Origin: a virus
IMG/VR virus record: IMGVR_UViG_3300033066_001842
DNA length: 64,000 nucleotides
Strand: one strand, 5' to 3'
Shown: positions 1 to 64,000 of the stretch, piece by piece
Position numbering within the stretch: position 1 is the first letter of the stretch
How the letters are laid out: every line of letters begins with the position of its first letter
The notes under the pieces: model-generated
Databases searched by the model: none
Told to the model about the DNA's origin: nothing
The model's input: the letters and a program-made list of their open reading frames with translations, nothing else
Made by a program: the position numbers and the translations under genes

Positions 1-109
1 TATTATTAAATTAGCCACAAACGCCTGAGGAAGGAAGGGGAGAAACTTAATCCCTAATGAGAAATAACAGGGCTCCTCTTCCTTTCAAAGGTACAGGTGA
101 ATTTTTTAA

Positions 110-185
110 GCGATTATGGTATTAACGGTAGTATGCGGGTCTTCCAAACCTTGAGGTTTCAGTTCGAATCTGAATAGTCGCTCCA
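110..185 (+). tRNA. tRNA-Gly(UCC)
   Basis: 7-bp acceptor stem GCGATTA/TAGTCGC, T-arm TTCAG-TTCGAAT-CTGAA, anticodon loop CTTCCAA, CCA encoded; one C·U mismatch in the anticodon stem. Confidence 0.65.
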
Positions 186-186
186 T

Positions 187-261
187 GGGGGTATCGTCTA
201 ACGGTTAGGACGGATGTTTTTCAGGCATCCTATACGGGTTCGAATCCTGTTACCCCTACCA
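187..261 (+). tRNA. tRNA-Glu(UUC)
   Basis: acceptor GGGGGTA/TACCCCT, D-arm GTCT-AACGGTTA-GGAC, anticodon loop TTTTCAG, GGTTCGAATCC T-arm, CCA encoded. Confidence 0.65.
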
Positions 262-370
262 TTTTTTTAAAAGCTTGCAGTCATGAAGCAAGGCGGAAAT
301 TACTGGCATAGTAGGGGTAAACCGAAACCAGTTCAGTTTAAATACTCACATCCGCAACCCCAGATTTTTT

Positions 371-446
371 GTGTTGGTAGCTTAATTGGTAAAGTCCAGG
401 ATTGTGTCTCCTGAGTATGTGGGTTCGAAGCCTACCCAACACCCCA
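371..446 (+). tRNA. tRNA-His(GUG)
   Basis: acceptor GTGTTGG/CCAACAC, anticodon stem CAGGA/TCCTG with loop TTGTGTC, T-arm GTGGG-TTCGAAG-CCTAC, CCA encoded; no encoded G-1. Confidence 0.6.
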
Positions 447-452
447 AATTTT

Positions 453-803
453 ATGAAAAGACTATTATTTTCAGTAACAAAAGATGATTTTGTTATGCAA
501 ACATTTACGGTGGGTGGTAACGGTGGTGGTGGAAAAGATACATCTAATAGTGGTGTACGTCTAATCCATAAAGATTCCGGGGCAGTTGGTGAGGGGCGAG
601 AACATCGAACCAATACCCAAAATAAAAAATCAGCTTTCCTCAAGTTAGTTGAATCCCCCAAGTTTAAAGCATGGCACAAACTAGAAACAGCTAAACGTTT
701 AAATAAACCAGTAGTTGAATCTAAAGAAGAAGTGCAAAAAAGAGTAGATAAACAACTAGAAGAAGATTTACAAAAAGGTCTAGTTGTGGTAGAATATTAT
801 TAG
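453..803 (+). CDS. hypothetical protein (ORF 402..803 trimmed to the first ATG after tRNA-His)
   Basis: ORF track; the 5' end of the ORF as called overlaps tRNA-His, so the Met at 453 is the likely start; Gly-rich N-terminus, no motif recognised. Confidence 0.4.
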   Translation: MKRLLFSVTKDDFVMQTFTVGGNGGGGKDTSNSGVRLIHKDSGAVGEGREHRTNTQNKKSAFLKLVESPKFKAWHKLETAKRLNKPVVESKEEVQKRVDKQLEEDLQKGLVVVEYY

Positions 804-824
804 TAAGTGGGTTTGTAGTAGCAA

Positions 825-1250
825 TTGGGAAAACAGGGGTTTTGCAAACCTAAGTTGCCAGTTCAACTCTGGCCTTATCCACCAATATTTTTAGTGTTTA
901 AAGATAAAGAAAAAAGAAAAGCCTACGATACAAATTGGAATAATTTAAATAGGCAACGTAAAAGAGACATAAATAAGAAATGGAAAGCTAAACAGCAAGA
1001 AGCTTTCCAAAGTATTAAAAATTTGTATAAGTGTTATTTTTGTAGTGAAGCTAATTCAGTTTGTTTAGATTTTCATCATGTCAATCCGAAAACTAAAAAA
1101 TTTAATGTAGCTAAAATGTCTGGAAGTTTTAGTATGGAAAATCTACTTAACGAAATTTCAAAATGTGTTGTTCTCTGTGCCAACTGTCATAGAAAATTAC
1201 ATGCCAATCTTCTGCCTGATCCTTTCGATAATCCCACCCAAGGGATATAA
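825..1250 (+). CDS. HNH homing endonuclease
   Basis: CYFCSEANSVCLDFHHVNP...CANCHRKLH: HNH motif with paired Cys zinc knuckle; located inside the tRNA cluster. Confidence 0.7.
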   Translation: MGKQGFCKPKLPVQLWPYPPIFLVFKDKEKRKAYDTNWNNLNRQRKRDINKKWKAKQQEAFQSIKNLYKCYFCSEANSVCLDFHHVNPKTKKFNVAKMSGSFSMENLLNEISKCVVLCANCHRKLHANLLPDPFDNPTQGI

Positions 1251-1287
1251 TATTTTTGCGTTTTCACCCCACATTTTAATTTTTAAG

Positions 1288-1361
1288 CTCCCTTAGTTCA
1301 ATGGTAGAATGCGCCCTTTGTATGGCCGTGACGTGGGTTCGATTCCTACAGGTAGCCCCAT
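1288..1361 (+). tRNA. tRNA-Thr(UGU)
   Basis: acceptor GCTCCCT/AGGTAGC (one C·U mismatch), D-arm GTTC-AATGGTA-GAAT, anticodon loop TTTGTAT, T-arm GTGGG-TTCGATT-CCTAC, CCA encoded. Confidence 0.5.
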
Positions 1362-1375
1362 TTTGAAAGGTTTTT

Positions 1376-1594
1376 ATGAGTAGAACTTTACGAAGACGAT
1401 CCAATTGGTTTTGGGATAATGCCTTTAAAAAAGTCCACAGGGACAGAGGTGGTGTTAATCCTTATGGACCTAGTTTTTACAAACACTGGTTCACCAAGTC
1501 TAATAGATTAGATTGGAGAAAGTTGCTAAAAAATAAAGATTTTGATTTTGATGATTTTGTTGCCCCAATACGCGAATTAGGCTATTGGTGGTAA
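1376..1594 (+). CDS. hypothetical small protein
   Basis: 72-aa ORF between tRNA-Thr and tRNA-Pro; W-rich, no motif. Confidence 0.35.
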   Translation: MSRTLRRRSNWFWDNAFKKVHRDRGGVNPYGPSFYKHWFTKSNRLDWRKLLKNKDFDFDDFVAPIRELGYWW

Positions 1595-1597
1595 TTT

Positions 1598-1671
1598 CGA
1601 GGTAAGGTGTTATGGCCGCACTCCAGTTTTGGGAACTGGAAGTCTAGGTTCGATTCCTAGTACCCCGACCA
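1598..1671 (+). tRNA. tRNA-Pro(UGG)
   Basis: acceptor CGAGGTA/TACCCCG (A3·C70 mismatch), perfect anticodon stem CCAGT/ACTGG with loop TTTGGGA, T-arm CTAGG-TTCGATT-CCTAG, CCA encoded. Confidence 0.65.
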
Positions 1672-1679
1672 TTTTTTTT

Positions 1680-1753
1680 GGTGATGTATCATAATGTAAT
1701 GAGCCACGCTGTCTACGTGTACTATGAGGGTTCAAGTCCCTTCATCATCGCCA
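1680..1753 (+). tRNA. tRNA-Asp(GUC)
   Basis: acceptor GGTGATG/CATCATC (one G·U), D-arm TCAT-AATGTA-ATGA, anticodon loop CTGTCTA, T-arm GAGGG-TTCAAGT-CCCTT, CCA encoded. Confidence 0.55.
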
Positions 1754-1830
1754 CTCCCTTGTAGCTTAACTGGCAAAGCATTCCGCTGTTAACGGAAAGG
1801 ATATAGGTTCGAATCCTATCAACGGAGCCA
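1754..1830 (+). tRNA. tRNA-Asn(GUU)
   Basis: acceptor TCCCTTG/CAACGGA (one mismatch), anticodon stem TTCCG/CGGAA with loop CTGTTAA, T-arm ATAGG-TTCGAAT-CCTAT, CCA encoded; abuts the previous tRNA. Confidence 0.65.
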
Positions 1831-1881
1831 TTTTAAAACCTCTAATATCTGTTAAAATAGGTATTAGAGGTTTTTTTATTT

Positions 1882-2526
1882 ATGCCAATGAAAACGATTT
1901 CCCTTAAAAACATGCTTCCTCATGGAGTAGTTGTTTATCCCAACCAAGCCGAATGGATTAGATTACAAGCAGTTATCCCACCTGTAGACGATACAAAACC
2001 CCGCAAAATCTGGCAAGATTCCACAGCATATTATGTGGATATTTTCAATCCAGGGGCGGGAGATGCTAAAGAGTATTGGATTCTTATGCCAGAACTGTTA
2101 CCCCTTGACCATGTAGACGTGAAAAACTTCTACCTCGAAACAAACAGTTGGAGAGCTTATCAAACAATGATTGAACATTCCTACGCCTTTGTTGGGGGAG
2201 TTCCCTATTGCAAAAAAGTAACTCTGGATAGTATTACCGCAATTAACGCAAACTTCACCCTCAACAATCCCCAAGAAATTACACCACCTGTATATATGGG
2301 AATTGCTAATATGCCCCTTATCCTGTTACCACCCAAATTTACAGGTGAAGTATGCGGAGTAACCTACCAAGAGTTTCTACAAAATCTTCCAAAGGTAGAC
2401 GGGGATGAAGCGGTTCTATCAAAGATTGATACCGTGATGAAAAACACTATGTTCACCCCCAAGCAAAAAGTGGATGCTATCCGTTATTTGGTAACATCCA
2501 CAGTAATTAAGCAGCCCTTAATCTAA
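1882..2526 (+). CDS. hypothetical protein
   Basis: 214-aa ORF preceded by a hairpin plus T-run; no motif recognised. Confidence 0.45.
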   Translation: MPMKTISLKNMLPHGVVVYPNQAEWIRLQAVIPPVDDTKPRKIWQDSTAYYVDIFNPGAGDAKEYWILMPELLPLDHVDVKNFYLETNSWRAYQTMIEHSYAFVGGVPYCKKVTLDSITAINANFTLNNPQEITPPVYMGIANMPLILLPPKFTGEVCGVTYQEFLQNLPKVDGDEAVLSKIDTVMKNTMFTPKQKVDAIRYLVTSTVIKQPLI

Positions 2527-3187
2527 CCAACTCTTCGTATCTATCTAGAAACATTTGTTTAGATTCATCTGGATAAGCAAAGCTTTTAAATCCAGGGTGT
2601 TTCTTTCGAATATGTTCTGGAATTTCTTTGAAACCAAACAATGCCTCAAGTGGTACTTTTTCCCCGCCAGTTAAAGTTATCATTTGGGGCATTAATCTTT
2701 CTGCCTCAATTTGCAAACAGTAACTATCGGCTTCATGTACTGCGGGTGGCAGAGGATATACAGTATTAAAAGCCGCTGCACTCGCTAACATAATACCCTT
2801 TTCCAAAGTTGTGTAACCATACAATTCGTACATCCGTTTAATGGGACGTGCGATATCATTCAAATAAGCTTCAGAAGCATCATGTAACAGACCCTCTAAA
2901 GCGTACTCTTCAGGACACAAATAGCTAACCGCTATAGAGTGTTCGGTCACGCTATAGAAATAGTTACTGTGTCCTGTCCATCTACAAAGCAGCGATAAAG
3001 CATGAGCTATATCAACAATGTTAAAATCTTGTGGTCTTGGGTGTCCAGGATAAAATTGTTTTCCTGAATGTGTAATGATAAAATTGTCCTTAGAACAGTG
3101 GTACTTGTTCTTCGGGATCTTTTGGCTTTCCCTTAAAGGGCTTTTTATAAGCTTCTGTTCTAGGGTATTTAACTCGTAAATCTCCAT
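2507..3187 (-). CDS. HD-domain phosphohydrolase
   Basis: HSIAVSYL...LLHDASEAYLNDI: H...HD...D metal-binding pattern of the HD superfamily, comparable to YfbR-type 5'-nucleotidases. Confidence 0.5.
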   Translation of the reverse strand: MEIYELNTLEQKLIKSPLRESQKIPKNKYHCSKDNFIITHSGKQFYPGHPRPQDFNIVDIAHALSLLCRWTGHSNYFYSVTEHSIAVSYLCPEEYALEGLLHDASEAYLNDIARPIKRMYELYGYTTLEKGIMLASAAAFNTVYPLPPAVHEADSYCLQIEAERLMPQMITLTGGEKVPLEALFGFKEIPEHIRKKHPGFKSFAYPDESKQMFLDRYEELVRLRAA

Positions 3188-4013
3188 CGTTCCAATCCTT
3201 GTATTGTTTCTTGTTTACTTCCAACTCATATTCATTGGGTTCGCCGCCGTGTCTTAAGTAATAGCGAGTTCTAACTTTCCACCATGGCCAAGGTTTCTTA
3301 CTATTGAAAAAACGATGTACCATAATGATCGTATCGGGATCACTAAAGAATCTACTTGAACCTCTGGCATTGTGTACGTCCAAAGGATCATAACCTTCAG
3401 CATACTCTAGGTTTGGGGGTTTTCTAATATGGTGGGAAAAGATAATCGCCATATTAGTATCACTATTAATTTTTTGAAATTCAGCAAATACATTGAAGAT
3501 TTTTCCCATAGCTGTATTATTACTTTCTTCTTGGCTATGAAATTTTCCAATAGGATCAATAATCAAAATATTGGGTTTAACCTCTTCAATTACTTTTGCA
3601 AATAAATCTATACCTTCGTCTGTATCCAATTTGAGCTTTGGATTTTTTGAAACATAGAATAAATTCTTTTCTTTATACTCCTGTTTTACGCCGTCTAAAA
3701 TACGAAGCCCCCTATCTTGGAGGCTTAATTCGCCAACTTCCGCTTCTGCATACAATACCTTTACGGGCTTGGGTATTTTGAAATCCTTAATATTGAATAG
3801 GGTTTCCCCTGTAGCTAGGGCTCTAGCTGCATTGATACAAATAAAGGATTTACCAACTTTTGAATCTCCGTAGATACCAACAATTCCCCCTTGTGGAATA
3901 ATTGCAGGTTCTACATAAGATGCAACATCTTCAAACACCTTATCGGCTAGATGTTGGAAAGATTCAGCTTTTATTGTAGGTTCTTCGGAAGGTTTCTTAT
4001 TAAATACAGACAA
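3090..4013 (-). CDS. RecA-superfamily P-loop ATPase (DnaB C-terminal/RadA-like)
   Basis: Walker A GIYGDSKVGKSF and Walker B ILIIDPIGKF; 307 aa; the called ORF overlaps the 3' end of the neighbouring gene, so the true start may be internal. Confidence 0.45.
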   Translation of the reverse strand: MSVFNKKPSEEPTIKAESFQHLADKVFEDVASYVEPAIIPQGGIVGIYGDSKVGKSFICINAARALATGETLFNIKDFKIPKPVKVLYAEAEVGELSLQDRGLRILDGVKQEYKEKNLFYVSKNPKLKLDTDEGIDLFAKVIEEVKPNILIIDPIGKFHSQEESNNTAMGKIFNVFAEFQKINSDTNMAIIFSHHIRKPPNLEYAEGYDPLDVHNARGSSRFFSDPDTIIMVHRFFNSKKPWPWWKVRTRYYLRHGGEPNEYELEVNKKQYKDWNDGDLRVKYPRTEAYKKPFKGKPKDPEEQVPLF

Positions 4014-4030
4014 GAATCCTCCAAATCAAA

Positions 4031-4477
4031 TTAATTTCCAGTAATAAGGTTTCTCAAAATCCCAATGCGGGAGGGTTTAGGATCTGGAGCTACATAAGTG
4101 TTAGGTTCGAAAGCGGCTGTTTCTTCCTCAATCTTAATAAGTTCTGGCATAGTAACAGCTTCTAACCTCTCCAACTCGCAAGCTGTGGCTACAAACCAAC
4201 CAACTTTTGCTAGATCATCCTCTGGTACACCATCTTTAATTTCCCCAATGTATTCATCAAATTCCAGTTGGTGAATATATATCTTAAGGTGTTTCAAAGC
4301 ATGGTTGGCTCTTTCCAATTGGTACTCTTTATTATTAATACCCTTGCGCCAATTGTTGCGATCATACTTAACCTCACCCTCTCGGAAAATTTTTCCAATA
4401 CGCTTTTCAGCTTCTAGCGGAATCTGTGTTAAATCAAAGTTTTCAATATCAGTTTTAACTGCCATACATTTTACCAT
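4031..4477 (-). CDS. hypothetical protein
   Basis: 148-aa ORF in the minus-strand block. Confidence 0.4.
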   Translation of the reverse strand: MVKCMAVKTDIENFDLTQIPLEAEKRIGKIFREGEVKYDRNNWRKGINNKEYQLERANHALKHLKIYIHQLEFDEYIGEIKDGVPEDDLAKVGWFVATACELERLEAVTMPELIKIEEETAAFEPNTYVAPDPKPSRIGILRNLITGN

Positions 4478-5282
4478 CTACAACAAACTTACCATTATTA
4501 ATAATCACAACATAATCGTTAAAATTTCCATTTGGATAAACATACCCATAATTGAAACCATTAACAATTCTTGTCGGCTTATTTTTCAAAAATGTGGGAT
4601 TCAAATTACTTAAGCAAGGAATCGTAACACCTGTATGATAATCGGATGAGTCAAGACGGTTAATATCCGTATACGCATAATACGTATGAATGTGTCCAGC
4701 CCTAATCGATACCCTAGTTTGGTCAACCAAATATTTGGCAGGATTAACAACAGTATTTCGTCCATTTAATATAACATCCCCATGTACAAAATGAAGTTTC
4801 CCAAGCTTGAAAAACTCCCCTTGTTCATAAATTTTCCAGCCGACATCTCTTAAACTAAAATATGTTTCGGGTTCTAACATCCCTTGAAGTTGTGGGTGTT
4901 TCTCAACAAATTGATCTATCCAAACTTCATGATTACCTTTGAGCCAAACAAGTTCAGTACTAGAACTTTCTTGCAAAGGTACTAAGACATTATGATAAAA
5001 CCCATCCAACTCAGTCTTTAGTCTAAGCTTCTCTCTATATAGTGGTTTATCAGCATTCCAGTGTGAAATGCAACCGCAGTCCAATTGATCGCCACCTAAA
5101 ATAATAGTATCAGGTTCAAAGTCTTCAATAAACTCTAAAGCACTATTTAAAGCTTTTACATTGTGTGTTGTACAGAGTGTATCTTTCCCACCCTTTTTTC
5201 GCCATTCATGCCCATAGTGTATATCATATAAAGCTACAAATTTTTTCACTTCAGTACAATCTCCTGTTGGCAATGGGGACAA
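4455..5282 (-). CDS. calcineurin-like metallophosphoesterase
   Basis: ordered motifs DIHYGH, GGDQLD, GNHEVW, HFVHGD and GHIHT. Confidence 0.65.
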   Translation of the reverse strand: MSPLPTGDCTEVKKFVALYDIHYGHEWRKKGGKDTLCTTHNVKALNSALEFIEDFEPDTIILGGDQLDCGCISHWNADKPLYREKLRLKTELDGFYHNVLVPLQESSSTELVWLKGNHEVWIDQFVEKHPQLQGMLEPETYFSLRDVGWKIYEQGEFFKLGKLHFVHGDVILNGRNTVVNPAKYLVDQTRVSIRAGHIHTYYAYTDINRLDSSDYHTGVTIPCLSNLNPTFLKNKPTRIVNGFNYGYVYPNGNFNDYVVIINNGKFVVDGKMYGS

Positions 5283-5644
5283 TCTAGAATAAGTGGCGGA
5301 AGTTCGGAGCTACCCTGTAACAATTGGTCGGCTTGACCACTTGCAGGATATTTCCCACCCTTCAGTACGTCTTTCACATGTATATAGAAAGCCGCACACA
5401 CCAAAGCAAAAACAGCTTCCTCTGGTTGGATAATACCGTTGTCGATAAAATCCACGTAGGGAGCCATCATATCTTTGCTCATAGTTTGCAAACGTCTTGC
5501 GGCCAAAGCTACAAGCGGTTTGGGGAAAGAAGCTGGATTCCCACTCTTAATAACAGCATTATTTAGGGTGTCCCCAATATCCTTCTTACTATATTTCGGG
5601 ATTTGTAAGGCTTTATCAGCCTTGATCTTGTCTAATTTCTTCAT
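5246..5644 (-). CDS. hypothetical protein
   Basis: 132-aa ORF, same-strand block. Confidence 0.4.
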   Translation of the reverse strand: MKKLDKIKADKALQIPKYSKKDIGDTLNNAVIKSGNPASFPKPLVALAARRLQTMSKDMMAPYVDFIDNGIIQPEEAVFALVCAAFYIHVKDVLKGGKYPASGQADQLLQGSSELPPLILDCPHCQQEIVLK

Positions 5645-5987
5645 CTAGTAAACCTAATACATCCTTACTATACATATGGTCACGCCCATAGTATTGCAAT
5701 CCAATCCTCATACTAGCCAAGTTCAGCATCCCCAACATATTAAGTAGAAATTGTTCCTCAATATCTCTCTCGTGTTCCTCGTCCGTAGTGAGTCTAATCA
5801 TTGACCAATATTCATCATTAAACTCTTTCTCCAAAGTCTCCCAATTATCTTCTACAAATTTCTCAAGTTGGCCAATGTGGCGCGACACTACATAGGCTAG
5901 ATGCGCCGTAAAATCTTGTTTTGTTGGTTTATTCATCTTTTTTTCCAGTATACGTTGATAGAAACTCTTGTAGAATGAAGTCCTCAT
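5616..5987 (-). CDS. hypothetical protein
   Basis: 123-aa ORF. Confidence 0.4.
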   Translation of the reverse strand: MRTSFYKSFYQRILEKKMNKPTKQDFTAHLAYVVSRHIGQLEKFVEDNWETLEKEFNDEYWSMIRLTTDEEHERDIEEQFLLNMLGMLNLASMRIGLQYYGRDHMYSKDVLGLLDEEIRQDQG

Positions 5988-6201
5988 AATGAGAAATTAC
6001 CTTTGAAGCTGCTACTTCCCAAGCTTCTCGTATTTCAATCCTTAAATCTTCCCAACGTGGTAAATTTTCACCAGTAACTAGGGATTTATTGCCAGTATAA
6101 GAACAATATCCCTCATAGGCAAATCTTCCCAAATCGGCGGCTTTAGTTTCAGGCTTAGGGGTTTCGTCATTTTCCATAGATTTTGTTGGTGTAATCATCA
6201 A
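5929..6201 (-). CDS. hypothetical protein
   Basis: 90-aa ORF. Confidence 0.35.
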   Translation of the reverse strand: MMITPTKSMENDETPKPETKAADLGRFAYEGYCSYTGNKSLVTGENLPRWEDLRIEIREAWEVAASKVISHYEDFILQEFLSTYTGKKDE

Positions 6202-6523
6202 TTGCTTTCCTTTCTCTTAGCAACATCCCATATTCGGTAATCAAACAAGTCAACTTTCCGTTCTCCTCTTCAAATGAAATAGACCCATCTACTAGAGGGG
6301 CCGCAACAGGCAAAGGTGTCAACGTATTCAAATCTTTTAAATACATGATCGCCCTATATATCGCCTGTTTAGTAGGGGCTTTAGCTTTCTTCCCATCCCA
6401 TCCAGGACCAAGAAATCCATACGCCATTACCTCCATTAACCTATCATTCAAACTCAATTTCCACATCAGCAATTCAGCCGACTTAGTATTTAAAGTAATT
6501 CCATCAATATCTTCAGTTGTCAT
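6167..6523 (-). CDS. hypothetical protein
   Basis: 118-aa ORF. Confidence 0.4.
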   Translation of the reverse strand: MTTEDIDGITLNTKSAELLMWKLSLNDRLMEVMAYGFLGPGWDGKKAKAPTKQAIYRAIMYLKDLNTLTPLPVAAPLVDGSISFEEENGKLTCLITEYGMLLRERKAIDDYTNKIYGK

Positions 6524-6798
6524 TTACTCTTCCCTAAAACTGGATGCTCCACAATTTCCACAACTATAATTCTCATTTAAATCTCTAGCTGTTTCACAAT
6601 ATATACAATATACAGTTTTCTTTTTTTGGTTTCGTATCCATCTTTAATTTCGCAATAAGATGTTTATCATGAGGGCTCAACCCCGATGGACAGTAAGCGC
6701 TATAGCTAACAACACTACTCGTATAATGAGAACGTCTGTGAGTACTTTTATCGTAGTCATCATCATCCCAATCTCCAGGACCTCCACAGCTTGCCATA

Positions 6799-9630
6799 TT
6801 ATTTAATCCTCTTGATTTGAGCCCAGTTGGCTCCTCTATACATTTTCACAGGACACCAAAATCCTTTAATCCTCTTATCCTCTTGTTCCATAACCGAAAG
6901 AAACTCTATACATTGTTCGTCTGTCCAAACCTTTGGCTTCTCAAATACCAACTCATCGTGGACTTGCAAAAGTGGAACACCATCCATACCATACCTATCA
7001 AAGAAATTAATCATATCCCCTTGAACGTGATCGGCTGAAGTTCCTTGCCCCAAGAATGAAAACGCTTGTTTTGCACATTCCAAAGGCTCATCTTGCAATC
7101 TAATAAATCTACCAGTAGCAGCCTTTAGAATACCAGTTTTTTCAATCTCTTGCAATACCCTCTGTTGCCATTCCCGAATAATCTTAAACTTTCCAAAGTA
7201 TTTCCCTTCCAACAAATCATTAGCTTTGGCACGAGCCTCTAATGACGTATCTTTAAAAATACGTTGGGCCAAATTTACACCAGAAAAAGCAATAATTCCG
7301 CCAGCGTATTCCCAATCATAGTAGGGTACAATCGCCCCCATCTTAATTGCCGCTTTAATCTTGGGTTTAGCTAAGTCCTCTTCTCTCAATAAGATAATAC
7401 CTTCCCCATAATTGCTACCATGGGCCACAGATTTAGCTACCGCTCTCTCCGTTTTGCCCAACATCTTAGCGGCGTCTTTGAATGCCCCATCAGAAACGTT
7501 TACAATCCATTGGAAAGCATCTTTTTCAATCTTGTATGTATCAAATCCGGCATACCACATACAATTATGAGAATAAAAACCATTAGATATATAAGTTTTA
7601 GACGTAGTAGTAATGCAAACTAATGGTTGTGGATTATCATATTCTATAACATTTAATACAGTAGCTCGCCCCTCACCATTTTTACCCCAAGTTCTCTTAC
7701 CATTCCATATTTTTTTAGATTTTTGTAAAAGTCTCTCTGGCCTTTTTTCTCCTAAAAAACGCAAACTATTCCAGATACCTGTTAATTGTATTGTTTTATG
7801 TGTTTTTCTGTATTGAGGTTGTTTCTTTTTTATTGAAATAGAAAAATTAAAACAATCTTTATAAAGAAGTTTTTCTACTTTATCAAAAATAGGTCCATCA
7901 GCTTGCCCAAATTGCACTCCACCAGAAGAAACGCTACCTTCACCATCAAAAATACCAGCAATATACCCATCATTAAATTGTGTTTTTGTAGTCCAAGGTT
8001 CAGCAGTAAATGGTAAAATATCACCAGTTACAATATCTTTCATTTCTACCCAAACCCTAGATAAATAACCTTTTTTTGACTTACGCAAAACAACTACTAA
8101 ATGGTCATCAGCGGCAGTTAGACTACCTCTATTGGTTTCAATAGTAAAAGTTTTTTTTCTTAAGAACTGAAGGTCAGTAATAGAACTTTCTTTAAATCTA
8201 GTACCTCTATTTCCTTGATCTTGGTTTTCATCAAATCCAATCAATTTATCATCTACAAATAAATCTTTAGCATAAATCCAAGTTAAATCTTCTTTCAATA
8301 TTTTTGTGTAGGGATCTACGCACATACGGAATTCCAAATTGGACTTATCAGCTTTAATCAAACATTGGTCATCCCTTTTTGGAATAATAGCAACCCTGGC
8401 TTGAGCAAAGGGGGATTGTTCCTCTTGTGGTGTATCCTCATCATATCCAGGAATATTTTGGAAATTAGGATCTTTAGAACTAAAACGCCCAGTACTTGTA
8501 CCAATAACAATAAATCGCGGATGCATTAAACCGTCATCCCCGAAAAATTTATCGTCAAACCAACTCTTAAAGCCTTTACCCGCACCCTTGTATTGGTACG
8601 CTTTTATCAACAATTGATAGGGTAATGGGTGACTGTCAATTCCCTGTACAAATTCGGTGAGCCCAACATCATTATTATCGGCTAACTCTGTTAGGGCTTT
8701 TTCAATAGCTTCTGCATTAAATTTATCAAGAAAGATCTTGTGCTTTTTGAAATAGTTAACAGCAGCAGCAGGAGCATTAGGATTAAAATGTTCATATTTC
8801 TTAGTTTTTCCGCTCTGTGTATAGGGGAAAAGCTTTTCTTTTTCGTCATCGCTAATCTTATCCAATCTGGCAATTAGATCACGATCTACGCGAACTCCAC
8901 CCTTTTGCATCAAATGAGCAATATAGGAAACCTTCAAAAGATCCCGATAGAATTGATAGGGAACACCCTTCTCTTCCATCTCTTTCAGCATTTCTATAAA
9001 GCCCTCGCGTGCCACATAACTATCCATGGCATTGTAACCAAAGACTTTATGGCTTGGACAGGGGCCAGTACATGTGACGCCACGACACATTTTAAACTGA
9101 GGCAACCCACAATAGAATGTGTTCATTGTCCACAAATTAAGGAATCCTAAGCTTCCTTTTTCTCCACCAACCTTTCCCCCGCTACTCTGTTTCACCAAAT
9201 CCTGATTCAACAAAAAGTGGGTAATCATCCCATCTTCAAAGCAATCTAGGGAAATCTCTCGCCCAAGTACTTTCTCAATAACTTCTTTTTCAGCCCCAAT
9301 AACAGAATAGCCAACCAATCTAGTCATACCTAATTCCGCCACCTGTACAATAAAGTCTACAACTTCTTTACTGTAAGGGGCGGAGGCAGCTAAATTATGG
9401 TTGGCTAAACCTGTAATGGTTGGCTTATTAGTTTTGGGATCGAACTCAAAATCTATTCCCGTAAACTCAGAGGGATTCTCTAAAATTTCACGCAAATATT
9501 TATTCCCTTCGGCATACTTTGGCCAAAAGGATTTTCCATCAAGTGATTTCGAGTTCTCAATACTTGTGAAAAGATTTAACTGTACTTCACGATTCCCGTA
9601 AAGGTCTATCTCTTCGAATCTCTTTGACAT
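6799..9630 (-). CDS. family A DNA polymerase (Pol I-like) interrupted by an intein
   Basis: Pol A motif A DKSNLEFRM (cf. DYSQIELRI), motif B RAVAKSVAHGSNYGEG, motif C LQVHDELVF; the 943-aa length is inflated by a ~253-aa insert. Confidence 0.75.
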   Translation of the reverse strand: MSKRFEEIDLYGNREVQLNLFTSIENSKSLDGKSFWPKYAEGNKYLREILENPSEFTGIDFEFDPKTNKPTITGLANHNLAASAPYSKEVVDFIVQVAELGMTRLVGYSVIGAEKEVIEKVLGREISLDCFEDGMITHFLLNQDLVKQSSGGKVGGEKGSLGFLNLWTMNTFYCGLPQFKMCRGVTCTGPCPSHKVFGYNAMDSYVAREGFIEMLKEMEEKGVPYQFYRDLLKVSYIAHLMQKGGVRVDRDLIARLDKISDDEKEKLFPYTQSGKTKKYEHFNPNAPAAAVNYFKKHKIFLDKFNAEAIEKALTELADNNDVGLTEFVQGIDSHPLPYQLLIKAYQYKGAGKGFKSWFDDKFFGDDGLMHPRFIVIGTSTGRFSSKDPNFQNIPGYDEDTPQEEQSPFAQARVAIIPKRDDQCLIKADKSNLEFRMCVDPYTKILKEDLTWIYAKDLFVDDKLIGFDENQDQGNRGTRFKESSITDLQFLRKKTFTIETNRGSLTAADDHLVVVLRKSKKGYLSRVWVEMKDIVTGDILPFTAEPWTTKTQFNDGYIAGIFDGEGSVSSGGVQFGQADGPIFDKVEKLLYKDCFNFSISIKKKQPQYRKTHKTIQLTGIWNSLRFLGEKRPERLLQKSKKIWNGKRTWGKNGEGRATVLNVIEYDNPQPLVCITTTSKTYISNGFYSHNCMWYAGFDTYKIEKDAFQWIVNVSDGAFKDAAKMLGKTERAVAKSVAHGSNYGEGIILLREEDLAKPKIKAAIKMGAIVPYYDWEYAGGIIAFSGVNLAQRIFKDTSLEARAKANDLLEGKYFGKFKIIREWQQRVLQEIEKTGILKAATGRFIRLQDEPLECAKQAFSFLGQGTSADHVQGDMINFFDRYGMDGVPLLQVHDELVFEKPKVWTDEQCIEFLSVMEQEDKRIKGFWCPVKMYRGANWAQIKRIK
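7564..8322 (-). mobile_element. intein with LAGLIDADG homing endonuclease inside the DNA polymerase
   Basis: the insert starts at Cys (LEFRM|CVDPYTKI) right after Pol motif A and ends SHN|C (codons checked on the DNA: TAT TCT CAT AAT TGT); internal GYIAGIFDGEGSV LAGLIDADG-type motif. Confidence 0.65.
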
Positions 9631-9910
9631 CTAAACTTTCATGACCATCTACAATAAAATTAAAAATCTTGTTTGGATCATGTACCCAAGCAAATTCCCA
9701 ATTGATTCCAAAATAAAAACCACAAAATACACAATTTGGAAAAAGCCTATTTACATAAACATCATCTACACAGTTGGGACAGTGTTGCTTCAAATAAAAT
9801 AAAGGTCTTTGCGGTCCTACTTCAGCGTGCAAATCCCAATTAATATAATCTTCAACAACCCGTAGTTGCCCGCTCTCGACAAGTTTTTGAAATTCTTTCC
9901 ATGAGATCAT
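9587..9910 (-). CDS. hypothetical Cys-rich small protein
   Basis: CPNCVDD...CVFCG zinc-ribbon-like pairs. Confidence 0.35.
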   Translation of the reverse strand: MISWKEFQKLVESGQLRVVEDYINWDLHAEVGPQRPLFYLKQHCPNCVDDVYVNRLFPNCVFCGFYFGINWEFAWVHDPNKIFNFIVDGHESLDVKEIRRDRPLRES

Positions 9911-10148
9911 AGTCTTTTAACCTTAAATTTTCGGGCATCTCTCTATCAAACCGTTCATAACAGAGCCCGTTATTATCCCAATACAAGACTCTTCCATCAG
10001 CGTGGACAGGGATACTCTCCACGAAAATGTCTACATCTGGGTTAAAAACCCAAACAATCCGCTTAACTTCATTGTTACGAAGAACCCAAGTCCCCGTGAA
10101 ATCTATCGTGGGCTTCTCCCTTTGAGGATCTAGCATTTGTATCTCCAT
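9852..10148 (-). CDS. hypothetical protein
   Basis: 98-aa ORF. Confidence 0.35.
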   Translation of the reverse strand: MEIQMLDPQREKPTIDFTGTWVLRNNEVKRIVWVFNPDVDIFVESIPVHADGRVLYWDNNGLCYERFDREMPENLRLKDYDLMERISKTCRERATTGC

Positions 10149-10338
10149 ACATATTTTCTAAAATCTCTACAGCCCTAGCTATATTAACAGCTTGAGCTAT
10201 TTGCACACTAATCATTAAGGGTGTGACATCCAACCCCTTACCTGAAAACTCTGCAATCCGCGATTGTTCTTTCAATTGTTCCAGTGCGGCTTGAATATCA
10301 GCACTCTTAGTTAAATCCAATTCTTTTTCTTGTTTCAT
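10075..10338 (-). CDS. hypothetical protein
   Basis: 87-aa ORF. Confidence 0.3.
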   Translation of the reverse strand: MKQEKELDLTKSADIQAALEQLKEQSRIAEFSGKGLDVTPLMISVQIAQAVNIARAVEILENMYGDTNARSSKGEAHDRFHGDLGSS

Positions 10339-11036
10339 TTACTTGCAAATGGCCATTCGCCAGTCCAATAATGGCCTCTCCACATTCTCAATCCGCCCTT
10401 TCCTGGCATAAAGGGTACAGCATATAACAATTGTACCGCATTTTTACCCATAAGCACAAGGGGGCGGTAGCCTTGCTCATAGAACGTTTTGGCCCTCTTA
10501 ATATCTTCCTGCAACAACCTCAAATACACGAACTGAGTTATAATGTCGCGTGGATGATAGGTACAAATAAATAGATTAGGGTCATAATCCACCAAATGAT
10601 TATCATACATACGGCACATATTTTCACTATTCTTTTTATGTGACGCAGTGGGGTAAACATTGTTTGGTGGTCTACATCTTAAAACGTTCGAAATCAAAAA
10701 ATCATCTCTAGTCAACCCCACATATGGGGCAACTTTAGTCCAAAATATCTCACCACCCTTCCCAGTCAACCCCGCATTATTTACAACATCAGCCGCTCCA
10801 GGGTGGTCACAAAGCAAAGCAATCTTTACATTGGTCCCCTTGCTGTCCGGGCAAAAGCCTTGTCCCGTATAACCGGACACGCAATTTCTGCAAGGTTGTG
10901 GTTTGGCCCCAACTCCTGCGCTAATATGAACGAGAGAATCCCAATCGGAAGGGTCACTTAAAGCAACCTTTCCTTTTGGGATCTCTTTCGTACTTCTATT
11001 TGGTAGACTTTTGTAGTCTACATTATGTAACGGCAT
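10335..11036 (-). CDS. uracil-DNA glycosylase family 4/5-like protein
   Basis: CRNCVSGYTGQGFC Cys cluster, DHPGAADVVNNAGLTGKGGEI (cf. GEAPG...G.PFvG.aG) and NVLRCRPP (cf. NvvkCRPP). Confidence 0.5.
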   Translation of the reverse strand: MPLHNVDYKSLPNRSTKEIPKGKVALSDPSDWDSLVHISAGVGAKPQPCRNCVSGYTGQGFCPDSKGTNVKIALLCDHPGAADVVNNAGLTGKGGEIFWTKVAPYVGLTRDDFLISNVLRCRPPNNVYPTASHKKNSENMCRMYDNHLVDYDPNLFICTYHPRDIITQFVYLRLLQEDIKRAKTFYEQGYRPLVLMGKNAVQLLYAVPFMPGKGGLRMWRGHYWTGEWPFASK

Positions 11037-11521
11037 TACGGTGCGTCAGTTGTCCAATACATTACAGTCAATGAATCACTGGCAGTAAACGGTCTGTACT
11101 CTGGTAGCGTTACCACAACCTGTTTGGGATTAGGGCCAGCTACAGGCTCCAGAAAATCTACCACATCTCCCCCAATCCTAGAACTCTTGAAACTGATTAT
11201 AATCGCCCCTACAGGCGTATAATTAAGATTGTAAGTAATAGGTTGCTGTGGGGCATCAGTAATAAACGTCAAACGTTGAATTACAATGCGTGGCACAGTT
11301 ACGGGGGCAACCGCATTCAGTCTCGGAGGGCTCACTGAAGTATCAATTGTCAATCCCGTTCCCAATGCTACACAAACTGGAACACTTACCAAATTGGCAC
11401 CCACACTAACAGGAATCGAAGCCGCAATTTGTACACTGTTGCCCTTACACTTCTGGTTATTCAACACAGAACTATTCTGTGCAAACAACCCAACTGCAAT
11501 TAACCCAATAAGTAGTTTCAT
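11036..11521 (-). CDS. secreted/exported hypothetical protein
   Basis: N-terminal signal-like MKLLIGLIAVGLFAQ. Confidence 0.4.
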   Translation of the reverse strand: MKLLIGLIAVGLFAQNSSVLNNQKCKGNSVQIAASIPVSVGANLVSVPVCVALGTGLTIDTSVSPPRLNAVAPVTVPRIVIQRLTFITDAPQQPITYNLNYTPVGAIIISFKSSRIGGDVVDFLEPVAGPNPKQVVVTLPEYRPFTASDSLTVMYWTTDAP

Positions 11522-11949
11522 ATTTTCTTACCACCTTCTTTCATTCTATTTTCTTTCTTGTGGTCTGGGCGATTTTTATTGTATTCAAATTTCTCAATAA
11601 TAGCCCCTTCCAAATCCAACTTCAAATATCCAGCTAAATCAAAAATTCGAATACAAGCATCCGCCAATTCAACCTCAATCATTAGACGATTGGGTAAATG
11701 GGTATCATACAAATCTTTCCGATAACCCTCTAAAGCCTCACTCAACTCGGAGTGAATCAAATCCAACTTACTAGCTACAAGAGTTTTATTGAAAAAATCT
11801 AACATTCCACGATTAGCAGAAGAAAGACTTAACAAATATTTAATATCAAGAGCTTCATCCCACCAACCCGAATTAAAAGAAGCAATATAACAAACCTTTT
11901 GCCAATCACTAATTGTGTATTGGTATCCTGGAGGAATTCCTTTATCCAT
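11518..11949 (-). CDS. MazG-like nucleotide pyrophosphohydrolase
   Basis: ELSEALEGYRKD...EVELADACIRIFDLAGY: the EXXE...E/D metal-binding helix pair of the MazG family. Confidence 0.55.
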   Translation of the reverse strand: MDKGIPPGYQYTISDWQKVCYIASFNSGWWDEALDIKYLLSLSSANRGMLDFFNKTLVASKLDLIHSELSEALEGYRKDLYDTHLPNRLMIEVELADACIRIFDLAGYLKLDLEGAIIEKFEYNKNRPDHKKENRMKEGGKKI

Positions 11950-13127
11950 TATTCTGGGTTAACCTTAAGTCCCAAATCTTTTGCAGTTTTAACAGCCAGC
12001 ATATCAGCAAGGGATAGCCCAATATTCCCACCATTGGCACCGCTACCCATAACGACACTGGGAGTAAGTGGATGTTTGCTGTCCTTAATAGCTTGAGCAT
12101 ATCTTTCATGAACATACTTATAAGCCTCCAATTTTTGAGACAAAGCACCGTCAGCACTCATGATAAGCCGACGTTTTTCCGCCTCACCCTGTCCTTCCAG
12201 AATCGCTTTTTGTTTACCAAATTCCGCCGCATCTTTCTGCAATTTCGCAACATCACGTTGTTGTTCTGCTTCAGTAACCGCTTGAGCTTTAATGACTTCC
12301 TGATCCCATTTGGCTTTAGCTGCCTGCGCCTCACCCTCTTTTGCGGCGGTAATTGCGCGTTGTTCGGCTTCTTTTGCTTGAGCAATAGCAGTCTGAACTT
12401 TCATAGCCAAAGCCTGTTGATCTTTGATTTGTGCTTCAACTTGTTTGTCGTAACTCAAATCCTTAATGGCGAAGTTGAACGTTTTCAACCCAAACTCATT
12501 CATTGCTGCTTGTTCCTGGCGTGCAATAAGCCCATTATTTGTTACAATTTGCACAACCGTAACAATCTTCATTTGCTTATCATTGATTGGGTCTGGAACT
12601 TGAATATCCTTTTGCACCGTCTTATAAACACCATTCTTGATTTGGTCTTCAATATAGTGCAAAAGATCATTTCTCTTTTCAGCCGCACTCTCTTTGGAAC
12701 TCATCAGGGGGCCGCTCAAATAAATACACTTGGAAACAGACGTACTCACCAAATTGCTATGTAGTGCCTCGGAGCTTCCATAAGCCTTATGAATCATAGT
12801 CAAATGCTTGCCATCCAAAGGCAATTCAATTTGAACACTTCCCTTTGCGGTTCCATGGCCATTGTCATTAAATCGAATCGGTTGCTCAAACGCATATGTA
12901 GAACGTCTGGGATATACAGTGAGCTTTCCAAAGCCCTGCCACTTCCAGCCCGGTTCGGTATGCCAAGTTAGCTCCCCACTCATGGGAGATTGGACGACCA
13001 TAATATCATGGGCATCCAAGTTTTCAAACATATTTGTAAACATTACGGTTGCAACAATGCAACCTAAAACAGCAAAAATCCCTTTGGCAATAAAACCAAA
13101 CGGACTCGATTCATTATCGTAGCGCAT
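11949..13127 (-). CDS. SPFH/band-7 (stomatin/prohibitin-like) membrane protein
   Basis: N-terminal TM helix, SPFH-like core, long A/E/Q/K-rich coiled-coil tail (AQAKEAEQRAITAAKEGEAQAAKAK...). Confidence 0.5.
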   Translation of the reverse strand: MRYDNESSPFGFIAKGIFAVLGCIVATVMFTNMFENLDAHDIMVVQSPMSGELTWHTEPGWKWQGFGKLTVYPRRSTYAFEQPIRFNDNGHGTAKGSVQIELPLDGKHLTMIHKAYGSSEALHSNLVSTSVSKCIYLSGPLMSSKESAAEKRNDLLHYIEDQIKNGVYKTVQKDIQVPDPINDKQMKIVTVVQIVTNNGLIARQEQAAMNEFGLKTFNFAIKDLSYDKQVEAQIKDQQALAMKVQTAIAQAKEAEQRAITAAKEGEAQAAKAKWDQEVIKAQAVTEAEQQRDVAKLQKDAAEFGKQKAILEGQGEAEKRRLIMSADGALSQKLEAYKYVHERYAQAIKDSKHPLTPSVVMGSGANGGNIGLSLADMLAVKTAKDLGLKVNPE

Positions 13128-13350
13128 CTTTTTCCTTTTCTAATTTTGCGTTTTCTTGGTTAAGTTTGTGTTTCAATTGTAGAAACTCACGATACTCTTC
13201 AATATCGTCAAGCTGTTTATACAATTTTTTCTTTTCTTTATATCTGAACGCTTGAAAAACTTTTTGTCCAGATAGTAGGGGATTAAAAACCTGATCGATG
13301 AAAAATACAACAATCAAAGCTATTCCAATTAATTCAACAAATTGGAGCAT
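13114..13350 (-). CDS. small membrane protein (overlaps the SPFH gene start; NfeD-like partner?)
   Basis: one TM helix IGIALIVVFFI then a charged coiled coil; 4-nt overlap with the downstream SPFH gene suggests translational coupling. Confidence 0.35.
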   Translation of the reverse strand: MLQFVELIGIALIVVFFIDQVFNPLLSGQKVFQAFRYKEKKKLYKQLDDIEEYREFLQLKHKLNQENAKLEKEKDALR

Positions 13351-13505
13351 ATTTTTTCCTTGTTTGAATTTTGAACTATATTTCGCAAATAGTAACAGAG
13401 GGTATTACCCTACCGCTCCCATATTGTAAAGAGCAATCAAACCTTTAGGGTTCTTTTACCCGTGGTGGGAGCAATAAACTATCGGCATCGGTTCAAAAAA
13501 GTTGT

Positions 13506-13638
13506 TGGATGGGGTGAGATTCGAACTCACAACCTCTCGTTTAGCATACGATAAAGTTAATCAAAACGGTTCAAATTTACGTTTGAACTAAAAGGTAGAC
13601 TAACAGTTTTTAGCGCTCTACCATTGAGCTACCCACCC
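13506..13638 (-). ncRNA. tRNA-like RNA with a ~70-nt insert replacing the anticodon arm (element E1)
   Basis: ends pair as a 7-bp acceptor stem GGGTGGG/CCCATCC; D-arm GCTC-AATGGTA-GAGC; T-arm GTGAG-TTCGAAT-CTCAC; discriminator A, no CCA; the insert has a CTAAAA/TTTTAG helix closing a 14-nt loop and a GTTCAAA/TTTGAAC hairpin. Confidence 0.45.
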
Positions 13639-13652
13639 ATAAAAAAATCGGA

Positions 13653-13781
13653 GATTGGTAAAGGGATTCGAACCCTTATTAGCGGCTCTGAATGCAATAA
13701 CCTTTATCTAGTCGGTTCTTATAGAACTAAAAAGGGCGACAAAGATGTTTTTACGCTGTCCTACCATTAGACGATACCAAT
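13653..13781 (-). ncRNA. tRNA-like RNA with a ~70-nt insert replacing the anticodon arm (element E2, paralogue of E1)
   Basis: acceptor ATTGGTA/TACCAAT perfect; D-arm GTCT-AATGGTA-GGAC; T-arm AAGGG-TTCGAAT-CCCTT; no CCA; the insert shares TAAAAAC, a 6-bp helix TAAAAA/TTTTTA closing a 14-nt loop, a GTTC-TATAA-GAAC hairpin and GAACCG with E1. Confidence 0.45.
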
Positions 13782-13856
13782 CATAAAAGAAAATAATTAG
13801 AACTAAAAAGGGCGAAAGAACGTTTTATTCACCACTTCCCCGTATTTGGAGCGCCT

Positions 13857-13930
13857 TTCCAGAATCGAACTGGATACCATTGTTTTGCAGACAATCGACT
13901 AACCATTTGTCTTAAAGTGCATATGGTGGG
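13857..13930 (-). tRNA. tRNA-Cys(GCA)
   Basis: acceptor GCACTTT/AAGGCGC (A3·C70 mismatch), perfect anticodon stem ATTGT/ACAAT with loop CTGCAAA, T-arm TCCAG-TTCGATT-CTGGA, CCA encoded. Confidence 0.65.
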
Positions 13931-13933
13931 GAA

Positions 13934-13961
13934 GGTAAGATTCGAACTTACTATTGATTAA
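13934..13961 (-). other. orphan tRNA 3' half (T-arm plus acceptor 3' strand plus CCA) with no matching 5' half
   Basis: minus-strand read GTAAG-TTCGAAT-CTTAC-CTTCCCC-A-CCA; no complementary GGGGAAG-type 5' strand within 130 nt upstream; the HNH gene starts 90 bp away. Confidence 0.3.
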
Positions 13962-14052
13962 TTATGAGTTAATTGTGTTTACCTATAATTCTTTCAAAGC
14001 GGTTCTAATCACTTTCTTATATCTCTATACTAACATAAATAATGGGAGCCCG

Positions 14053-14472
14053 TCAAGGATTCGATCTTCCATGTTCCCTAATTCTATGACAGTTGGCACA
14101 GAGAACAACACATTTTGAAATTTCGTCATTAAGTTTATCAATAGGACTTAAAGTCATATGACTTACATTATATTTCTTATCCAAAGCATCTAAATGGTGA
14201 AAATCCATTACATAAAAAGGAAATTTTTTATGACAATCGAAACAAGGTTTATTTTTAGCTTCCCTTATAATATTTCTATTTAGTGCTTGTTTTATAACAC
14301 GTTTAATAGCTATTTTTTCTAAACGTTTTTTATTAGTTTTACAATATAAACTATTATGATCTTTTTGACATTGTTTACACCAAGGCTGTTTATAAATTTT
14401 TCCACTTTTATAGCGCCTTATATTAAAACAAGTTAGAGCCTTATTTGTTTGACATCTATTACAAAACTTCAT
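14053..14472 (-). CDS. HNH homing endonuclease
   Basis: CFDCHKKFPFYVMDFHHLD...CANCHRIREH; the C-terminal half resembles the HNH at 825..1250. Confidence 0.7.
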   Translation of the reverse strand: MKFCNRCQTNKALTCFNIRRYKSGKIYKQPWCKQCQKDHNSLYCKTNKKRLEKIAIKRVIKQALNRNIIREAKNKPCFDCHKKFPFYVMDFHHLDALDKKYNVSHMTLSPIDKLNDEISKCVVLCANCHRIREHGRSNP

Positions 14473-14512
14473 TGACTTTGATTCTATTATAACATATCAA
14501 AGTCTTTTTTAT

Positions 14513-14586
14513 GGAAGCGAGAGAAGGAATCGAACCTTCGATCTAACTTTCAAAGAGTTACGTTTTACCAATTAAACTATCTCGCC
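14513..14586 (-). tRNA. tRNA-Gln(UUG)
   Basis: acceptor GGCGAGA/TCTCGCT, D-arm GTTT-AATTGGTA-AAAC, perfect anticodon stem TAACT/AGTTA with loop CTTTGAA, T-arm GAAGG-TTCGATT-CCTTC, CCA encoded. Confidence 0.7.
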
Positions 14587-14640
14587 ATAAATATGAGTCA
14601 AAGTCATTAGTCCTGCCAGTTGAACGAACGGGCCAAAACC

Positions 14641-14898
14641 CTATTCTAACATGGAAGGGTTATCAACAATTGATACATTCTTTCCGGGGCGTGCGAACCA
14701 TATCGTGTTTAGCTTCTTAGCGTTAGGAGCACCCCGCTTCATCCCACTATCCACAACCCAATTTTCTTTCACCAACTGAACTCTTGCGGGTCTTTCTGAG
14801 TCTGGGGCAATATGTAACCCCTTCTGAATTTCTTCATCCGTAGCCCCATGTGGCCCACGTCTGGAAATGAATTCATAAATCTGTTCTTTAATTGTCAC
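14641..14898 (-). CDS. hypothetical small protein (possible winged-helix DNA-binding)
   Basis: 85 aa, basic C-terminal half; weak. Confidence 0.3.
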   Translation of the reverse strand: MTIKEQIYEFISRRGPHGATDEEIQKGLHIAPDSERPARVQLVKENWVVDSGMKRGAPNAKKLNTIWFARPGKNVSIVDNPSMLE

Positions 14899-15077
14899 TT
14901 TTTTGGCCTACATTTTTGACAATCTTTGGCATTTCTGGCGGTAGTTTTAAAGCTTTCTTTGCATTTACGGCAAAAAAACTCTTTTTCTTCCATAATATGC
15001 AATCCGAATTTTCGTGGATTTGTAGACAAACTATGAAAACTATCCAGTTTCCCGTAATCTCTATAAATCTTAGGCAT
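14895..15077 (-). CDS. zinc-ribbon small protein
   Basis: CRKCKESF...CQKCRPKK. Confidence 0.3.
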   Translation of the reverse strand: MPKIYRDYGKLDSFHSLSTNPRKFGLHIMEEKEFFCRKCKESFKTTARNAKDCQKCRPKK

Positions 15078-15226
15078 AAAATCCTTTTATTAGCGGGGAG
15101 CCCGATATACCTTTTATGGACTCCCCTATAAGTTTTTGCTTAATAATTTGTAATCAGAGTAGCCCACCAACACTTGATGTTAATCGTTTTGTTCTACCGC
15201 TGAACTACTCCCGCATAAATATTTTG

Positions 15227-15256
15227 GGGCGGGAGCTTGGATTTGAACCAAGGCAT
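15227..15256 (-). other. second orphan tRNA 3' half, possibly the 3' end of a ~150-nt tRNA-like RNA extending to about 15377
   Basis: minus-strand read CTTGG-TTCAAAT-CCAAG-CTCCCGC-C-CCA; the best upstream partner, GCGGGTT at 15371-15377, gives only 5 of 7 pairs; TTTAAAAACTG motif inside, as in E1/E2. Confidence 0.25.
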
Positions 15257-15408
15257 AAACTTTAGAGTTGTCAGTTGATCTCTTTTGTAATTAAAAGCAG
15301 GTGAACCTTCGGGGTAAAAAGTTAAACTTAAAACATTTCAGTTTTTAAATCTAAACTTTAGCCTGAAGTTAGAAAGGGAAACCCGCTAGGGCTCCCTCCC
15401 CGAAATCG

Positions 15409-16155
15409 TTAAGCGAACAAATAATTCAGAAGGGTTTTCCCAACCTTAATATTCGTGTCCGCTTCAAACTCGTTTGCACGGGCTCTGGCTTTACGGATGG
15501 CGCGAATCAACATATCACACCGATCCAAAACCTCAGCCTTTTGTGCTGGTGTATACTTTGCTGACCATTCCTGTTTGGTAAGGGTTCCAACAGGAACGTC
15601 TTTATCAATCAATTGAACTTGTGCGGGATGCTTATCAGTAGCAGGAGCCAATGTAAGAACCTCTTTATCTTTCTTGGTTCTCACCCCCGTAACAACTCGC
15701 GCCTGATAAATCCCCTTACCCTTTTGTTCATCTGGGCGGAAAGCTTTAGCAGGATCAAGAGTAGGAATCGCACGCGCCAAATTCTGAACTTCTTTCAAAC
15801 TCTTTTCCAGCGCCAAAAGTGCAGTGGCGGGAATATTCTTCAAAAGAATAGTTCCATCCTCCAACACTACATCGGCTTTGGCTTGTGTGTTGGCCACATC
15901 GATTTGAACTGAGGAATCCATAGCTTTGGCTACAATTCCAGAAACCCAATCCAACTCATGCTCCACAGTGGTTTGAATATCCAACTGCTCTTCTGTAACA
16001 GGAGGACGCCCCTCTTCATTACTTTGAAAAGTAAGCAACTTCGATTCAAAAAGCTGCCCCTTATTAGTAAACGTTGTGGTTAAATCTCCAAGGGCTTTAG
16101 TAGCTTGCCCTGCAAGATTGGATTCTACAGCCAAAATTTCATGAAGTTTTGACAT
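15409..16155 (-). CDS. hypothetical protein
   Basis: 248-aa ORF between the tRNA-like region and the Ro60 orthologue; no motif recognised. Confidence 0.45.
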   Translation of the reverse strand: MSKLHEILAVESNLAGQATKALGDLTTTFTNKGQLFESKLLTFQSNEEGRPPVTEEQLDIQTTVEHELDWVSGIVAKAMDSSVQIDVANTQAKADVVLEDGTILLKNIPATALLALEKSLKEVQNLARAIPTLDPAKAFRPDEQKGKGIYQARVVTGVRTKKDKEVLTLAPATDKHPAQVQLIDKDVPVGTLTKQEWSAKYTPAQKAEVLDRCDMLIRAIRKARARANEFEADTNIKVGKTLLNYLFA

Positions 16156-16520
16156 TTTATTTTCCTATATTAGAAATAATTTTAGCTACTTTATCATAGT
16201 GTGTATTACACAAATCACACACACCTATTGCCATAGAAAACAAAATAATAAAGCGTTTAGAAACTTTTTCTTGGGTAGTAAACCCTGGATAATCGCAAAC
16301 TAAAACTTTTTTTCCATAAAAATTGATAGCCCCTTTTAAAAACACCTAAGCCACTTCCCGTCAAGTAGTTTGCTTTTGGTGTTAGCTTTTTGTATTGAGG
16401 TACATAAAAATTAGAGGCTATCAATTTTATCCTCGGACTAAATGGGTTGATCTAGGAGTTTTTTTGTTTACCAATTAAGCAATAACCCTAAATCGAGCGG
16501 CCCAAGGATTTTTTTTAGAA

Positions 16521-18212
16521 TTAATCTTCGTCTTCAGTTAAGGCTTTTTCCGAATTAAACGCATGAATTACACTTGTTACATTCGGATCAAATCCCGTTA
16601 CATCCAACGAATAAGGATCACTATCACTAGCAAAACCAGCAACACCATAACCAGTAGACTGCATACCAAGAGACATCAATCTCGTTTTGGGCTTATTCAT
16701 AAGTTTACGATAATTTTGCGTTAATGTCAAGGGGTGTTCCCCTGTATTGAAATCGTTATCGGTGATATGAATGAAGCAATCCACGTCTTGCTTGTTCTTG
16801 ATAGCATGTTTAATTGGTAAACCTGCATCAGTGTAACCCGTATTATATTTTTTGGCTTTTGTAATAGCCGTTGAAATATTGTCGGTTTTGGTCAATGGCA
16901 AGTCATTCAGAACACTAGAGAAACATTTGACATCACACCATGGTTCTCTTTTTACAATGGTAAGGGCGATTGTGGCGGCGGCTTCACAGAAAGACATTAA
17001 ACCGTTCGCCATCATGCTAGACATTGAGCGCGAAACGTCAACAGAAACCATAAAGTTTTTGCCAGTAGCGGGGGCAACATCGAAAGAGTTGTTGAAAGCT
17101 TCTTCCAAAGCTTCTTGAATTTTGGGAACAGGTTTCCAGGTTAATGAACCTTTCAAACCTTGTCCTTTTCCATAAGTGCGCAGAGCAAACAAAAGTTTAA
17201 GAGGGTGAATTCCAGCTTTTGTCAATTGCTCAATATTGGTAAGGCGACGTACAACCGTTTTGACATCCTCATTAGTTCCTGAAAGTAAACCACTCGCAGT
17301 TAATGAAGAAAGTTGGCGAACGGTTGCCATGTATGGCATTTTCGCAAGTAGGGCTTGTTGAACTTGAGGCACATTTTTAAACCATGTGGGAATCATTTCA
17401 TGGGTCATATCGGTAGCCCCAATCAATTCCACAAGACGTTTAATTTGTGCGTCAGATTTTTCATTTTCTTTCCATGATTGGATTTCAATGAAAGCTTCAA
17501 TCTGGCGTCCCCCCTTTGTCAAAATTTTAGGATCAATATCGGCTAAAGCTTTTAAAACTCCAGCTTCATTTCCATTAACCACATAATTAATGAAAGAGTT
17601 TGTAATTGATCCTTGAAACTCAGGGTGGGAAAGGCGAAGTAAGTCCTGGTGCGACCAACCATCACGTTGACGATACTTCAATAATTGATAAACCAGTGAG
17701 TCAAATGACTTATCGGTGTACCAGTCACCTACATAACGTTTCAACATGCGGCCCCATCCACGCATTCCCGTAACAATTTCCGCAAAGTGAAATAAATCAG
17801 TACCAGTATTGGCAACATGTTTTAGTTCATTGAGGAACATATCACGAACAGTACGACTAGGATGCGATGCGCCTAGAGCCAAAGTATATAACATTGGTTC
17901 TTTTGTAAGAGCACGACGTTGGCTTGAAATTTCTCGAATCTTTTGAACAACTTCTTTGGGGAAATTTTGAATCATCGCTCGGATGTTCGCCGTATTTTGG
18001 GCCAAGAGTTGTTGCGATCCTACAGCAAAGGTATGATTTTCCACACCCAAGATAAGGAATTTTTCGAGAAACTGTTCAGGAGTAAGTTTCAGTGAGTATC
18101 CGCCCCCAAAATTAGGAACAGAGAACTTTGCATTTTTCCCCGTAACAGGTTTTGTTACAGGATTGCTTTTTGCAGTTTTGTTTTTCTTTTGAGAGTAAGT
18201 AGAAATGGGCAT
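16521..18212 (-). CDS. Ro60/Rsr-like protein (TROVE domain plus C-terminal vWA)
   Basis: 563 aa; ~370-aa N-terminal helical-repeat region followed by a vWA fold with MIDAS VSVDVSRSMS (DxSxS); size and domain order match Ro60 orthologues. Confidence 0.55.
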   Translation of the reverse strand: MPISTYSQKKNKTAKSNPVTKPVTGKNAKFSVPNFGGGYSLKLTPEQFLEKFLILGVENHTFAVGSQQLLAQNTANIRAMIQNFPKEVVQKIREISSQRRALTKEPMLYTLALGASHPSRTVRDMFLNELKHVANTGTDLFHFAEIVTGMRGWGRMLKRYVGDWYTDKSFDSLVYQLLKYRQRDGWSHQDLLRLSHPEFQGSITNSFINYVVNGNEAGVLKALADIDPKILTKGGRQIEAFIEIQSWKENEKSDAQIKRLVELIGATDMTHEMIPTWFKNVPQVQQALLAKMPYMATVRQLSSLTASGLLSGTNEDVKTVVRRLTNIEQLTKAGIHPLKLLFALRTYGKGQGLKGSLTWKPVPKIQEALEEAFNNSFDVAPATGKNFMVSVDVSRSMSSMMANGLMSFCEAAATIALTIVKREPWCDVKCFSSVLNDLPLTKTDNISTAITKAKKYNTGYTDAGLPIKHAIKNKQDVDCFIHITDNDFNTGEHPLTLTQNYRKLMNKPKTRLMSLGMQSTGYGVAGFASDSDPYSLDVTGFDPNVTSVIHAFNSEKALTEDED

Positions 18213-18386
18213 ATTTTTCTTTCTTTATATTGAACTAAATGAACGTAAAGGCTAGTGGTATGAATGGTAACTATAAGCCTTATACTGCGGCTCAACACAA
18301 AATGGCTGATTGGACTAAATTAGTTGGCAAGGACGTTGGTATGCAAAGTAACAATAATCGTTGCCATACGGCCCAACCCAATAAAA

Positions 18387-19229
18387 CTAAAATGGTATGT
18401 CATCATCGTCGAAGGTGACTTGGAACATCTTGGGAATTTTGGGCAGAGCTTCTTGTTGATCGGGAGGAAGTTCCTTGTTACGCGCTCGAATTTCAGCCGC
18501 TTTTTCTTTGGCTGATTCGATAGCTTTCTTGGACTTTTCCGCCTTTTCGCGCAATTGCTCTAGCTTTTCCTCGGACGGCCAAAAGAAAGAGGTTTCATAA
18601 AACTTGGTGCGTTTGTAGATTCCCTTTCCTTCTGAATCCTCGCCAACCTTTTCAGATTTTTGCGAAAGGACATAACCAATAACAGGCTTAACAGTTTCAA
18701 AATATTTCTTGAAAGTAACAGTCAACTCTTTCAAGTAAACATTTTTCTTTTGTTCGGCAACCTTTTCTTCATCGGTGTCTTGAATATCAAAAACCACCTT
18801 TGAAAGGGCTTCACAAAGATCCATGAAGCTTTCTTCTGATCCTGCAATACCTTGCAATACTGAAAGTCCAGAAGACGCTACCACATTGGAACCATAAACA
18901 AGGTCTGGGAAACCTTCTTTATTTTCCAAATCTTTTGGATCGAAATCAAAACTCAACCATTGCGGATGAAATGTTAACCAAACTTTAGTGTTTTTTGCGC
19001 TGCCGTTCCCATGAATTTCAAAAGGAACGACTACATAATTTTCACTCTTCGAGAGACGGGCTTTTTCAACGTTTCCGACACGTCCCAAATTGGCCTGAGT
19101 GGGAAGGACGGAAGGTTCGGGAGCCTTAAACCCGCGCTTTGCTGATTCTAATTGTTCTGTAGGCATATATTTTTTATATAAGGTTGGCGGCTTTTGTCGC
19201 ACTAAGTTTGAAAGGAGAACGAAAACCAC
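18387..19229 (-). CDS. SSB-like protein with acidic C-terminal tail
   Basis: ends ...FDDDDIPF, identical in character to the bacterial SSB C-terminal protein-interaction tip (DDDIPF); an OB fold cannot be verified by eye. Confidence 0.4.
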   Translation of the reverse strand: MVFVLLSNLVRQKPPTLYKKYMPTEQLESAKRGFKAPEPSVLPTQANLGRVGNVEKARLSKSENYVVVPFEIHGNGSAKNTKVWLTFHPQWLSFDFDPKDLENKEGFPDLVYGSNVVASSGLSVLQGIAGSEESFMDLCEALSKVVFDIQDTDEEKVAEQKKNVYLKELTVTFKKYFETVKPVIGYVLSQKSEKVGEDSEGKGIYKRTKFYETSFFWPSEEKLEQLREKAEKSKKAIESAKEKAAEIRARNKELPPDQQEALPKIPKMFQVTFDDDDIPF

Positions 19230-19268
19230 TTAGTTAACCGCCAACCTTATATAACTATACTAACAGTA

Positions 19269-20234
19269 TTATTCAGTCTTGTCAAGTAGTTCTGGATCAA
19301 TTAGAGATTGATCGAAACTCTTTTTTCCAATACCGGATTGGTCTACCAACTTTGCCCAAATATCTCCAAAGCTTTTCTCTTGTGGGTCAAGATCGAACCC
19401 ACGATTTTTAGTAAAGGTGAGTTCATCACTTTCAGTTTGGAAATAGTAGACACCTTTTGATTTACCTAAGGGATCACGTTTGTATCCCGCATAAGCAATC
19501 AAATCAAAAGCGCCAAATACAGACATACCCGCTTGCCCAGTCACTTGGGGTTTACGGACCTCAGCCATGATACTAGTTGGAGCCCCATTTTCACCCTTCA
19601 CAGCTTTGGAAGCATAAACCGGATGACAAGTCATTATCTTATGAATAATTTGTCCAGTCTTCTTATTATTGATAGCGAAAAATTTGTTAATGCTCTTAAT
19701 GGTGGCAAGCTTAATTTGGCCATAGTCTGCAATTTCAAACTGCATACCAGCCTCTCTAGCAGCCGACAAATCTTTATCACTAGATGAAGCTTTGTCTTCG
19801 ATATTATCTACTACTTTCCGGTGGATAAAATCAGCTTGAAAGTTAGAATAGCCATCCCAAAATATAATATCAATTCCAATATCGTAAAAACCTTCCACAT
19901 AATTCTCGGGTCTTTCAAGAAACTTAATAACTTGATCGTAAGTTTGGAGATGCTTGCTTTCATATACAATAAGGTTTTCTAATAGGTCTTTCTTATCGGC
20001 TTTACGTAAAGCATTGAATACGGATAGAAGCCCATTTCCACCAATATCGGTAGAGAAATAGAGTACTTTATAACCTTGCTCTAAAAGCTCTGAGATTGTA
20101 CGGGTTTTTCCCACATTTGTAGGCCCATATATCATTACTTTTAGATCATTAATTTCAATTTCAGAAGCTTTCTTGGCTTTAGCTTTCAATTTAACTTCTG
20201 GTGTGTTTATTTCTTTTGTTTTAGTTCCTAACAT
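19269..20234 (-). CDS. P-loop ATPase (RecA/Sak4-like?)
   Basis: Walker A MIYGPTNVGKT, hydrophobic-D Walker B-like DIIFWDG. Confidence 0.45.
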   Translation of the reverse strand: MLGTKTKEINTPEVKLKAKAKKASEIEINDLKVMIYGPTNVGKTRTISELLEQGYKVLYFSTDIGGNGLLSVFNALRKADKKDLLENLIVYESKHLQTYDQVIKFLERPENYVEGFYDIGIDIIFWDGYSNFQADFIHRKVVDNIEDKASSSDKDLSAAREAGMQFEIADYGQIKLATIKSINKFFAINNKKTGQIIHKIMTCHPVYASKAVKGENGAPTSIMAEVRKPQVTGQAGMSVFGAFDLIAYAGYKRDPLGKSKGVYYFQTESDELTFTKNRGFDLDPQEKSFGDIWAKLVDQSGIGKKSFDQSLIDPELLDKTE

Positions 20235-20493
20235 AATCCTCTGGTTTTTTAAATAATTCAGCCATAAGTTCTACCATTTTATTATTGTTATAAATAGAAA
20301 TTTCCAACATTGCATCTAATTTATCAATAGTGCTTTTCATCTCTGGTGCAATGAAACTTGTATATTGTTTCATTAACTCTAAGCATTGAACTGTATGGGT
20401 AATATTATTATTGATTAAATCTAAGTATTTTCGTTGGAGGAAGATGGATTCTTCTCCACGTTCTCTATCTGAAAGACTGCTATGTTGTTCCAT
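20221..20493 (-). CDS. hypothetical protein
   Basis: 90-aa ORF. Confidence 0.3.
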   Translation of the reverse strand: MEQHSSLSDRERGEESIFLQRKYLDLINNNITHTVQCLELMKQYTSFIAPEMKSTIDKLDAMLEISIYNNNKMVELMAELFKKPEDYVRN

Positions 20494-20626
20494 GGAATAT
20501 TAATTTCAATTGAATTGGTATAAATATGAAGACATGTATCTAGTAAAGACCATTTATAGTCATTCTCACTAAAATGTATTTTAGCTTTCCCCGCAATAGG
20601 TTCTTTAGGTATGATTGTTAAAATTT

Positions 20627-21436
20627 TCATAATTTAAATGCTTGGGTATAGACACTAGCTATACCTCGGTGAACTGCGCCACCGAATCTAGTATATCTAG
20701 ACGTTTCTGCATATTTTCCCGCTGTTTCTTCCAAAATTTGTAACAACCTAAATCTTTCAGGACACAATAAAAATGTTTCCGCCGTTGTATAGTGCAATGG
20801 TTTGATTTCAATTAATCGTTCCATTCCTTCTGGGGTTTGATCCTTAGAACACGCTTTGAAAAAGGGACACTCTCTATTGTAGGCGTGGCAAGCGAATGGT
20901 TTGTGACGTGGCCATACAGGTTTATCAATTATTGATCGCTGCATAGCTAAAACATCCTCTATATACTCGATAGCATTGGTTTCATTTTCTTTTGGCACTC
21001 GTAGTAATACAGACTTAGTAGCTCCACTTGCTCTAGACACTCCTCTATATTCAAAACCATGGGATTTCTCAACCATGGAATATAAACGCCATTGCCAACT
21101 ATCTATTTTTTCTTGTTTCCATTTTGTATCAAAAGTTGCGGAGTCTTTTGTCTTCCAATCGACAATCAGAGTTTTACCAATAAAGTCTTCTGGATAATAA
21201 TCCCCTGTATCTATTACAGTAGCCTTAAGGTCCATTGTTCCCTCAAAAACACCTGTAACATTAGTATAATTGATTAATTGTTCTAATGCAAGTACTTTCA
21301 AACACTGTAAATCCCGCCCCAGATATGTTTTTTCCAACACCCCTACCGCTTCAATTATTTCATCAATTTCTTCTGTTGAAATACTCTCTGGTGTATTTTT
21401 AATCTCCTCTAAAGTTTTATTATTTTCGTAAAACAT
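20627..21436 (-). CDS. PD-(D/E)XK nuclease, Cas4/RecB-like exonuclease
   Basis: IDTGDYYPE...LIVDWKTK (D...E/D-x-K) plus C-terminal Cys cluster CHAYNRECPFFKAC typical of Cas4/AddB iron-sulfur nucleases. Confidence 0.5.
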   Translation of the reverse strand: MFYENNKTLEEIKNTPESISTEEIDEIIEAVGVLEKTYLGRDLQCLKVLALEQLINYTNVTGVFEGTMDLKATVIDTGDYYPEDFIGKTLIVDWKTKDSATFDTKWKQEKIDSWQWRLYSMVEKSHGFEYRGVSRASGATKSVLLRVPKENETNAIEYIEDVLAMQRSIIDKPVWPRHKPFACHAYNRECPFFKACSKDQTPEGMERLIEIKPLHYTTAETFLLCPERFRLLQILEETAGKYAETSRYTRFGGAVHRGIASVYTQAFKL

Positions 21437-21439
21437 TAA

Positions 21440-21751
21440 TTAACTACCATATAAAATACTTTTTCCATTAAAAGTATGACAATTACATCCTAAACTATTA
21501 CAACCAGTACATGTATTAGGATATGAAGCCCAAATAGTTGGAATAAATGTTTCAGTTGGTTTTTTATAATACTCTTCTATAACTTTTTTCATTTGTTCTA
21601 TATCTGATAAATCTTTTTTAGGAAATTCAGGAACAAATGTTGTAGAAGTTTCTGTTTTTATTGGACCGCAATAAATACAGTATTCATCCATAGTATAAGC
21701 TTGGTTATGTGTTAAACAGGTTGGCATATTATTCTTGGGGTTTGATATCAA
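21440..21751 (-). CDS. Cys-rich hypothetical protein
   Basis: 103 aa, CLTHNQ...CIYCG...CTGCNSLGCNCH. Confidence 0.35.
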   Translation of the reverse strand: MISNPKNNMPTCLTHNQAYTMDEYCIYCGPIKTETSTTFVPEFPKKDLSDIEQMKKVIEEYYKKPTETFIPTIWASYPNTCTGCNSLGCNCHTFNGKSILYGS

Positions 21752-22244
21752 TTATTTTTTCGGCGGCTTTGGCTAACACACCGTCAAGTTCATTAATGTT
21801 AATTTGGATTCCCGGATTGGGGGGAGTGTTCAGCCCTACATCAGGATCGCTTCCAATCACTTTGGCAGCTTCGATTGCAATCTTTTGTGAGTTGGAATCA
21901 GGTTTTGATACGTTTTCCATAAAGATGCGGTTCAGTCCAGCCCGAATCATTTCCTTACGTATATCATTGGGCATTGACATATTCTCAATTAACTGTTTCA
22001 CTTGTTTCTTGAATGCCTCATTACCCATGATTCCCGACATAGTTGTACCTACGGTTTTGGCGGCTTCGTGTGGTTTGTAACCTTGGCCCACAAGATCCAT
22101 AAAGCGTTTGGCCAAGCTATTTTTTGCGGGTTTGTTTTCGCTGGTTGCATCTATGTCTAGATCGAATCCTTCGGAAATTTCATAAGGTACTGCGTCCTTA
22201 CTATCTTCTTCGTTTAATCTAAGATGTTTATCTTCAGAATCCAT
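21729..22244 (-). CDS. hypothetical protein
   Basis: 171-aa ORF. Confidence 0.4.
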   Translation of the reverse strand: MDSEDKHLRLNEEDSKDAVPYEISEGFDLDIDATSENKPAKNSLAKRFMDLVGQGYKPHEAAKTVGTTMSGIMGNEAFKKQVKQLIENMSMPNDIRKEMIRAGLNRIFMENVSKPDSNSQKIAIEAAKVIGSDPDVGLNTPPNPGIQININELDGVLAKAAEKIIDIKPQE

Positions 22245-22261
22245 ACACTTCCATTATTACA

Positions 22262-22636
22262 TTATTCTGTACTAATATCAATGAAGGATTCCCCTTCTTT
22301 TGGAATATTATAATCCAAAGGAACTTCTATGTTGGAAAGCATTCCAGATTTTAGAAGCGATTCACACACCAAATTGTAGAGGGGGGTGGACATAGCGTGA
22401 AGTTGTTTCTTCATACCAAATGACGGTATGTATGAAACTGGGGGATTCCACTTGAGGGTACCATCCTTGCGATAGAACGCAATGCAATGGTCTATGGAAT
22501 CCCGTATTTCACCAAGAACAGGGTGGGAAAAACTGATCGTTCTTGTAAACTGTAGGAATTTTTGCCGCTTATTTTCCAGAATCTTAAAATTCTGAGTTAT
22601 AATCTTCAACGTACATTTAGATGTTTTTGTGCTCAC
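22262..22636 (-). CDS. hypothetical protein
   Basis: 124-aa ORF. Confidence 0.4.
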   Translation of the reverse strand: MSTKTSKCTLKIITQNFKILENKRQKFLQFTRTISFSHPVLGEIRDSIDHCIAFYRKDGTLKWNPPVSYIPSFGMKKQLHAMSTPLYNLVCESLLKSGMLSNIEVPLDYNIPKEGESFIDISTE

Positions 22637-23219
22637 TCCTCAATTTTACACCCTGCGGGACAAAAACGCCATTATTTCTAATGACATTTGTAAAAATAGA
22701 AATCAAGCGTTGTTTTGGTTTTGGATCTCTCTTAAAATGATACCCCGCTTTTTCTGCAATACGATTAGCTTTTTCTTCCCATTCTTCACTATTGTATTTT
22801 TCGGGTAAGGCACTTTCGTACACAGTGCATACACCATCTTCAAAAGCCCCTTCAATACAGTTTGCATTAAGAGGTCCAATCTTCTTTTGAATATTACCAA
22901 TTTCGCTATCAACACCAATTCTTTCCATTTTTGAAATTGTTAATTTGTTATTTTTAATAACATCGGCAACAATCATGGAACCGATAGCACAAATTTTACA
23001 ATTAACATTTTCAAGTTTTTCTGATTCTTTTGCAAGTTCTTTAAAAAGATTTTGTGCAGAATTTTCAAAATTAGCTGAAAGCCCTTTAACTCGCACATAA
23101 ACGCCTTGGGTGGCTTCAAATTTTTTGCTTGGAATAACTCTAACGAGTACATCCTTTGCAAGAGATATCGCTTTTTTACGCTGCTCTTTTGTGGGCAGCA
23201 ATTCAGGAGGGTAATACAT
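22617..23219 (-). CDS. hypothetical protein
   Basis: 200-aa ORF. Confidence 0.4.
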   Translation of the reverse strand: MYYPPELLPTKEQRKKAISLAKDVLVRVIPSKKFEATQGVYVRVKGLSANFENSAQNLFKELAKESEKLENVNCKICAIGSMIVADVIKNNKLTISKMERIGVDSEIGNIQKKIGPLNANCIEGAFEDGVCTVYESALPEKYNSEEWEEKANRIAEKAGYHFKRDPKPKQRLISIFTNVIRNNGVFVPQGVKLRSEHKNI

Positions 23220-23223
23220 AAAT

Positions 23224-23562
23224 TTAACTTTCTATTTCCTTATTAGTTTTTTCAAAAATGTGGGTGTACAATGTCGGCGGCAGTGTTACAGGCGTGGTAG
23301 CCATCACTACAGGCTTCAATGTAAAATTATACAGGTTTGGCCAATCCATGTCTATCAATTGTTGATACAGCCAAAGGGTGAACTCAGAGTTACCATATAC
23401 TACAGGAATAAAATTCACTCCAGCTTTATAGGCGGGAAAAAGTATAATACCTCTTATAACTCTTACACCCATAATATAAATAACTCCAACTTCGGTTTTC
23501 AAACCAATTGAAAAAGAAATACCATTCTTAATTGGTTCAGGTTGCGAAAATAAAAATTTCAT
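23224..23562 (-). CDS. hypothetical protein
   Basis: 112-aa ORF. Confidence 0.35.
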   Translation of the reverse strand: MKFLFSQPEPIKNGISFSIGLKTEVGVIYIMGVRVIRGIILFPAYKAGVNFIPVVYGNSEFTLWLYQQLIDMDWPNLYNFTLKPVVMATTPVTLPPTLYTHIFEKTNKEIES

Positions 23563-23810
23563 GGTAAATATTTCATCGGAAATTTTCTGGAATTAATAAT
23601 TTTTTGAGTTACTATTATCACTGTTTTTGCATCTTCAAAAGTAGGACAATAATACTCTTTAAATACCCCCACATTAGGTAATAATAAAGTAACAATCCAC
23701 CCATCGAAACTTTTACGAATTATTGCCTTTAGTGTTTTCCACACATTATATTTTCGTGGTACTGCCATTGTTAGGTATTCCTTATTTAATTCTCAAGAGA
23801 CATTATATCT

Positions 23811-24095
23811 TTATCCTCTCGACAAACGCAACCATATGTAGCTAAACAGGTTAGCTAGACCGATGACCGCAAGCCAATTGACGATTACGGAGAAAGGGGA
23901 GGACATAAAGCCATCCCCCACCACCAAGAACATAGCAACCCAATGCGAGAAACAGTAAGGGCATGAAACCAAATTGTACAAAAAATCATTTTTGGTTGCA
24001 ATCCATTCCCGAAATCTCTCAAAAATCAGGGATTTACTTACTGTTATGGATGCCGCATAGGTTGCCAACGCGAGAAATAACAATTTTTCCAACAT
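23811..24095 (-). CDS. small membrane protein
   Basis: 94 aa, 3 predicted TM helices. Confidence 0.35.
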   Translation of the reverse strand: MLEKLLFLALATYAASITVSKSLIFERFREWIATKNDFLYNLVSCPYCFSHWVAMFLVVGDGFMSSPFSVIVNWLAVIGLANLFSYIWLRLSRG

Positions 24096-24098
24096 TTT

Positions 24099-24470
24099 TT
24101 AGTACTCTTTTGAAATCACATAGCGATAGTCTTCACGAGGAAGAGGATCAAGTACAATTTTTCCCCCTTGTGTACTAATTTTTGTTTTACCTTTACTAAT
24201 CCAATCACAACATACAAGTTTTTGTGTTTCCACATTGTAAGTTGTTTCTCGGACTACTTCTTTTGGTTTGTTTTGTGTAACTTCTACAACTTGATCCAAA
24301 AGATTTTCTGGTTGTTTTTCTTTTACTTTTACTTCTACTTTTTCAGTATAAGTAACTGTCGTCTCTTTTTTAGCTCTCGGCATAATTTCTATTTCTTTTT
24401 CTTTTTCCCTTTGAATTTGTTTTTGCCAGTCTTTAACAGGCATCAATCCAGGTATGGTATACATCACCAT
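24099..24470 (-). CDS. hypothetical protein
   Basis: 123-aa ORF, K/E-rich. Confidence 0.4.
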   Translation of the reverse strand: MVMYTIPGLMPVKDWQKQIQREKEKEIEIMPRAKKETTVTYTEKVEVKVKEKQPENLLDQVVEVTQNKPKEVVRETTYNVETQKLVCCDWISKGKTKISTQGGKIVLDPLPREDYRYVISKEY

Positions 24471-24687
24471 CTTACCTCACTAGTCGTTTGTTGTCAAGGG
24501 TTTGCAGGTTTGGCCACTAAATTGCTATATTACATATTATGTTATCTAACTGTAATATTACAATTGAACTATATTGTATTACAGTTATATTGAACATCTA
24601 ACAGAGGGCTTCGAAAAATCTGTTTATTTTTCTCGCCCTATTGGGGGGAGGCCCCCAAACCCCCTCCGTTTTTTCAAAGGACAAATT

Positions 24688-24963
24688 TTAAAAACTATTT
24701 TCTTCGAAATCCAACTCTTCCCAATCTTCCAAGATTGCATCCAAGCTATCACTCTCCTCTTCCACCCCATTCATCTCCCTGTCATGCCTTCCCAGTGGTG
24801 AGTGATAGGCCAACTCTCTATCAATCGTCCTCAGGGCCTCTCTCTCATCCTCAGTGAGCTCTGTAAGCCTCATCCGCGTCACTGGCCCATCGGCCCCCTC
24901 CAACATGACATAGCTATACGCGCCACAATAGCTATTGCTGCTCATTAGAGCCTCCTGGTGCAA
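24688..24963 (-). CDS. hypothetical protein
   Basis: 91-aa acidic ORF. Confidence 0.35.
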   Translation of the reverse strand: MHQEALMSSNSYCGAYSYVMLEGADGPVTRMRLTELTEDEREALRTIDRELAYHSPLGRHDREMNGVEEESDSLDAILEDWEELDFEENSF

Positions 24964-25228
24964 TCGTTTCGGCAGAGGGTATATCTAGCTCCCCCTCAAC
25001 CTTTGCAATGATCTCACAGAGCTTGTCGGCAGGTAACTCCTTCTTAGGTCCTGCAACGTGCGGTATTGTACCACACTTCTTACACGGGTTGCAAGCCAAC
25101 CACTCCAAGGTATCTGTCACCTTTTCCCAACCAATCAATTTCATTCCAATTCCCGTATAAAGCATTTGGGAAATTTCCCACATTTCCATTTGTTCAAAAA
25201 CTGCAATTTCTTTTTTATTAAGCGCCAT
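24932..25228 (-). CDS. hypothetical protein
   Basis: 98-aa ORF with CNPCKKCG. Confidence 0.35.
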   Translation of the reverse strand: MALNKKEIAVFEQMEMWEISQMLYTGIGMKLIGWEKVTDTLEWLACNPCKKCGTIPHVAGPKKELPADKLCEIIAKVEGELDIPSAETIAPGGSNEQQ

Positions 25229-25230
25229 AT

Positions 25231-25473
25231 CTAATAATCTCCTCTTTCATCTTTCACCAATTTAAATGAAGAACATCTTTGTGAATTTAAAATCACCCTA
25301 TTTTTAGGATAAACATCCTGTAAATAAACATCATTTAAATTCTCATAGAAAACTTTTCCCGTCAATTTGTCCCAATTTCGCTGCCTTTCTCTCTCATTCC
25401 TTTCTTTCAAAAACTTTCTATCTAAAGCAGCGCTCTTTTTCTTCCATTCAGCACTCTTATTACCGTTTGGCAT
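25231..25473 (-). CDS. hypothetical protein
   Basis: 80 aa. Confidence 0.3.
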   Translation of the reverse strand: MPNGNKSAEWKKKSAALDRKFLKERNERERQRNWDKLTGKVFYENLNDVYLQDVYPKNRVILNSQRCSSFKLVKDERGDY

Positions 25474-25702
25474 TTAAACAATCCTCGCAATTCAATTTTT
25501 TTACAATGTGTGTCCTAACCCCCATCAATTTCACATGCCCACACTCCAACCTGCACCGATAATACAAAACAGTCTTATTCCCCCATTTATCCCCCTGTCT
25601 CCAAATCTTCTCCACCCCCTCAATTTTCCGTAAAGCCAGTTTTTGCGGCATAAAAACCCCCAAAATCCAATAGGGAGCCCTTTTTGGAAGCCCCCCTATC
25701 AA
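25460..25702 (-). CDS. hypothetical protein
   Basis: 80 aa. Confidence 0.3.
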   Translation of the reverse strand: MIGGLPKRAPYWILGVFMPQKLALRKIEGVEKIWRQGDKWGNKTVLYYRCRLECGHVKLMGVRTHIVKKLNCEDCLNAKR

Positions 25703-25717
25703 ATATTGATACTCTCC

Positions 25718-26206
25718 TTACTTGCTCAGAAAGGCGGGAATCACCTTCTCAATCGCCTCCGACCGCTTCTTATCAATATAATTATTGTAAGCAGTCAGCC
25801 AAGCTTCTTTCCGCCCCTTCATCACATCAAATTCACTCTCGCTATCGGAACAAATGGAGAAACCAAACCCCGCCGTATCATTCAAAGCCCATTCCCCGGC
25901 AAAATACTTTTCCGAAATCTGCATAATCTGCCGTACATTGGAGCCCAACGGAATTTCAGGACACAGCATACAAAGGGTAAAACCCTTTCGTCTCTTATGT
26001 TTCCCCTCCATAACCGTCATAATAGGCTTATCCACAGTAACAAAAATGGCGCTCAACTTGTTACCAATCCCATCATCAAAATTCAACGCAGTAAATTCAT
26101 TTTCCGTAATTTCGTCCAAGGTAATCATGTAATTAGCCGCTGCAAGCAACAAGCTTTTAAACATGCTCATAAAACCTTCATTACCAAAATTCTTATTCAT
26201 TGTCAA
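25718..26206 (-). CDS. hypothetical protein
   Basis: 162-aa ORF; the overlapping plus-strand 252-aa ORF is judged spurious. Confidence 0.4.
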   Translation of the reverse strand: MTMNKNFGNEGFMSMFKSLLLAAANYMITLDEITENEFTALNFDDGIGNKLSAIFVTVDKPIMTVMEGKHKRRKGFTLCMLCPEIPLGSNVRQIMQISEKYFAGEWALNDTAGFGFSICSDSESEFDVMKGRKEAWLTAYNNYIDKKRSEAIEKVIPAFLSK

Positions 26207-26573
26207 TATCCTCTTTCAATTTATTTTCAACTTTTTTCTGTTTCAGGCGTTCTCTCAACTTTTCTAAAGTATCCTCAACGCTCTGTTTACTCGTATTGGT
26301 ATTTTTCTGGGCTTCCAAATTTGTTAAATTCCCGCCCAAAATATTATCAATGTTTTGTTCAACTTGAATCTTCTGTTCATACAGAAGCGCCAAATCCATG
26401 ATTCGCCCACTTTTTTCCATCAATTGTATCCAACACTCAACCAAATGATTGAAATCAGTTGGAATCATAGAAACCGCCCCATTTACGAAAATAAATTCAT
26501 ATCCCGCATCTGTGGATCGAATTTCTCTCATATGATGAGTTTCAAAAATCTGTTTCCCAATCTTAAGAAACAT
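26193..26573 (-). CDS. hypothetical protein
   Basis: 126-aa ORF. Confidence 0.4.
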   Translation of the reverse strand: MFLKIGKQIFETHHMREIRSTDAGYEFIFVNGAVSMIPTDFNHLVECWIQLMEKSGRIMDLALLYEQKIQVEQNIDNILGGNLTNLEAQKNTNTSKQSVEDTLEKLRERLKQKKVENKLKEDIDNE

Positions 26574-27621
26574 TTTCTGTTTCCTCTTTCTTTTTCACAG
26601 GAATAACAATATTATGCAACTCCTTGAAATCATCAATTGCATTCTTAACCAACGTCTCCACAAGATCATTGGCCCTCTGTGGAAAATCCACCCCTTTAAT
26701 TGTACCTCTAAAATAATTGCCAAACAAGGTGCAAACCCTACTTGCATCATCGCTGAGCTTGTTCGAATTCTCCCACTTCGTAATATCATTCCACAAATCA
26801 GTAGGAGATTTCACAAAAGTAGGCGTATGACTGGGCGAACCTGGAACCCGTGGATCGCCGCCAACTCTCGTATCCCCCAATTTCCCCTGTGAATTCCCCA
26901 ATTCTTTGGGATCACCGCTTCCCTCAGAACTCTTATTCTTTTTAACACTGATTTTCCCAGTGTCAGGATCAGTTGCCTTAGTCGCAACATCATCCCTCAA
27001 ATTTTCAGGAACTTTCAAAAGCGCCATTGCATCCGTATAGCTCAACAATCCGGTATGCAACTTATTTTGCAACCCTGCATCCAACTTCATCAAGCTCAAA
27101 TACTGCGAAACAGTACCCTGACTCTTGAAACAAAAGAATTCCGCAATTTCCTGTTGCGTCATCTTAAAATGCTCACTCATAACCTTCATAGACTTTGACA
27201 TATCCATGGGGCTAAAAGTGCGAAAATGATTTTCTCCCAACTGTTTCAGAAAATGGGCCTTCTCATCTTCTTCCCCATTTTCCAAAACATACTTAATCTT
27301 TGTCTTGGGTTTCCCCTCATTTTCCTCAATCTCATTCAAAATCAACAACGCAGTATGGCGACAATACCCAATATCGACAACCAACTGCTTACTCTTATTA
27401 ATCTTACAAACAATTGGCTGCGCTTGTCCATGATCCCGAATATTAAACGCCAGATCATTCAATTGTGCTTGCGTCGGAACCCCAAATCGGCCCTTATTAT
27501 TGCCCCAATCGGCAACAATATTTTCCGCAAACTCTTCCAAAAACCCCGTCTTAGCTTTAGACATTTCTTTTTTCCTTTTCTTTAATAATTTATCTCCAAA
27601 TATGAAGGGGACACCGAACAC
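26563..27621 (-). CDS. ParB-like nuclease-domain protein
   Basis: N-terminal QAQPIVCKINKSKQLVVDIGYCRHTALL resembles the ParB/Srx GxxRxxA core; C-terminal K/E-rich. Confidence 0.45.
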   Translation of the reverse strand: MFGVPFIFGDKLLKKRKKEMSKAKTGFLEEFAENIVADWGNNKGRFGVPTQAQLNDLAFNIRDHGQAQPIVCKINKSKQLVVDIGYCRHTALLILNEIEENEGKPKTKIKYVLENGEEDEKAHFLKQLGENHFRTFSPMDMSKSMKVMSEHFKMTQQEIAEFFCFKSQGTVSQYLSLMKLDAGLQNKLHTGLLSYTDAMALLKVPENLRDDVATKATDPDTGKISVKKNKSSEGSGDPKELGNSQGKLGDTRVGGDPRVPGSPSHTPTFVKSPTDLWNDITKWENSNKLSDDASRVCTLFGNYFRGTIKGVDFPQRANDLVETLVKNAIDDFKELHNIVIPVKKKEETENVS

Positions 27622-27945
27622 TTGGTCCGAAATGTCCCCTTTAAAAAATTTAATAGTTTAGTGGTACTGCTATCACATTGGAGTATTCCCCTTTCTTCAT
27701 AACAATCCCAACACATTTTAAATCAGAAAATCTACAATGATGTCTCCATAGTAAGCGCTTACCGTACACATCAGAGATTTCTGAAACAAAATGTTTACTA
27801 CCTAATATAAATATATATAAAATCGAACAAGCAGCCTAGAAAACAGCCTACAAGGATCTCGGCACCGGAGCACCAAGCATAAGACGCCTTTCTCTAAACC
27901 ACTTTTGGCCACTTTTTAGCTGAACTGTATTTACTAAACTATTGT

Positions 27946-28923
27946 CTAGTAGCCAGCATCAAAGTAGGCAACTCCAAATACTTGATTCAAATATTCGTTA
28001 TCGTTGCCTTTGGCCCATTTTGCCTCAATCTTGTTTTTTCTTAATGTTTCTAGCATTTTTTCCCAATTTGCATTTCCATATTTGCGCAAAAGGATCAACT
28101 GCTTTCCATTTGCTACGGCGAAAACTCTCGCCAAAAAATCGCCCTTACTATCAGGTACAAATATGACTGCTACATCCTTACATTTCAGGTAGAGTCTAGG
28201 GGCATTCTTATTACATCCTTTTGGATTTAAACAACTGTCAAAATGTTTTGTTTTAGAACACCGCAATATATCATTATATTTTGTGGACAATTTAAATTTT
28301 ACCCCACTATTTTTGTCCACAACCTCTTTAATCATCCGCTCATCAATTCCTGGAACAGTCTTCTTCAAATATTTTGGTAAATCCCCTAAACCACTCGCTT
28401 CCACCAACATATCTAAAGAAGTTTTTTCAGAAGTATACCACCCTTCAATACTTCTCAAAAACTTTGTTCTCTCAATCTTCGATTTCTTTGGATACTCCAA
28501 ATAATTCTTTACACTATTTTTACCCGTATACTTATCCCTCTGATATTGTGAATCCACAACAAAAGCCTGCAAATAATATTTAATAGAATTATTAATTGAT
28601 CTCCTAAAGTTGCGATATGCCCCTTTTTTAAATTTTCCCTTCACCAGCCAATCCGATTGTATCGATGAAAATTCCGTTAAAGCAATAGGACACAATTTTC
28701 CACACTCATAGCAAGCGGGAGCCCGATTATACATCATTAGTTCGGGCTCTAAAGAAATAATTCTGTATGTCTGGCAAATACTACAAAAATATGAAAAATC
28801 AAATGAATAAAAAAAAGCGTTTGTCCCTTCCAGCTTATAGTATGGCGCAATCTTCTTATTATATTCAATGAGTTTTGCCGAGTCTACTGATTGATAATTT
28901 ACAATAGTGCCATATACGCTCAT
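27946..28923 (-). CDS. hypothetical Cys-rich protein
   Basis: 325 aa, CSICQTY...CYECGKLC. Confidence 0.4.
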   Translation of the reverse strand: MSVYGTIVNYQSVDSAKLIEYNKKIAPYYKLEGTNAFFYSFDFSYFCSICQTYRIISLEPELMMYNRAPACYECGKLCPIALTEFSSIQSDWLVKGKFKKGAYRNFRRSINNSIKYYLQAFVVDSQYQRDKYTGKNSVKNYLEYPKKSKIERTKFLRSIEGWYTSEKTSLDMLVEASGLGDLPKYLKKTVPGIDERMIKEVVDKNSGVKFKLSTKYNDILRCSKTKHFDSCLNPKGCNKNAPRLYLKCKDVAVIFVPDSKGDFLARVFAVANGKQLILLRKYGNANWEKMLETLRKNKIEAKWAKGNDNEYLNQVFGVAYFDAGY

Positions 28924-29559
28924 TGTATTTTCCTCCTAATTCTCTAAGATATTTAGGCTGCTAAGCACAGTATCAAAAATTTTTCAAGCGTCTCTCCAGC
29001 CGGGCTTTCACCGCTGTCCCTACTCTGTATATTAAATTTCTGAACCTTTAGGGGCCACCATGCTTAGCCCTAAATCTCCTAAAGAAGTGGGGAGACATAA
29101 AAAATGCAAAAACTAGAATTGACTATGAGTCCAATTTCCTCGTCCCACATTTACAACACTCCAACCCTTGCCCGTCCAAAGTTTGTGTCGGTGTGTCTGT
29201 CTCCCACTCTCAAAGGATATCAATTTCTGATAAGGAACGCAACACCTTTTATATAGTACTTTACTCCCAATTCACACTAGTACTACCTTCCTAGTACCTT
29301 TTCAACAATTCCAAATCCAAATTTTCAAAATCCCCTTTGTTCAAAAAAATTGTACGCCGTTATATGTGCGTGGCCGTAAATTAAACCAAATTTTAAAAAA
29401 AAAACGGGATATTAATTATAATATATAAATTCTAAAATATCAATAATTGATATTATCAATAACCGATTATCGATAGCCAACAACCGATACCCAATTAGCG
29501 ATTGAAATATAGGGATTTTTCGCCATGGAAAAAACTTTCAAAAACTTTCATTTTTTCTC

Positions 29560-30768
29560 TTGCAATTTTTCGGAGCCAACTTTAAACTTGTTTATGTAGG
29601 GTGGATGATGATTGACAAACGATCAACGCCCCCTAACATCAAACCTCAAGAAAAAGGACACAAGAAAATGGCTTCGAATATGCTCGATATGGTAATCAAC
29701 AATGCTGTGGCAGGTGCCACTTCTAACATTTGGTGGGCCAATGGCAAAAAAGGCGGTGTTGACGGAACCTCAAAAATCGTCGCACCAACTTCTATTAGAG
29801 GGGATGAATCGGTGGATGAACTGATCCAGCTTCTCAACCTGGATTGGGATCCAATCGCAGAACGGCTAGTGAATCCCTCGACCAAACAAAAGAGCGATGC
29901 ATGGGAGATCTATCGTCCTGATAACGGGGATGTTCTCGCAACAGTTATTTCTTCCAAGAAAGTGGGGATTCCCCCATCTCCGCGTGAGATCCTGGAATTC
30001 ATCTCCTCGATCCGAGAGCAAGTCAATGCCCAATGGGCAACTGGCGGACTCACAACAACAGCCCGTCTGTGGGCAAACATCCGCTTGCCACAAGCAATGG
30101 TGGATATGGGCGGCGGCGACGTGATCCACAACACGTTGATGATGATGTATGACTACAAGGCGCGTAAAGGACGCCTCAAGTTGTGCGCAACCAATGTTGT
30201 GTGTGACAACACTCTCCAGTATGCGCTTGACGAGAAATCCAAGGTTGACGTTGATTGGTCCGACCGCGATGACATCGCCACGGGGAAGCTTCTCAAAGCG
30301 CTCAAGCTTGCCGATGACCGCTTCAACTCCGTCATTAACAAGTTTGGTGTTCTCCAATCGCGTCACGCCGATCTGCGCAACGCGCCCGAGATCATCACCT
30401 ACGCTCATATCCTCGACACACCAGCAGTACTTGCCCGTGTTTTGGATGCACAACAACGTGACGGCGGAGAAGCCTATGATATCGTGCATGACCTTCTCAA
30501 GTCTTATTCCATGCAACGGGCAACGGACTTGACCAGCTTGGGGAAAACCATCATCACCAATATGGTTGCTGGAGTGGGGCAAGAAATGGAAGCACGCAAA
30601 GATAACTGGTATGGGGCCTTGCAGGGCGTTACCTACGCTGTGGATCATGCCATGGGACGTGACGCAGATTCCCGCATTGACTCAGGGTATTTTGGTGCCC
30701 GTTCCGATCTCAAGAGCAATGCCCTCGAAGTTGCGTTGATCGTGTCGGATGTGGCAAAATCAATCTAG
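29560..30768 (+). CDS. hypothetical protein in the GC-rich island (possibly DUF932-type phage/plasmid protein; start likely at Met 29646)
   Basis: 402-aa ORF on the plus strand inside a minus-strand block; local GC about 50% versus about 38% elsewhere; NIWWANGKKGG near the N-terminus; not RtcB-like. Confidence 0.4.
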   Translation: MQFFGANFKLVYVGWMMIDKRSTPPNIKPQEKGHKKMASNMLDMVINNAVAGATSNIWWANGKKGGVDGTSKIVAPTSIRGDESVDELIQLLNLDWDPIAERLVNPSTKQKSDAWEIYRPDNGDVLATVISSKKVGIPPSPREILEFISSIREQVNAQWATGGLTTTARLWANIRLPQAMVDMGGGDVIHNTLMMMYDYKARKGRLKLCATNVVCDNTLQYALDEKSKVDVDWSDRDDIATGKLLKALKLADDRFNSVINKFGVLQSRHADLRNAPEIITYAHILDTPAVLARVLDAQQRDGGEAYDIVHDLLKSYSMQRATDLTSLGKTIITNMVAGVGQEMEARKDNWYGALQGVTYAVDHAMGRDADSRIDSGYFGARSDLKSNALEVALIVSDVAKSI

Positions 30769-30851
30769 CGCCTAAGGGCTAAACCTGCACTCAATTTCGG
30801 GGGAAGCTAAAAAATTCCCCCAAATTTCAATCAAAAAAACGGAGAATTTTC

Positions 30852-31226
30852 ATGGAAACCCCTTACAGTTTGAGAATTGAGCACGGAGCTGGAATGATTA
30901 TCTACACTCTAATTGATCGTGGAGTGTTGCGCGCAACAATGGCCGTTTGTGAAGCTGACGAGAATCTCGGAATGCTCACAACAAATAATCCGGTGAATTA
31001 TTTCTCGGATGCCCCACAATTGCCAGAGCATACGGCGCAAGCGGTTTGTCCTCGCCAATGGGGATATCATCCGAATTATCCACACGTTACGGGCGTTCTC
31101 AAAGCAGCATTGATTACGCACCTGGAAGAGCTTGCAATCAAGGCTACATGTACGATTCAGAGCAGTGTGGTAAAGAGGATCTTACCTACTTCAAACGAGT
31201 CAACACTGAGGCCAATTGGCAACTGA
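30852..31226 (+). CDS. hypothetical protein (island)
   Basis: 124 aa. Confidence 0.35.
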   Translation: METPYSLRIEHGAGMIIYTLIDRGVLRATMAVCEADENLGMLTTNNPVNYFSDAPQLPEHTAQAVCPRQWGYHPNYPHVTGVLKAALITHLEELAIKATCTIQSSVVKRILPTSNESTLRPIGN

Positions 31227-31245
31227 AGGAAGTGGAGTTTTCCTA

Positions 31246-31518
31246 ATGTACTTTAGACGCATAACGAAAACAGCGGCTCGGAAACGGTTCGAGCAAGGGC
31301 TTAATTTCCACATCATTGCACACAAGATGCGGCCCGGATTCCCATTCCAAATGGGAATGGACGTATTCCCCCAATTCATCGCCAACAGAGCTATTGTATC
31401 GGGAGAGTCTAACCAACAAACCTTCGATGCAATGGTGAACCAATTCACGTATTACAATTGCAGCCATGAAACGGGATACTATCCCGCATTCTACATTGTG
31501 GAAAAAGGGGAAAAATGA
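31246..31518 (+). CDS. hypothetical protein (island)
   Basis: ORF 31216..31518 trimmed to Met MYFRRITK. Confidence 0.3.
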   Translation: MYFRRITKTAARKRFEQGLNFHIIAHKMRPGFPFQMGMDVFPQFIANRAIVSGESNQQTFDAMVNQFTYYNCSHETGYYPAFYIVEKGEK

Positions 31519-31647
31519 AATGGTTTGATTGGGCGATCATTCTTTTTATTTGGGTCTTTACAATTCCCGCACAATGCGGGTTTGCGAGGATCTTACACAA
31601 ATGGCTGAAAGGGGAGTTGAAAATATTCCCATGGGAGTGGTAGGAAA

Positions 31648-31851
31648 ATGAAAAACAAACAAAAGATTGAAACGCTTTTTAGGGACAGGTTTCCTGATGT
31701 CCGTATCTTGGGAATGTATCCACTCAAAGCCTATTCTACAGATAGACATCCTGCATGGTGTATCACGGGTGGGGACGGGAATGTTTATCTGTGCGATGAG
31801 GTGAGTATTGAGTGCTATACCAAGGGATTGGTAATCTGGATTTCAACCTAA
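31648..31851 (+). CDS. hypothetical protein (island)
   Basis: 67 aa. Confidence 0.3.
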   Translation: MKNKQKIETLFRDRFPDVRILGMYPLKAYSTDRHPAWCITGGDGNVYLCDEVSIECYTKGLVIWIST

Positions 31852-32044
31852 CCAAAAACATGGTCAAAACATAGGGGCAACATCTAGGAAAGGAAAAATA
31901 TGATTTACATGATAACGGCATTCAGTGCGATTTCGTATCCCGCTACGAGAATGGGATAAAACTCACATAAGGCTAAAAACATAGGGCGCAGCCCCCTCAA
32001 TCAATCGGAAGCAATTCCCTGTAAACCAAGAACATATCTATTAA

Positions 32045-32068
32045 TAGGCCCTTAATTGGGCCTTTTTT
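32045..32068 (+). terminator. rho-independent terminator closing the island operon
   Basis: AGGCCC-TTAATT-GGGCCT followed by TTTTTTATT. Confidence 0.5.
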
Positions 32069-32124
32069 ATTGCCCAAATCCAAAGTGTATATTATCGATA
32101 ATGCTACAGTGGCAATTATATATA

Positions 32125-32400
32125 ATCCCCTAAAGTACTAAAGTACTAAAGTGCTACCTAAGTAACTAATTCTCTTGACTTTATGTAAGTGTATGATAAT
32201 ACAGTACTTACCCCACTGATGCATACTCTGGGCTGTTTGTCAAGTACAAAATGATCTTAGTACTTTAGTACTGATTCAATCGTAGTACATTAGTACTGTG
32301 TCACCTTAGTACTTTAGTACTGTGTCGTACCAGTACTTTAGTACTAGTACTTTTTACTTAGTACGGGGGTACCAGTACCCTTAGTACTTTAGTACTAGAG
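32125..32400. repeat. iteron array built on AGTACT(TTAGTACT) units
   Basis: TTAGTACTTTAGTACT occurs 4 times direct (32267, 32305, 32331, 32378), once inverted as AGTACTAAAGTACTAAAG (32130-32150), plus degenerate copies such as GTAGTACATTAGTACT. Confidence 0.7.
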
Positions 32401-32511
32401 CCCCCCGCCCTCCCCTGTGACCTTGGTCACAGTATGTATATATTTCTACAAAAATTTTAGAATTTAGAACGTTTCGTGTTTCGCTGTACTTCGCTTCGCT
32501 ACGTACAAAAT

Positions 32512-32769
32512 TCACCCCAACCTTGACCCAACATCTTTTGTCCTAAACCTATAAGTCCCACCAATCCCCTTTGGTCCCTCCAATTGCACCGCCGTATAAA
32601 AATACTTATAACTAACAATTCCTTTTGAATTATAATTCAAACTCTTATATACTACAGGGGGGAACCATTTATTCCATCTTTGCAATCCAAAAATTGCAGC
32701 CCCAATTAACGAAAACCAATTTCTTCTACTAAATTTTTTCATTGTACTAATTTCCCGCTGCCTTCCCAT
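32512..32769 (-). CDS. hypothetical protein
   Basis: 85 aa. Confidence 0.3.
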   Translation of the reverse strand: MGRQREISTMKKFSRRNWFSLIGAAIFGLQRWNKWFPPVVYKSLNYNSKGIVSYKYFYTAVQLEGPKGIGGTYRFRTKDVGSRLG

Positions 32770-32978
32770 TCCAACGCTTGTGGTTTAGGAATCCCCGTAT
32801 GTTCCTGTATTGCAACCCCATTAACAAAGTGGGCGCAAAAAAAGTGTGCCTGTTGTCCCAAATATGTCAACTGTCTACCGTCTTCAAAAGCTACAATAAC
32901 CATTTTTACTGGACTATTATCCCCTTTGATTTCCCCATCCTCATTTACAAAATGCGGCGGCATTTTATTTTCTGGCAT
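32739..32978 (-). CDS. hypothetical protein
   Basis: 79 aa. Confidence 0.3.
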   Translation of the reverse strand: MPENKMPPHFVNEDGEIKGDNSPVKMVIVAFEDGRQLTYLGQQAHFFCAHFVNGVAIQEHTGIPKPQALEWEGSGKLVQ

Positions 32979-32979
32979 T

Positions 32980-33417
32980 TTATTTTATTCCAAATTCCTT
33001 TTTTAACCAATTATTAATTTCATTTAACAATTGCATTTCTTCTTTTTTGCCCCCCAAATCTGGGTGATATTTTTTGCTCAACTGTTTAAAACCTGTGGCA
33101 ATTAATTCTCCAACCATTACTTTTTTATTTTCTTCCGTATAAATATAAAGATTTTCAAATTTTGGGGGTTTTTGGTTTTCTTTTGTTCCGTGGGCTCCCG
33201 TTGGTCGCCCTTTTTTAGCATCACCTTTACCAGATCCCCCAAAAAGCATATCTGGAGTAACCACAATAAAGTGTTCTTCCTCCAGAACCTCGATAATCCT
33301 TCCCAACAGTGGGGGGTTGATATCAAGATTTGATAATGCCCAAAGCAAGTAGTCAACCTCGATTTCATCTAACCAGTGTCCCTTCCATTTTCCAAATGGC
33401 ATTTTATGTCTTGACAT
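32980..33417 (-). CDS. DnaJ (J-domain) protein
   Basis: C-terminal KKYHPDLGGKKEEMQLLNEINNWL carries the HPD tripeptide in J-domain context. Confidence 0.5.
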   Translation of the reverse strand: MSRHKMPFGKWKGHWLDEIEVDYLLWALSNLDINPPLLGRIIEVLEEEHFIVVTPDMLFGGSGKGDAKKGRPTGAHGTKENQKPPKFENLYIYTEENKKVMVGELIATGFKQLSKKYHPDLGGKKEEMQLLNEINNWLKKEFGIK

Positions 33418-33472
33418 ACACCTATAATACCAGCTATTCTAAGAGTGGGCAAGGGAAAAGCTTTTAAGCTAT

Positions 33473-33820
33473 TTGAGCCAAGGGTGCCTTATTTGTTTTT
33501 TCCTGCCCCCCCCCAAAAAATATATGTCAAACCTACTAGTTACCAAAGAAACCTTTGAAGCTGTTTGGCTTCAAAACAAAGAAGCTATTGAACGGTCTTC
33601 CCAGTCTTTTACAAAAGATCGTTCTGTTCCAGACACATTCTCTCCTCTCATTTTGGCGGAAAATATGAGCGCTTGTGCCTTAGACTTACAAGTCTTAATG
33701 AACAACAATGACTTTTCCAAAGACTACGAAAAAATTCAAATCGTTTTAACTGAAATTTTTGATAAAGCTTTGGTCTATAAAGCCTACTTCACCCAACTAA
33801 AGAAAAATGGAACCATCTAA
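33473..33820 (+). CDS. hypothetical protein
   Basis: 115 aa. Confidence 0.35.
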   Translation: MSQGCLICFFLPPPKKYMSNLLVTKETFEAVWLQNKEAIERSSQSFTKDRSVPDTFSPLILAENMSACALDLQVLMNNNDFSKDYEKIQIVLTEIFDKALVYKAYFTQLKKNGTI

Positions 33821-34079
33821 AAAATCTCTCCTCTATTGGGAAATTGGCGACCTCTGCGAATATAAAGAAAAAAATGTTTTAATCCCCGTTGAGATTATAG
33901 CCAAACTTAAATCAAAAGAACCTCTTGAGAATAGAGAATATATTCGTTACACTTTCAAACGGTATGACCGCGATCATAAAAACGAATTCTCTCTCTACTT
34001 ATTCTTGGAATTTTTTGAGGACACTATTCCCGAGTGTCCAACACTCCAATCACTAGGAACAGAACTGAAAATAAACTAA
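33807..34079 (+). CDS. hypothetical protein
   Basis: 90 aa. Confidence 0.35.
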   Translation: MEPSKKSLLYWEIGDLCEYKEKNVLIPVEIIAKLKSKEPLENREYIRYTFKRYDRDHKNEFSLYLFLEFFEDTIPECPTLQSLGTELKIN

Positions 34080-34080
34080 T

Positions 34081-34311
34081 ATGTCTACATACAATCCTTA
34101 CCGTGTGAAAAAAGAAAAGCCCCTTATTGAAGAACGCCCAACTATGGAAGTGTTACCTAAAAACCCACACCCCCTAGTTGAAACCAATGAAAAATTTCTC
34201 CGTTGGTTTCATAAACAGGCGCAAACTTTAATGATGCCCTTGGTATATAATCTATTATGTACTGAATTTGAAACGCAAAACCCCGGAGTCAAACTAAAAC
34301 GTTTCTCCTAA
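34081..34311 (+). CDS. hypothetical protein
   Basis: 76 aa. Confidence 0.3.
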   Translation: MSTYNPYRVKKEKPLIEERPTMEVLPKNPHPLVETNEKFLRWFHKQAQTLMMPLVYNLLCTEFETQNPGVKLKRFS

Positions 34312-34317
34312 TTTTAT

Positions 34318-34397
34318 GGCCCTGTACCGCCCTCGCCTTCTAAGCGTGAAAAGCGTAACGGATGAAAATGTGGGTTCGAATCCCTCCAGGGCTTCCA
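34318..34397 (+). tRNA. atypical tRNA-like gene, anticodon arm consistent with Arg(UCU), no canonical D-arm
   Basis: acceptor GGCCCTG/CAGGGCT (G·U at 1-72), T-arm GTGGG-TTCGAAT-CCCTC, CCA encoded; anticodon arm CTCGC-CTTCTAA-GCGTG sits only 5 nt after position 9, then a 21-nt unstructured stretch precedes the T-arm. Confidence 0.3.
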
Positions 34398-34417
34398 TTT
34401 TGTTATTCTAAATATAT

Positions 34418-34492
34418 GGCTAGTTAGCTGAGATGGATTAGCTTTGGTCTGAAAAACCAAGCAGCTTGGATCGTTACCAAGACTAGCCACCA
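34418..34492 (+). tRNA. tRNA-Phe(GAA)
   Basis: perfect acceptor GGCTAGT/ACTAGCC, anticodon stem TTGGT/ACCAA loop CTGAAAA, T-arm CTTGG-ATCGTTA-CCAAG, CCA encoded. Confidence 0.7.
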
Positions 34493-34497
34493 GTTTT

Positions 34498-34574
34498 TGC
34501 ACAGATAGTTTAATTGGTAAAACAATGGATTCCAAACCCATTAGATGAGAGTTCAAATCTTTCTCTGTGTGCCA
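34498..34574 (+). tRNA. tRNA-Trp(CCA)
   Basis: acceptor GCACAGA/TCTGTGT, anticodon loop TTCCAAA closed by AATGG/CCATT with an A·C at 31-39, T-arm GAGAG-TTCAAAT-CTTTC, CCA encoded. Confidence 0.55.
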
Positions 34575-34712
34575 ATCTTACCAGAATTATACCCGTTTAT
34601 TTCTTAGCCGAAACAATAGTCTAGCTACCTATTGCGGGGTTCCGATTATTGCATTTTAGGACGCACAAGGAACATGCATTACTCTAGTGCTATAATTCTG
34701 GTATAGTCTTTT

Positions 34713-34787
34713 GTTCCGAGTTAGCTCAAAGGTAGAGCAAGCGACTGATAATCGTTAGACCATAGTTCGATTCTATGACTCGGAACC
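34713..34787 (+). tRNA. tRNA-Ile(GAU)
   Basis: perfect acceptor GTTCCGA/TCGGAAC, D-arm GCTC-AAAGGTA-GAGC, anticodon loop CTGATAA, T-arm CATAG-TTCGATT-CTATG; CCA not encoded. Confidence 0.65.
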
Positions 34788-34988
34788 ATTTTTATGCCTG
34801 AAACAAAAAAACAAATACAAGATAGACTTAAAACTGTAATGCCAATTGGTGACACAGATTTCACAGACATGTCTGAAACATCTTTTGTCATGTGGTTTAA
34901 TGGTCACTGCTTCCTGTGGAAATTTGATAAAGATTCCCAAAAATGGGATTGTATTGACGAACTCTAGTTTATATGTTATGCTAAATGT

Positions 34989-35064
34989 GGGTCTGTAACT
35001 CAATTGGCAGAGTAATTGGCTTTTAACCAAGAGGTTGGGGGTTCAATTCCCTCCAGACCCACCA
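34989..35064 (+). tRNA. tRNA-Lys(UUU)
   Basis: perfect acceptor GGGTCTG/CAGACCC, D-arm ACTC-AATTGGCA-GAGT, anticodon loop CTTTTAA, CCA encoded. Confidence 0.7.
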
Positions 35065-35073
35065 AATTTTTAT

Positions 35074-35148
35074 GGTCCTTTCGTCTAACGGATAAGGCAT
35101 TGCGCTACGAACGCAAAAATATAGGTTCGATTCCTATAGGGACTTCCA
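35074..35148 (+). tRNA. tRNA-Arg(ACG)
   Basis: acceptor GGTCCTT/AGGGACT (2 G·U), perfect anticodon stem TTGCG/CGCAA loop CTACGAA, T-arm ATAGG-TTCGATT-CCTAT, CCA encoded. Confidence 0.7.
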
Positions 35149-35157
35149 CAATTTTAC

Positions 35158-35248
35158 GGAAAGGTGACAGAGTGGTAATGTGCGATTCTGCTAAAATCAG
35201 GCTAACCTCTAAAGGGTTACGAAGGTTCGATCCCTTCCTTTTCCGCCA
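35158..35248 (+). tRNA. tRNA-Ser(GCU)
   Basis: 91 nt with long variable arm; acceptor GGAAAGG/CTTTTCC, anticodon loop CTGCTAA, T-arm GAAGG-TTCGATC-CCTTC, CCA encoded. Confidence 0.6.
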
Positions 35249-35434
35249 AAACTTTTAAAGGACATTTTTATGGCACGTATTTCTAAAGAACCTTGTGAAT
35301 TTTGCAAGGGTGAAAATTGTGTAGAAGTTTCTCAACCTAATGATTGGGATTCCGATTACAAAATCCATTGCCTAAAATGTGATAAAGTTTATTGGGTAGA
35401 CGGTGAAGACGGTTAATCTGCTATCCTAATTTTA

Positions 35435-35529
35435 TGGGAGTGATGCAAGGTTGGTAGACTTGCGCTGGTCTGTAAAACCAGTCTTTCTTAGAAAGTTAAC
35501 ACATTGGTTCAAATCCATTCACTCCCACC
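35435..35529 (+). tRNA. tRNA-Tyr(GUA)
   Basis: 95 nt with long variable arm; perfect acceptor GGGAGTG/CACTCCC, perfect anticodon stem CTGGT/ACCAG loop CTGTAAA, T-loop TTCAAAT, CCA encoded. Confidence 0.7.
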
Positions 35530-35551
35530 ATTTCTTTTTTAAGGACACCCC

Positions 35552-35929
35552 ATGCTAAGACGTTTTTTCCTAACCCTTCTACCTGCCTCGCTTTTGGCGA
35601 AACCATCCCCCAAAATTTCTACTTTTGAAAAACAATGTAGAATAATTGCATCCGAAAAATTAAAATTTCTTCGGGAAAATGTAACTCAACCGTTAGCTAT
35701 TAACGAACATAGATGGTTTACAAATTCTAAATACATTATATGTTATGAAATGTTTTTAGATGGAACAATCTGTTTACCCAATCCGGCAGGTTTAAAAGGC
35801 ACACAAATAGTTTGTTACGAATGTCCTAGTGATGAATCTAGAAAAAATTTTATCAACCTCTTAATCCTCACCAAGGGTCAATATAATACAGGGCGGTATT
35901 GCATCTTCGAAACTTCCGAATTTCTCTAA
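35552..35929 (+). CDS. secreted hypothetical protein inside the tRNA cluster
   Basis: signal-like MLRRFFLTLLPASLLAKPS; 125 aa, 5 Cys. Confidence 0.4.
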   Translation: MLRRFFLTLLPASLLAKPSPKISTFEKQCRIIASEKLKFLRENVTQPLAINEHRWFTNSKYIICYEMFLDGTICLPNPAGLKGTQIVCYECPSDESRKNFINLLILTKGQYNTGRYCIFETSEFL

Positions 35930-36171
35930 AAATGACACAATTAGAACAAATTATAGAATGGCAAGAACGTCTTGATAAGATACATCTTGCCCTATATCCT
36001 GTTTCTAAAGTGACGCCTATACCTGCCTTTAAAAATATAAACGATATCAAAGCTCTCCCCATATGGAAAATTAAAAAACTATATGGGGAAATTTTCTGTG
36101 CTTACTGTGAATCTGATAAAATCCTCAAACGAGACTCCTGCTCCAACTGTGGGGCTCCATACAACCATTGA
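35899..36171 (+). CDS. zinc-ribbon small protein
   Basis: CAYCESD...CSNCG. Confidence 0.3.
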   Translation: MHLRNFRISLKMTQLEQIIEWQERLDKIHLALYPVSKVTPIPAFKNINDIKALPIWKIKKLYGEIFCAYCESDKILKRDSCSNCGAPYNH

Positions 36172-36209
36172 CTACCTTATCAATAAATGATATAATCTTT
36201 ATATGGAAG

Positions 36210-36301
36210 GTGGGCTGCAATGGTGCGGAAACTGTCTTGAAAACAGTCCTATGTAGCGATCACTGCATAAGGGTTCGATTCCTTCACCTTCCTCCATTTT
36301 A
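36210..36301 (+). tRNA. tRNA-Ser(UGA)
   Basis: 92 nt with long variable arm; perfect acceptor GGAAGGT/ACCTTCC, perfect anticodon stem ACTGT/ACAGT loop CTTGAAA, CCA encoded. Confidence 0.65.
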
Positions 36302-36452
36302 TTTATGAAATATGATAAGGTCCATACTATAAATTGGAAAGTTATTGAAAAACAAATTGGAAAACCAAAAACAATTGACGACTATAGAAGGACTTATAAA
36401 ATAATTAACGGTAAATTAGTAGAGACTACTCCCGATTTACCCCACAAAACTT

Positions 36453-36530
36453 TGGCCTCCTAGCTCCAATCGGTAGAGGCAACGGACTTAAAATCCGTAC
36501 AGTCTGGGTTCGAATCCCAGGGGGGCTACC
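36453..36530 (+). tRNA. tRNA with Leu anticodon UAA but short (5-nt) variable region
   Basis: acceptor GGCCTCC/GGGGGCT (2 G·U), perfect anticodon stem ACGGA/TCCGT loop CTTAAAA, T-arm CTGGG-TTCGAAT-CCCAG, discriminator A73, CCA encoded. Confidence 0.5.
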
Positions 36531-36554
36531 ATTTTTGTTGTAAACTAAATATAT

Positions 36555-36630
36555 GGCGCGTTGATGTAATTGGCAACCATACCAGTCTTAGAAACTGTTT
36601 TTATAGGTTCGAATCCTATACGCGCCACCA
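36555..36630 (+). tRNA. tRNA with Leu anticodon UAG but short (5-nt) variable region
   Basis: perfect acceptor GGCGCGT/ACGCGCC, anticodon loop CTTAGAA (4 bp plus one mismatch in the stem), T-arm ATAGG-TTCGAAT-CCTAT, A73, CCA encoded. Confidence 0.5.
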
Positions 36631-36633
36631 ATT

Positions 36634-36725
36634 CCCCGTTGGGAGGATGGCTCCTCAAGCGGCTTTATAATCCGTCACACCAGATCAGTGTCTAGAACGT
36701 AGTTCGATTCTACGGGCGGGGACCA
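36634..36725 (+). tRNA. aberrant 92-nt type-II-like tRNA with a 9-nt anticodon loop CUUUAUAAU
   Basis: acceptor CCCCGTT/GGCGGGG (2 G·U), D-stem GGAG/CTCC, 4-bp anticodon stem GCGG/CCGT closing a 9-nt loop, variable stem-loop ACAC-CAGATCA-GTGT, perfect T-arm CGTAG-TTCGATT-CTACG, A73, CCA encoded. Confidence 0.35.
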
Positions 36726-36772
36726 ATTTTCTGTCCGAAAAATGTATACAAATTTCCATCAAGGATAAAAAA

Positions 36773-37639
36773 ATGCAATTCCATTATGCCGTCTATTTCT
36801 ATGTCGGCTTTTCTGGACATTCCCCACACAGCAGCTTTAAACATTCTGCTGGTGAAATCCACATTAACTTAGACAAACCCCGTATTGAAAAAGAATTAGA
36901 ACGCAACAATATGGGTATCCTCATAATGGCACGCCTAACCTCCTCTGACGCCATTATGGAAACCATCGGCCTCCTAAACGCCCTAGAACATACATTTCCC
37001 TCTGAAAGAGTGGATCTCTTCATCCCCTATTATCCCTATTCCCGCGCTGACCGCGTAATCGGAAATGGTGGCGGGGATTCTTTTGGCGTAGAAATCATTA
37101 CCAACCTTTTTTCCGATGAAATTTGTCCTAACATTGGAAAAATTATCACCCTGGACACCCATTCTGCCGTTTCTCATTCCGTAGTAGATTCAGATATCCT
37201 CTGTCACTACGAATTATTCCAAGAATCAGGAATTAATATCCCCGTCCACGCCAACATTATTACCGTAGCTCCCGACAAAGGCGCTTCCAATCGTGCTTCC
37301 GTCTTTGCATCCTGTCTCAAAACAGGTTTAATCACTGCTTCCAAAGAACGCGATCTTGGTGGCCACATCTCCTATTACAAAGTTCCAGAAAACCTCCCCT
37401 CCAACGCCTACTACATCGTAATCGATGATATCTGTGATGGGGGCGCAACCTTCAATCTATTAGCAAAAAGTTTGCCCCAAAATGCTAAAAAAATTCTAAT
37501 CGTAACACACGGCATTTTTTCCCAAGGTGTAAATGCTATTCATGGTTATGATTATATTGTTACAACAAATTCAATTCATGATTTTCCAGCAACTTCAAAA
37601 AACTTTATTGTAAAGGATCTTACGAAATGTCTTGTGTAA
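36773..37639 (+). CDS. prs: ribose-phosphate pyrophosphokinase (PRPP synthetase)
   Basis: FIPYYPYSRADR (cf. Prs PYFGYARQDR) and PRPP-binding YIVIDDICDGGATF (cf. VDDIIDTGGT). Confidence 0.65.
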   Translation: MQFHYAVYFYVGFSGHSPHSSFKHSAGEIHINLDKPRIEKELERNNMGILIMARLTSSDAIMETIGLLNALEHTFPSERVDLFIPYYPYSRADRVIGNGGGDSFGVEIITNLFSDEICPNIGKIITLDTHSAVSHSVVDSDILCHYELFQESGINIPVHANIITVAPDKGASNRASVFASCLKTGLITASKERDLGGHISYYKVPENLPSNAYYIVIDDICDGGATFNLLAKSLPQNAKKILIVTHGIFSQGVNAIHGYDYIVTTNSIHDFPATSKNFIVKDLTKCLV

Positions 37640-39078
37640 ACCCTCTCCTCCATACTGATGTTTACAAGATGGGCCACATGGAGCAATATGCCCCTGGAAC
37701 TACCCGTATATATTCCAACATCGTAACCCGTTCCGCAAGAAAATATCCCGCCGTCCTAAATTTCGGAACACAATACTATCTTTCCGAATATCTTTCCAAA
37801 CCAATTACCAAAGCCCATGTGGACGAATTTCTCGACCTAAACAATCGTATCCTTTCCTCCACATCCAACGAAGTTTACACCAAATTACGCGCCCTTGAAA
37901 AATTAGGCTTCGTTCCCCTAATCATCAAAGCTTTACCAGAAGGTAACGTTTACCCAATTGGGACACCCCTTCTCACAGCTACAAACCATCCTGACTATCC
38001 AGAATTCGCGTGGACTGTCGGATTTTACGAAAGCTTACTTCTAAAAATCTGGAACACTTGTACCGTAGCCACTTTTTCGCGCAAACTAAAACAACTGTGC
38101 TACCTTTACGCCGACCTAACCTGTGATTCCAATCTCCATGTGGATTACCAAGTTCACGACTTCGGCTATCGTGGCTGCTCATCTGAAGAAACTGCCGCAA
38201 TCTCCGGTATGTCTCACCTAGTAAATTTTCTAGGCACAGATACCGTTCTCGCCGTAAAATACGCCAAAGACTACTATTACGCAACGGACCCAATCGGTCT
38301 ATCTGTCCCTGCATCCGAACATTCTGTAATGTGTTCTTTTGGCCCAACCAACGAAATCGATGCATTCCGCCACATGCTTAAAACATATCCTACTGGAATT
38401 GTTTCAATCGTGTGTGACACCTACAACATTTGGAAAGTTCTTTCAGAATTCGTACCCCTTCTGAAAGACGAAATTCTTGCGCGTAACGGAAAAGTAGTAT
38501 TTCGCCCCGACTCAGGCGACCAAGAAAAAATCCTTTGTGGAAACCCTGACGCTTCCGACCCTCTAGAAAAGAAAGGTGTCTTCCAACTCCTCTTCGAACA
38601 ATTTGGTGAATTTCCAAACAAAAAAGGATATCGCACCCTCCACCCAAAAGTGGGTGTTGTCTATGGTGACGGATTCTACTACGATAAATTCCACACGGTT
38701 TTCAACCGGATGAAAACTGACAAAATCTCCTCAGCCGAACTAACAGTAGGGGTTGGCGGAATTTTGCTCCAACAACACAACCGCGATGATATGGGTTTTT
38801 CCATGAAAGCCACCTATATCGAACAAAACGGTAACGGCGTAAACATCTTTAAAGACCCAATTACCGATCCTGGCAAAAAATCCCTCAAAGGACTGCTCTC
38901 CGTAACCCAAGAACCCTACCATGGGGGCTATACTTGGAAAACCAACCAAGAAATCACATGGGAACAAGAGAAAAGAGGGGCTTTACAGGTGGTCTTTAAT
39001 CGTGGTAAACTATTAAATCAGACTACTTTTGATGAAATTCGCAAAAGGGCCGATTCCTCAATCGTTAAAAGATATTAA
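37627..39078 (+). CDS. nadV: nicotinamide phosphoribosyltransferase (NadV/NAMPT-like)
   Basis: 483 aa, the size expected for NadV; HDFGYRG motif of the NAPRTase/NAMPT family; sits immediately downstream of prs, whose product PRPP is its co-substrate. Confidence 0.6.
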   Translation: MSCVNPLLHTDVYKMGHMEQYAPGTTRIYSNIVTRSARKYPAVLNFGTQYYLSEYLSKPITKAHVDEFLDLNNRILSSTSNEVYTKLRALEKLGFVPLIIKALPEGNVYPIGTPLLTATNHPDYPEFAWTVGFYESLLLKIWNTCTVATFSRKLKQLCYLYADLTCDSNLHVDYQVHDFGYRGCSSEETAAISGMSHLVNFLGTDTVLAVKYAKDYYYATDPIGLSVPASEHSVMCSFGPTNEIDAFRHMLKTYPTGIVSIVCDTYNIWKVLSEFVPLLKDEILARNGKVVFRPDSGDQEKILCGNPDASDPLEKKGVFQLLFEQFGEFPNKKGYRTLHPKVGVVYGDGFYYDKFHTVFNRMKTDKISSAELTVGVGGILLQQHNRDDMGFSMKATYIEQNGNGVNIFKDPITDPGKKSLKGLLSVTQEPYHGGYTWKTNQEITWEQEKRGALQVVFNRGKLLNQTTFDEIRKRADSSIVKRY

Positions 39079-39083
39079 TTTTT

Positions 39084-39159
39084 GCTTGGGAGGCTGAAGA
39101 GTGGAGGCACCGCCCTTACAAGACGGCTAAAGTGGGTTCAACTCCCACCCCAAGTACCA
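39084..39159 (+). tRNA. tRNA-Val(UAC)
   Basis: acceptor GCTTGGG/CCCAAGT (G·U at 1-72), anticodon loop CTTACAA (stem has one C·A), T-arm GTGGG-TTCAACT-CCCAC, CCA encoded. Confidence 0.55.
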
Positions 39160-39354
39160 AATTTAGGGTGTTTTTAGCCATTTCACCCTAATTTATGGTG
39201 GTTTTGATGGAATTCCACCTATTTAACCTCAGGAGAGGGCCTACTTTCGTAGGTTTTCCTCTTCTGGGGTCTTTTTTTGTGTCTCAACCCATCTTAGCAT
39301 ACTTCATAAATTTGATATAATGAAATTATATTAAAGCAATTTAGTATAGAAAGG

Positions 39355-39585
39355 TTGGGTAACGTAATAGCATCTTATAATATTACAATTACAGACGACG
39401 GAAGTGGGAATTTTACTCCGGTAGCCCGTAGAGGGGGAACTGCCGCATCAGGTGGAACAGCTTTAACGATTCCCGTTTCAGAAAACTCGGATGGTTCTTT
39501 TGGCTCAAACGCAACTAAACTCCTAGGTAAAGCTGTTATGGCTGCTTTAGCTGCTTGCCAAAATGATCGCTCAGTTAATGGTTAA
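39355..39585 (+). CDS. hypothetical small protein (first gene of the virion block)
   Basis: 76 aa, G/S/T-rich. Confidence 0.35.
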   Translation: MGNVIASYNITITDDGSGNFTPVARRGGTAASGGTALTIPVSENSDGSFGSNATKLLGKAVMAALAACQNDRSVNG

Positions 39586-39671
39586 AAGTAAATAGAAAGA
39601 AAGAAGTAGTAACTTAGGCCCCTGGAAGAAATTCTGGGGGCTTTTTTTATTTATTCGTGTAAAATAGAAGT

Positions 39672-40574
39672 ATGGGATGGAAAGATTCAGGCGGTCCAAT
39701 AATTAACGCAACATTTACAGCTTCAAATAAAGTTGATATTGTTGACAATTTAAAAAATCAACTTGTAAATGCTACATGGACAGTAACTAGCGGCTCCTCA
39801 GGTGATTGGATTTTGACAAGTGCGACAACTCCACAATCTCTTGGATGCCGCATTCGAGTTTATGATCCAGGTGGGGTAACAAACTGTGCGCGTGTAAACG
39901 TCCGTAACCAAACAGGATCTCTCGTAGGAACCTCCGATCTATTCGTATACCCTTCTGGAAACGCTTTTCGTATAATTGCGAATCCATACCAGTTTTTCAT
40001 GCAAGAGGACAATGCCCCAACTGCTACTAATCGACGTGATTTCGCGGCTGTAGGGGCTCCATGGGTTCCAACCTTCCCAGGTATCACTGACTGCGTGTGG
40101 TCTTCTTCACGCTGCTGGAATGATACAACAAATGCAGATTTTGCATCTTTCCGCCAACGTTTAAATCAATGTGCTACTGGTATTTCCAACACTGGAAACT
40201 ATGTAACAATTCTTAACGGATCTACGGTAAACGCAAACGCAACCTTCTTAGCTAATGATCCTGGAATTCTTGGTTTCCGTATCGGAACTTCCAGTTACTT
40301 AGAAAGTGATGCTATTGACGCAAACTTTGGGCAAAAATGGTTTGACAATACAATCCTTATGGACACCCCTTACATTTGCTTTGGGCAAACAGGTTCAACC
40401 GACCCTGGAACCATTAACGGTGTGGTATGGGATACAGTACTTGTAGAAGGTGCTTATGCCTATGGCGAAACTTTCACCTTTGATTCAAAGCAATGGTTTG
40501 CTATTACACACAACAATTCAGCATCTTCGGGTGATAAGAATCCTGGCGGAACTTTATTTGCGAGAATTACCTAA
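39672..40574 (+). CDS. putative virion/fiber protein
   Basis: 300 aa, T/S/N-rich, followed by paralogous small domain proteins. Confidence 0.4.
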   Translation: MGWKDSGGPIINATFTASNKVDIVDNLKNQLVNATWTVTSGSSGDWILTSATTPQSLGCRIRVYDPGGVTNCARVNVRNQTGSLVGTSDLFVYPSGNAFRIIANPYQFFMQEDNAPTATNRRDFAAVGAPWVPTFPGITDCVWSSSRCWNDTTNADFASFRQRLNQCATGISNTGNYVTILNGSTVNANATFLANDPGILGFRIGTSSYLESDAIDANFGQKWFDNTILMDTPYICFGQTGSTDPGTINGVVWDTVLVEGAYAYGETFTFDSKQWFAITHNNSASSGDKNPGGTLFARIT

Positions 40575-41198
40575 ATGGGATTTGAAGTACAAAGATATCT
40601 TTTCGATGCACAAACCGTAAACACTGATACCGACATTCCAATTACAACAACTGGAACTGTAGCTGGAGACGATGTTGTTGGGGCGGATTTTGTCATTGGA
40701 TCAATTGTACCTCTCGTAGCTTGGGCATTTGATACTATGTGTGATTGTCCACAATACCCATCTACATCTACAACAACTCCTCCATTTCCACCAGTATATC
40801 CAATCCTATTCTCCTCAGATCTTATCTATGGGCGTGAAAATTTCTCTGCCGAACTAAAAATGATTCGTGGCGACACCTACGGACGTACCCTTATTGTATT
40901 CCAGGACGGCCAATATTTCGATCTTTCAGAATGCTCTGTCCGTATGACATTTAAATGGCACTACGATGATAGTGATGGTGACGCTTTTCTAATCCTAACT
41001 GAAGGTGACGGAATTACCGTAAACGATCCTACGAATGGTCAATTCCAATTTGTAATCCAACCAGAAGATACCGAAAGTTTAGAACCTCGAAAAATTGAAC
41101 TAGTCTATGATGCCCAAGTGGTAGACAATCTTGGAAACGTCTATACAGTTTCTTACGGAAAATTAACTATTATACCGGATGTTACAATTACAACATGA
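40575..41198 (+). CDS. putative virion protein with duplicated domain
   Basis: C-terminal half (MIRGDTYGRTLIV...YGKLTIIPDVTITT) is paralogous to the next gene (MYRGDTLPFRVTV...GFLNVNPDVSITT). Confidence 0.4.
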   Translation: MGFEVQRYLFDAQTVNTDTDIPITTTGTVAGDDVVGADFVIGSIVPLVAWAFDTMCDCPQYPSTSTTTPPFPPVYPILFSSDLIYGRENFSAELKMIRGDTYGRTLIVFQDGQYFDLSECSVRMTFKWHYDDSDGDAFLILTEGDGITVNDPTNGQFQFVIQPEDTESLEPRKIELVYDAQVVDNLGNVYTVSYGKLTIIPDVTITT

Positions 41199-41551
41199 CA
41201 CGTCGCAACCTAGAAATGTACAGAGGAGATACACTCCCGTTCCGAGTAACTGTAACCAATGTGGGCGAACCTGTAAACCTATCAGGTTGCACTTTCACAA
41301 TGACCGCAAAATATGACATCAGTGATACCGATGCAAATGCTGTGTTTTCAATAACTTCACCAGCATACATTGTTATTACCGATGCCATTAACGGTATTAT
41401 TTCCGTCACAATTCCCCCTTCGGCAACAACTTCATTACCACCCCGCAAAGTACAACTATACTATGATATCCAAATGATTGACGGGGCTAACATTTATACT
41501 GTAACTTCTGGATTTTTAAATGTAAATCCTGACGTAAGTATTACAACTTAA
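41195..41551 (+). CDS. putative virion protein (paralogue of the 40575..41198 C-terminal domain)
   Basis: shared RGDT...PDV[ST]ITT termini; 4-nt overlap with the upstream gene. Confidence 0.4.
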   Translation: MTRRNLEMYRGDTLPFRVTVTNVGEPVNLSGCTFTMTAKYDISDTDANAVFSITSPAYIVITDAINGIISVTIPPSATTSLPPRKVQLYYDIQMIDGANIYTVTSGFLNVNPDVSITT

Positions 41552-41590
41552 ATTTGATATAATCATTATGAAAGGTATTTTATAAAATAA

Positions 41591-41881
41591 ATGGCGCAAT
41601 CTATCGGCCCAAATTATGCATACTCAGGACAACAAACTGTCACTTCAGCAACTATTGGTTCTATTACAAACGCAACAGGAACAGACGTAAGTTTAACTGT
41701 CCCCGTTTGGATTGATACTTCCTACGTCCCTTATGTAACTGTGGGTTCTCTGGATGCAGGATTAACAATTGGGCCAGCTTGGGTATCAGCGGCAGGAACA
41801 GTAAAAATTCGAATTTCTAATATTTCAGCATCCCCAATTACACCTGCGGCTTCTCTTGTTTTTAACGTGGTAATTCTATAA
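41591..41881 (+). CDS. hypothetical virion protein
   Basis: 96 aa. Confidence 0.35.
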   Translation: MAQSIGPNYAYSGQQTVTSATIGSITNATGTDVSLTVPVWIDTSYVPYVTVGSLDAGLTIGPAWVSAAGTVKIRISNISASPITPAASLVFNVVIL

Positions 41882-41882
41882 T

Positions 41883-42251
41883 ATGTCAAACGCAAAAAAC
41901 GTTAATTCAAATTATGTTTTTCGCTTACTCAGTTTAGCTTCTACTAACTCAAACTTAGTAAGTGCTTACCCTGTTATAGTTAATGCCATTTCTGTATCAA
42001 ATATCAATGCGGCTGTAGCTTATCTGAAACTTTACAACAAAGCTACGGCCCCCACAGTTGGAACTGACACCCCGGTAGTAACTCTCTTAGTTCCAGGAGC
42101 CACAACAGGAAGTACTCTAAACATTGCAATTCCCAATGGGCTTTATTTTGATGCAGGATTAGGGCTTGGCCTAACTACAGCTTTGGCGGATAACTCAACT
42201 GCTGCTGTAGCTGCGAATGAAGTTGTTGTAAATCTTTTTTACGGAAAGTAA
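41883..42251 (+). CDS. hypothetical virion protein
   Basis: 122 aa. Confidence 0.35.
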   Translation: MSNAKNVNSNYVFRLLSLASTNSNLVSAYPVIVNAISVSNINAAVAYLKLYNKATAPTVGTDTPVVTLLVPGATTGSTLNIAIPNGLYFDAGLGLGLTTALADNSTAAVAANEVVVNLFYGK

Positions 42252-42257
42252 TAAAAT

Positions 42258-42914
42258 ATGGCTGGTTTTACAAATTATTTAGAGGGAAAAGTTTTAGACC
42301 TTATTTTCGGAGCAACTGCATATTCCGTTCCTGGAACATTGTATGCTGCTCTTTTTACTACATGCCCTCTAGATGATGGAACAGGCGGAACTGAAGTTTC
42401 CGGTGGTTCTTATGCACGTGTGGCCATAACCAACAACACAACCAATTTCCCGAGCGCAACCCTTGGCAATCCTTCTACAAAATCAAATGGAACAGTAATT
42501 ACATTCCCCACAGCTACGGCTAACTGGGGAACTGTAATTGGTATGGGTTTCTATGATGCGTCATCATCTGGAAACTTATTAGCTTGGTCGCCTCTCACAG
42601 GAACATCTTATGCTTATACTGCCGCAACTTCAGATACGTTTACCGCCCCTGGTAGCACTTTTTCGAATACGGACACAGTACGCCTATTATTCGACTTAGG
42701 CGGAACTACTCCTACAGGTGTAAATACAACCACAACATATTACATCATTTCAGCCTCAGGAGCTACATTCCAACTATCTCTAACTTCAGGTGGGGCGGCT
42801 GTAGATATTACTGCTGCGGGTTCTGGGCGCATTGCCCTTCTAACTTCAAAAACAATTCAGAATGGAGACACAGCTTCGTTTGCGGTTAGCGCTGTAACGA
42901 TTGCTCTAGACTAA
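42258..42914 (+). CDS. hypothetical virion protein
   Basis: 218 aa, T/S/G-rich. Confidence 0.4.
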   Translation: MAGFTNYLEGKVLDLIFGATAYSVPGTLYAALFTTCPLDDGTGGTEVSGGSYARVAITNNTTNFPSATLGNPSTKSNGTVITFPTATANWGTVIGMGFYDASSSGNLLAWSPLTGTSYAYTAATSDTFTAPGSTFSNTDTVRLLFDLGGTTPTGVNTTTTYYIISASGATFQLSLTSGGAAVDITAAGSGRIALLTSKTIQNGDTASFAVSAVTIALD

Positions 42915-43399
42915 TGGCTGGAAATATTCTTGAAAAGTTTGGCTCAAGTGGTCAAACAATTACATGCTCAATAGCTTCTCTAACTAATAACTCTGCGCGT
43001 CAATCCACAGTTATTGATAACAGTTCTAACCTATATATCGATGCCTTAGTCTTTATCCAAATTGCGTCTCCCTCTGCTTCTACATCCGCTTCAGGATTTG
43101 TGGAAGTATTTGCTTATGGTACCGTAAACGGCGGAACAACTTACACAGAAGGTTGTTCTGGTACCGATGGCTCCCTAACAATGGTTTCTCCCACAAACTT
43201 ACGCCCTCTTGGAATTGTAAACGTTGTGGCAAACTCAACTACATATTACGGTGGCCCTTTTTCTGTAGCCCAAGCTTTTGGTGGAATTCTCCCTGAAAAG
43301 TGGGGAATCGTTCTTCGTAATTCAACAGGTGGAACTCTCAATTCAACTGAGGGTAACCACGCAAAACTATATCAAGGTGTATACGCCCAGTATACATAA
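42914..43399 (+). CDS. hypothetical virion protein
   Basis: 161 aa. Confidence 0.4.
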   Translation: MAGNILEKFGSSGQTITCSIASLTNNSARQSTVIDNSSNLYIDALVFIQIASPSASTSASGFVEVFAYGTVNGGTTYTEGCSGTDGSLTMVSPTNLRPLGIVNVVANSTTYYGGPFSVAQAFGGILPEKWGIVLRNSTGGTLNSTEGNHAKLYQGVYAQYT

Positions 43400-43408
43400 G
43401 GTGTTCTT

Positions 43409-44740
43409 ATGTATATTAGACGCAACTATCCTACAACAAAACCTCTCAATACGGCAACAATTAACCGTACTGCGAAAATTTCACAAAATCTTATTGCTGC
43501 TTACGCTCTAAATCAAGGGGGTGGAAACACACTATATGATCTTGCTGGAAACAATAACATTACTAATTTTTTGCCTGCGGGTGGAGGTTCAGCAACTTGG
43601 AATTCCGGTAAAGTAGCTTTAGACCAATCAACTGGCGGTTGGGCTTTAGCAAGTGATGTTTTTAAAATAAATCCCCCAGTTACAATTGCTTGGTATGGAT
43701 ACATGGTATCTACTCCAGGAAATTTTATTGGATTATTTGGGGCGGATTATGACAATGTGGGTAGCAATCCGTTTACCGCTTATCACATGGTTACTGACAA
43801 TACAGGAAAAATTGCTGGATATTTTAATCGTTCAGGTTCTTTTACTGCTATTATTGGCGGAACTTCAACTTCATCTCTAGTTAACCCAACTAAACCACTT
43901 TTTGTATTATTTACAGGAACAAATAACGATCAACGTCTTTATATTAATAATTATCAAGACGCGGCAAACTCTTTTACCTGGACAGGTATTAACTACAGTG
44001 CTACAACACGTATGGGATTTACAATCCCAACTACCACAACCCAACCAGCCGGATCATGTTTTCAAGGTATTTGGGGCTTAGCGTGGAATCGTCTTTTCTC
44101 CAAAGAAGATGCTCTAGAGCTATACCAAAATCCCTACTCGTGGATGAATCCACAAAGAAGCCCTATCTTCTATTCCATCCCTGGAGTAGCAGGGGCTCAA
44201 ATTGCATTAGCTGGCCTTAGTGAAAGTGCTACGGGAATTGCAGCTTTTGTTTCTGTTTCTAAAACTCTTACCGCCCAACCACAAAGTGCTTCTGGTATTT
44301 CTGCCGCCCTACGTGGTAACCTCCAACTAGCATCAATTATTGATAGCGCTACTGGTATCGACGTACTTCTATACCGTGATACAACCATTGGTTCCGTATC
44401 TCTTCAAAGTGCCTCAACCCTTTCTGTACCTAAACTCTATGCTGCCTATAACTTACCATCTGCAACCCTAAGTAGTGCTTCAACAATTAGCGCCCGTTTA
44501 GGATTACTTCAAGCCCTAACCGTAAATCTGGGTTCACAAAGCGGACTTTTAAGCGGACTTTCTTCACAATTTATTGGGGGTCTAGCTGCGTTTTCTATCC
44601 AGATCCAACCTCTAAGTCCCGTAGCTGCGCTAGATACAGGCAGACGCCCAATCGCCATCATTTCCGCCAATTCGGACAATGAAGCGGCCATCAACCCCAA
44701 TTTACCTAATGAATCTCCTGACGATAATACGTGGTTTTAA
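43409..44740 (+). CDS. putative tail fiber/receptor-binding protein
   Basis: 443 aa; C-terminal region carries repeated SASGISAAL/SATGIDVLL/SASTLSVP-type units. Confidence 0.4.
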   Translation: MYIRRNYPTTKPLNTATINRTAKISQNLIAAYALNQGGGNTLYDLAGNNNITNFLPAGGGSATWNSGKVALDQSTGGWALASDVFKINPPVTIAWYGYMVSTPGNFIGLFGADYDNVGSNPFTAYHMVTDNTGKIAGYFNRSGSFTAIIGGTSTSSLVNPTKPLFVLFTGTNNDQRLYINNYQDAANSFTWTGINYSATTRMGFTIPTTTTQPAGSCFQGIWGLAWNRLFSKEDALELYQNPYSWMNPQRSPIFYSIPGVAGAQIALAGLSESATGIAAFVSVSKTLTAQPQSASGISAALRGNLQLASIIDSATGIDVLLYRDTTIGSVSLQSASTLSVPKLYAAYNLPSATLSSASTISARLGLLQALTVNLGSQSGLLSGLSSQFIGGLAAFSIQIQPLSPVAALDTGRRPIAIISANSDNEAAINPNLPNESPDDNTWF

Positions 44741-44756
44741 CTGTTAAAATATATGT

Positions 44757-45200
44757 ATGAAAGTCATAATTACTAAAGAAATTCAGAAACGTTTGCGCAA
44801 ACATTTCAAAAAGTTTTTCCCAAAAGAACAACTAGCAATTCTTCTCGGAACTGTAGGAAAAGAAGCCTACTACATTGAAGATATTTATATTCCAGAAAAT
44901 CAAAATTGTGGAAATAACTTTGTCTTGATGTCTTACAAAGATTATGATGTGGCTAAAATTCTGGCAAAAGAAAAAAACTTGGAAGTACTAGGAGACATCC
45001 ACTCTCATTGTTTCAAAGTCCCTATTGCTGACGGAGCCCCTTCAGAAGCAGATTGGCGGGGATCGTGGGCTTTAGAAATTGGCTGCACAATTAAAAAGCC
45101 TATATTTGGTATCCTTAAAATAGACAAATTAAATGAACGGTTTAGAACACGTTTTACATTTTGGAATATGGCTTTACCTTTGCCAATAGAAACACAATGA
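44757..45200 (+). CDS. JAMM/MPN-like metalloprotease-domain protein
   Basis: upstream Glu, then GDIHSHCFKVPIADGAPSEAD: H-x-H ... S-x-x-D zinc-ligand pattern with non-canonical spacing. Confidence 0.4.
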   Translation: MKVIITKEIQKRLRKHFKKFFPKEQLAILLGTVGKEAYYIEDIYIPENQNCGNNFVLMSYKDYDVAKILAKEKNLEVLGDIHSHCFKVPIADGAPSEADWRGSWALEIGCTIKKPIFGILKIDKLNERFRTRFTFWNMALPLPIETQ

Positions 45201-47017
45201 AATTTTTTAATTATCACTCATTAGGGGCGGCGCAATATCAAAACCTAAAAAAAGCGCGATGGTTAGCGCGTACCGATCTTCAATTCTTATGCAACGAAGT
45301 ATTAGGTTACACCCATATTCACCGCCCATTCCACAGTGGCCTACTCGAAGTTCTACAAAAATTCCCCTACCCTAATGCTGAACAATTTGAAAAAAATGAC
45401 GATCTTTCATCAGGCTACGTCAAATACGTTCCAATCCAAAACATTGTAACCCTGGAAGGTTCACGCCGTAACCTAATCCTGGACTTTCGCTCATCCATGA
45501 AAACTACAGTGAACGCTATTGCCCACACAATCCAATGGATTCTAAATTACCCCAACATCTCCATCCTTGTAATCCAGTCCAACTCGGAAAAGGCGGAAGA
45601 AATCTTGGGCGAAATCAAGCGCCACTTCCAAACCAACGAAAAATTTCGCCAACTATTTCCTGAACACTGCCCACAAAAGAAAATCTTTGACTGGGGAACC
45701 AAAGCCGAATTCACCACAGAATACCGCAATTTCAACTTCAAAGAAATGCACGCCCAACACAATAACGAGACTCACAAAGAGTCTACTGTTATTACTGCTG
45801 GTATCGATAAAGGAATTGCCGGAAAACACTGTGACGTTCTTAAATTCTCTGACATTGTAGACCCTTCCAACGCCAAAACCGAAAGTGGTTGCCACGAAGT
45901 ACGTAAAAACTACTTCCTTATGGAGCCAATCTTAACTACCCTTTCCTATTGGATCGACGTTGAAGGTACTCGCTACAACTATAACGACCTATACGGTTAC
46001 ATTGCTGAAAAAGAGGCGGAAAAAGCGCCCGAACAACGTGTATGGAAAATTTATGCGCGTTCATGTTACCGCAAAAAAACCAAAGACGGAAAACCTCAGA
46101 AATTCACCATCGATGAACTCGATTTACCCGACCTAACCGACCCATCCAAAGTTACACCGCGTAACCCAAATGGCTATATGTCTTGGTGGGAAGAACGTTT
46201 TGCCGTGGAATTCTTTGAAGATAAACGCCAAACAGAACCTTACACCTTCAGTTCTCAATACCACTTAAAACCTATGGCGGCTGAACCTGGAATGGTTCCC
46301 TTCATCGTAAACGACAAGCTTCCCGTCTTCGTAAAAGCCAAAGCTTTCAAAGACACTATCCCTATTGCTTACTATGACATAGCCGTAGATACCGCTGAAA
46401 CAGACGGAAAACGTTCTAACTTCTCTGCCATTGTAGTTGGTGCATTTACCGCTGGTGGAAACTGTATCATCTGTGACATCATTCACGGTAAATTTCTACC
46501 CGACAAACTAATCGATGAAATCATTTTCGCCTACAACAAATACAACCCTCGTTCCGTAAAAATTGAAAAAACCTCATTTGTGCGTGGACTTATGCCGGGA
46601 CTTCGCAAAGAATGTGAAAAACAAAACATCTTCATCCCAATTGAAGAAGTTGGAGTTTCCAACCGTCTTGCAAAAACCGAAAAAATCATCAAAGTGCTTC
46701 AACCCCTATACGTAAACGGCCACCTGCGTTTTCTCGATAATTTAGCTAAAAAACAAGAACTTCTCCAAGAATTACAAAAATTCCCTGCTTGGGAACGTAA
46801 CGACATCTTAGACGCCATGTCCACACTATTCGACAATAAAGAATATTTTGGGCGTGAAATTCCGCGCAAACACGACGTTTCCCGCGCCCATGCTCTGCAC
46901 CAAGAATACTTAAAACGTTTACCTGCAATGTATAACCAATATTTAGATACAGGAAATTCTGACTTATATTTTGAGGGAATACAAACTGTAAAAGGTTATG
47001 ACCGAACTGGTATATAA
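45161..47017 (+). CDS. putative terminase large subunit
   Basis: 618 aa, positioned directly upstream of the putative portal; deviant P-loop-like DFRSSMKTT; C-terminal acidic-residue nuclease-like region (YDIAVDTAETDGK...FSAIVVG). Confidence 0.45.
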   Translation: MEYGFTFANRNTMKFFNYHSLGAAQYQNLKKARWLARTDLQFLCNEVLGYTHIHRPFHSGLLEVLQKFPYPNAEQFEKNDDLSSGYVKYVPIQNIVTLEGSRRNLILDFRSSMKTTVNAIAHTIQWILNYPNISILVIQSNSEKAEEILGEIKRHFQTNEKFRQLFPEHCPQKKIFDWGTKAEFTTEYRNFNFKEMHAQHNNETHKESTVITAGIDKGIAGKHCDVLKFSDIVDPSNAKTESGCHEVRKNYFLMEPILTTLSYWIDVEGTRYNYNDLYGYIAEKEAEKAPEQRVWKIYARSCYRKKTKDGKPQKFTIDELDLPDLTDPSKVTPRNPNGYMSWWEERFAVEFFEDKRQTEPYTFSSQYHLKPMAAEPGMVPFIVNDKLPVFVKAKAFKDTIPIAYYDIAVDTAETDGKRSNFSAIVVGAFTAGGNCIICDIIHGKFLPDKLIDEIIFAYNKYNPRSVKIEKTSFVRGLMPGLRKECEKQNIFIPIEEVGVSNRLAKTEKIIKVLQPLYVNGHLRFLDNLAKKQELLQELQKFPAWERNDILDAMSTLFDNKEYFGREIPRKHDVSRAHALHQEYLKRLPAMYNQYLDTGNSDLYFEGIQTVKGYDRTGI

Positions 47018-47036
47018 TAGAAACAGGACAATTTAA

Positions 47037-49316
47037 ATGCCAGTTGAAAAGCAACTACCACAAACTCAATACGTCGATTTAGATAGCAAAGATTTTAAAT
47101 TTGGTCAAACTGAAATTGACGATGCTTATGCGTTAAACGTTGTCCAGCAACTTTTCCCAATTGCGGAAAATTATCGTTCCACTTGCTCACACGATCAACG
47201 TTGGAACACTAATGACGCTTTATTTTGTGGTTGGAAAGAAACTCGCACATGGGAAGGGACAACCATCCCTCGTGCCTCTATTGGTATTCCCATCTCTTTC
47301 GATCAAATTGAAGCAGCTTTACCCGTAATCTATTCTGCTATTTTCGCCATCGGTTCCGATTGGTTCTCTGTGGAAGCTGAACCTGGAACAGATCCTAAAG
47401 AAGCTCGCCAACTACAAGACGCAATGAACTACATCATGGAACATTGCCGTGATAACTACAGTTCATCCGTAAAACCCGAAATTAATCTTGCTGTCCTAGA
47501 CCTATTAGTCCATGGAAACGGTGGCTTAACAATGGGTTGGGATTCAGCCCGTAGACGCCCTTTTGTGCGTTGGATCGATCTTCGTAACCTCTATATTGAT
47601 CCGGGTTGCCAAACTCCCGATATTGAAGACTGCCGTTTTGCTTTTGAACGTAACACAATGTCCGTTCAAGAAATCCAAGACTTGCGCCAAAATCCAGCTA
47701 TGAATATTCCAGACGACGGTATATTACAAGCTTTGGCGAAAGCTGGCCCACCTAACGTTATTGCCGACCAAACAAAACGTATGCAAGAAGCGTTTCGTGG
47801 AATCCAATGGAACCCTGGAAACAGTGATTACACTCCTGTTCCAATGGATCGCAAAATTGAAGTTCTCATCTATTACTCAAAAACCCGTATAGTCTGGGTA
47901 TTAAACCGTCAAATAGTAATCTACAACGGCCCAAATCCTTACGGGTTTTATCCTTTCGTATTTGCTCCCTGCTATATCTACGCTTCTCGTTTCTATGCGC
48001 TATCAATGGCTGACGTTCAAGAAGGAAACCAACGTATAATTGAAGGGCTTGTAAATGGTCGCCTAGACGAAATCTCTCTCGCAATTCGCCCACCCCGTAT
48101 TGCAAAACGTGGAATTCTAATGACGCCATCTCAACAAAAATGGCACCCTGGCATGGTTTATCAGGCTGACGATCCAAAACATATGGAGCTATTCCAGCCA
48201 CAAAATAACCTTGCCAACATTTACGCTGAAGTAGAGTATTTCGACAAAGCTGCGGAAAAACGTACTGGTGTTAACTCTATGGCCCAAGGTGTGCCACGTG
48301 GTGGAAACGTTAACCGTACTGCTACAGGTGTCCAAAGTCAAACAAACGCCGCAAACGCCAAACTTCAAAACATTGTCTCAAATATTGAAGACTACATGAT
48401 TTTGCCGCTTCTATACAAGCTGTACAAAATCATGCAATTTAACACAAATCCTGAGGACCAACTACCAACCTCGGGAAGTAACAAAGTACCTGCATATCTC
48501 TTCCAAAAGCCCATCCAGTTCAAAATGAATGCGGCATCGCGTATGATCTCGCGTCAAGAGTTAATGCAGATTTTCCCATTTGTAACCCAATATCTCCTAA
48601 ATGGGCAATTCCTTGGAATGCTCGAACAAGGTGGAAATACTCTCAATTTTGACGAATATTACACATTCTTCCAAGATTGCACAGGTGTATCAAAACGTTA
48701 CAACTTCGTGCGTCCAATCACACCAGAAGAACAGCAACAAAAACAACAACAACAAGAACAAAATCCTGAAACAATCAAACAAAAACAGGATTACGAACTT
48801 GAAAAAGAGAAAAACGACATCGCACGCGAGAAAAATCAAATCGATGCTCAAAAAGGACTTCCAAATCCTCAAGAAATGCAAATCGAAGAACTCAAAGCCA
48901 AAATCGAAATGCAAAAAATGCAAATGGAAGCCCAACTTGAAAAAGATAAAGCTCAACAAGAGATGATTAAAGAGCTTCAAATGGGCAAAATCAAGATTCA
49001 AGCGGAGCAAGAAAAACTTCAAGTCAAACGCGAAGAGTCTCAAATGAAGATGCAAGCCAAATCGCAAGAACTTGCTATGAGCATGAAATCTCAAATGCTG
49101 CAATCGCAAATGGACATCGCTAACCAGCAACGTCAAAGCGAACTGGATGCCATTATGGGACAACAAAACATCCGCCACGCTGAAGAACAGCATCAACAAT
49201 CGCTGAAACACGAAAAAGTATCTGGTGAACAGTCTCTAAAACTAAAAGGTGAAGAAGCCAAACTGAAAGCAAAATCTATGGCGGCAAAACCAAAACCATC
49301 AGGTAAACCACGCTAA
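47037..49316 (+). CDS. putative portal protein with long Q/E/K-rich coiled-coil C-terminal extension
   Basis: 759 aa, sits between terminase and scaffold/capsid genes; the last ~250 aa are low-complexity (QQQKQQQQEQ...MQKMQMEAQLEK...). Confidence 0.4.
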   Translation: MPVEKQLPQTQYVDLDSKDFKFGQTEIDDAYALNVVQQLFPIAENYRSTCSHDQRWNTNDALFCGWKETRTWEGTTIPRASIGIPISFDQIEAALPVIYSAIFAIGSDWFSVEAEPGTDPKEARQLQDAMNYIMEHCRDNYSSSVKPEINLAVLDLLVHGNGGLTMGWDSARRRPFVRWIDLRNLYIDPGCQTPDIEDCRFAFERNTMSVQEIQDLRQNPAMNIPDDGILQALAKAGPPNVIADQTKRMQEAFRGIQWNPGNSDYTPVPMDRKIEVLIYYSKTRIVWVLNRQIVIYNGPNPYGFYPFVFAPCYIYASRFYALSMADVQEGNQRIIEGLVNGRLDEISLAIRPPRIAKRGILMTPSQQKWHPGMVYQADDPKHMELFQPQNNLANIYAEVEYFDKAAEKRTGVNSMAQGVPRGGNVNRTATGVQSQTNAANAKLQNIVSNIEDYMILPLLYKLYKIMQFNTNPEDQLPTSGSNKVPAYLFQKPIQFKMNAASRMISRQELMQIFPFVTQYLLNGQFLGMLEQGGNTLNFDEYYTFFQDCTGVSKRYNFVRPITPEEQQQKQQQQEQNPETIKQKQDYELEKEKNDIAREKNQIDAQKGLPNPQEMQIEELKAKIEMQKMQMEAQLEKDKAQQEMIKELQMGKIKIQAEQEKLQVKREESQMKMQAKSQELAMSMKSQMLQSQMDIANQQRQSELDAIMGQQNIRHAEEQHQQSLKHEKVSGEQSLKLKGEEAKLKAKSMAAKPKPSGKPR

Positions 49317-49319
49317 TTT

Positions 49320-49667
49320 ATGAACTTAGAATACGAACAAATGGAAGATATCATAGCCCTTAAGGACTCTTCCGCTTATAAAAACGTCATCGATCTAATA
49401 AAAGCTGAAATAGACTTTACCTCTCAAGATATGCAAACCCTTGACAACAATTTAGATGTCAAGCTTCTACCATATTGGAAAGCTCTCCATAAAGTCTATT
49501 TCCTTTTGGTTACGGCCCCGGAATCAATACGCGAAGAACTCGAAAACTATCGCAAAAACATCATTGGCGTAAATGCTATGGACTCCTTCATGCATAAACC
49601 TACGCCAGAACTTCTAACTGCTTTAAAAAAGCACTATGAAACATTAAAAAAGCAAGAGAAAGAGTAG
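49320..49667 (+). CDS. hypothetical protein (head morphogenesis region)
   Basis: 115 aa. Confidence 0.35.
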   Translation: MNLEYEQMEDIIALKDSSAYKNVIDLIKAEIDFTSQDMQTLDNNLDVKLLPYWKALHKVYFLLVTAPESIREELENYRKNIIGVNAMDSFMHKPTPELLTALKKHYETLKKQEKE

Positions 49668-49681
49668 TATAATTAAAATAT

Positions 49682-50512
49682 ATGGATATTAATCAAGCAA
49701 TCCATGAAGAATTAACTGGAAACGAAACAACACAAAGTTCTCCACTTTCAGTTGAAATCAATGGTCAAAAAATTACGTTTAACTCTCCTGAAGAATTAAA
49801 TCAAAATCTTCAAGAAGCCCTAAACTCGGTTGGTAACGAATACCGCCAAATGAAGCAACAACTGGCGGAATACCAAGCTGGTTTAAACCAAAACCCCGGT
49901 CAAACCGTTGATACCGACGATTCTGCCGACACTGGTAAATTCAGTCAAGCCCGTTATATCGAACTTCTACGTGATAACGCCCTAGAAGCGGCTGAATACG
50001 TAGATAGCCATCGTTACGGTATCAAAGAAAAACCATCGGAATACATCAAACAAACTCTGCGTCAATCTGAACAATTGCGCGAAGAAAGTGAAGTAAACCG
50101 TTGGATTCGTCTTCACCCTGAATTCCCAGGCGGGGAACATGCTGGAAAACTTGACAAAGTTCGCCAAAGCCTTGGCCTACCTATGACTGCGGAAAACCTG
50201 GAAGTAGCATATCAACGTGCTATCCAAACCAACGTAATCCCAGATTTCAAAACAATCGCTTATCTCAACCAATACAAACAACACCTATTGAACGATATTC
50301 AATCAAAAGGTGGACAACTACCCGACGAATATCAACAAAATATTCCACAGCAACAATTCCAAGCACCACCCCAACGCCCTAGCAACTTTACCCCTCCTCC
50401 ATCTATGCCACGTCCAGGTGGGGGACAAATCGACGTTAATAATGAAGCCTCTCTAGAACAATTGTCACTAACACAACTGGAAGCAATTCTGAAAAGAGCG
50501 GGAGCATTATAA
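49682..50512 (+). CDS. putative scaffolding protein
   Basis: 276 aa, helical and Q/E-rich, immediately upstream of the putative capsid gene. Confidence 0.35.
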   Translation: MDINQAIHEELTGNETTQSSPLSVEINGQKITFNSPEELNQNLQEALNSVGNEYRQMKQQLAEYQAGLNQNPGQTVDTDDSADTGKFSQARYIELLRDNALEAAEYVDSHRYGIKEKPSEYIKQTLRQSEQLREESEVNRWIRLHPEFPGGEHAGKLDKVRQSLGLPMTAENLEVAYQRAIQTNVIPDFKTIAYLNQYKQHLLNDIQSKGGQLPDEYQQNIPQQQFQAPPQRPSNFTPPPSMPRPGGGQIDVNNEASLEQLSLTQLEAILKRAGAL

Positions 50513-50700
50513 AAAATCTTACCTAAGGTGACCCAACGCACCTAAAAATGGGGGCAAATAATTAGTGTGAAAGTTAAAAATGGGTTATGAGCCACTAATT
50601 GCCCCCGGTAAGGTTCTAAAATATACCAAACAAAAAGAGTTCAAAGAAATTCTTGGTATTTTTGATATAATTAAAAGTGAAGGAAGTACATAAATAAAAA

Positions 50701-51690
50701 ATGGCATATACTCCAGCGGCAAATTTAACTAGTTCATCAGGTCTAGCCAACGTCCAAAGTATTTTTTACAAAAAAACCGGACTTGACCGCTTAATGAAGA
50801 AATTCGTTTTCCGCAAACCCTGCATGAAAGATTCCATCCCAAAGGCTAGTGGGCGTACTGTTCAATGGTACCGTTACAACAACCTTTCAACACAAACAAC
50901 ACCTTCAGCCGAAGGACAAGTTGGATCTCCTCAAAGTATCAGCAACAGAATCGTTCAAAGTACTGTATCTCAATATACAGCCTTTATTAACCTTTCTGAT
51001 TTTCTTGTGGATACTGCCATTGATCCTGCTGTACAAAATGCGGCTGAACTACTGGGGTACCAAGCTGGCTACACTGTAGACACTCTTACCCGTACAATTT
51101 TCGATAACGAATCCGCATCTACAGCGCTTTCAACTTTCTCAACATATTTCAAAGTTGCTGACCTACGTAACCTGCGCCACACTCTACAAGCCAACGACGT
51201 TGAGCCTATGGAAGACGGCGAATTCTACGTATATATGCACCCTTATGTATCGTTTGACCTTGTGAACGATCCTGCCGCAAATGGACTTGCCGATATCTTC
51301 AAATACAACACTGACGTAAAAAATACGCCTCTTGTGAAATATGAAGATCGCGGACTAGTTACACACATTGCTGGTTGCCGTGTTGAAGAAACAACAAACG
51401 TTAAAACACTTACTGGGCCAAACCGCTACCGTGTATACGGATTCGGTAAAAATGGTGTAGCTTGTGTTGACCTAGAAGGACGCGGCCCATCTAATGTTAC
51501 AGATCCAGCGAAACAATCGTTTAAAATTAACACCATCAAAGGTACTCCGTCTATGTTTGACCCTGAAGGTGTTATTGGTGCGGCGGTTTCTTACAACTTC
51601 ATCTACTCTGCGGTAGTTGTGGAAGGTCCATCTGGAATTGGTGGAACTTATCGTTTCCGTACATTTGATGCTCAGTCATCAATTGGTTAA
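50701..51690 (+). CDS. putative major capsid protein
   Basis: 329 aa, strong RBS-like AAGGAAG upstream, position after the scaffold; no fold-level evidence. Confidence 0.4.
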   Translation: MAYTPAANLTSSSGLANVQSIFYKKTGLDRLMKKFVFRKPCMKDSIPKASGRTVQWYRYNNLSTQTTPSAEGQVGSPQSISNRIVQSTVSQYTAFINLSDFLVDTAIDPAVQNAAELLGYQAGYTVDTLTRTIFDNESASTALSTFSTYFKVADLRNLRHTLQANDVEPMEDGEFYVYMHPYVSFDLVNDPAANGLADIFKYNTDVKNTPLVKYEDRGLVTHIAGCRVEETTNVKTLTGPNRYRVYGFGKNGVACVDLEGRGPSNVTDPAKQSFKINTIKGTPSMFDPEGVIGAAVSYNFIYSAVVVEGPSGIGGTYRFRTFDAQSSIG

Positions 51691-51714
51691 TTTTTAAGAA
51701 AGGAATAACTAAAA

Positions 51715-52242
51715 ATGGCTGATAGAAAAGTATTATCAAACGATACCTATAGTGCTCCACAAGGGCAAGGACTTGCTTATCAAGAAGAAGTCTTTACAAT
51801 TGCCCTAAACGAAACTTCTGTTCATGGGGCCGCTGCAACTACCCTTCAAGGGATTGCAGGCCCTATGTCCAAACCTGGACGTATCGTAGATTTTGTTATC
51901 GGAGTAGCGGCAATTGCTGTTTCTGCTTCTGGTTTCGTATCTGCAAACGTTTCTGCCGATGTTCGTATCAATTCTGCGCCTGTGTGTTCAACTCAACCTG
52001 CAATCCCTGGTCCTGTAGGATCAGCGGGAGCCGCATTCAGAATTGCTACAAACTCAACATTTACTTCTGCTGCTGGAAAACCAAGTCCAACTTCAGCGGT
52101 AATTAACGCAGCTTCGGCTAACTTCAGCGCTGGCGACATGATCTCAATGGATTATGCCCTTGGTTCTGCGGGTTCTGCTGCCGCTGGAACTTCTGGTAAA
52201 GGTTTCTATGGGCAAGTAACAGTTCGTTACGCTGCACAATAA
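51715..52242 (+). CDS. putative head decoration/accessory protein
   Basis: 175 aa, A/G/S-rich. Confidence 0.3.
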   Translation: MADRKVLSNDTYSAPQGQGLAYQEEVFTIALNETSVHGAAATTLQGIAGPMSKPGRIVDFVIGVAAIAVSASGFVSANVSADVRINSAPVCSTQPAIPGPVGSAGAAFRIATNSTFTSAAGKPSPTSAVINAASANFSAGDMISMDYALGSAGSAAAGTSGKGFYGQVTVRYAAQ

Positions 52243-52366
52243 CTTGACAACAACCCTTAATTAGGCTATTATAAAGATAGCCACACTGTCTGTACAAGAT
52301 AAGCCACCCTAGCGAAAGCGGAGGTGGTTTTCTTGCATTTGTGGGGATTTTTTAAAAGGAAATACA

Positions 52367-52714
52367 ATGAAAGATTTTTGTGAAGAATGGGTAGGCTTTG
52401 ACCTCGATAGAACTCTAGCCCACTATGACAAATTCAGAGGTTTAGACCACATAGGGGAACCAATCCCCGCTATGGTCACCATCCTAAAAAACTATCTAGC
52501 CCGTGGCGTTAAATGTAAAATTTTCACTGCCCGTGTATGCAACCTAGACGGTCAAGCGGATTTTGCCGAAAACGAAATACGTACTTGGTGCCTAAAGCAC
52601 ATTGGTCAAGAACTCGAAGTAACTTGTGTAAAAGATTATGGTATGACTAAACTCTATGACGACCGTGCAGTAGGAGTAGTTCCCAACACTGGGATTCTAG
52701 TACAATATATTTAA
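52367..52714 (+). CDS. hypothetical protein
   Basis: 115 aa. Confidence 0.35.
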   Translation: MKDFCEEWVGFDLDRTLAHYDKFRGLDHIGEPIPAMVTILKNYLARGVKCKIFTARVCNLDGQADFAENEIRTWCLKHIGQELEVTCVKDYGMTKLYDDRAVGVVPNTGILVQYI

Positions 52715-53074
52715 ATGTTCATCTATCATCAAAAAACTGGAAACTTATTCCATAACGCAACAATCATCGAAACGGGCTACTCAGGTACCAAAAAAGGGCG
52801 TAATAACCCCGAAATGGAAGCTGTCCCCAACGTGGGGCCTATACCCAAGGGTGATTACAAAATTGCTAATTTCCCTATAAATTCCAAAAAACTTGGCCCC
52901 TACAGCATTCCCCTTTATCAAAAAGTAATGCCCACTACCCATACTCGTTCAGGGTTTTGGATTCACGGCAACAATTCCAAAAATGATGCTTCAACAGGTT
53001 GCATAATTTTATCTCGTGCGGCGAGAAATCATATCATTGCGAGTGGCGACAAAGATTTATCCGTAGTAGAATAG
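52715..53074 (+). CDS. L,D-transpeptidase (YkuD)-like domain protein
   Basis: FWIHGNNSKNDASTGCIIL: the His-Gly ... Ser/Thr-x-Gly-Cys catalytic signature of L,D-transpeptidases. Confidence 0.45.
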   Translation: MFIYHQKTGNLFHNATIIETGYSGTKKGRNNPEMEAVPNVGPIPKGDYKIANFPINSKKLGPYSIPLYQKVMPTTHTRSGFWIHGNNSKNDASTGCIILSRAARNHIIASGDKDLSVVE

Positions 53075-53079
53075 TATAT

Positions 53080-54177
53080 ATGTCTGCTGTTTGTTTTTAT
53101 TCGCCCATCTGTCTAGAACCTTGGGATTTTAACACACCTAATACAACTGGAATTGGAGGTTCCGAAACTTCCCACATAGAACTAGCCAAACGTTTCGCCC
53201 TTTCCGGTTATGAAACAACTTCTTTTAACTCCATTGAAACCATTACCAAATCGCCAGAAGGTGTCATATATTACCCGCTATCCGACTTTAGACTGGAAAG
53301 TAGTACCCATTACTTCGTGTACCGAGATCCCCAATTTTTTGACAATGAAAGTCTGGCAGGGCTCAACAACAAATACTATTTTATTGCTCAAGATGTAGAT
53401 TACGATTGGAACCCTACCCGTCTATCAAGAATTGATAGATACATCTGCCTTTGTCAAACTCACGCCCGTTACACCCTCAACAAATACCCCGCCCTCAAAG
53501 GGCGCATTATCATCTCTTCCAACGGCATTGATTCTGAAGGAATTGGTTTCGATAATGCTGCCACCTTCTCACTAAATCCCGAATATCGCAACCCCAAACA
53601 TCTAATGTATGCATCCTCTCCAGATCGCGGGTTACTCCTAATCCTGGAAAATTGGTTCCGCATAAAAGAACGTGTCCCTGAAGCCGAGCTATCTATCTAC
53701 TATGGGTTCAATAACATGGACACCATCATTAAAAAAATGGGTGGAAATGCCGACCTCGAATATCTCAGAAAGAATATCGAAACGTTAATGCATCAACCTG
53801 GAATTCATTGGAAGGGGCGCAAACCACAATCTGACATTCATATGTCTTGGCGCAAAGCTGGCGTCTTTTTCTATCCATCCAATTGGCCAGAAACTTCCTG
53901 CATCTCAATCATGGAAGCTCAAGCTTGTGGGGCTATCCCCGTAATTAACCGCCATTGGGCTCAGGGTGAAAATTGTCTGGGCGGTATAAATCTTACCGGA
54001 AACGTTCCTCAAGAAGACGACTTAATGAAAGTCCGTCTCATCCGTTATTGTTGCGACGTTTTAAATGATTCAGCTTACCAAGAAGAACACCGACCCAAAA
54101 TAATGCAAGACGCTTTAGACACCTTTTCGTGGGACAAAGTTTACACCCAAATGGTTAACCTTGTGGAGGGAAAATGA
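53080..54177 (+). CDS. glycosyltransferase, GT-B fold (GT4-like)
   Basis: FFYPSNWPETSCISIMEAQACGAIPVIN is a typical GT4 E-x7-E region; the ORF track starts at 52999 but the Met at 53080 follows the upstream stop. Confidence 0.5.
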   Translation: MSAVCFYSPICLEPWDFNTPNTTGIGGSETSHIELAKRFALSGYETTSFNSIETITKSPEGVIYYPLSDFRLESSTHYFVYRDPQFFDNESLAGLNNKYYFIAQDVDYDWNPTRLSRIDRYICLCQTHARYTLNKYPALKGRIIISSNGIDSEGIGFDNAATFSLNPEYRNPKHLMYASSPDRGLLLILENWFRIKERVPEAELSIYYGFNNMDTIIKKMGGNADLEYLRKNIETLMHQPGIHWKGRKPQSDIHMSWRKAGVFFYPSNWPETSCISIMEAQACGAIPVINRHWAQGENCLGGINLTGNVPQEDDLMKVRLIRYCCDVLNDSAYQEEHRPKIMQDALDTFSWDKVYTQMVNLVEGK

Positions 54178-54878
54178 ACATAGATAACCGCGAATACAAA
54201 TATACAGTTGGGCGTATGTTCTCAACTTCCCCTGGAGAATATTTCCTAGACTCTTGGGAAAAAATGATCCTATACAATAATGAATTTCTTTGTAATGATG
54301 AATACAAAGTTCATTACGTAAAAGGAACTGTATCTTACCACGAAATTGGACGCCAACAAATTGTAGATGGGGCAAAAGGCGATTGGTTATTACTCCTCGA
54401 TACGGACCACCAATTTGCGCCCGATCTATTAGACCGTCTTCTAGTCTATGCGAAACGTCACAAATCCCGCGTCTTATCTGGCTGCTACCAATACAAAGTT
54501 CCGCCCCATAGTCCCGTAGTGTGTCTATGGAAGTCTCCCGACCTAAACAACACAGAACTGTGTCCCATTTACGATTGGAAATGTGACCCTGGAGAAGTTG
54601 TATCTGTTGGTGCTGTAGGTGGAGGCTGTCTCCTGGTTGATACATCCGTATTTACCCAAATCAAACGTGAATTTGGAGTAAACCCCTTTGAAAAAGTTGC
54701 TCGCCTCTCGGAAGATTATTCCTTCTGCTACTACTGTAAAAAATTGGGAATCCCCGTACACTGGACACCCCACGTACAAAGCCACCACATATTAAACGCC
54801 ATATTAAACATAAATGACTACAATTATGCGGGAAAAGGTTTAAAGGTTTCCACCGAAAACGGGAAAATTATACTATAA
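54174..54878 (+). CDS. glycosyltransferase, GT-A fold (GT2-like)
   Basis: LLLLDTDHQF D-x-D-type motif in an ~230-aa protein; 4-nt overlap with the upstream glycosyltransferase. Confidence 0.4.
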   Translation: MNIDNREYKYTVGRMFSTSPGEYFLDSWEKMILYNNEFLCNDEYKVHYVKGTVSYHEIGRQQIVDGAKGDWLLLLDTDHQFAPDLLDRLLVYAKRHKSRVLSGCYQYKVPPHSPVVCLWKSPDLNNTELCPIYDWKCDPGEVVSVGAVGGGCLLVDTSVFTQIKREFGVNPFEKVARLSEDYSFCYYCKKLGIPVHWTPHVQSHHILNAILNINDYNYAGKGLKVSTENGKIIL

Positions 54879-54902
54879 TAATAATAATAGTTAGTTTTAT
54901 CG

Positions 54903-54976
54903 CGGAATAGTGAAACGGTATCATGCTAGTCTCATACGCTTGAGTTAAGGGTTCAACTCCCTTTTCCGCAACCAAT
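54903..54976 (+). tRNA. tRNA-Met(CAU) with unpaired C1·A72 (initiator-like)
   Basis: acceptor CGCGGAA/TTCCGCA with the first pair C·A, D-arm GTGA-AACGGTA-TCAT, anticodon loop CTCATAC, T-arm AAGGG-TTCAACT-CCCTT, CCA encoded; the anticodon stem lacks the three G-C pairs of canonical initiators. Confidence 0.5.
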
Positions 54977-54991
54977 TTTTATAGGAAACAA

Positions 54992-55408
54992 ATGGCAAGT
55001 ACTCCCCGTTATGGAAAATTTTCACAAGACACTACAGTAACCTGGAGTGACGGAACTCTATTTACAGGTATCCTTTACGTAGCTCTCGTTCCCCCATCTT
55101 ATGACACTCTAACCGATGATGACGCCACAGAAGTAGATTACTCTGCCTTTTTCCCCGCTATTAAAATCCCTACCCGTATGGGAATCCCCGTTGTCCAGGG
55201 AAAGTATGCAAACCAACTTGGGCTCTATTACAATGAGGACTTAGTTCCTCCCAATTCCCGTTATGCCTGCAAACTCTATGATTCTACGGGACGTTCTGTA
55301 TCTTCTATGTCTGCTCTTTTTGCTGTGGACTCAAACCCAATAGATACACTTCCGACAATTACACCAACTGCACCCTCAGTAGGAGACAATATCCCCCAAC
55401 CGAATTGA
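54992..55408 (+). CDS. hypothetical protein
   Basis: 138 aa. Confidence 0.4.
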   Translation: MASTPRYGKFSQDTTVTWSDGTLFTGILYVALVPPSYDTLTDDDATEVDYSAFFPAIKIPTRMGIPVVQGKYANQLGLYYNEDLVPPNSRYACKLYDSTGRSVSSMSALFAVDSNPIDTLPTITPTAPSVGDNIPQPN

Positions 55409-55641
55409 GCGCTTATATGACAGAAATTTATTCTTTAGGTTTAGGACTTGTAACATCAATTGTAATTATTGGAATTGCATGGGGAAAACTTTCTTCCCGT
55501 ATTGATAATCTCGAAAAGAAAGTGGACAACTGGGATATTACCAAAGAACTTCTTACCCAATTACGCCTAGATGTTGCTAAAATTGGAGTAGAACTACACG
55601 CATTGCGTCAACTATATGAAGTCAAATCTAATCATCAATGA
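55405..55641 (+). CDS. small membrane protein (holin-like?)
   Basis: 78 aa, one TM helix LGLGLVTSIVIIGIAWG then a charged helix. Confidence 0.3.
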   Translation: MSAYMTEIYSLGLGLVTSIVIIGIAWGKLSSRIDNLEKKVDNWDITKELLTQLRLDVAKIGVELHALRQLYEVKSNHQ

Positions 55642-56275
55642 TACGGAGCACCAACAAAAAGTAGCTATTCGTAAAGCTTACGATACCGACTACGAAAAAA
55701 AGCTACAATGGGCGAAAGAAAACGAAGCCCATAACATCTACCTCGAAGACGAAAACATTTCTCCTGCAAACGCGGCATCACAATTAGGTAGACCGTTATC
55801 ATCCCACCAGCTAGAAAACATACTATCGAAACTAAACCCAAACCTAATATTTGAATACAACTGGTGGAATCCAGGTATGAAAGCAATGTATATTCCCGAA
55901 AAAGGTGAAAAAAAATATTTACTTTCATATCACGTTTTTATGCCTGAACACTCCGTAATGAAACGTAAAGAAGAAACCGTTATCGATTACGAGCAACTAA
56001 AAACACCGTTGAAACGTTCTGATCTCCCCAAACACGAATGGGTTCCTGGAAAAGGTTACGTATTCGATGGGCTACCCCCTGGTTGGAAAAAAGTTCAACG
56101 CCCTTGGGGTGAACAAACTCGCGGTTGGAGAACAGTATTACTAAAACTTATCATTGAAAAAATAATCACCGTCTCCCAAGTGGAAAAATATTTCTCTAAC
56201 CCATCCTCAAAGTTTGGGCAACGTGCTTGGGCCTACCATACCGGAGCCCAACCAAAGGCGGAAATACCCTTCTAA
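55616..56275 (+). CDS. hypothetical protein
   Basis: 219 aa. Confidence 0.4.
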   Translation: MKSNLIINDTEHQQKVAIRKAYDTDYEKKLQWAKENEAHNIYLEDENISPANAASQLGRPLSSHQLENILSKLNPNLIFEYNWWNPGMKAMYIPEKGEKKYLLSYHVFMPEHSVMKRKEETVIDYEQLKTPLKRSDLPKHEWVPGKGYVFDGLPPGWKKVQRPWGEQTRGWRTVLLKLIIEKIITVSQVEKYFSNPSSKFGQRAWAYHTGAQPKAEIPF

Positions 56276-56622
56276 TTATGTCAAAAACTGAAGAAAAACA
56301 ACTCTGTGAAAATTGCCTCTATTGGGCTCTACAACCCAATTCCAACGACATTGGTATTTGCCAAATAGAGCGCATTTTTGCTCCAAACACCCACTCACAA
56401 TTGGGTGGAAAACTATTCACCGATTACAACTTTGGTTGCACTCAATTTACACCTTCTGAGGAATATGCCAAAGTGCTAATCCTACCAACTCGTAATACAG
56501 AAAATGAAAAAGGGAAGCTCTCCAATCAATCTGAAGGAAAAGCTTCCCTAACAAAACCACCAACCAAACGTCTAGCTACTTCCGAACCAACAAATCCGTT
56601 CCCCGCACAAGCTTCCGATTAG
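56227..56622 (+). CDS. hypothetical protein
   Basis: 131 aa. Confidence 0.35.
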   Translation: MGLPYRSPTKGGNTLLIMSKTEEKQLCENCLYWALQPNSNDIGICQIERIFAPNTHSQLGGKLFTDYNFGCTQFTPSEEYAKVLILPTRNTENEKGKLSNQSEGKASLTKPPTKRLATSEPTNPFPAQASD

Positions 56623-57649
56623 GGCTCTTGCTCTGAACGAAAATATCCCAATTTGCATGATTCCCTGGAGAAACCCTCAAAATAGTTCCACTCTGGGGAA
56701 CCATGTTTAACGCTTTCCGCACGTCTCCCCCAAAAATCCGCTTAGTAACCTTATCCCGAACCACAATCTCTTTATCGGGTTGAATCAACTCACGTTTCAT
56801 CAACGTATAAAAAGCTTTCCCCTCTGCTGGCGAATAATTCTTACCAGTCTTATATTGATAAAAGCTGGTAATATCCGTTTCCTTATCAATCTTGTGGCTC
56901 TTATAATCCGTTGTTACATCAACCAACTTATCTTTCTTGGGATCAAGGTTTGAGGCATCGGAATAAAAACTTGCAGTCTTAGTTTGTCCTGCCGCTCTCG
57001 AAGCCATATAAGATTGTGTAGCTGCTAACGTTTGTGTTTGAACTTTCCCGTAGCTTGCTTCCGTTTTTCCATCCCATTCCGTAATATTTTCCAATGGAAT
57101 GACATATCTTGAACCAATTATAGCTTTTGTTCCTTGCGGAACAAGCATACAAAAGGTATAGTGATCCCCCTTTTGCTTCAACTCAATCATTTTGCGAACT
57201 GCATAATCCTTGTATAGTGAAGACTGATTTTCTTCCCCATCAGTCATTACAATAATTAGGTATCCCCAATCATCAGTTACCGCATCATCAATACTTTCAA
57301 AAGGCTGCAAAAGATCAATGGACTTACCGATACCATCATTTAGGGCAGTCCAACCATTACAACTATACCTCAGATCGTCTAATCCTGAGGAATTAATATT
57401 TAGATTCATTTTTTGAAACTTAACTTCGGTTTGAAAAGTTCCAACTGAAACAAAAGTTTCGCCAACTTGGGATTCACGAAGTTTGGCAATTTGTTTGGCA
57501 AAACTTTCTTTTACCTTTGGAGTTAGGGAAATCATTGACCCTGACTCATCCAACATAATAACTACTCGTGTAATAGATCCTCCCTTTTTCACAGGTTTGT
57601 TTACAATTTCGGGCGTTACAAAAAGATTTTTACGACTATTTGAACTCAT
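56576..57649 (-). CDS. von Willebrand factor A domain protein
   Basis: N-terminal VVIMLDESGSMISL (MIDAS DxSGS) followed by a vWA-like alpha/beta region; the only minus-strand gene in the virion block. Confidence 0.5.
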   Translation of the reverse strand: MSSNSRKNLFVTPEIVNKPVKKGGSITRVVIMLDESGSMISLTPKVKESFAKQIAKLRESQVGETFVSVGTFQTEVKFQKMNLNINSSGLDDLRYSCNGWTALNDGIGKSIDLLQPFESIDDAVTDDWGYLIIVMTDGEENQSSLYKDYAVRKMIELKQKGDHYTFCMLVPQGTKAIIGSRYVIPLENITEWDGKTEASYGKVQTQTLAATQSYMASRAAGQTKTASFYSDASNLDPKKDKLVDVTTDYKSHKIDKETDITSFYQYKTGKNYSPAEGKAFYTLMKRELIQPDKEIVVRDKVTKRIFGGDVRKALNMVPQSGTILRVSPGNHANWDIFVQSKSPNRKLVRGTDLLVRK

Positions 57650-57830
57650 ATTTCCTCGTTTTTCAAAAAAATTTAAACCTCACCAAAGAGAGGGAAAGGT
57701 TAGGCGGTTGCAGAACCTCGCCCTCGTGCTTCGGTTTTTGGTGGCTAACCCAATGATACCAAATTAGACAAGCGGTGTCAATACCTCGAATATCAATAGT
57801 TGATACGTGGTAAAATAATATTAGGATTTT

Positions 57831-58244
57831 ATGGCAAAAGAAACAAATCTTATTTCAGGTTTATCAACCGAACAATTGGCAATTATTGCGCAAGCTATTT
57901 CTTCAGCTTCAGGTGGTGGTTCTGACGCCATCAACAAAATGGTTGAAAACATCAACCGTAGAATGCAGAAACAGGAAGCAGAAGAGGAAGAAACCTTACG
58001 TGTTGCGATGGAGCAACGTAAACAAGGGGCTCTAAACTGGGCGAAGAAAGTAAAAGATGAGGAAGCAAAACAAGAAAGTTGCGCTCACATTAAACCTAAT
58101 CGTCAAACAGCTATTTGCGGCCAACGTGACCACGGACACAATACCCACTATTTCTGTATGCTTTGCAACAAGCATTTCTTAGGTCAAGAACTTCCCAATT
58201 GGTTAGCTCCTGATCCTATGATTATTGGAGGGCCAGTACTGTAA
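57831..58244 (+). CDS. hypothetical protein
   Basis: 137 aa, C-terminal CAHIKP...CMLCNKH Cys pairs. Confidence 0.35.
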   Translation: MAKETNLISGLSTEQLAIIAQAISSASGGGSDAINKMVENINRRMQKQEAEEEETLRVAMEQRKQGALNWAKKVKDEEAKQESCAHIKPNRQTAICGQRDHGHNTHYFCMLCNKHFLGQELPNWLAPDPMIIGGPVL

Positions 58245-58933
58245 TGTCCGCAACTATCCGTCCAGTGGACGCGCTAGAATATGCTAAAAAATTCATTAAA
58301 AATATGCCTTTGGAGCAACTTCAAGCGCGTATTCTTGATGATGCGAATAAGTATATCTGGATGGCGGCTCCCTGGAGATGGACAGTTAGTTCGATTTCAA
58401 CAACAATTCCCCTAGTATCTGGAACCGTTGATTATACATTATCGACACCTACTAATTTTTTACGAGCGTTAAATGCTTATATTTCAGACGGTTCCACTCC
58501 TAATCAATATTTAGATATTGCCCCTTCTCTCCCTACAACAATGGTACAACGTGGTGTTCCTACCCGTATTGCATATATGGGCTCGAATACTTGGCGTGTG
58601 TATCCAAAACCTGTAGTACCAACATCTCAAGAAGTGGTAATTGAGTACAAGAAAAAAGCCCCAGTAATTACTAATCAAACTTCATATACACCTGGATTTT
58701 TGGAAATGGATGATGAATGGTTCTGGGTATATGAACAAGCTGTATTATATAAAGCATATTGGTATGCTGACGATTTTCAAAAAGGTGGAAATACACAGTA
58801 TGCCGATGGGCGTTATAGTATGACTGCCGCACGTGGAGAATTGGAAACTTCTATCCAAATGATGAGAGAACGTGAACCAATTCCAATTTATCAATTCCAA
58901 ACTGTTCCTGATTTGAAAGCTGGTACAAGATAA
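58244..58933 (+). CDS. putative tail/baseplate protein
   Basis: 229 aa, translationally coupled to its neighbours. Confidence 0.35.
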   Translation: MSATIRPVDALEYAKKFIKNMPLEQLQARILDDANKYIWMAAPWRWTVSSISTTIPLVSGTVDYTLSTPTNFLRALNAYISDGSTPNQYLDIAPSLPTTMVQRGVPTRIAYMGSNTWRVYPKPVVPTSQEVVIEYKKKAPVITNQTSYTPGFLEMDDEWFWVYEQAVLYKAYWYADDFQKGGNTQYADGRYSMTAARGELETSIQMMREREPIPIYQFQTVPDLKAGTR

Positions 58934-59679
58934 TGGCATACACATATGACCAAATGTTACGCATCCTAACTCGACAAGTGCCTAAAAACATTGTGGAGGA
59001 TCATGGTTCTGAAATCTGCAATCTTGTAACGCAAGAAGTGTGGCGCAAATATGATTGGCGTGAAACTCTAAAAACCTTACCACCTTTCTACCTAATCCCT
59101 AATCAACAGGATTATGGAGCCCCATTTGTATCTGTACCTTCTGATTTCTACGGAATTCGACAAGCTTATTACTCATATCTGGGGCAAACACCAACTTTAC
59201 GCCGTATGTTAAAGGTAGTAAAGGACTTACAGTTAACCACAGCACGTCAATTACCAACATCAATTTGTTATAATCCCGACACTTCATCTTTCCGCATTTT
59301 CCCACGTGTACCGGAAAGTTGTGGAGCCCCTAACTATATGGTTGACGGAACCTATAAAAAGCTTCCTACAGCGATTACAACGGCCAATATGACAAGTAAT
59401 CTTCCAATTGCACCCATGTATTTCCAAATGTGGCTAAGCGGCTTCTTATGGGCTGGAAAAATGCTTATGGGTGATCCTGGCGCGGGACAATCTCAATATG
59501 GAGATGGCCAAGTTTCTTATACTGGTTATCTGGCTAACTTCCAATTGCATATGGATAGAGCGGCTGAAGCTGAAGGATTAGAACTTGGTGACCCAACAAT
59601 TGCGCCCTCCGAACCTTTGATTTGGGGAACTTTCCAACAAGGTATCGGCTATGGTGGAAACTATGGATTCTTTTTTTAA
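58933..59679 (+). CDS. putative tail/baseplate protein
   Basis: 248 aa. Confidence 0.35.
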   Translation: MAYTYDQMLRILTRQVPKNIVEDHGSEICNLVTQEVWRKYDWRETLKTLPPFYLIPNQQDYGAPFVSVPSDFYGIRQAYYSYLGQTPTLRRMLKVVKDLQLTTARQLPTSICYNPDTSSFRIFPRVPESCGAPNYMVDGTYKKLPTAITTANMTSNLPIAPMYFQMWLSGFLWAGKMLMGDPGAGQSQYGDGQVSYTGYLANFQLHMDRAAEAEGLELGDPTIAPSEPLIWGTFQQGIGYGGNYGFFF

Positions 59680-59763
59680 GGAGTAATTATGCATAAAGCA
59701 AAAAATAAAAAAGTAAAACCCCTCTCTAAAGGGGCTATGGATAAGCTAAAGAAAGGCTGCTAA

Positions 59764-60015
59764 ATGAACGACTTAACGGATTTCCTTTTTGGAAAAAAAG
59801 TGCTTAAGAAAGCTGCGGGAGAAACTGAAACTCCCAAACCAACTACACAATCTACAGATTATGTAGCAGAGCAAATTAAAAAATCTAAAAAAAGCACAGA
59901 ACCTCCAATTGAATATGATTTTAATCCAAATCAAGTAAAAGACGCTAAAAAGCCAGCTAAACCTATGGCTCCCACAGCTTTAGATAAATTAAAAAAACCT
60001 CAACCTAAATATTGA
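59764..60015 (+). CDS. hypothetical K-rich small protein
   Basis: 83 aa. Confidence 0.3.
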   Translation: MNDLTDFLFGKKVLKKAAGETETPKPTTQSTDYVAEQIKKSKKSTEPPIEYDFNPNQVKDAKKPAKPMAPTALDKLKKPQPKY

Positions 60016-60037
60016 TATAATATTAGTTGAGGATATT

Positions 60038-60550
60038 ATGATTAATAAGGATAGCCGTTATTTATTTCAAGTTTTTCAAACTAATGATGATTTACGCAGT
60101 GTTGGGCTTGAAGTTACACCATACAACGACAAGAAACCCCGTAAACATTGGATTGACCCAAACCCAAAGCTTAATGAAGATGGCTTAGCCGAATACAAAG
60201 TATTTGCATATGCTGGAAGTGTGGTAAAAACTACACCTTCTGGCCAACCCAAATTTACAACACTTCTGTTAACTCCTGAAGATGCTAAATCATTTAATAT
60301 TCCTGACATTGATTTTTCTGGAAAACGCCCTGAACCTGTGCAAATTGGAACAGTGCCTACACCTTTACGTGAATTAAAAGAAAATGAAACTTGGAAAATT
60401 CAACTATTTGGAGAACCTTTAATCGTTACCAAAGACCCTGTTAAAGTACCTGAAGCGGGAACTTCACTATCTCTTGACAAGGTTTATGATGCAATTCAAG
60501 AGGTTTCAGAAAAACTAAACCGAATCATGAACCTATTAGGGGGTAATTAA
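60038..60550 (+). CDS. hypothetical virion protein
   Basis: 170 aa. Confidence 0.35.
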   Translation: MINKDSRYLFQVFQTNDDLRSVGLEVTPYNDKKPRKHWIDPNPKLNEDGLAEYKVFAYAGSVVKTTPSGQPKFTTLLLTPEDAKSFNIPDIDFSGKRPEPVQIGTVPTPLRELKENETWKIQLFGEPLIVTKDPVKVPEAGTSLSLDKVYDAIQEVSEKLNRIMNLLGGN

Positions 60551-62031
60551 TGGCTCAAATCAATCTAGATGATTACATTCCAGCGGGAGGGTATGGCGGA
60601 TTTCGTAGAGGTACTGAGGAATCCAATCCTACAAATTACAACCCTACAGCGGGAATGATTAACTGGGCTCCGCAAACTCCAGGTGGGGCTTTCGCAATGA
60701 CTCCAGGAAGTCAAGGAAACCCTTTTGCTGGAACTCTTGTAGACAATGCTGGTACAACTGACGATCCAAATTCCAATTCTATTTTAGCTTGGTTACAAGC
60801 AAATGGAATTACTCCACCAACTGATCCAGTTACAGGTGGAGGGGGAACACCATCAACTCCGGGAAATCCACCACCCCCTCCAAGTACTTCGCAAGGGAAT
60901 CCACCAACTTTTGCGCCAACTAGTGCTCAAGTAGCTGCTAATCCTGGTGCATATCGTGGAACTTCGTTTGATCCTACTCGTAGCGCCCAAAGTGAAGGTT
61001 ATGGTCCTTCTGGCGGTGCGAATACTCCTATGTCCGATTATGTAAACGGGGCGGGAGAAACAATTCATGGTTATATTCAACCAAATACTGTAAATCCAAA
61101 GGGAGATGGTTCGGTATTAGACTGGTTACGTAAAGTTGACCAAGTTTCTTTCCAAAACCATCTTTCTCCATTCTTACAACAAAATGGACTAATGCAAGAT
61201 ACGCCTGAAGCTAAAGCAAAGCTTCAACAACTTGGTACCGGATTTTTTGAAAACTTAATCAAACAAGGAATTACTCGCCAAGGTGGGGGAAAATATGCGT
61301 TAGGTTCGCAATCTTTTGACGTAGCAGGGCCAATTAATTCAGCAATGAATAACCCTAATTTCTACGCAAACCAAAATCGCGGAGGAGTTCCAGGACCACA
61401 AAATACAGGAAATGCAACACCGCCTCCAGGTGGGCAAGCGCCTCCTCCAAAAGTTCCAGATACTAAAGCAATCCCTACAGGTGGTTTAGATCCTGGCCCA
61501 GGTGCGAATACTCAAACACCCTGGAACCAATCTTCACAATACAATGCCCTGCAAGAACAAATTAAAAACGGTTCTGCTGTAAATCCCATCTATCAAATGA
61601 TGATGATGGCGGCAAAAGGTGGAGGCCCAGATATTACGGGACAAGTAAAACCTGAATGGAGTTTTGACAATTATACAAAAGCTGGTGGACAAACTCAAGG
61701 CTACGATAATTGGCTAGGACAACAATTAGCTACAAATGGCGGAACTGCTCCGCAAACACAACAACAAGCTAATGCTCTGCAATCGTCAATGACCCAACCA
61801 TATCAAAATCCTCAAAAAGATTTTAATACAAATTGGGGACCAACTGATAGTGCTAGTGGTGGTTTAGCTAGTACTGCTGCTGGACAAACAGGTGGTTCAA
61901 CTCCTCCCGCAACTCCAGGGGCAGCTTCATCATTATCTAGACCCTCTGCCCTTCCAGGTGGAGGTTATAACCGCAATACAGCCGAAAGCGGAAATAACAA
62001 CAATTGGTCATACTTCTCTAAATTCGCCTAA
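60550..62031 (+). CDS. low-complexity G/P/N/Q-rich virion protein
   Basis: 493 aa, PPPPP and GG runs, no catalytic motif. Confidence 0.4.
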   Translation: MAQINLDDYIPAGGYGGFRRGTEESNPTNYNPTAGMINWAPQTPGGAFAMTPGSQGNPFAGTLVDNAGTTDDPNSNSILAWLQANGITPPTDPVTGGGGTPSTPGNPPPPPSTSQGNPPTFAPTSAQVAANPGAYRGTSFDPTRSAQSEGYGPSGGANTPMSDYVNGAGETIHGYIQPNTVNPKGDGSVLDWLRKVDQVSFQNHLSPFLQQNGLMQDTPEAKAKLQQLGTGFFENLIKQGITRQGGGKYALGSQSFDVAGPINSAMNNPNFYANQNRGGVPGPQNTGNATPPPGGQAPPPKVPDTKAIPTGGLDPGPGANTQTPWNQSSQYNALQEQIKNGSAVNPIYQMMMMAAKGGGPDITGQVKPEWSFDNYTKAGGQTQGYDNWLGQQLATNGGTAPQTQQQANALQSSMTQPYQNPQKDFNTNWGPTDSASGGLASTAAGQTGGSTPPATPGAASSLSRPSALPGGGYNRNTAESGNNNNWSYFSKFA

Positions 62032-62038
62032 TAACTAA

Positions 62039-64000
62039 ATGTCTTTAAATATCGATTGGGATACAATTCAATTCTCTAAATGCGAGTTTCCATATAACCG
62101 CATTGAGGCGGAACTGTCTGAAACTCCACGTATATTTAGGGGCCTAAACTCATATGTAACTTATGGGGGAAAGTTAGGTAAACGCTCTGGTACAACCAAG
62201 ATCGACAATACCGATATCACCAAAAGATGTGATAGACTATGGACATATGAGACTCTTGAATCGCCTCCGAAAATCTATATTATTGGTAGTTTCTACAATC
62301 CTACAACGGGTTATTGGGAACTGTACTATAATAGACTTTCTGGAGGCTCCCCCGGATGGACCGCAGTACCAACCTATAGGGATTCGCAGAGATCGACGCG
62401 GCCACACGTACTTGCTGTATCAAGAGGACTTGCCTACATTACATGCTTTCCAAGTAGCGGCAGTTCTGAAAAACTTGGAACTATCGTCTTTGACGGTTCA
62501 GGAATCTCAAGTCCTGTTACACGCCCTTGGGGATTGCTTGGACCAACTACGCCAGCAGCCCTCGTTGGATCTATCACGCGGACCACAGCAGATATCACAG
62601 CATCGGCCACCACAATTAACTGCGACGACTTATCAACATTCCCGGCCACCCCGTTTATCATACAAATCGATTTCGAACAAATCAACGTAACTACAGTTGT
62701 TGGTGATAACATAACAGCTTGCACACGTGGATACAATGGTACAACCGCTGAAGCTCACGTTGCGAATTCAATTTTAATTTACCGTAATTGGTCGGCTTCC
62801 GATCACAGAGTAGATGTTAACTGGTACTGGCGCTACTCTTATTGCTGGAAAACCGTAACTGGACAACTATCAAATAGAGCCCCATTAGAAACAAACGTAG
62901 ATAAACTACCTTCATCTACTGGGCCTTTTATTGATCTTATTCCAAAGTTTACATTAACCGCGCCACTCGATACAACCAATTTTCCGAAACTTGTAGTATT
63001 TCGTTCTACAGACGGTGGAGGAACTTATTTTGATCTTGAGGAAATAGATAATCCTGGAAGCACGCCTTTTAACTACGAAGACGATTCACTAGAAACTGGT
63101 ACGTCTGGAGGAACTTTCCAAGATCCCGTTCCTGACGACCTTCTAGACACAGCTACAAACGCGCCATCTCTCGTTACAAATTCACCGCCACCAACTGTAT
63201 TAGCTCCTCTTGAAACGGGAGTTGATACACCAGCGGCATGTACACCAATTGCCTATTACTCAGGGCGCTTTTGGAAAGGTATTGGTAACGTTGTTTTCTT
63301 CTCTGGACTTGAAGAAATTAGTGAAGGTATTCCAGAAGAATGTTGGCCTAGCGGGTTACGTGGAAACTTTTTCCGTTTCCAATACCCTATTACCAACCTC
63401 ATTGGAACTGCCGATGCTCTATATGTATTCACCATCCAAAGCATCTACCAAATAACCGGAACCAACAGAGAAACGTTTTCGGTTCGCCCAATTTTCGACA
63501 ACATTGGTCACCCTTACGGACACCCATTAGGTGTAACACGTTGGGGCGACACTATTGCGTTTTTAACACACGATTTCCGTATCGCTGTAGCAAGTGACAG
63601 CAACTTAATCATTGTATCTGACCCTCTATTTACAGATATTGTTGACCAATCATCTCTATATAATGCTCAATTTGACCTTAAATATTGGGGCGACATTGAT
63701 AAAGAATACCTAGTTGTAACTGGCCACGTAATTAACGATACTTCTGCCACTCGCCAATGGGTAATGGATATCAAAAAAACTGGAAAGAAATCCAATTTCC
63801 AGGAATATGAATCTTTCTGGTACACCCCTTGGTCAATTCGTTCTACAGCCTCTCTAAGCGCCCGTATTACAGAAGGTACAGGACAAAGAAGACTTGTATT
63901 TTTCGTTTGGAACAATACAGATAACGTGGGATGCCTTGTTATGCAAGATCCAACTGGGCGAACTGGAACAGATTGGTATCCTGCCGACAACGATAACAAC
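62039..64000 (+). CDS. large tail/fiber-like protein, 3' end beyond the window (partial)
   Basis: ATG at 62039 right after the upstream stop; I read 654 codons through to position 64000 without a stop; absent from the ORF track, presumably because it is open-ended. Confidence 0.55.
   Translation, partial: MSLNIDWDTIQFSKCEFPYNRIEAELSETPRIFRGLNSYVTYGGKLGKRSGTTKIDNTDITKRCDRLWTYETLESPPKIYIIGSFYNPTTGYWELYYNRLSGGSPGWTAVPTYRDSQRSTRPHVLAVSRGLAYITCFPSSGSSEKLGTIVFDGSGISSPVTRPWGLLGPTTPAALVGSITRTTADITASATTINCDDLSTFPATPFIIQIDFEQINVTTVVGDNITACTRGYNGTTAEAHVANSILIYRNWSASDHRVDVNWYWRYSYCWKTVTGQLSNRAPLETNVDKLPSSTGPFIDLIPKFTLTAPLDTTNFPKLVVFRSTDGGGTYFDLEEIDNPGSTPFNYEDDSLETGTSGGTFQDPVPDDLLDTATNAPSLVTNSPPPTVLAPLETGVDTPAACTPIAYYSGRFWKGIGNVVFFSGLEEISEGIPEECWPSGLRGNFFRFQYPITNLIGTADALYVFTIQSIYQITGTNRETFSVRPIFDNIGHPYGHPLGVTRWGDTIAFLTHDFRIAVASDSNLIIVSDPLFTDIVDQSSLYNAQFDLKYWGDIDKEYLVVTGHVINDTSATRQWVMDIKKTGKKSNFQEYESFWYTPWSIRSTASLSARITEGTGQRRLVFFVWNNTDNVGCLVMQDPTGRTGTDWYPADNDNN

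Follow-up and report, generated by a model that had tools for sequence, protein, structure and literature searches.

Does a phage that carries a gene for a PRPP-synthetase-like protein, followed by a gene for a nicotinamide phosphoribosyltransferase-like protein, make NMN or does it make NAD+ directly? The question is raised by two overlapping genes in a 64,000-nucleotide stretch of IMG/VR virus record IMGVR_UViG_3300033066_001842 (the window). A preliminary description of this DNA read them as prs and nadV, a pair that would regenerate NMN and NAD+ from nicotinamide. Annotation pipelines still name such genes Prs and NadV, which leads readers to seek a missing NMN adenylyltransferase (NMNAT).

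Two-gene arrangements in which a prs-like gene precedes a nampt-like gene, without an NMNAT, have been called NARP1 since 2024. In this system, Adps pyrophosphorylates ADP-ribose (ADPR) and is inactive on ribose-5-phosphate, and the second enzyme makes NAD+ directly from the product, ADPR-PP, and nicotinamide; a homologue of this second enzyme adjoins 97% of Adps-clade genes (bioRxiv 10.1101/2024.02.11.579819). The second enzyme is Namat (nicotinamide ADPR-transferase; Lan et al. 2026). Phages with NARP1 include Bas63, SPbetaL1, FADO and ICP1 (Osterman et al. 2024), and structures exist for Namat (9W5X/9W5W) and for ICP1 Adps. A second system, NARP2, consists of the Nampt NadV and the Nmnat NatV, and is found in Vibrio phage KVP40 and its relatives. 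Depletion of NAD+ is one of the most frequent ways in which bacteria resist phages, and the principal phage response known so far is NARP1.

The gene pair and its surroundings

The two open reading frames and the features around them are as follows; an independent gene caller, applied to the same contig, agrees on both frames.

34418..36630, + strand: upstream array of 10 tRNA genes (ARAGORN, Rfam)
36761..36765, + strand: AAGGA, a Shine-Dalgarno-like site 7 nt 5ʹ of the ATG of the Adps-like gene, read from the sequence
36773..37639, + strand: Adps-like gene of the PRPP-synthetase superfamily, 288 aa, predicted ADP-ribose pyrophosphate synthetase
37627..37639, + strand: 13-nt overlap of the two genes (ATG at 37627, TAA at 37637-37639)
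37627..39078, + strand: Nampt/Namat-family gene, 483 aa, predicted third-clade (“W3”) nicotinamide transferase
39084..39156, + strand: tRNA-Val(UAC) (Rfam RF00005, 43.1 bits; anticodon loop CUUACAA)

The genes are adjacent, overlapping and on one strand, in agreement with their earlier description as a pair; they form an operon, and the overlap suggests translational coupling. The overlap is also 13 nt in the closest relative, which has genes for NADAR and a faintly Tad2-like protein nearby, and is 4 nt in a bacterial member. The pair had been placed directly after a tRNA cluster. There are indeed 10 tRNA genes just upstream (Phe, Trp, Ile, Lys, Arg, Ser, Tyr, Ser, Leu and Leu, with small ORFs between them), but the gene for tRNA-Val(UAC), which ARAGORN missed, starts 5 nt past the stop codon of the 483-aa gene. 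Since tRNA genes lie on both flanks, the pair is embedded in the tRNA array. This is an accessory, tRNA-rich phage region, and when the DNA of the locus was searched for near-identical sequence in 50,697 phage records, nothing matched.

Searches for an NMNAT in the window with tblastn (using two phage NMNAT-type proteins), for the H-x-G-H nucleotidyltransferase motif in any frame, and for CTP_transf_like among 20 non-structural ORFs were all negative, which bears out the earlier remark that no such gene is visible there. The ~6 kb past the right end of the window, on a contig of 71.7 kb that may be an incomplete genome, contain only unannotated genes with no Pfam match. Nor did an NMNAT turn up in the 10 kb on each side in 11 viral relatives, or in the 6 kb on each side in 80 bacterial loci. 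Because NARP1 makes NAD+ directly, the absence of an NMNAT would be expected of such a system and would not be a gap.

The 288-aa protein

The 288-aa protein is PRPP-synthetase-like (TIGR01251, 8e-25; phrog_619, 1.7e-50), so the name “PRPP synthetase” is correct for the superfamily. However, the protein falls below every curated Prs cut-off. With TIGR01251 it scores 87.3 bits, against a cut-off of 113, 96–106 bits for validated Adps and 423 bits for E. coli Prs; with NF002320 it scores 71 bits against a cut-off of 297; and for Pfam PF13793 and PF14572 it is under the gathering scores. The R5P loop (DD.IDT.GT) and regulatory C-terminus of a canonical class I Prs are also missing. The phrog_619 family matches Adps and E. 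coli Prs alike, and does not discriminate between them.

We looked for the hallmarks described for Adps, namely a remodelled PP loop (C215-S220 and then F221 in ICP1), the catalytic lysine, and loss of the C-terminal alpha11-alpha12 module (PMC13586617), using an alignment that included the validated Adps of ICP1, SPbetaL1 and FADO. The PP loop aligns at the following position.

37424..37453, + strand: PP-loop motif D218-D-I-C-D-G-G-A-T-F227 of the Adps-like protein (alignment)

This sequence, DDICDGGATF, is the same as in an Acinetobacter Adps-type gene that is paired with a canonical Namat, and the motif is kept in 112 of the 120 closest homologues. The corresponding loops are DDICDGAASF in ICP1, DDICDGG.TF in the partners of canonical Namat, and DDMIDTGGTL in E. 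coli Prs. K191 aligns with the catalytic-hairpin lysine, K185, and the acceptor-site residues R91, H130, D168, D218, D219 and D222 align with R87, H121, D161, D212, D213 and D216. The adenine-contact residues F18 and F92 are replaced by H24 and I96, at positions that are not conserved even among validated Adps. The alpha11-alpha12 module is missing: the alignment stops ~25 residues short of the C-terminus of E. coli Prs, and the tail past THGIF is 44 aa long, compared with 67 aa in E. coli Prs. The protein carries every Adps sequence hallmark tested, and on this basis it is predicted to be an Adps; the more specific sense of “PRPP synthetase” is not supported.

A neighbour-joining tree places the 288-aa protein among Adps partners and far from E. 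coli Prs. In the tree of Prs-like proteins, the partners of third-clade transferases (described below) are interleaved with the partners of canonical Namat, including the three validated Adps, and neither group is monophyletic in any of 200 bootstraps. The distance between the two groups (1.47) is similar to the distances within them, and both are ~2.1 from E. coli Prs.

We also asked whether this ORF might encode a short Prs of the archaeal type (class III). This was rejected on account of the Adps-specific PP loop and of the scores against E. coli Prs, which are 122–147 bits for archaeal Prs and 47 bits for the 288-aa protein. When ICP1 Adps was compared with the PDB set searched, only canonical Prs matched (36–59 bits).

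A transferase without the aromatic clamp

The 483-aa protein belongs to the Nampt/Namat superfamily of type II phosphoribosyltransferases, with matches to NAPRTase (PF04095; 1.9e-41, 142.8 bits, cut-off 20.8), NAMPT_N (PF18127; 1.7e-11, 44.7 bits, cut-off 25), the NadV-type NCBIfam model NF006629 (498 bits, cut-off 405) and phrog_448 (9e-151). The domain and family matches of both proteins are far beyond chance, and both folds are established by these sequence matches. Hence, the superfamilies named in the preliminary description stand for both proteins, and the finding it said would count against it, a 483-aa protein from a different phosphoribosyltransferase family, was not obtained. Among solved structures the best match is SPbetaL1 Namat (9W5X, 319 bits; human NAMPT, 285 bits), and the second-best PDB match is 9KE8. 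The phrog_448 family holds both Namat and Nampt, and the scores for the C-terminal phrog_15800 and phrog_12872 are merely intermediate.

The catalytic core and the pocket entrance of this protein resemble different relatives.

38320..38322, + strand: codon for His232 in ASEHSVM, the catalytic (phospho-)histidine of the Nampt/Namat core (alignments)
38755..38787, + strand: SCH-equivalent segment G377-G-I-L-L-Q-Q-H-N-R-D387, Nampt-like

We defined the core by the phospho-His, the nicotinamide-stacking Phe/Tyrʹ, the amide-reading Asp and the ribose-binding Arg/Asp. In addition to His232, residues D11, Y13, F179, R182, D205, A229, R293, D295, G347, D348, R386 and D387 are conserved; the core residues align with contact residues of SPbetaL1 Namat, and all are invariant in the third clade.

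The SCH motif of Namat, GS[FY]xYxYxTRD, contains two aromatic residues that stack on adenine (PMC12774641). Where Namat has GSFTYQYNTRD, the 483-aa protein has GGILLQQHNRD, with Ile and Gln in place of the two aromatics. The motif GG[LI]LLQQH[NS]RD is found in all 120 nearest homologues, and its His384 is nearly invariant in the third clade. At six positions where Namat touches the NMN phosphate, the AMP moiety or adenine, the 483-aa protein is in the Nampt state (S190G, S/A362G, S391G, Y394L, F392I and Y396Q). Together with GG.LLQ, G180, G349, G378 and L381, the short SCL makes the entrance Nampt-like, and HDFGYRG is the same as in human NAMPT. The SCL is the beta1-beta2 loop that in Namat supplies an Arg, Lys or Tyr stacking residue; here it is of Nampt length, 2–5 residues shorter than in Namat. 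The residue aligned with R40 of SPbetaL1 Namat is R38, but the third clade, like Nampt, has Lys as its consensus there.

Double clamp mutants of SPbetaL1 Namat lose ADPR-PP-dependent NAD+ synthesis and anti-defence activity but retain the PRPP-to-NMN activity (PMC12774641). A strict donor preference, of >100-fold, has been reported for the wild-type enzyme. An experiment in which the clamp was transplanted failed, implying “additional determinants”.

The overall sequence of the 483-aa protein leans towards Namat rather than Nampt. Its HMM scores are 483 bits for Namat and 413 bits for Nampt, and it shares 20 diagnostic columns with Namat and 12 with Nampt. The columns shared with Namat include V234, M235 and C236, beside the catalytic His, and Y346, beside the AMP-phosphate contacts. 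It has IYGDG and EHSVMC, as in Namat, whereas the Nampt signature is IQGDG, EHSTIT and G[GA][GA]LLQ; its agreement with Nampt is limited to the GG.LLQ-like segment and three Gly positions. In trees, the Namat and Nampt clades each have 100% bootstrap support and neither includes the 483-aa protein. Instead, this protein and >150 relatives form a third clade (78% support) with a Nampt-like entrance and no aromatic clamp. The missing clamp and the Nampt-like entrance lend some plausibility to the chemistry of the preliminary description, in which PRPP would be turned into NMN.

Among 50,697 deposited phage genomes there is no third-clade transferase, and the best match has 40% identity. An Adps-type gene adjoins the transferase gene in all 11 IMG/VR relatives and in 30 of 33 clade members on bacterial or MAG contigs. 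In the window, the Adps-type gene immediately precedes the transferase gene and overlaps it, well inside the distance of 10 genes that the literature uses as its operational definition of Namat. Furthermore, nrtR-adps-X operons of Bacteroidota carry a third-clade gene in Pedobacter and Mucilaginibacter and a canonical Namat gene in Flavobacterium and Chitinophaga, in the same slot. These operons occur with or without an ADP-ribosylglycohydrolase gene, and their regulator is of the NrtR family (Nudix and WHD_NrtR). NrtR regulators respond to ADP-ribose.

Proposed NAD+ reconstitution and competing explanations

We consider it probable, at roughly 0.6, that the two genes make up an operon of the NARP1 type, which reconstitutes NAD+ with a transferase that has no clamp. 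As judged from family membership, the 288-aa Adps would move the beta-gamma pyrophosphate of ATP onto the terminal ribose of ADP-ribose, released by host NADase defence effectors, to give ADPR-PP. Operon logic and the overall affinity to Namat suggest that the 483-aa protein would then exchange the pyrophosphate for nicotinamide, using His232, Asp205, Arg293, Phe179 and Tyr13ʹ, and yield NAD+ with no need for an NMNAT. The operon would thus let the phage replicate despite the loss of NAD+ that Thoeris, DSR, SIR2-HerA and comparable systems cause. Regeneration of NAD+ against NAD-depleting defences, as originally suggested, is the most likely role, whereas the chemistry envisaged, PRPP to NMN with the NMNAT missing, is probably wrong given the NARP1 order and the Adps-like first protein.

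What is the significance of the missing clamp? Because the clade lacks it, the 483-aa protein probably favours ADPR-PP over PRPP less strongly, or does so by other means. KVP40 Nampt made NAD+ from ADPR-PP in vitro (bioRxiv 10.1101/2024.02.11.579819), so a Nampt-type pocket can still accept this donor. We tentatively suggest that the 483-aa protein represents a third functional class, Adps-partnered and clamp-less, that has either alternative ADPR-PP determinants or the properties of a dual-donor intermediate between Nampt and Namat. Such determinants may include His384, Y346 and V234-M235-C236, the last two of which are common to Namat. If true, either outcome would mean that the published clamp does not define the use of ADPR-PP, and would point to the “additional determinants”. 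Should third-clade enzymes use ADPR-PP, motif-based assignments to NARP1 or NARP2 would err, and the structural account of donor selectivity would be incomplete; should they use PRPP, Adps-type proteins would not all be ADPR-specific. This large lineage, Adps-partnered and without the proposed Namat signature, is environmentally widespread, on viral metagenome contigs and on Pedobacter and Mucilaginibacter chromosomes.

An alternative explanation is that a stripped-down PRPP synthetase and a true Nampt convert ribose-5-phosphate, ATP and nicotinamide to NMN, along a route that resembles NARP2 but supplies its own PRPP. NAD+ would then be completed by host NadR or NadM, by host PncC with NadD and NadE, or by a phage NMNAT outside the window. 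The Nampt-like entrance residues, the short SCL, the match to NF006629 and the behaviour of the clamp mutants are all consistent with this. We nevertheless regard it as unlikely. The 288-aa protein has the PP loop and C-terminal truncation of Adps and fails the Prs cut-offs; the SPbetaL1 Adps, of the same family, gave no product in a reported control for Prs activity, and 94% of the phages whose Nampt is of the KVP40 type also carry a gene for an NMNAT (bioRxiv 10.1101/2024.02.11.579819), which was found at none of the loci searched here. In addition, third-clade Adps partners are inseparable from those of canonical Namat, and the 483-aa protein lies outside the Nampt clade, with IYGDG for IQGDG.

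It is more doubtful still that the clamp-less enzyme makes NAD+ from ADPR-PP when ADPR is abundant and NMN from host PRPP otherwise, as an unspecialised enzyme or an ancestral form lying between Nampt and Namat. Its intermediate position in trees, distances and HMM scores, its combination of Namat-like core signatures with a Nampt-like entrance, and some cross-activity of KVP40 Nampt and SPbetaL1 Namat in vitro (PMC12774641; bioRxiv 10.1101/2024.02.11.579819) would fit such an enzyme. However, the argument is purely inferential, and the conserved QQH[NS]RD with its near-invariant His suggests a specialised pocket. We give very little weight to the pair being a general auxiliary metabolic module that raises NAD+ or nucleotide precursors regardless of host immunity. 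The NrtR-controlled chromosomal versions in Bacteroidota do look like housekeeping operons for NAD and ADPR homeostasis, and NARP2 also increases NAD+ in cells that have no defence system, but the ADPR that NARP1 consumes builds up mainly once NADases have acted, and NARP1 phages do not over-produce NAD+ in defence-free cells (bioRxiv 10.1101/2024.02.11.579819). The setting of the pair in an accessory region, and of its closest relative near a NADAR gene and a faintly Tad2-like one, also argues against this view.

The proposed NARP1-type operon resembles known NARP1 systems in its two-gene order, lack of an NMNAT and location in a phage accessory region, in the PP loop, catalytic Lys and truncated C-terminus of the first protein, and in the full Nampt/Namat core of the second. 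It differs in that the 483-aa protein is only 36–39% identical to validated Namat, forms its own clade, and has no SCH clamp, a short SCL, and G rather than S at three phosphate-contact positions. With NARP2 it shares the entrance motif (GG.LLQ...RD, HDFG.RG), the SCL length and, by prediction, a counter-defence role through NAD+ resynthesis. In contrast to NARP2, no Nmnat was found in the window, NARP2 has no Adps-type partner, and the 483-aa protein is outside the Nampt clade, with 30–38% identity to Nampt references. The bacterial nrtR-prs-nadV operons of Flavobacterium, Chitinophaga, Acinetobacter and Paenibacillus foliorum (pfNARP1) are of the same type, although the window copy is on a phage and has no NrtR regulator. 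Third-clade members from Pedobacter and Mucilaginibacter (50–53% identical) have an Adps-type gene and NrtR beside them, and in some cases an ADP-ribosylglycohydrolase as well. The P. foliorum enzyme is a biochemically validated bacterial example and is 71.9% identical to SPbetaL1 Namat; this identity, on which alone we judge it, suggests that it is of the clamp-bearing type and not a member of the third clade.

The gene pair and its setting

Both ORFs proposed in the preliminary description lie on one strand at exactly the coordinates it assigned to them, and a separate gene call on the public contig, with identical proteins, gives the same two ORFs.

36773..37639, +, Adps-like ORF, 288 aa
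37627..39078, +, Nampt-family ORF, 483 aa
39084-39156, +, tRNA-Val(UAC), Rfam match without an ARAGORN call, 5 nt past the transferase stop codon

An AAGGA site is located 7 nt upstream of the Adps-like ATG, and the ATG of the second gene (37627) is 13 nt ahead of the TAA of the first (37637-37639). The pair had been placed directly after a tRNA cluster. Ten tRNA genes are indeed found upstream, at 34418-36630, but tRNA-Val(UAC) adjoins the transferase stop; hence, the pair is embedded within the array. Phage genes surround the pair, encoding DNA polymerase A, a helicase, a portal and a Gp80-like protein.

Rfam matched three further tRNAs that ARAGORN did not call:

809-881, +, tRNA
13506-13638, -, 133-nt tRNA match, possibly an intron-containing tRNA
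34318-34394, +, borderline tRNA match, 28.9 bits

With these Rfam additions, the tRNA genes of the phage number at least 23 over the 64-kb window. A tRNA-like 3' end, GTAGTTCGATTCTAC...GGGGACCA, with a matching 5' TCCCCG, lies at 36634-36726 (+), past tRNA-Leu(UAG) and ahead of the Adps-like gene. This element was not called as a tRNA by ARAGORN, or by Rfam at E<=1, and may represent a tRNA that is degenerate or unusual.

The two proteins

The 288-aa protein is PRPP-synthetase-like, yet it falls below every curated Prs threshold: it scores 87 bits against TIGR01251 (cut-off 113), and both Pfam Prs domains are under their gathering scores. TIGR01251 gives 423 bits for E. coli Prs, 96-106 for validated Adps and 81-139 for other Namat-paired proteins. 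Against E. coli Prs, archaeal Prs reach 122-147 bits and the window protein 47 (BLASTP). Liu et al. (PMC13586617), who solved the structure of ICP1 Adps, named three hallmarks: the PP loop is remodelled, K185 is catalytic, and the C-terminal alpha11-alpha12 module has been lost. We aligned the 288-aa protein with validated Adps (SPbetaL1, FADO, ICP1) and E. coli Prs. Its PP loop, DDICDGGATF, corresponds to DDICDGAASF in ICP1 and DDMIDTGGTL in E. coli Prs; K191 aligns with ICP1 K185, and R91, H130, D168, D218, D219 and D222 align with Adps acceptor-site residues. The protein lacks the C-terminal module. Adps-type genes beside clamp-bearing Namat in LeBron, ctKR88, Phabio and an Acinetobacter contig encode the same PP loop, that of the Acinetobacter contig being identical to the window's, and of the 120 closest homologues in the database, all 257-308 aa long, 112 have DDICDGG.TF. 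Judged by these sequence features, the first protein is of the Adps type.

The 483-aa protein is, on its domain and family matches, clearly a member of the Nampt family (PF04095, 1.9e-41; PF18127, 1.7e-11; phrog_448, 9e-151; NCBIfam NF006629, 498 bits with a cut-off of 405). Among proteins of solved structure, its best match is SPbetaL1 Namat (structures 9W5X and 9W5W; Lan et al., PMC12774641), at 319 bits, ahead of human NAMPT at 285 bits. The catalytic core is wholly conserved. The equivalent of the Namat SCH segment is GGILLQQHNRD, HDFGYRG is as in human NAMPT, and SCL, the beta1-beta2 loop, is short. Among the 120 nearest homologues (52-65% identity), all have GG[LI]LLQQH[NS]RD and HDFG[YF]R.

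Motifs of the three transferase groups (SCH segment; second motif; third motif)
Namat, validated or Adps-paired (SPbetaL1, FADO, ICP1, LeBron, ctKR88, Phabio): GS[FY]TY[QN][YH].TRD; HDFS.RG; IYGD[SA]IT
Nampt (human; KVP40-like ValKK3; Cp1R7A, beside NadM-Nudix; Mx1): G[GA][GA]LLQ...RD; HDFG.RG; IQGDG
Window clade (window and 120 nearest homologues): GG[LI]LLQQH[NS]RD; HDFG[YF]R; mostly YGDG

A neighbour-joining tree resolves three clades, with bootstrap values of 100% for Namat, 100% for Nampt and 78% for the window clade. Mean distances are 1.14 between the window clade and Namat, 1.28 between the window clade and Nampt, and 1.45 between Namat and Nampt; the window transferase scores 716 bits with the HMM of its own clade, 483 with that of Namat and 413 with that of Nampt. 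Of the diagnostic columns (groups of 77, 55 and 64 sequences), the window clade shares 20 with Namat, among them Y346 of IYGD and, following the catalytic His, V234, M235 and C236. It has 12 in common with Nampt, and precisely the Namat ligand contacts S190, S/A362, S391 and Y394 are among these; they are G180, G349, G378 and L381 in the window protein. The published Namat motif is absent from the protein, and an adps gene lies within 10 genes of it, as in the operational definition of Namat. In its motifs, the protein is neither a textbook Namat nor a textbook Nampt. None of 50,697 deposited phage genomes has a member of the window clade, the best match being 40% identical. The type of system is known; the NARP1, Namat and Adps papers cited here do not describe this transferase clade.

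A predicted route to NAD+

What is the function of the pair? Osterman et al. assigned phage operons labelled "prs + nampt" to NARP1, in which Adps pyrophosphorylates ADP-ribose (their control reaction for Prs activity gave no product) and Namat converts ADPR-PP and nicotinamide directly to NAD+; a Namat homologue adjoins 97% of Adps-clade genes. KVP40 NadV typifies a separate clade that prefers PRPP and co-occurs with Nmnat in 94% of cases (NARP2). The sequence itself reveals the families of the two proteins, their conserved catalytic residues, the structure of the operon and the conserved pairing; we infer both substrate specificities and a counter-defence role, and consider a NARP1-type pathway the probable reading (roughly 0.6). 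The 288-aa enzyme would convert ADPR and ATP to ADPR-PP, from which the 483-aa transferase would, with nicotinamide, form NAD+ and PPi.

The preliminary description reported no NMNAT gene in the window, and our searches agree. Two queries from NARP2-type phages, a NadM-Nudix protein and a cytidylyltransferase-type protein, had no tblastn match in the window or 11 related viral loci; the H-x-G-H nucleotidyltransferase motif was not found in any frame of the window; and none of 20 non-structural window ORFs matched CTP_transf_like. On the 71.7-kb contig, the search covered the 64-kb window and ~6 kb to its right, where the genes have no Pfam match.

An Adps-type gene adjoins the transferase in all 11 IMG/VR relatives (46-56% identity), and likewise in other metagenomic relatives. 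In a scan of bacterial genomes, Pedobacter, Mucilaginibacter and several MAGs had members of the window clade; Flavobacterium, Chitinophaga, Taibaiella and others had canonical Namat. Both transferase types occur in the same operon, with nrtR, an Adps-type gene and, at times, an ADP-ribosylglycohydrolase (ARH) gene; no Nmnat match was found within +/-6 kb in 80 bacterial loci. For example, the Mucilaginibacter robiniae operon encodes NrtR, an Adps-like protein, a window-clade member and ARH, and that of a 590-kb contig encodes an Adps-like protein, a window-clade member and NrtR. NrtR regulators respond to ADP-ribose, and these operons are therefore ADP-ribose-centred. In a tree of Prs-like proteins, the partners of the window clade are mixed with those of canonical Namat, the three validated Adps among them, and over 200 bootstraps neither set was ever monophyletic. 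Between the groups the distance is 1.47, on par with within-group distances, and both sets are ~2.1 from E. coli Prs. Together, the shared operon and mixed tree make the two transferase types look interchangeable beside one Adps family, and this context weighs most in our choice of the likely function.

The main alternative, that of the preliminary description, is that Prs and Nampt generate NMN. The Nampt-like pocket entrance of the 483-aa protein favours this, as does the behaviour of clamp-deficient SPbetaL1 Namat mutants, which lose activity with ADPR-PP and keep it with PRPP (PMC12774641). However, KVP40 Nampt can itself yield NAD+ from ADPR-PP in vitro (Osterman et al.), and we regard the NMN route as rather unlikely. 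A transferase that uses both donors is a slimmer prospect, and a purely metabolic role for the pair is very improbable. The window clade offers a direct test of the real determinants of ADPR-PP selectivity.

Comparison loci and other window genes

The closest relative of the pair (L030, IMG 3300020577 contig) has a HAD_PNKP gene just upstream and, 6-7 kb downstream, a NADAR-domain gene and a faint Tad2-like match (17132-17392 and 17823-18251). In L029, another relative, an isochorismatase (nicotinamidase-like) gene lies 2 kb downstream (13294-13878), and there are also RNA ligase/PNKP genes. These neighbours are of ADP-ribose-related, tRNA-repair and counter-defence types. A 157-kb contig (L031, Logan SRR21529919) has an Adps-type gene (DDICDGGATF) and, 1.3 kb downstream, a gene for a 553-aa NAPRTase-family protein (8160-9821); with HDFSYRG, a differing SCH segment, GSFSLSSGISRD, and a large insertion, the 553-aa protein may be a further Adps-partnered transferase variant.

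A Chitinophaga pinensis MAG (L082) encodes a "NadV" homologue (6001-7458) with the full Namat clamp motif, GSFTYEYVTRD, near NrtR and Adps-type genes. If the highly active Nampt in use for making NMN is a C. pinensis enzyme, that enzyme may natively be a Namat. In the phage collection, the 112-kb contig "Acinetobacter phage MD-2021a" (L024, CAKLQF020000015.1) resembles bacterial chromosomal DNA, with genes for an AraC regulator, a TauE exporter and a MetH-like protein; its prsA_2-nadV-Nudix regulator genes form a NARP1-type operon of the chromosomal kind, in which the Nudix gene is probably nrtR mislabelled as a bifunctional NMNAT.

Elsewhere in the window, close to tRNA-Cys and tRNA-Gln, a Ro60 orthologue (TROVE, 4e-27; Ro60 vWA, 1e-36) adjoins a DUF7873 protein (5e-66). 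Y RNAs with tRNA-like domains are the usual partners of Ro60/Rsr proteins.

16521-18212, -, Ro60 orthologue
15409-16155, -, DUF7873 protein
6799-9630, -, family A DNA polymerase, 943 aa
4031-4477, -, dATP/dGTP diphosphohydrolase N-terminal-domain protein
4455-5282, -, calcineurin-like phosphoesterase
3090-4013, -, AAA_25 helicase

Two separate stretches of the polymerase match the DNA_pol_A model, and a weak LAGLIDADG_3 match falls between them (residues 553-608), which suggests an intein or inserted homing endonuclease. The last three genes lie in a row, and the diphosphohydrolase-domain protein and phosphoesterase may belong to a module for nucleotide pools or modified bases.
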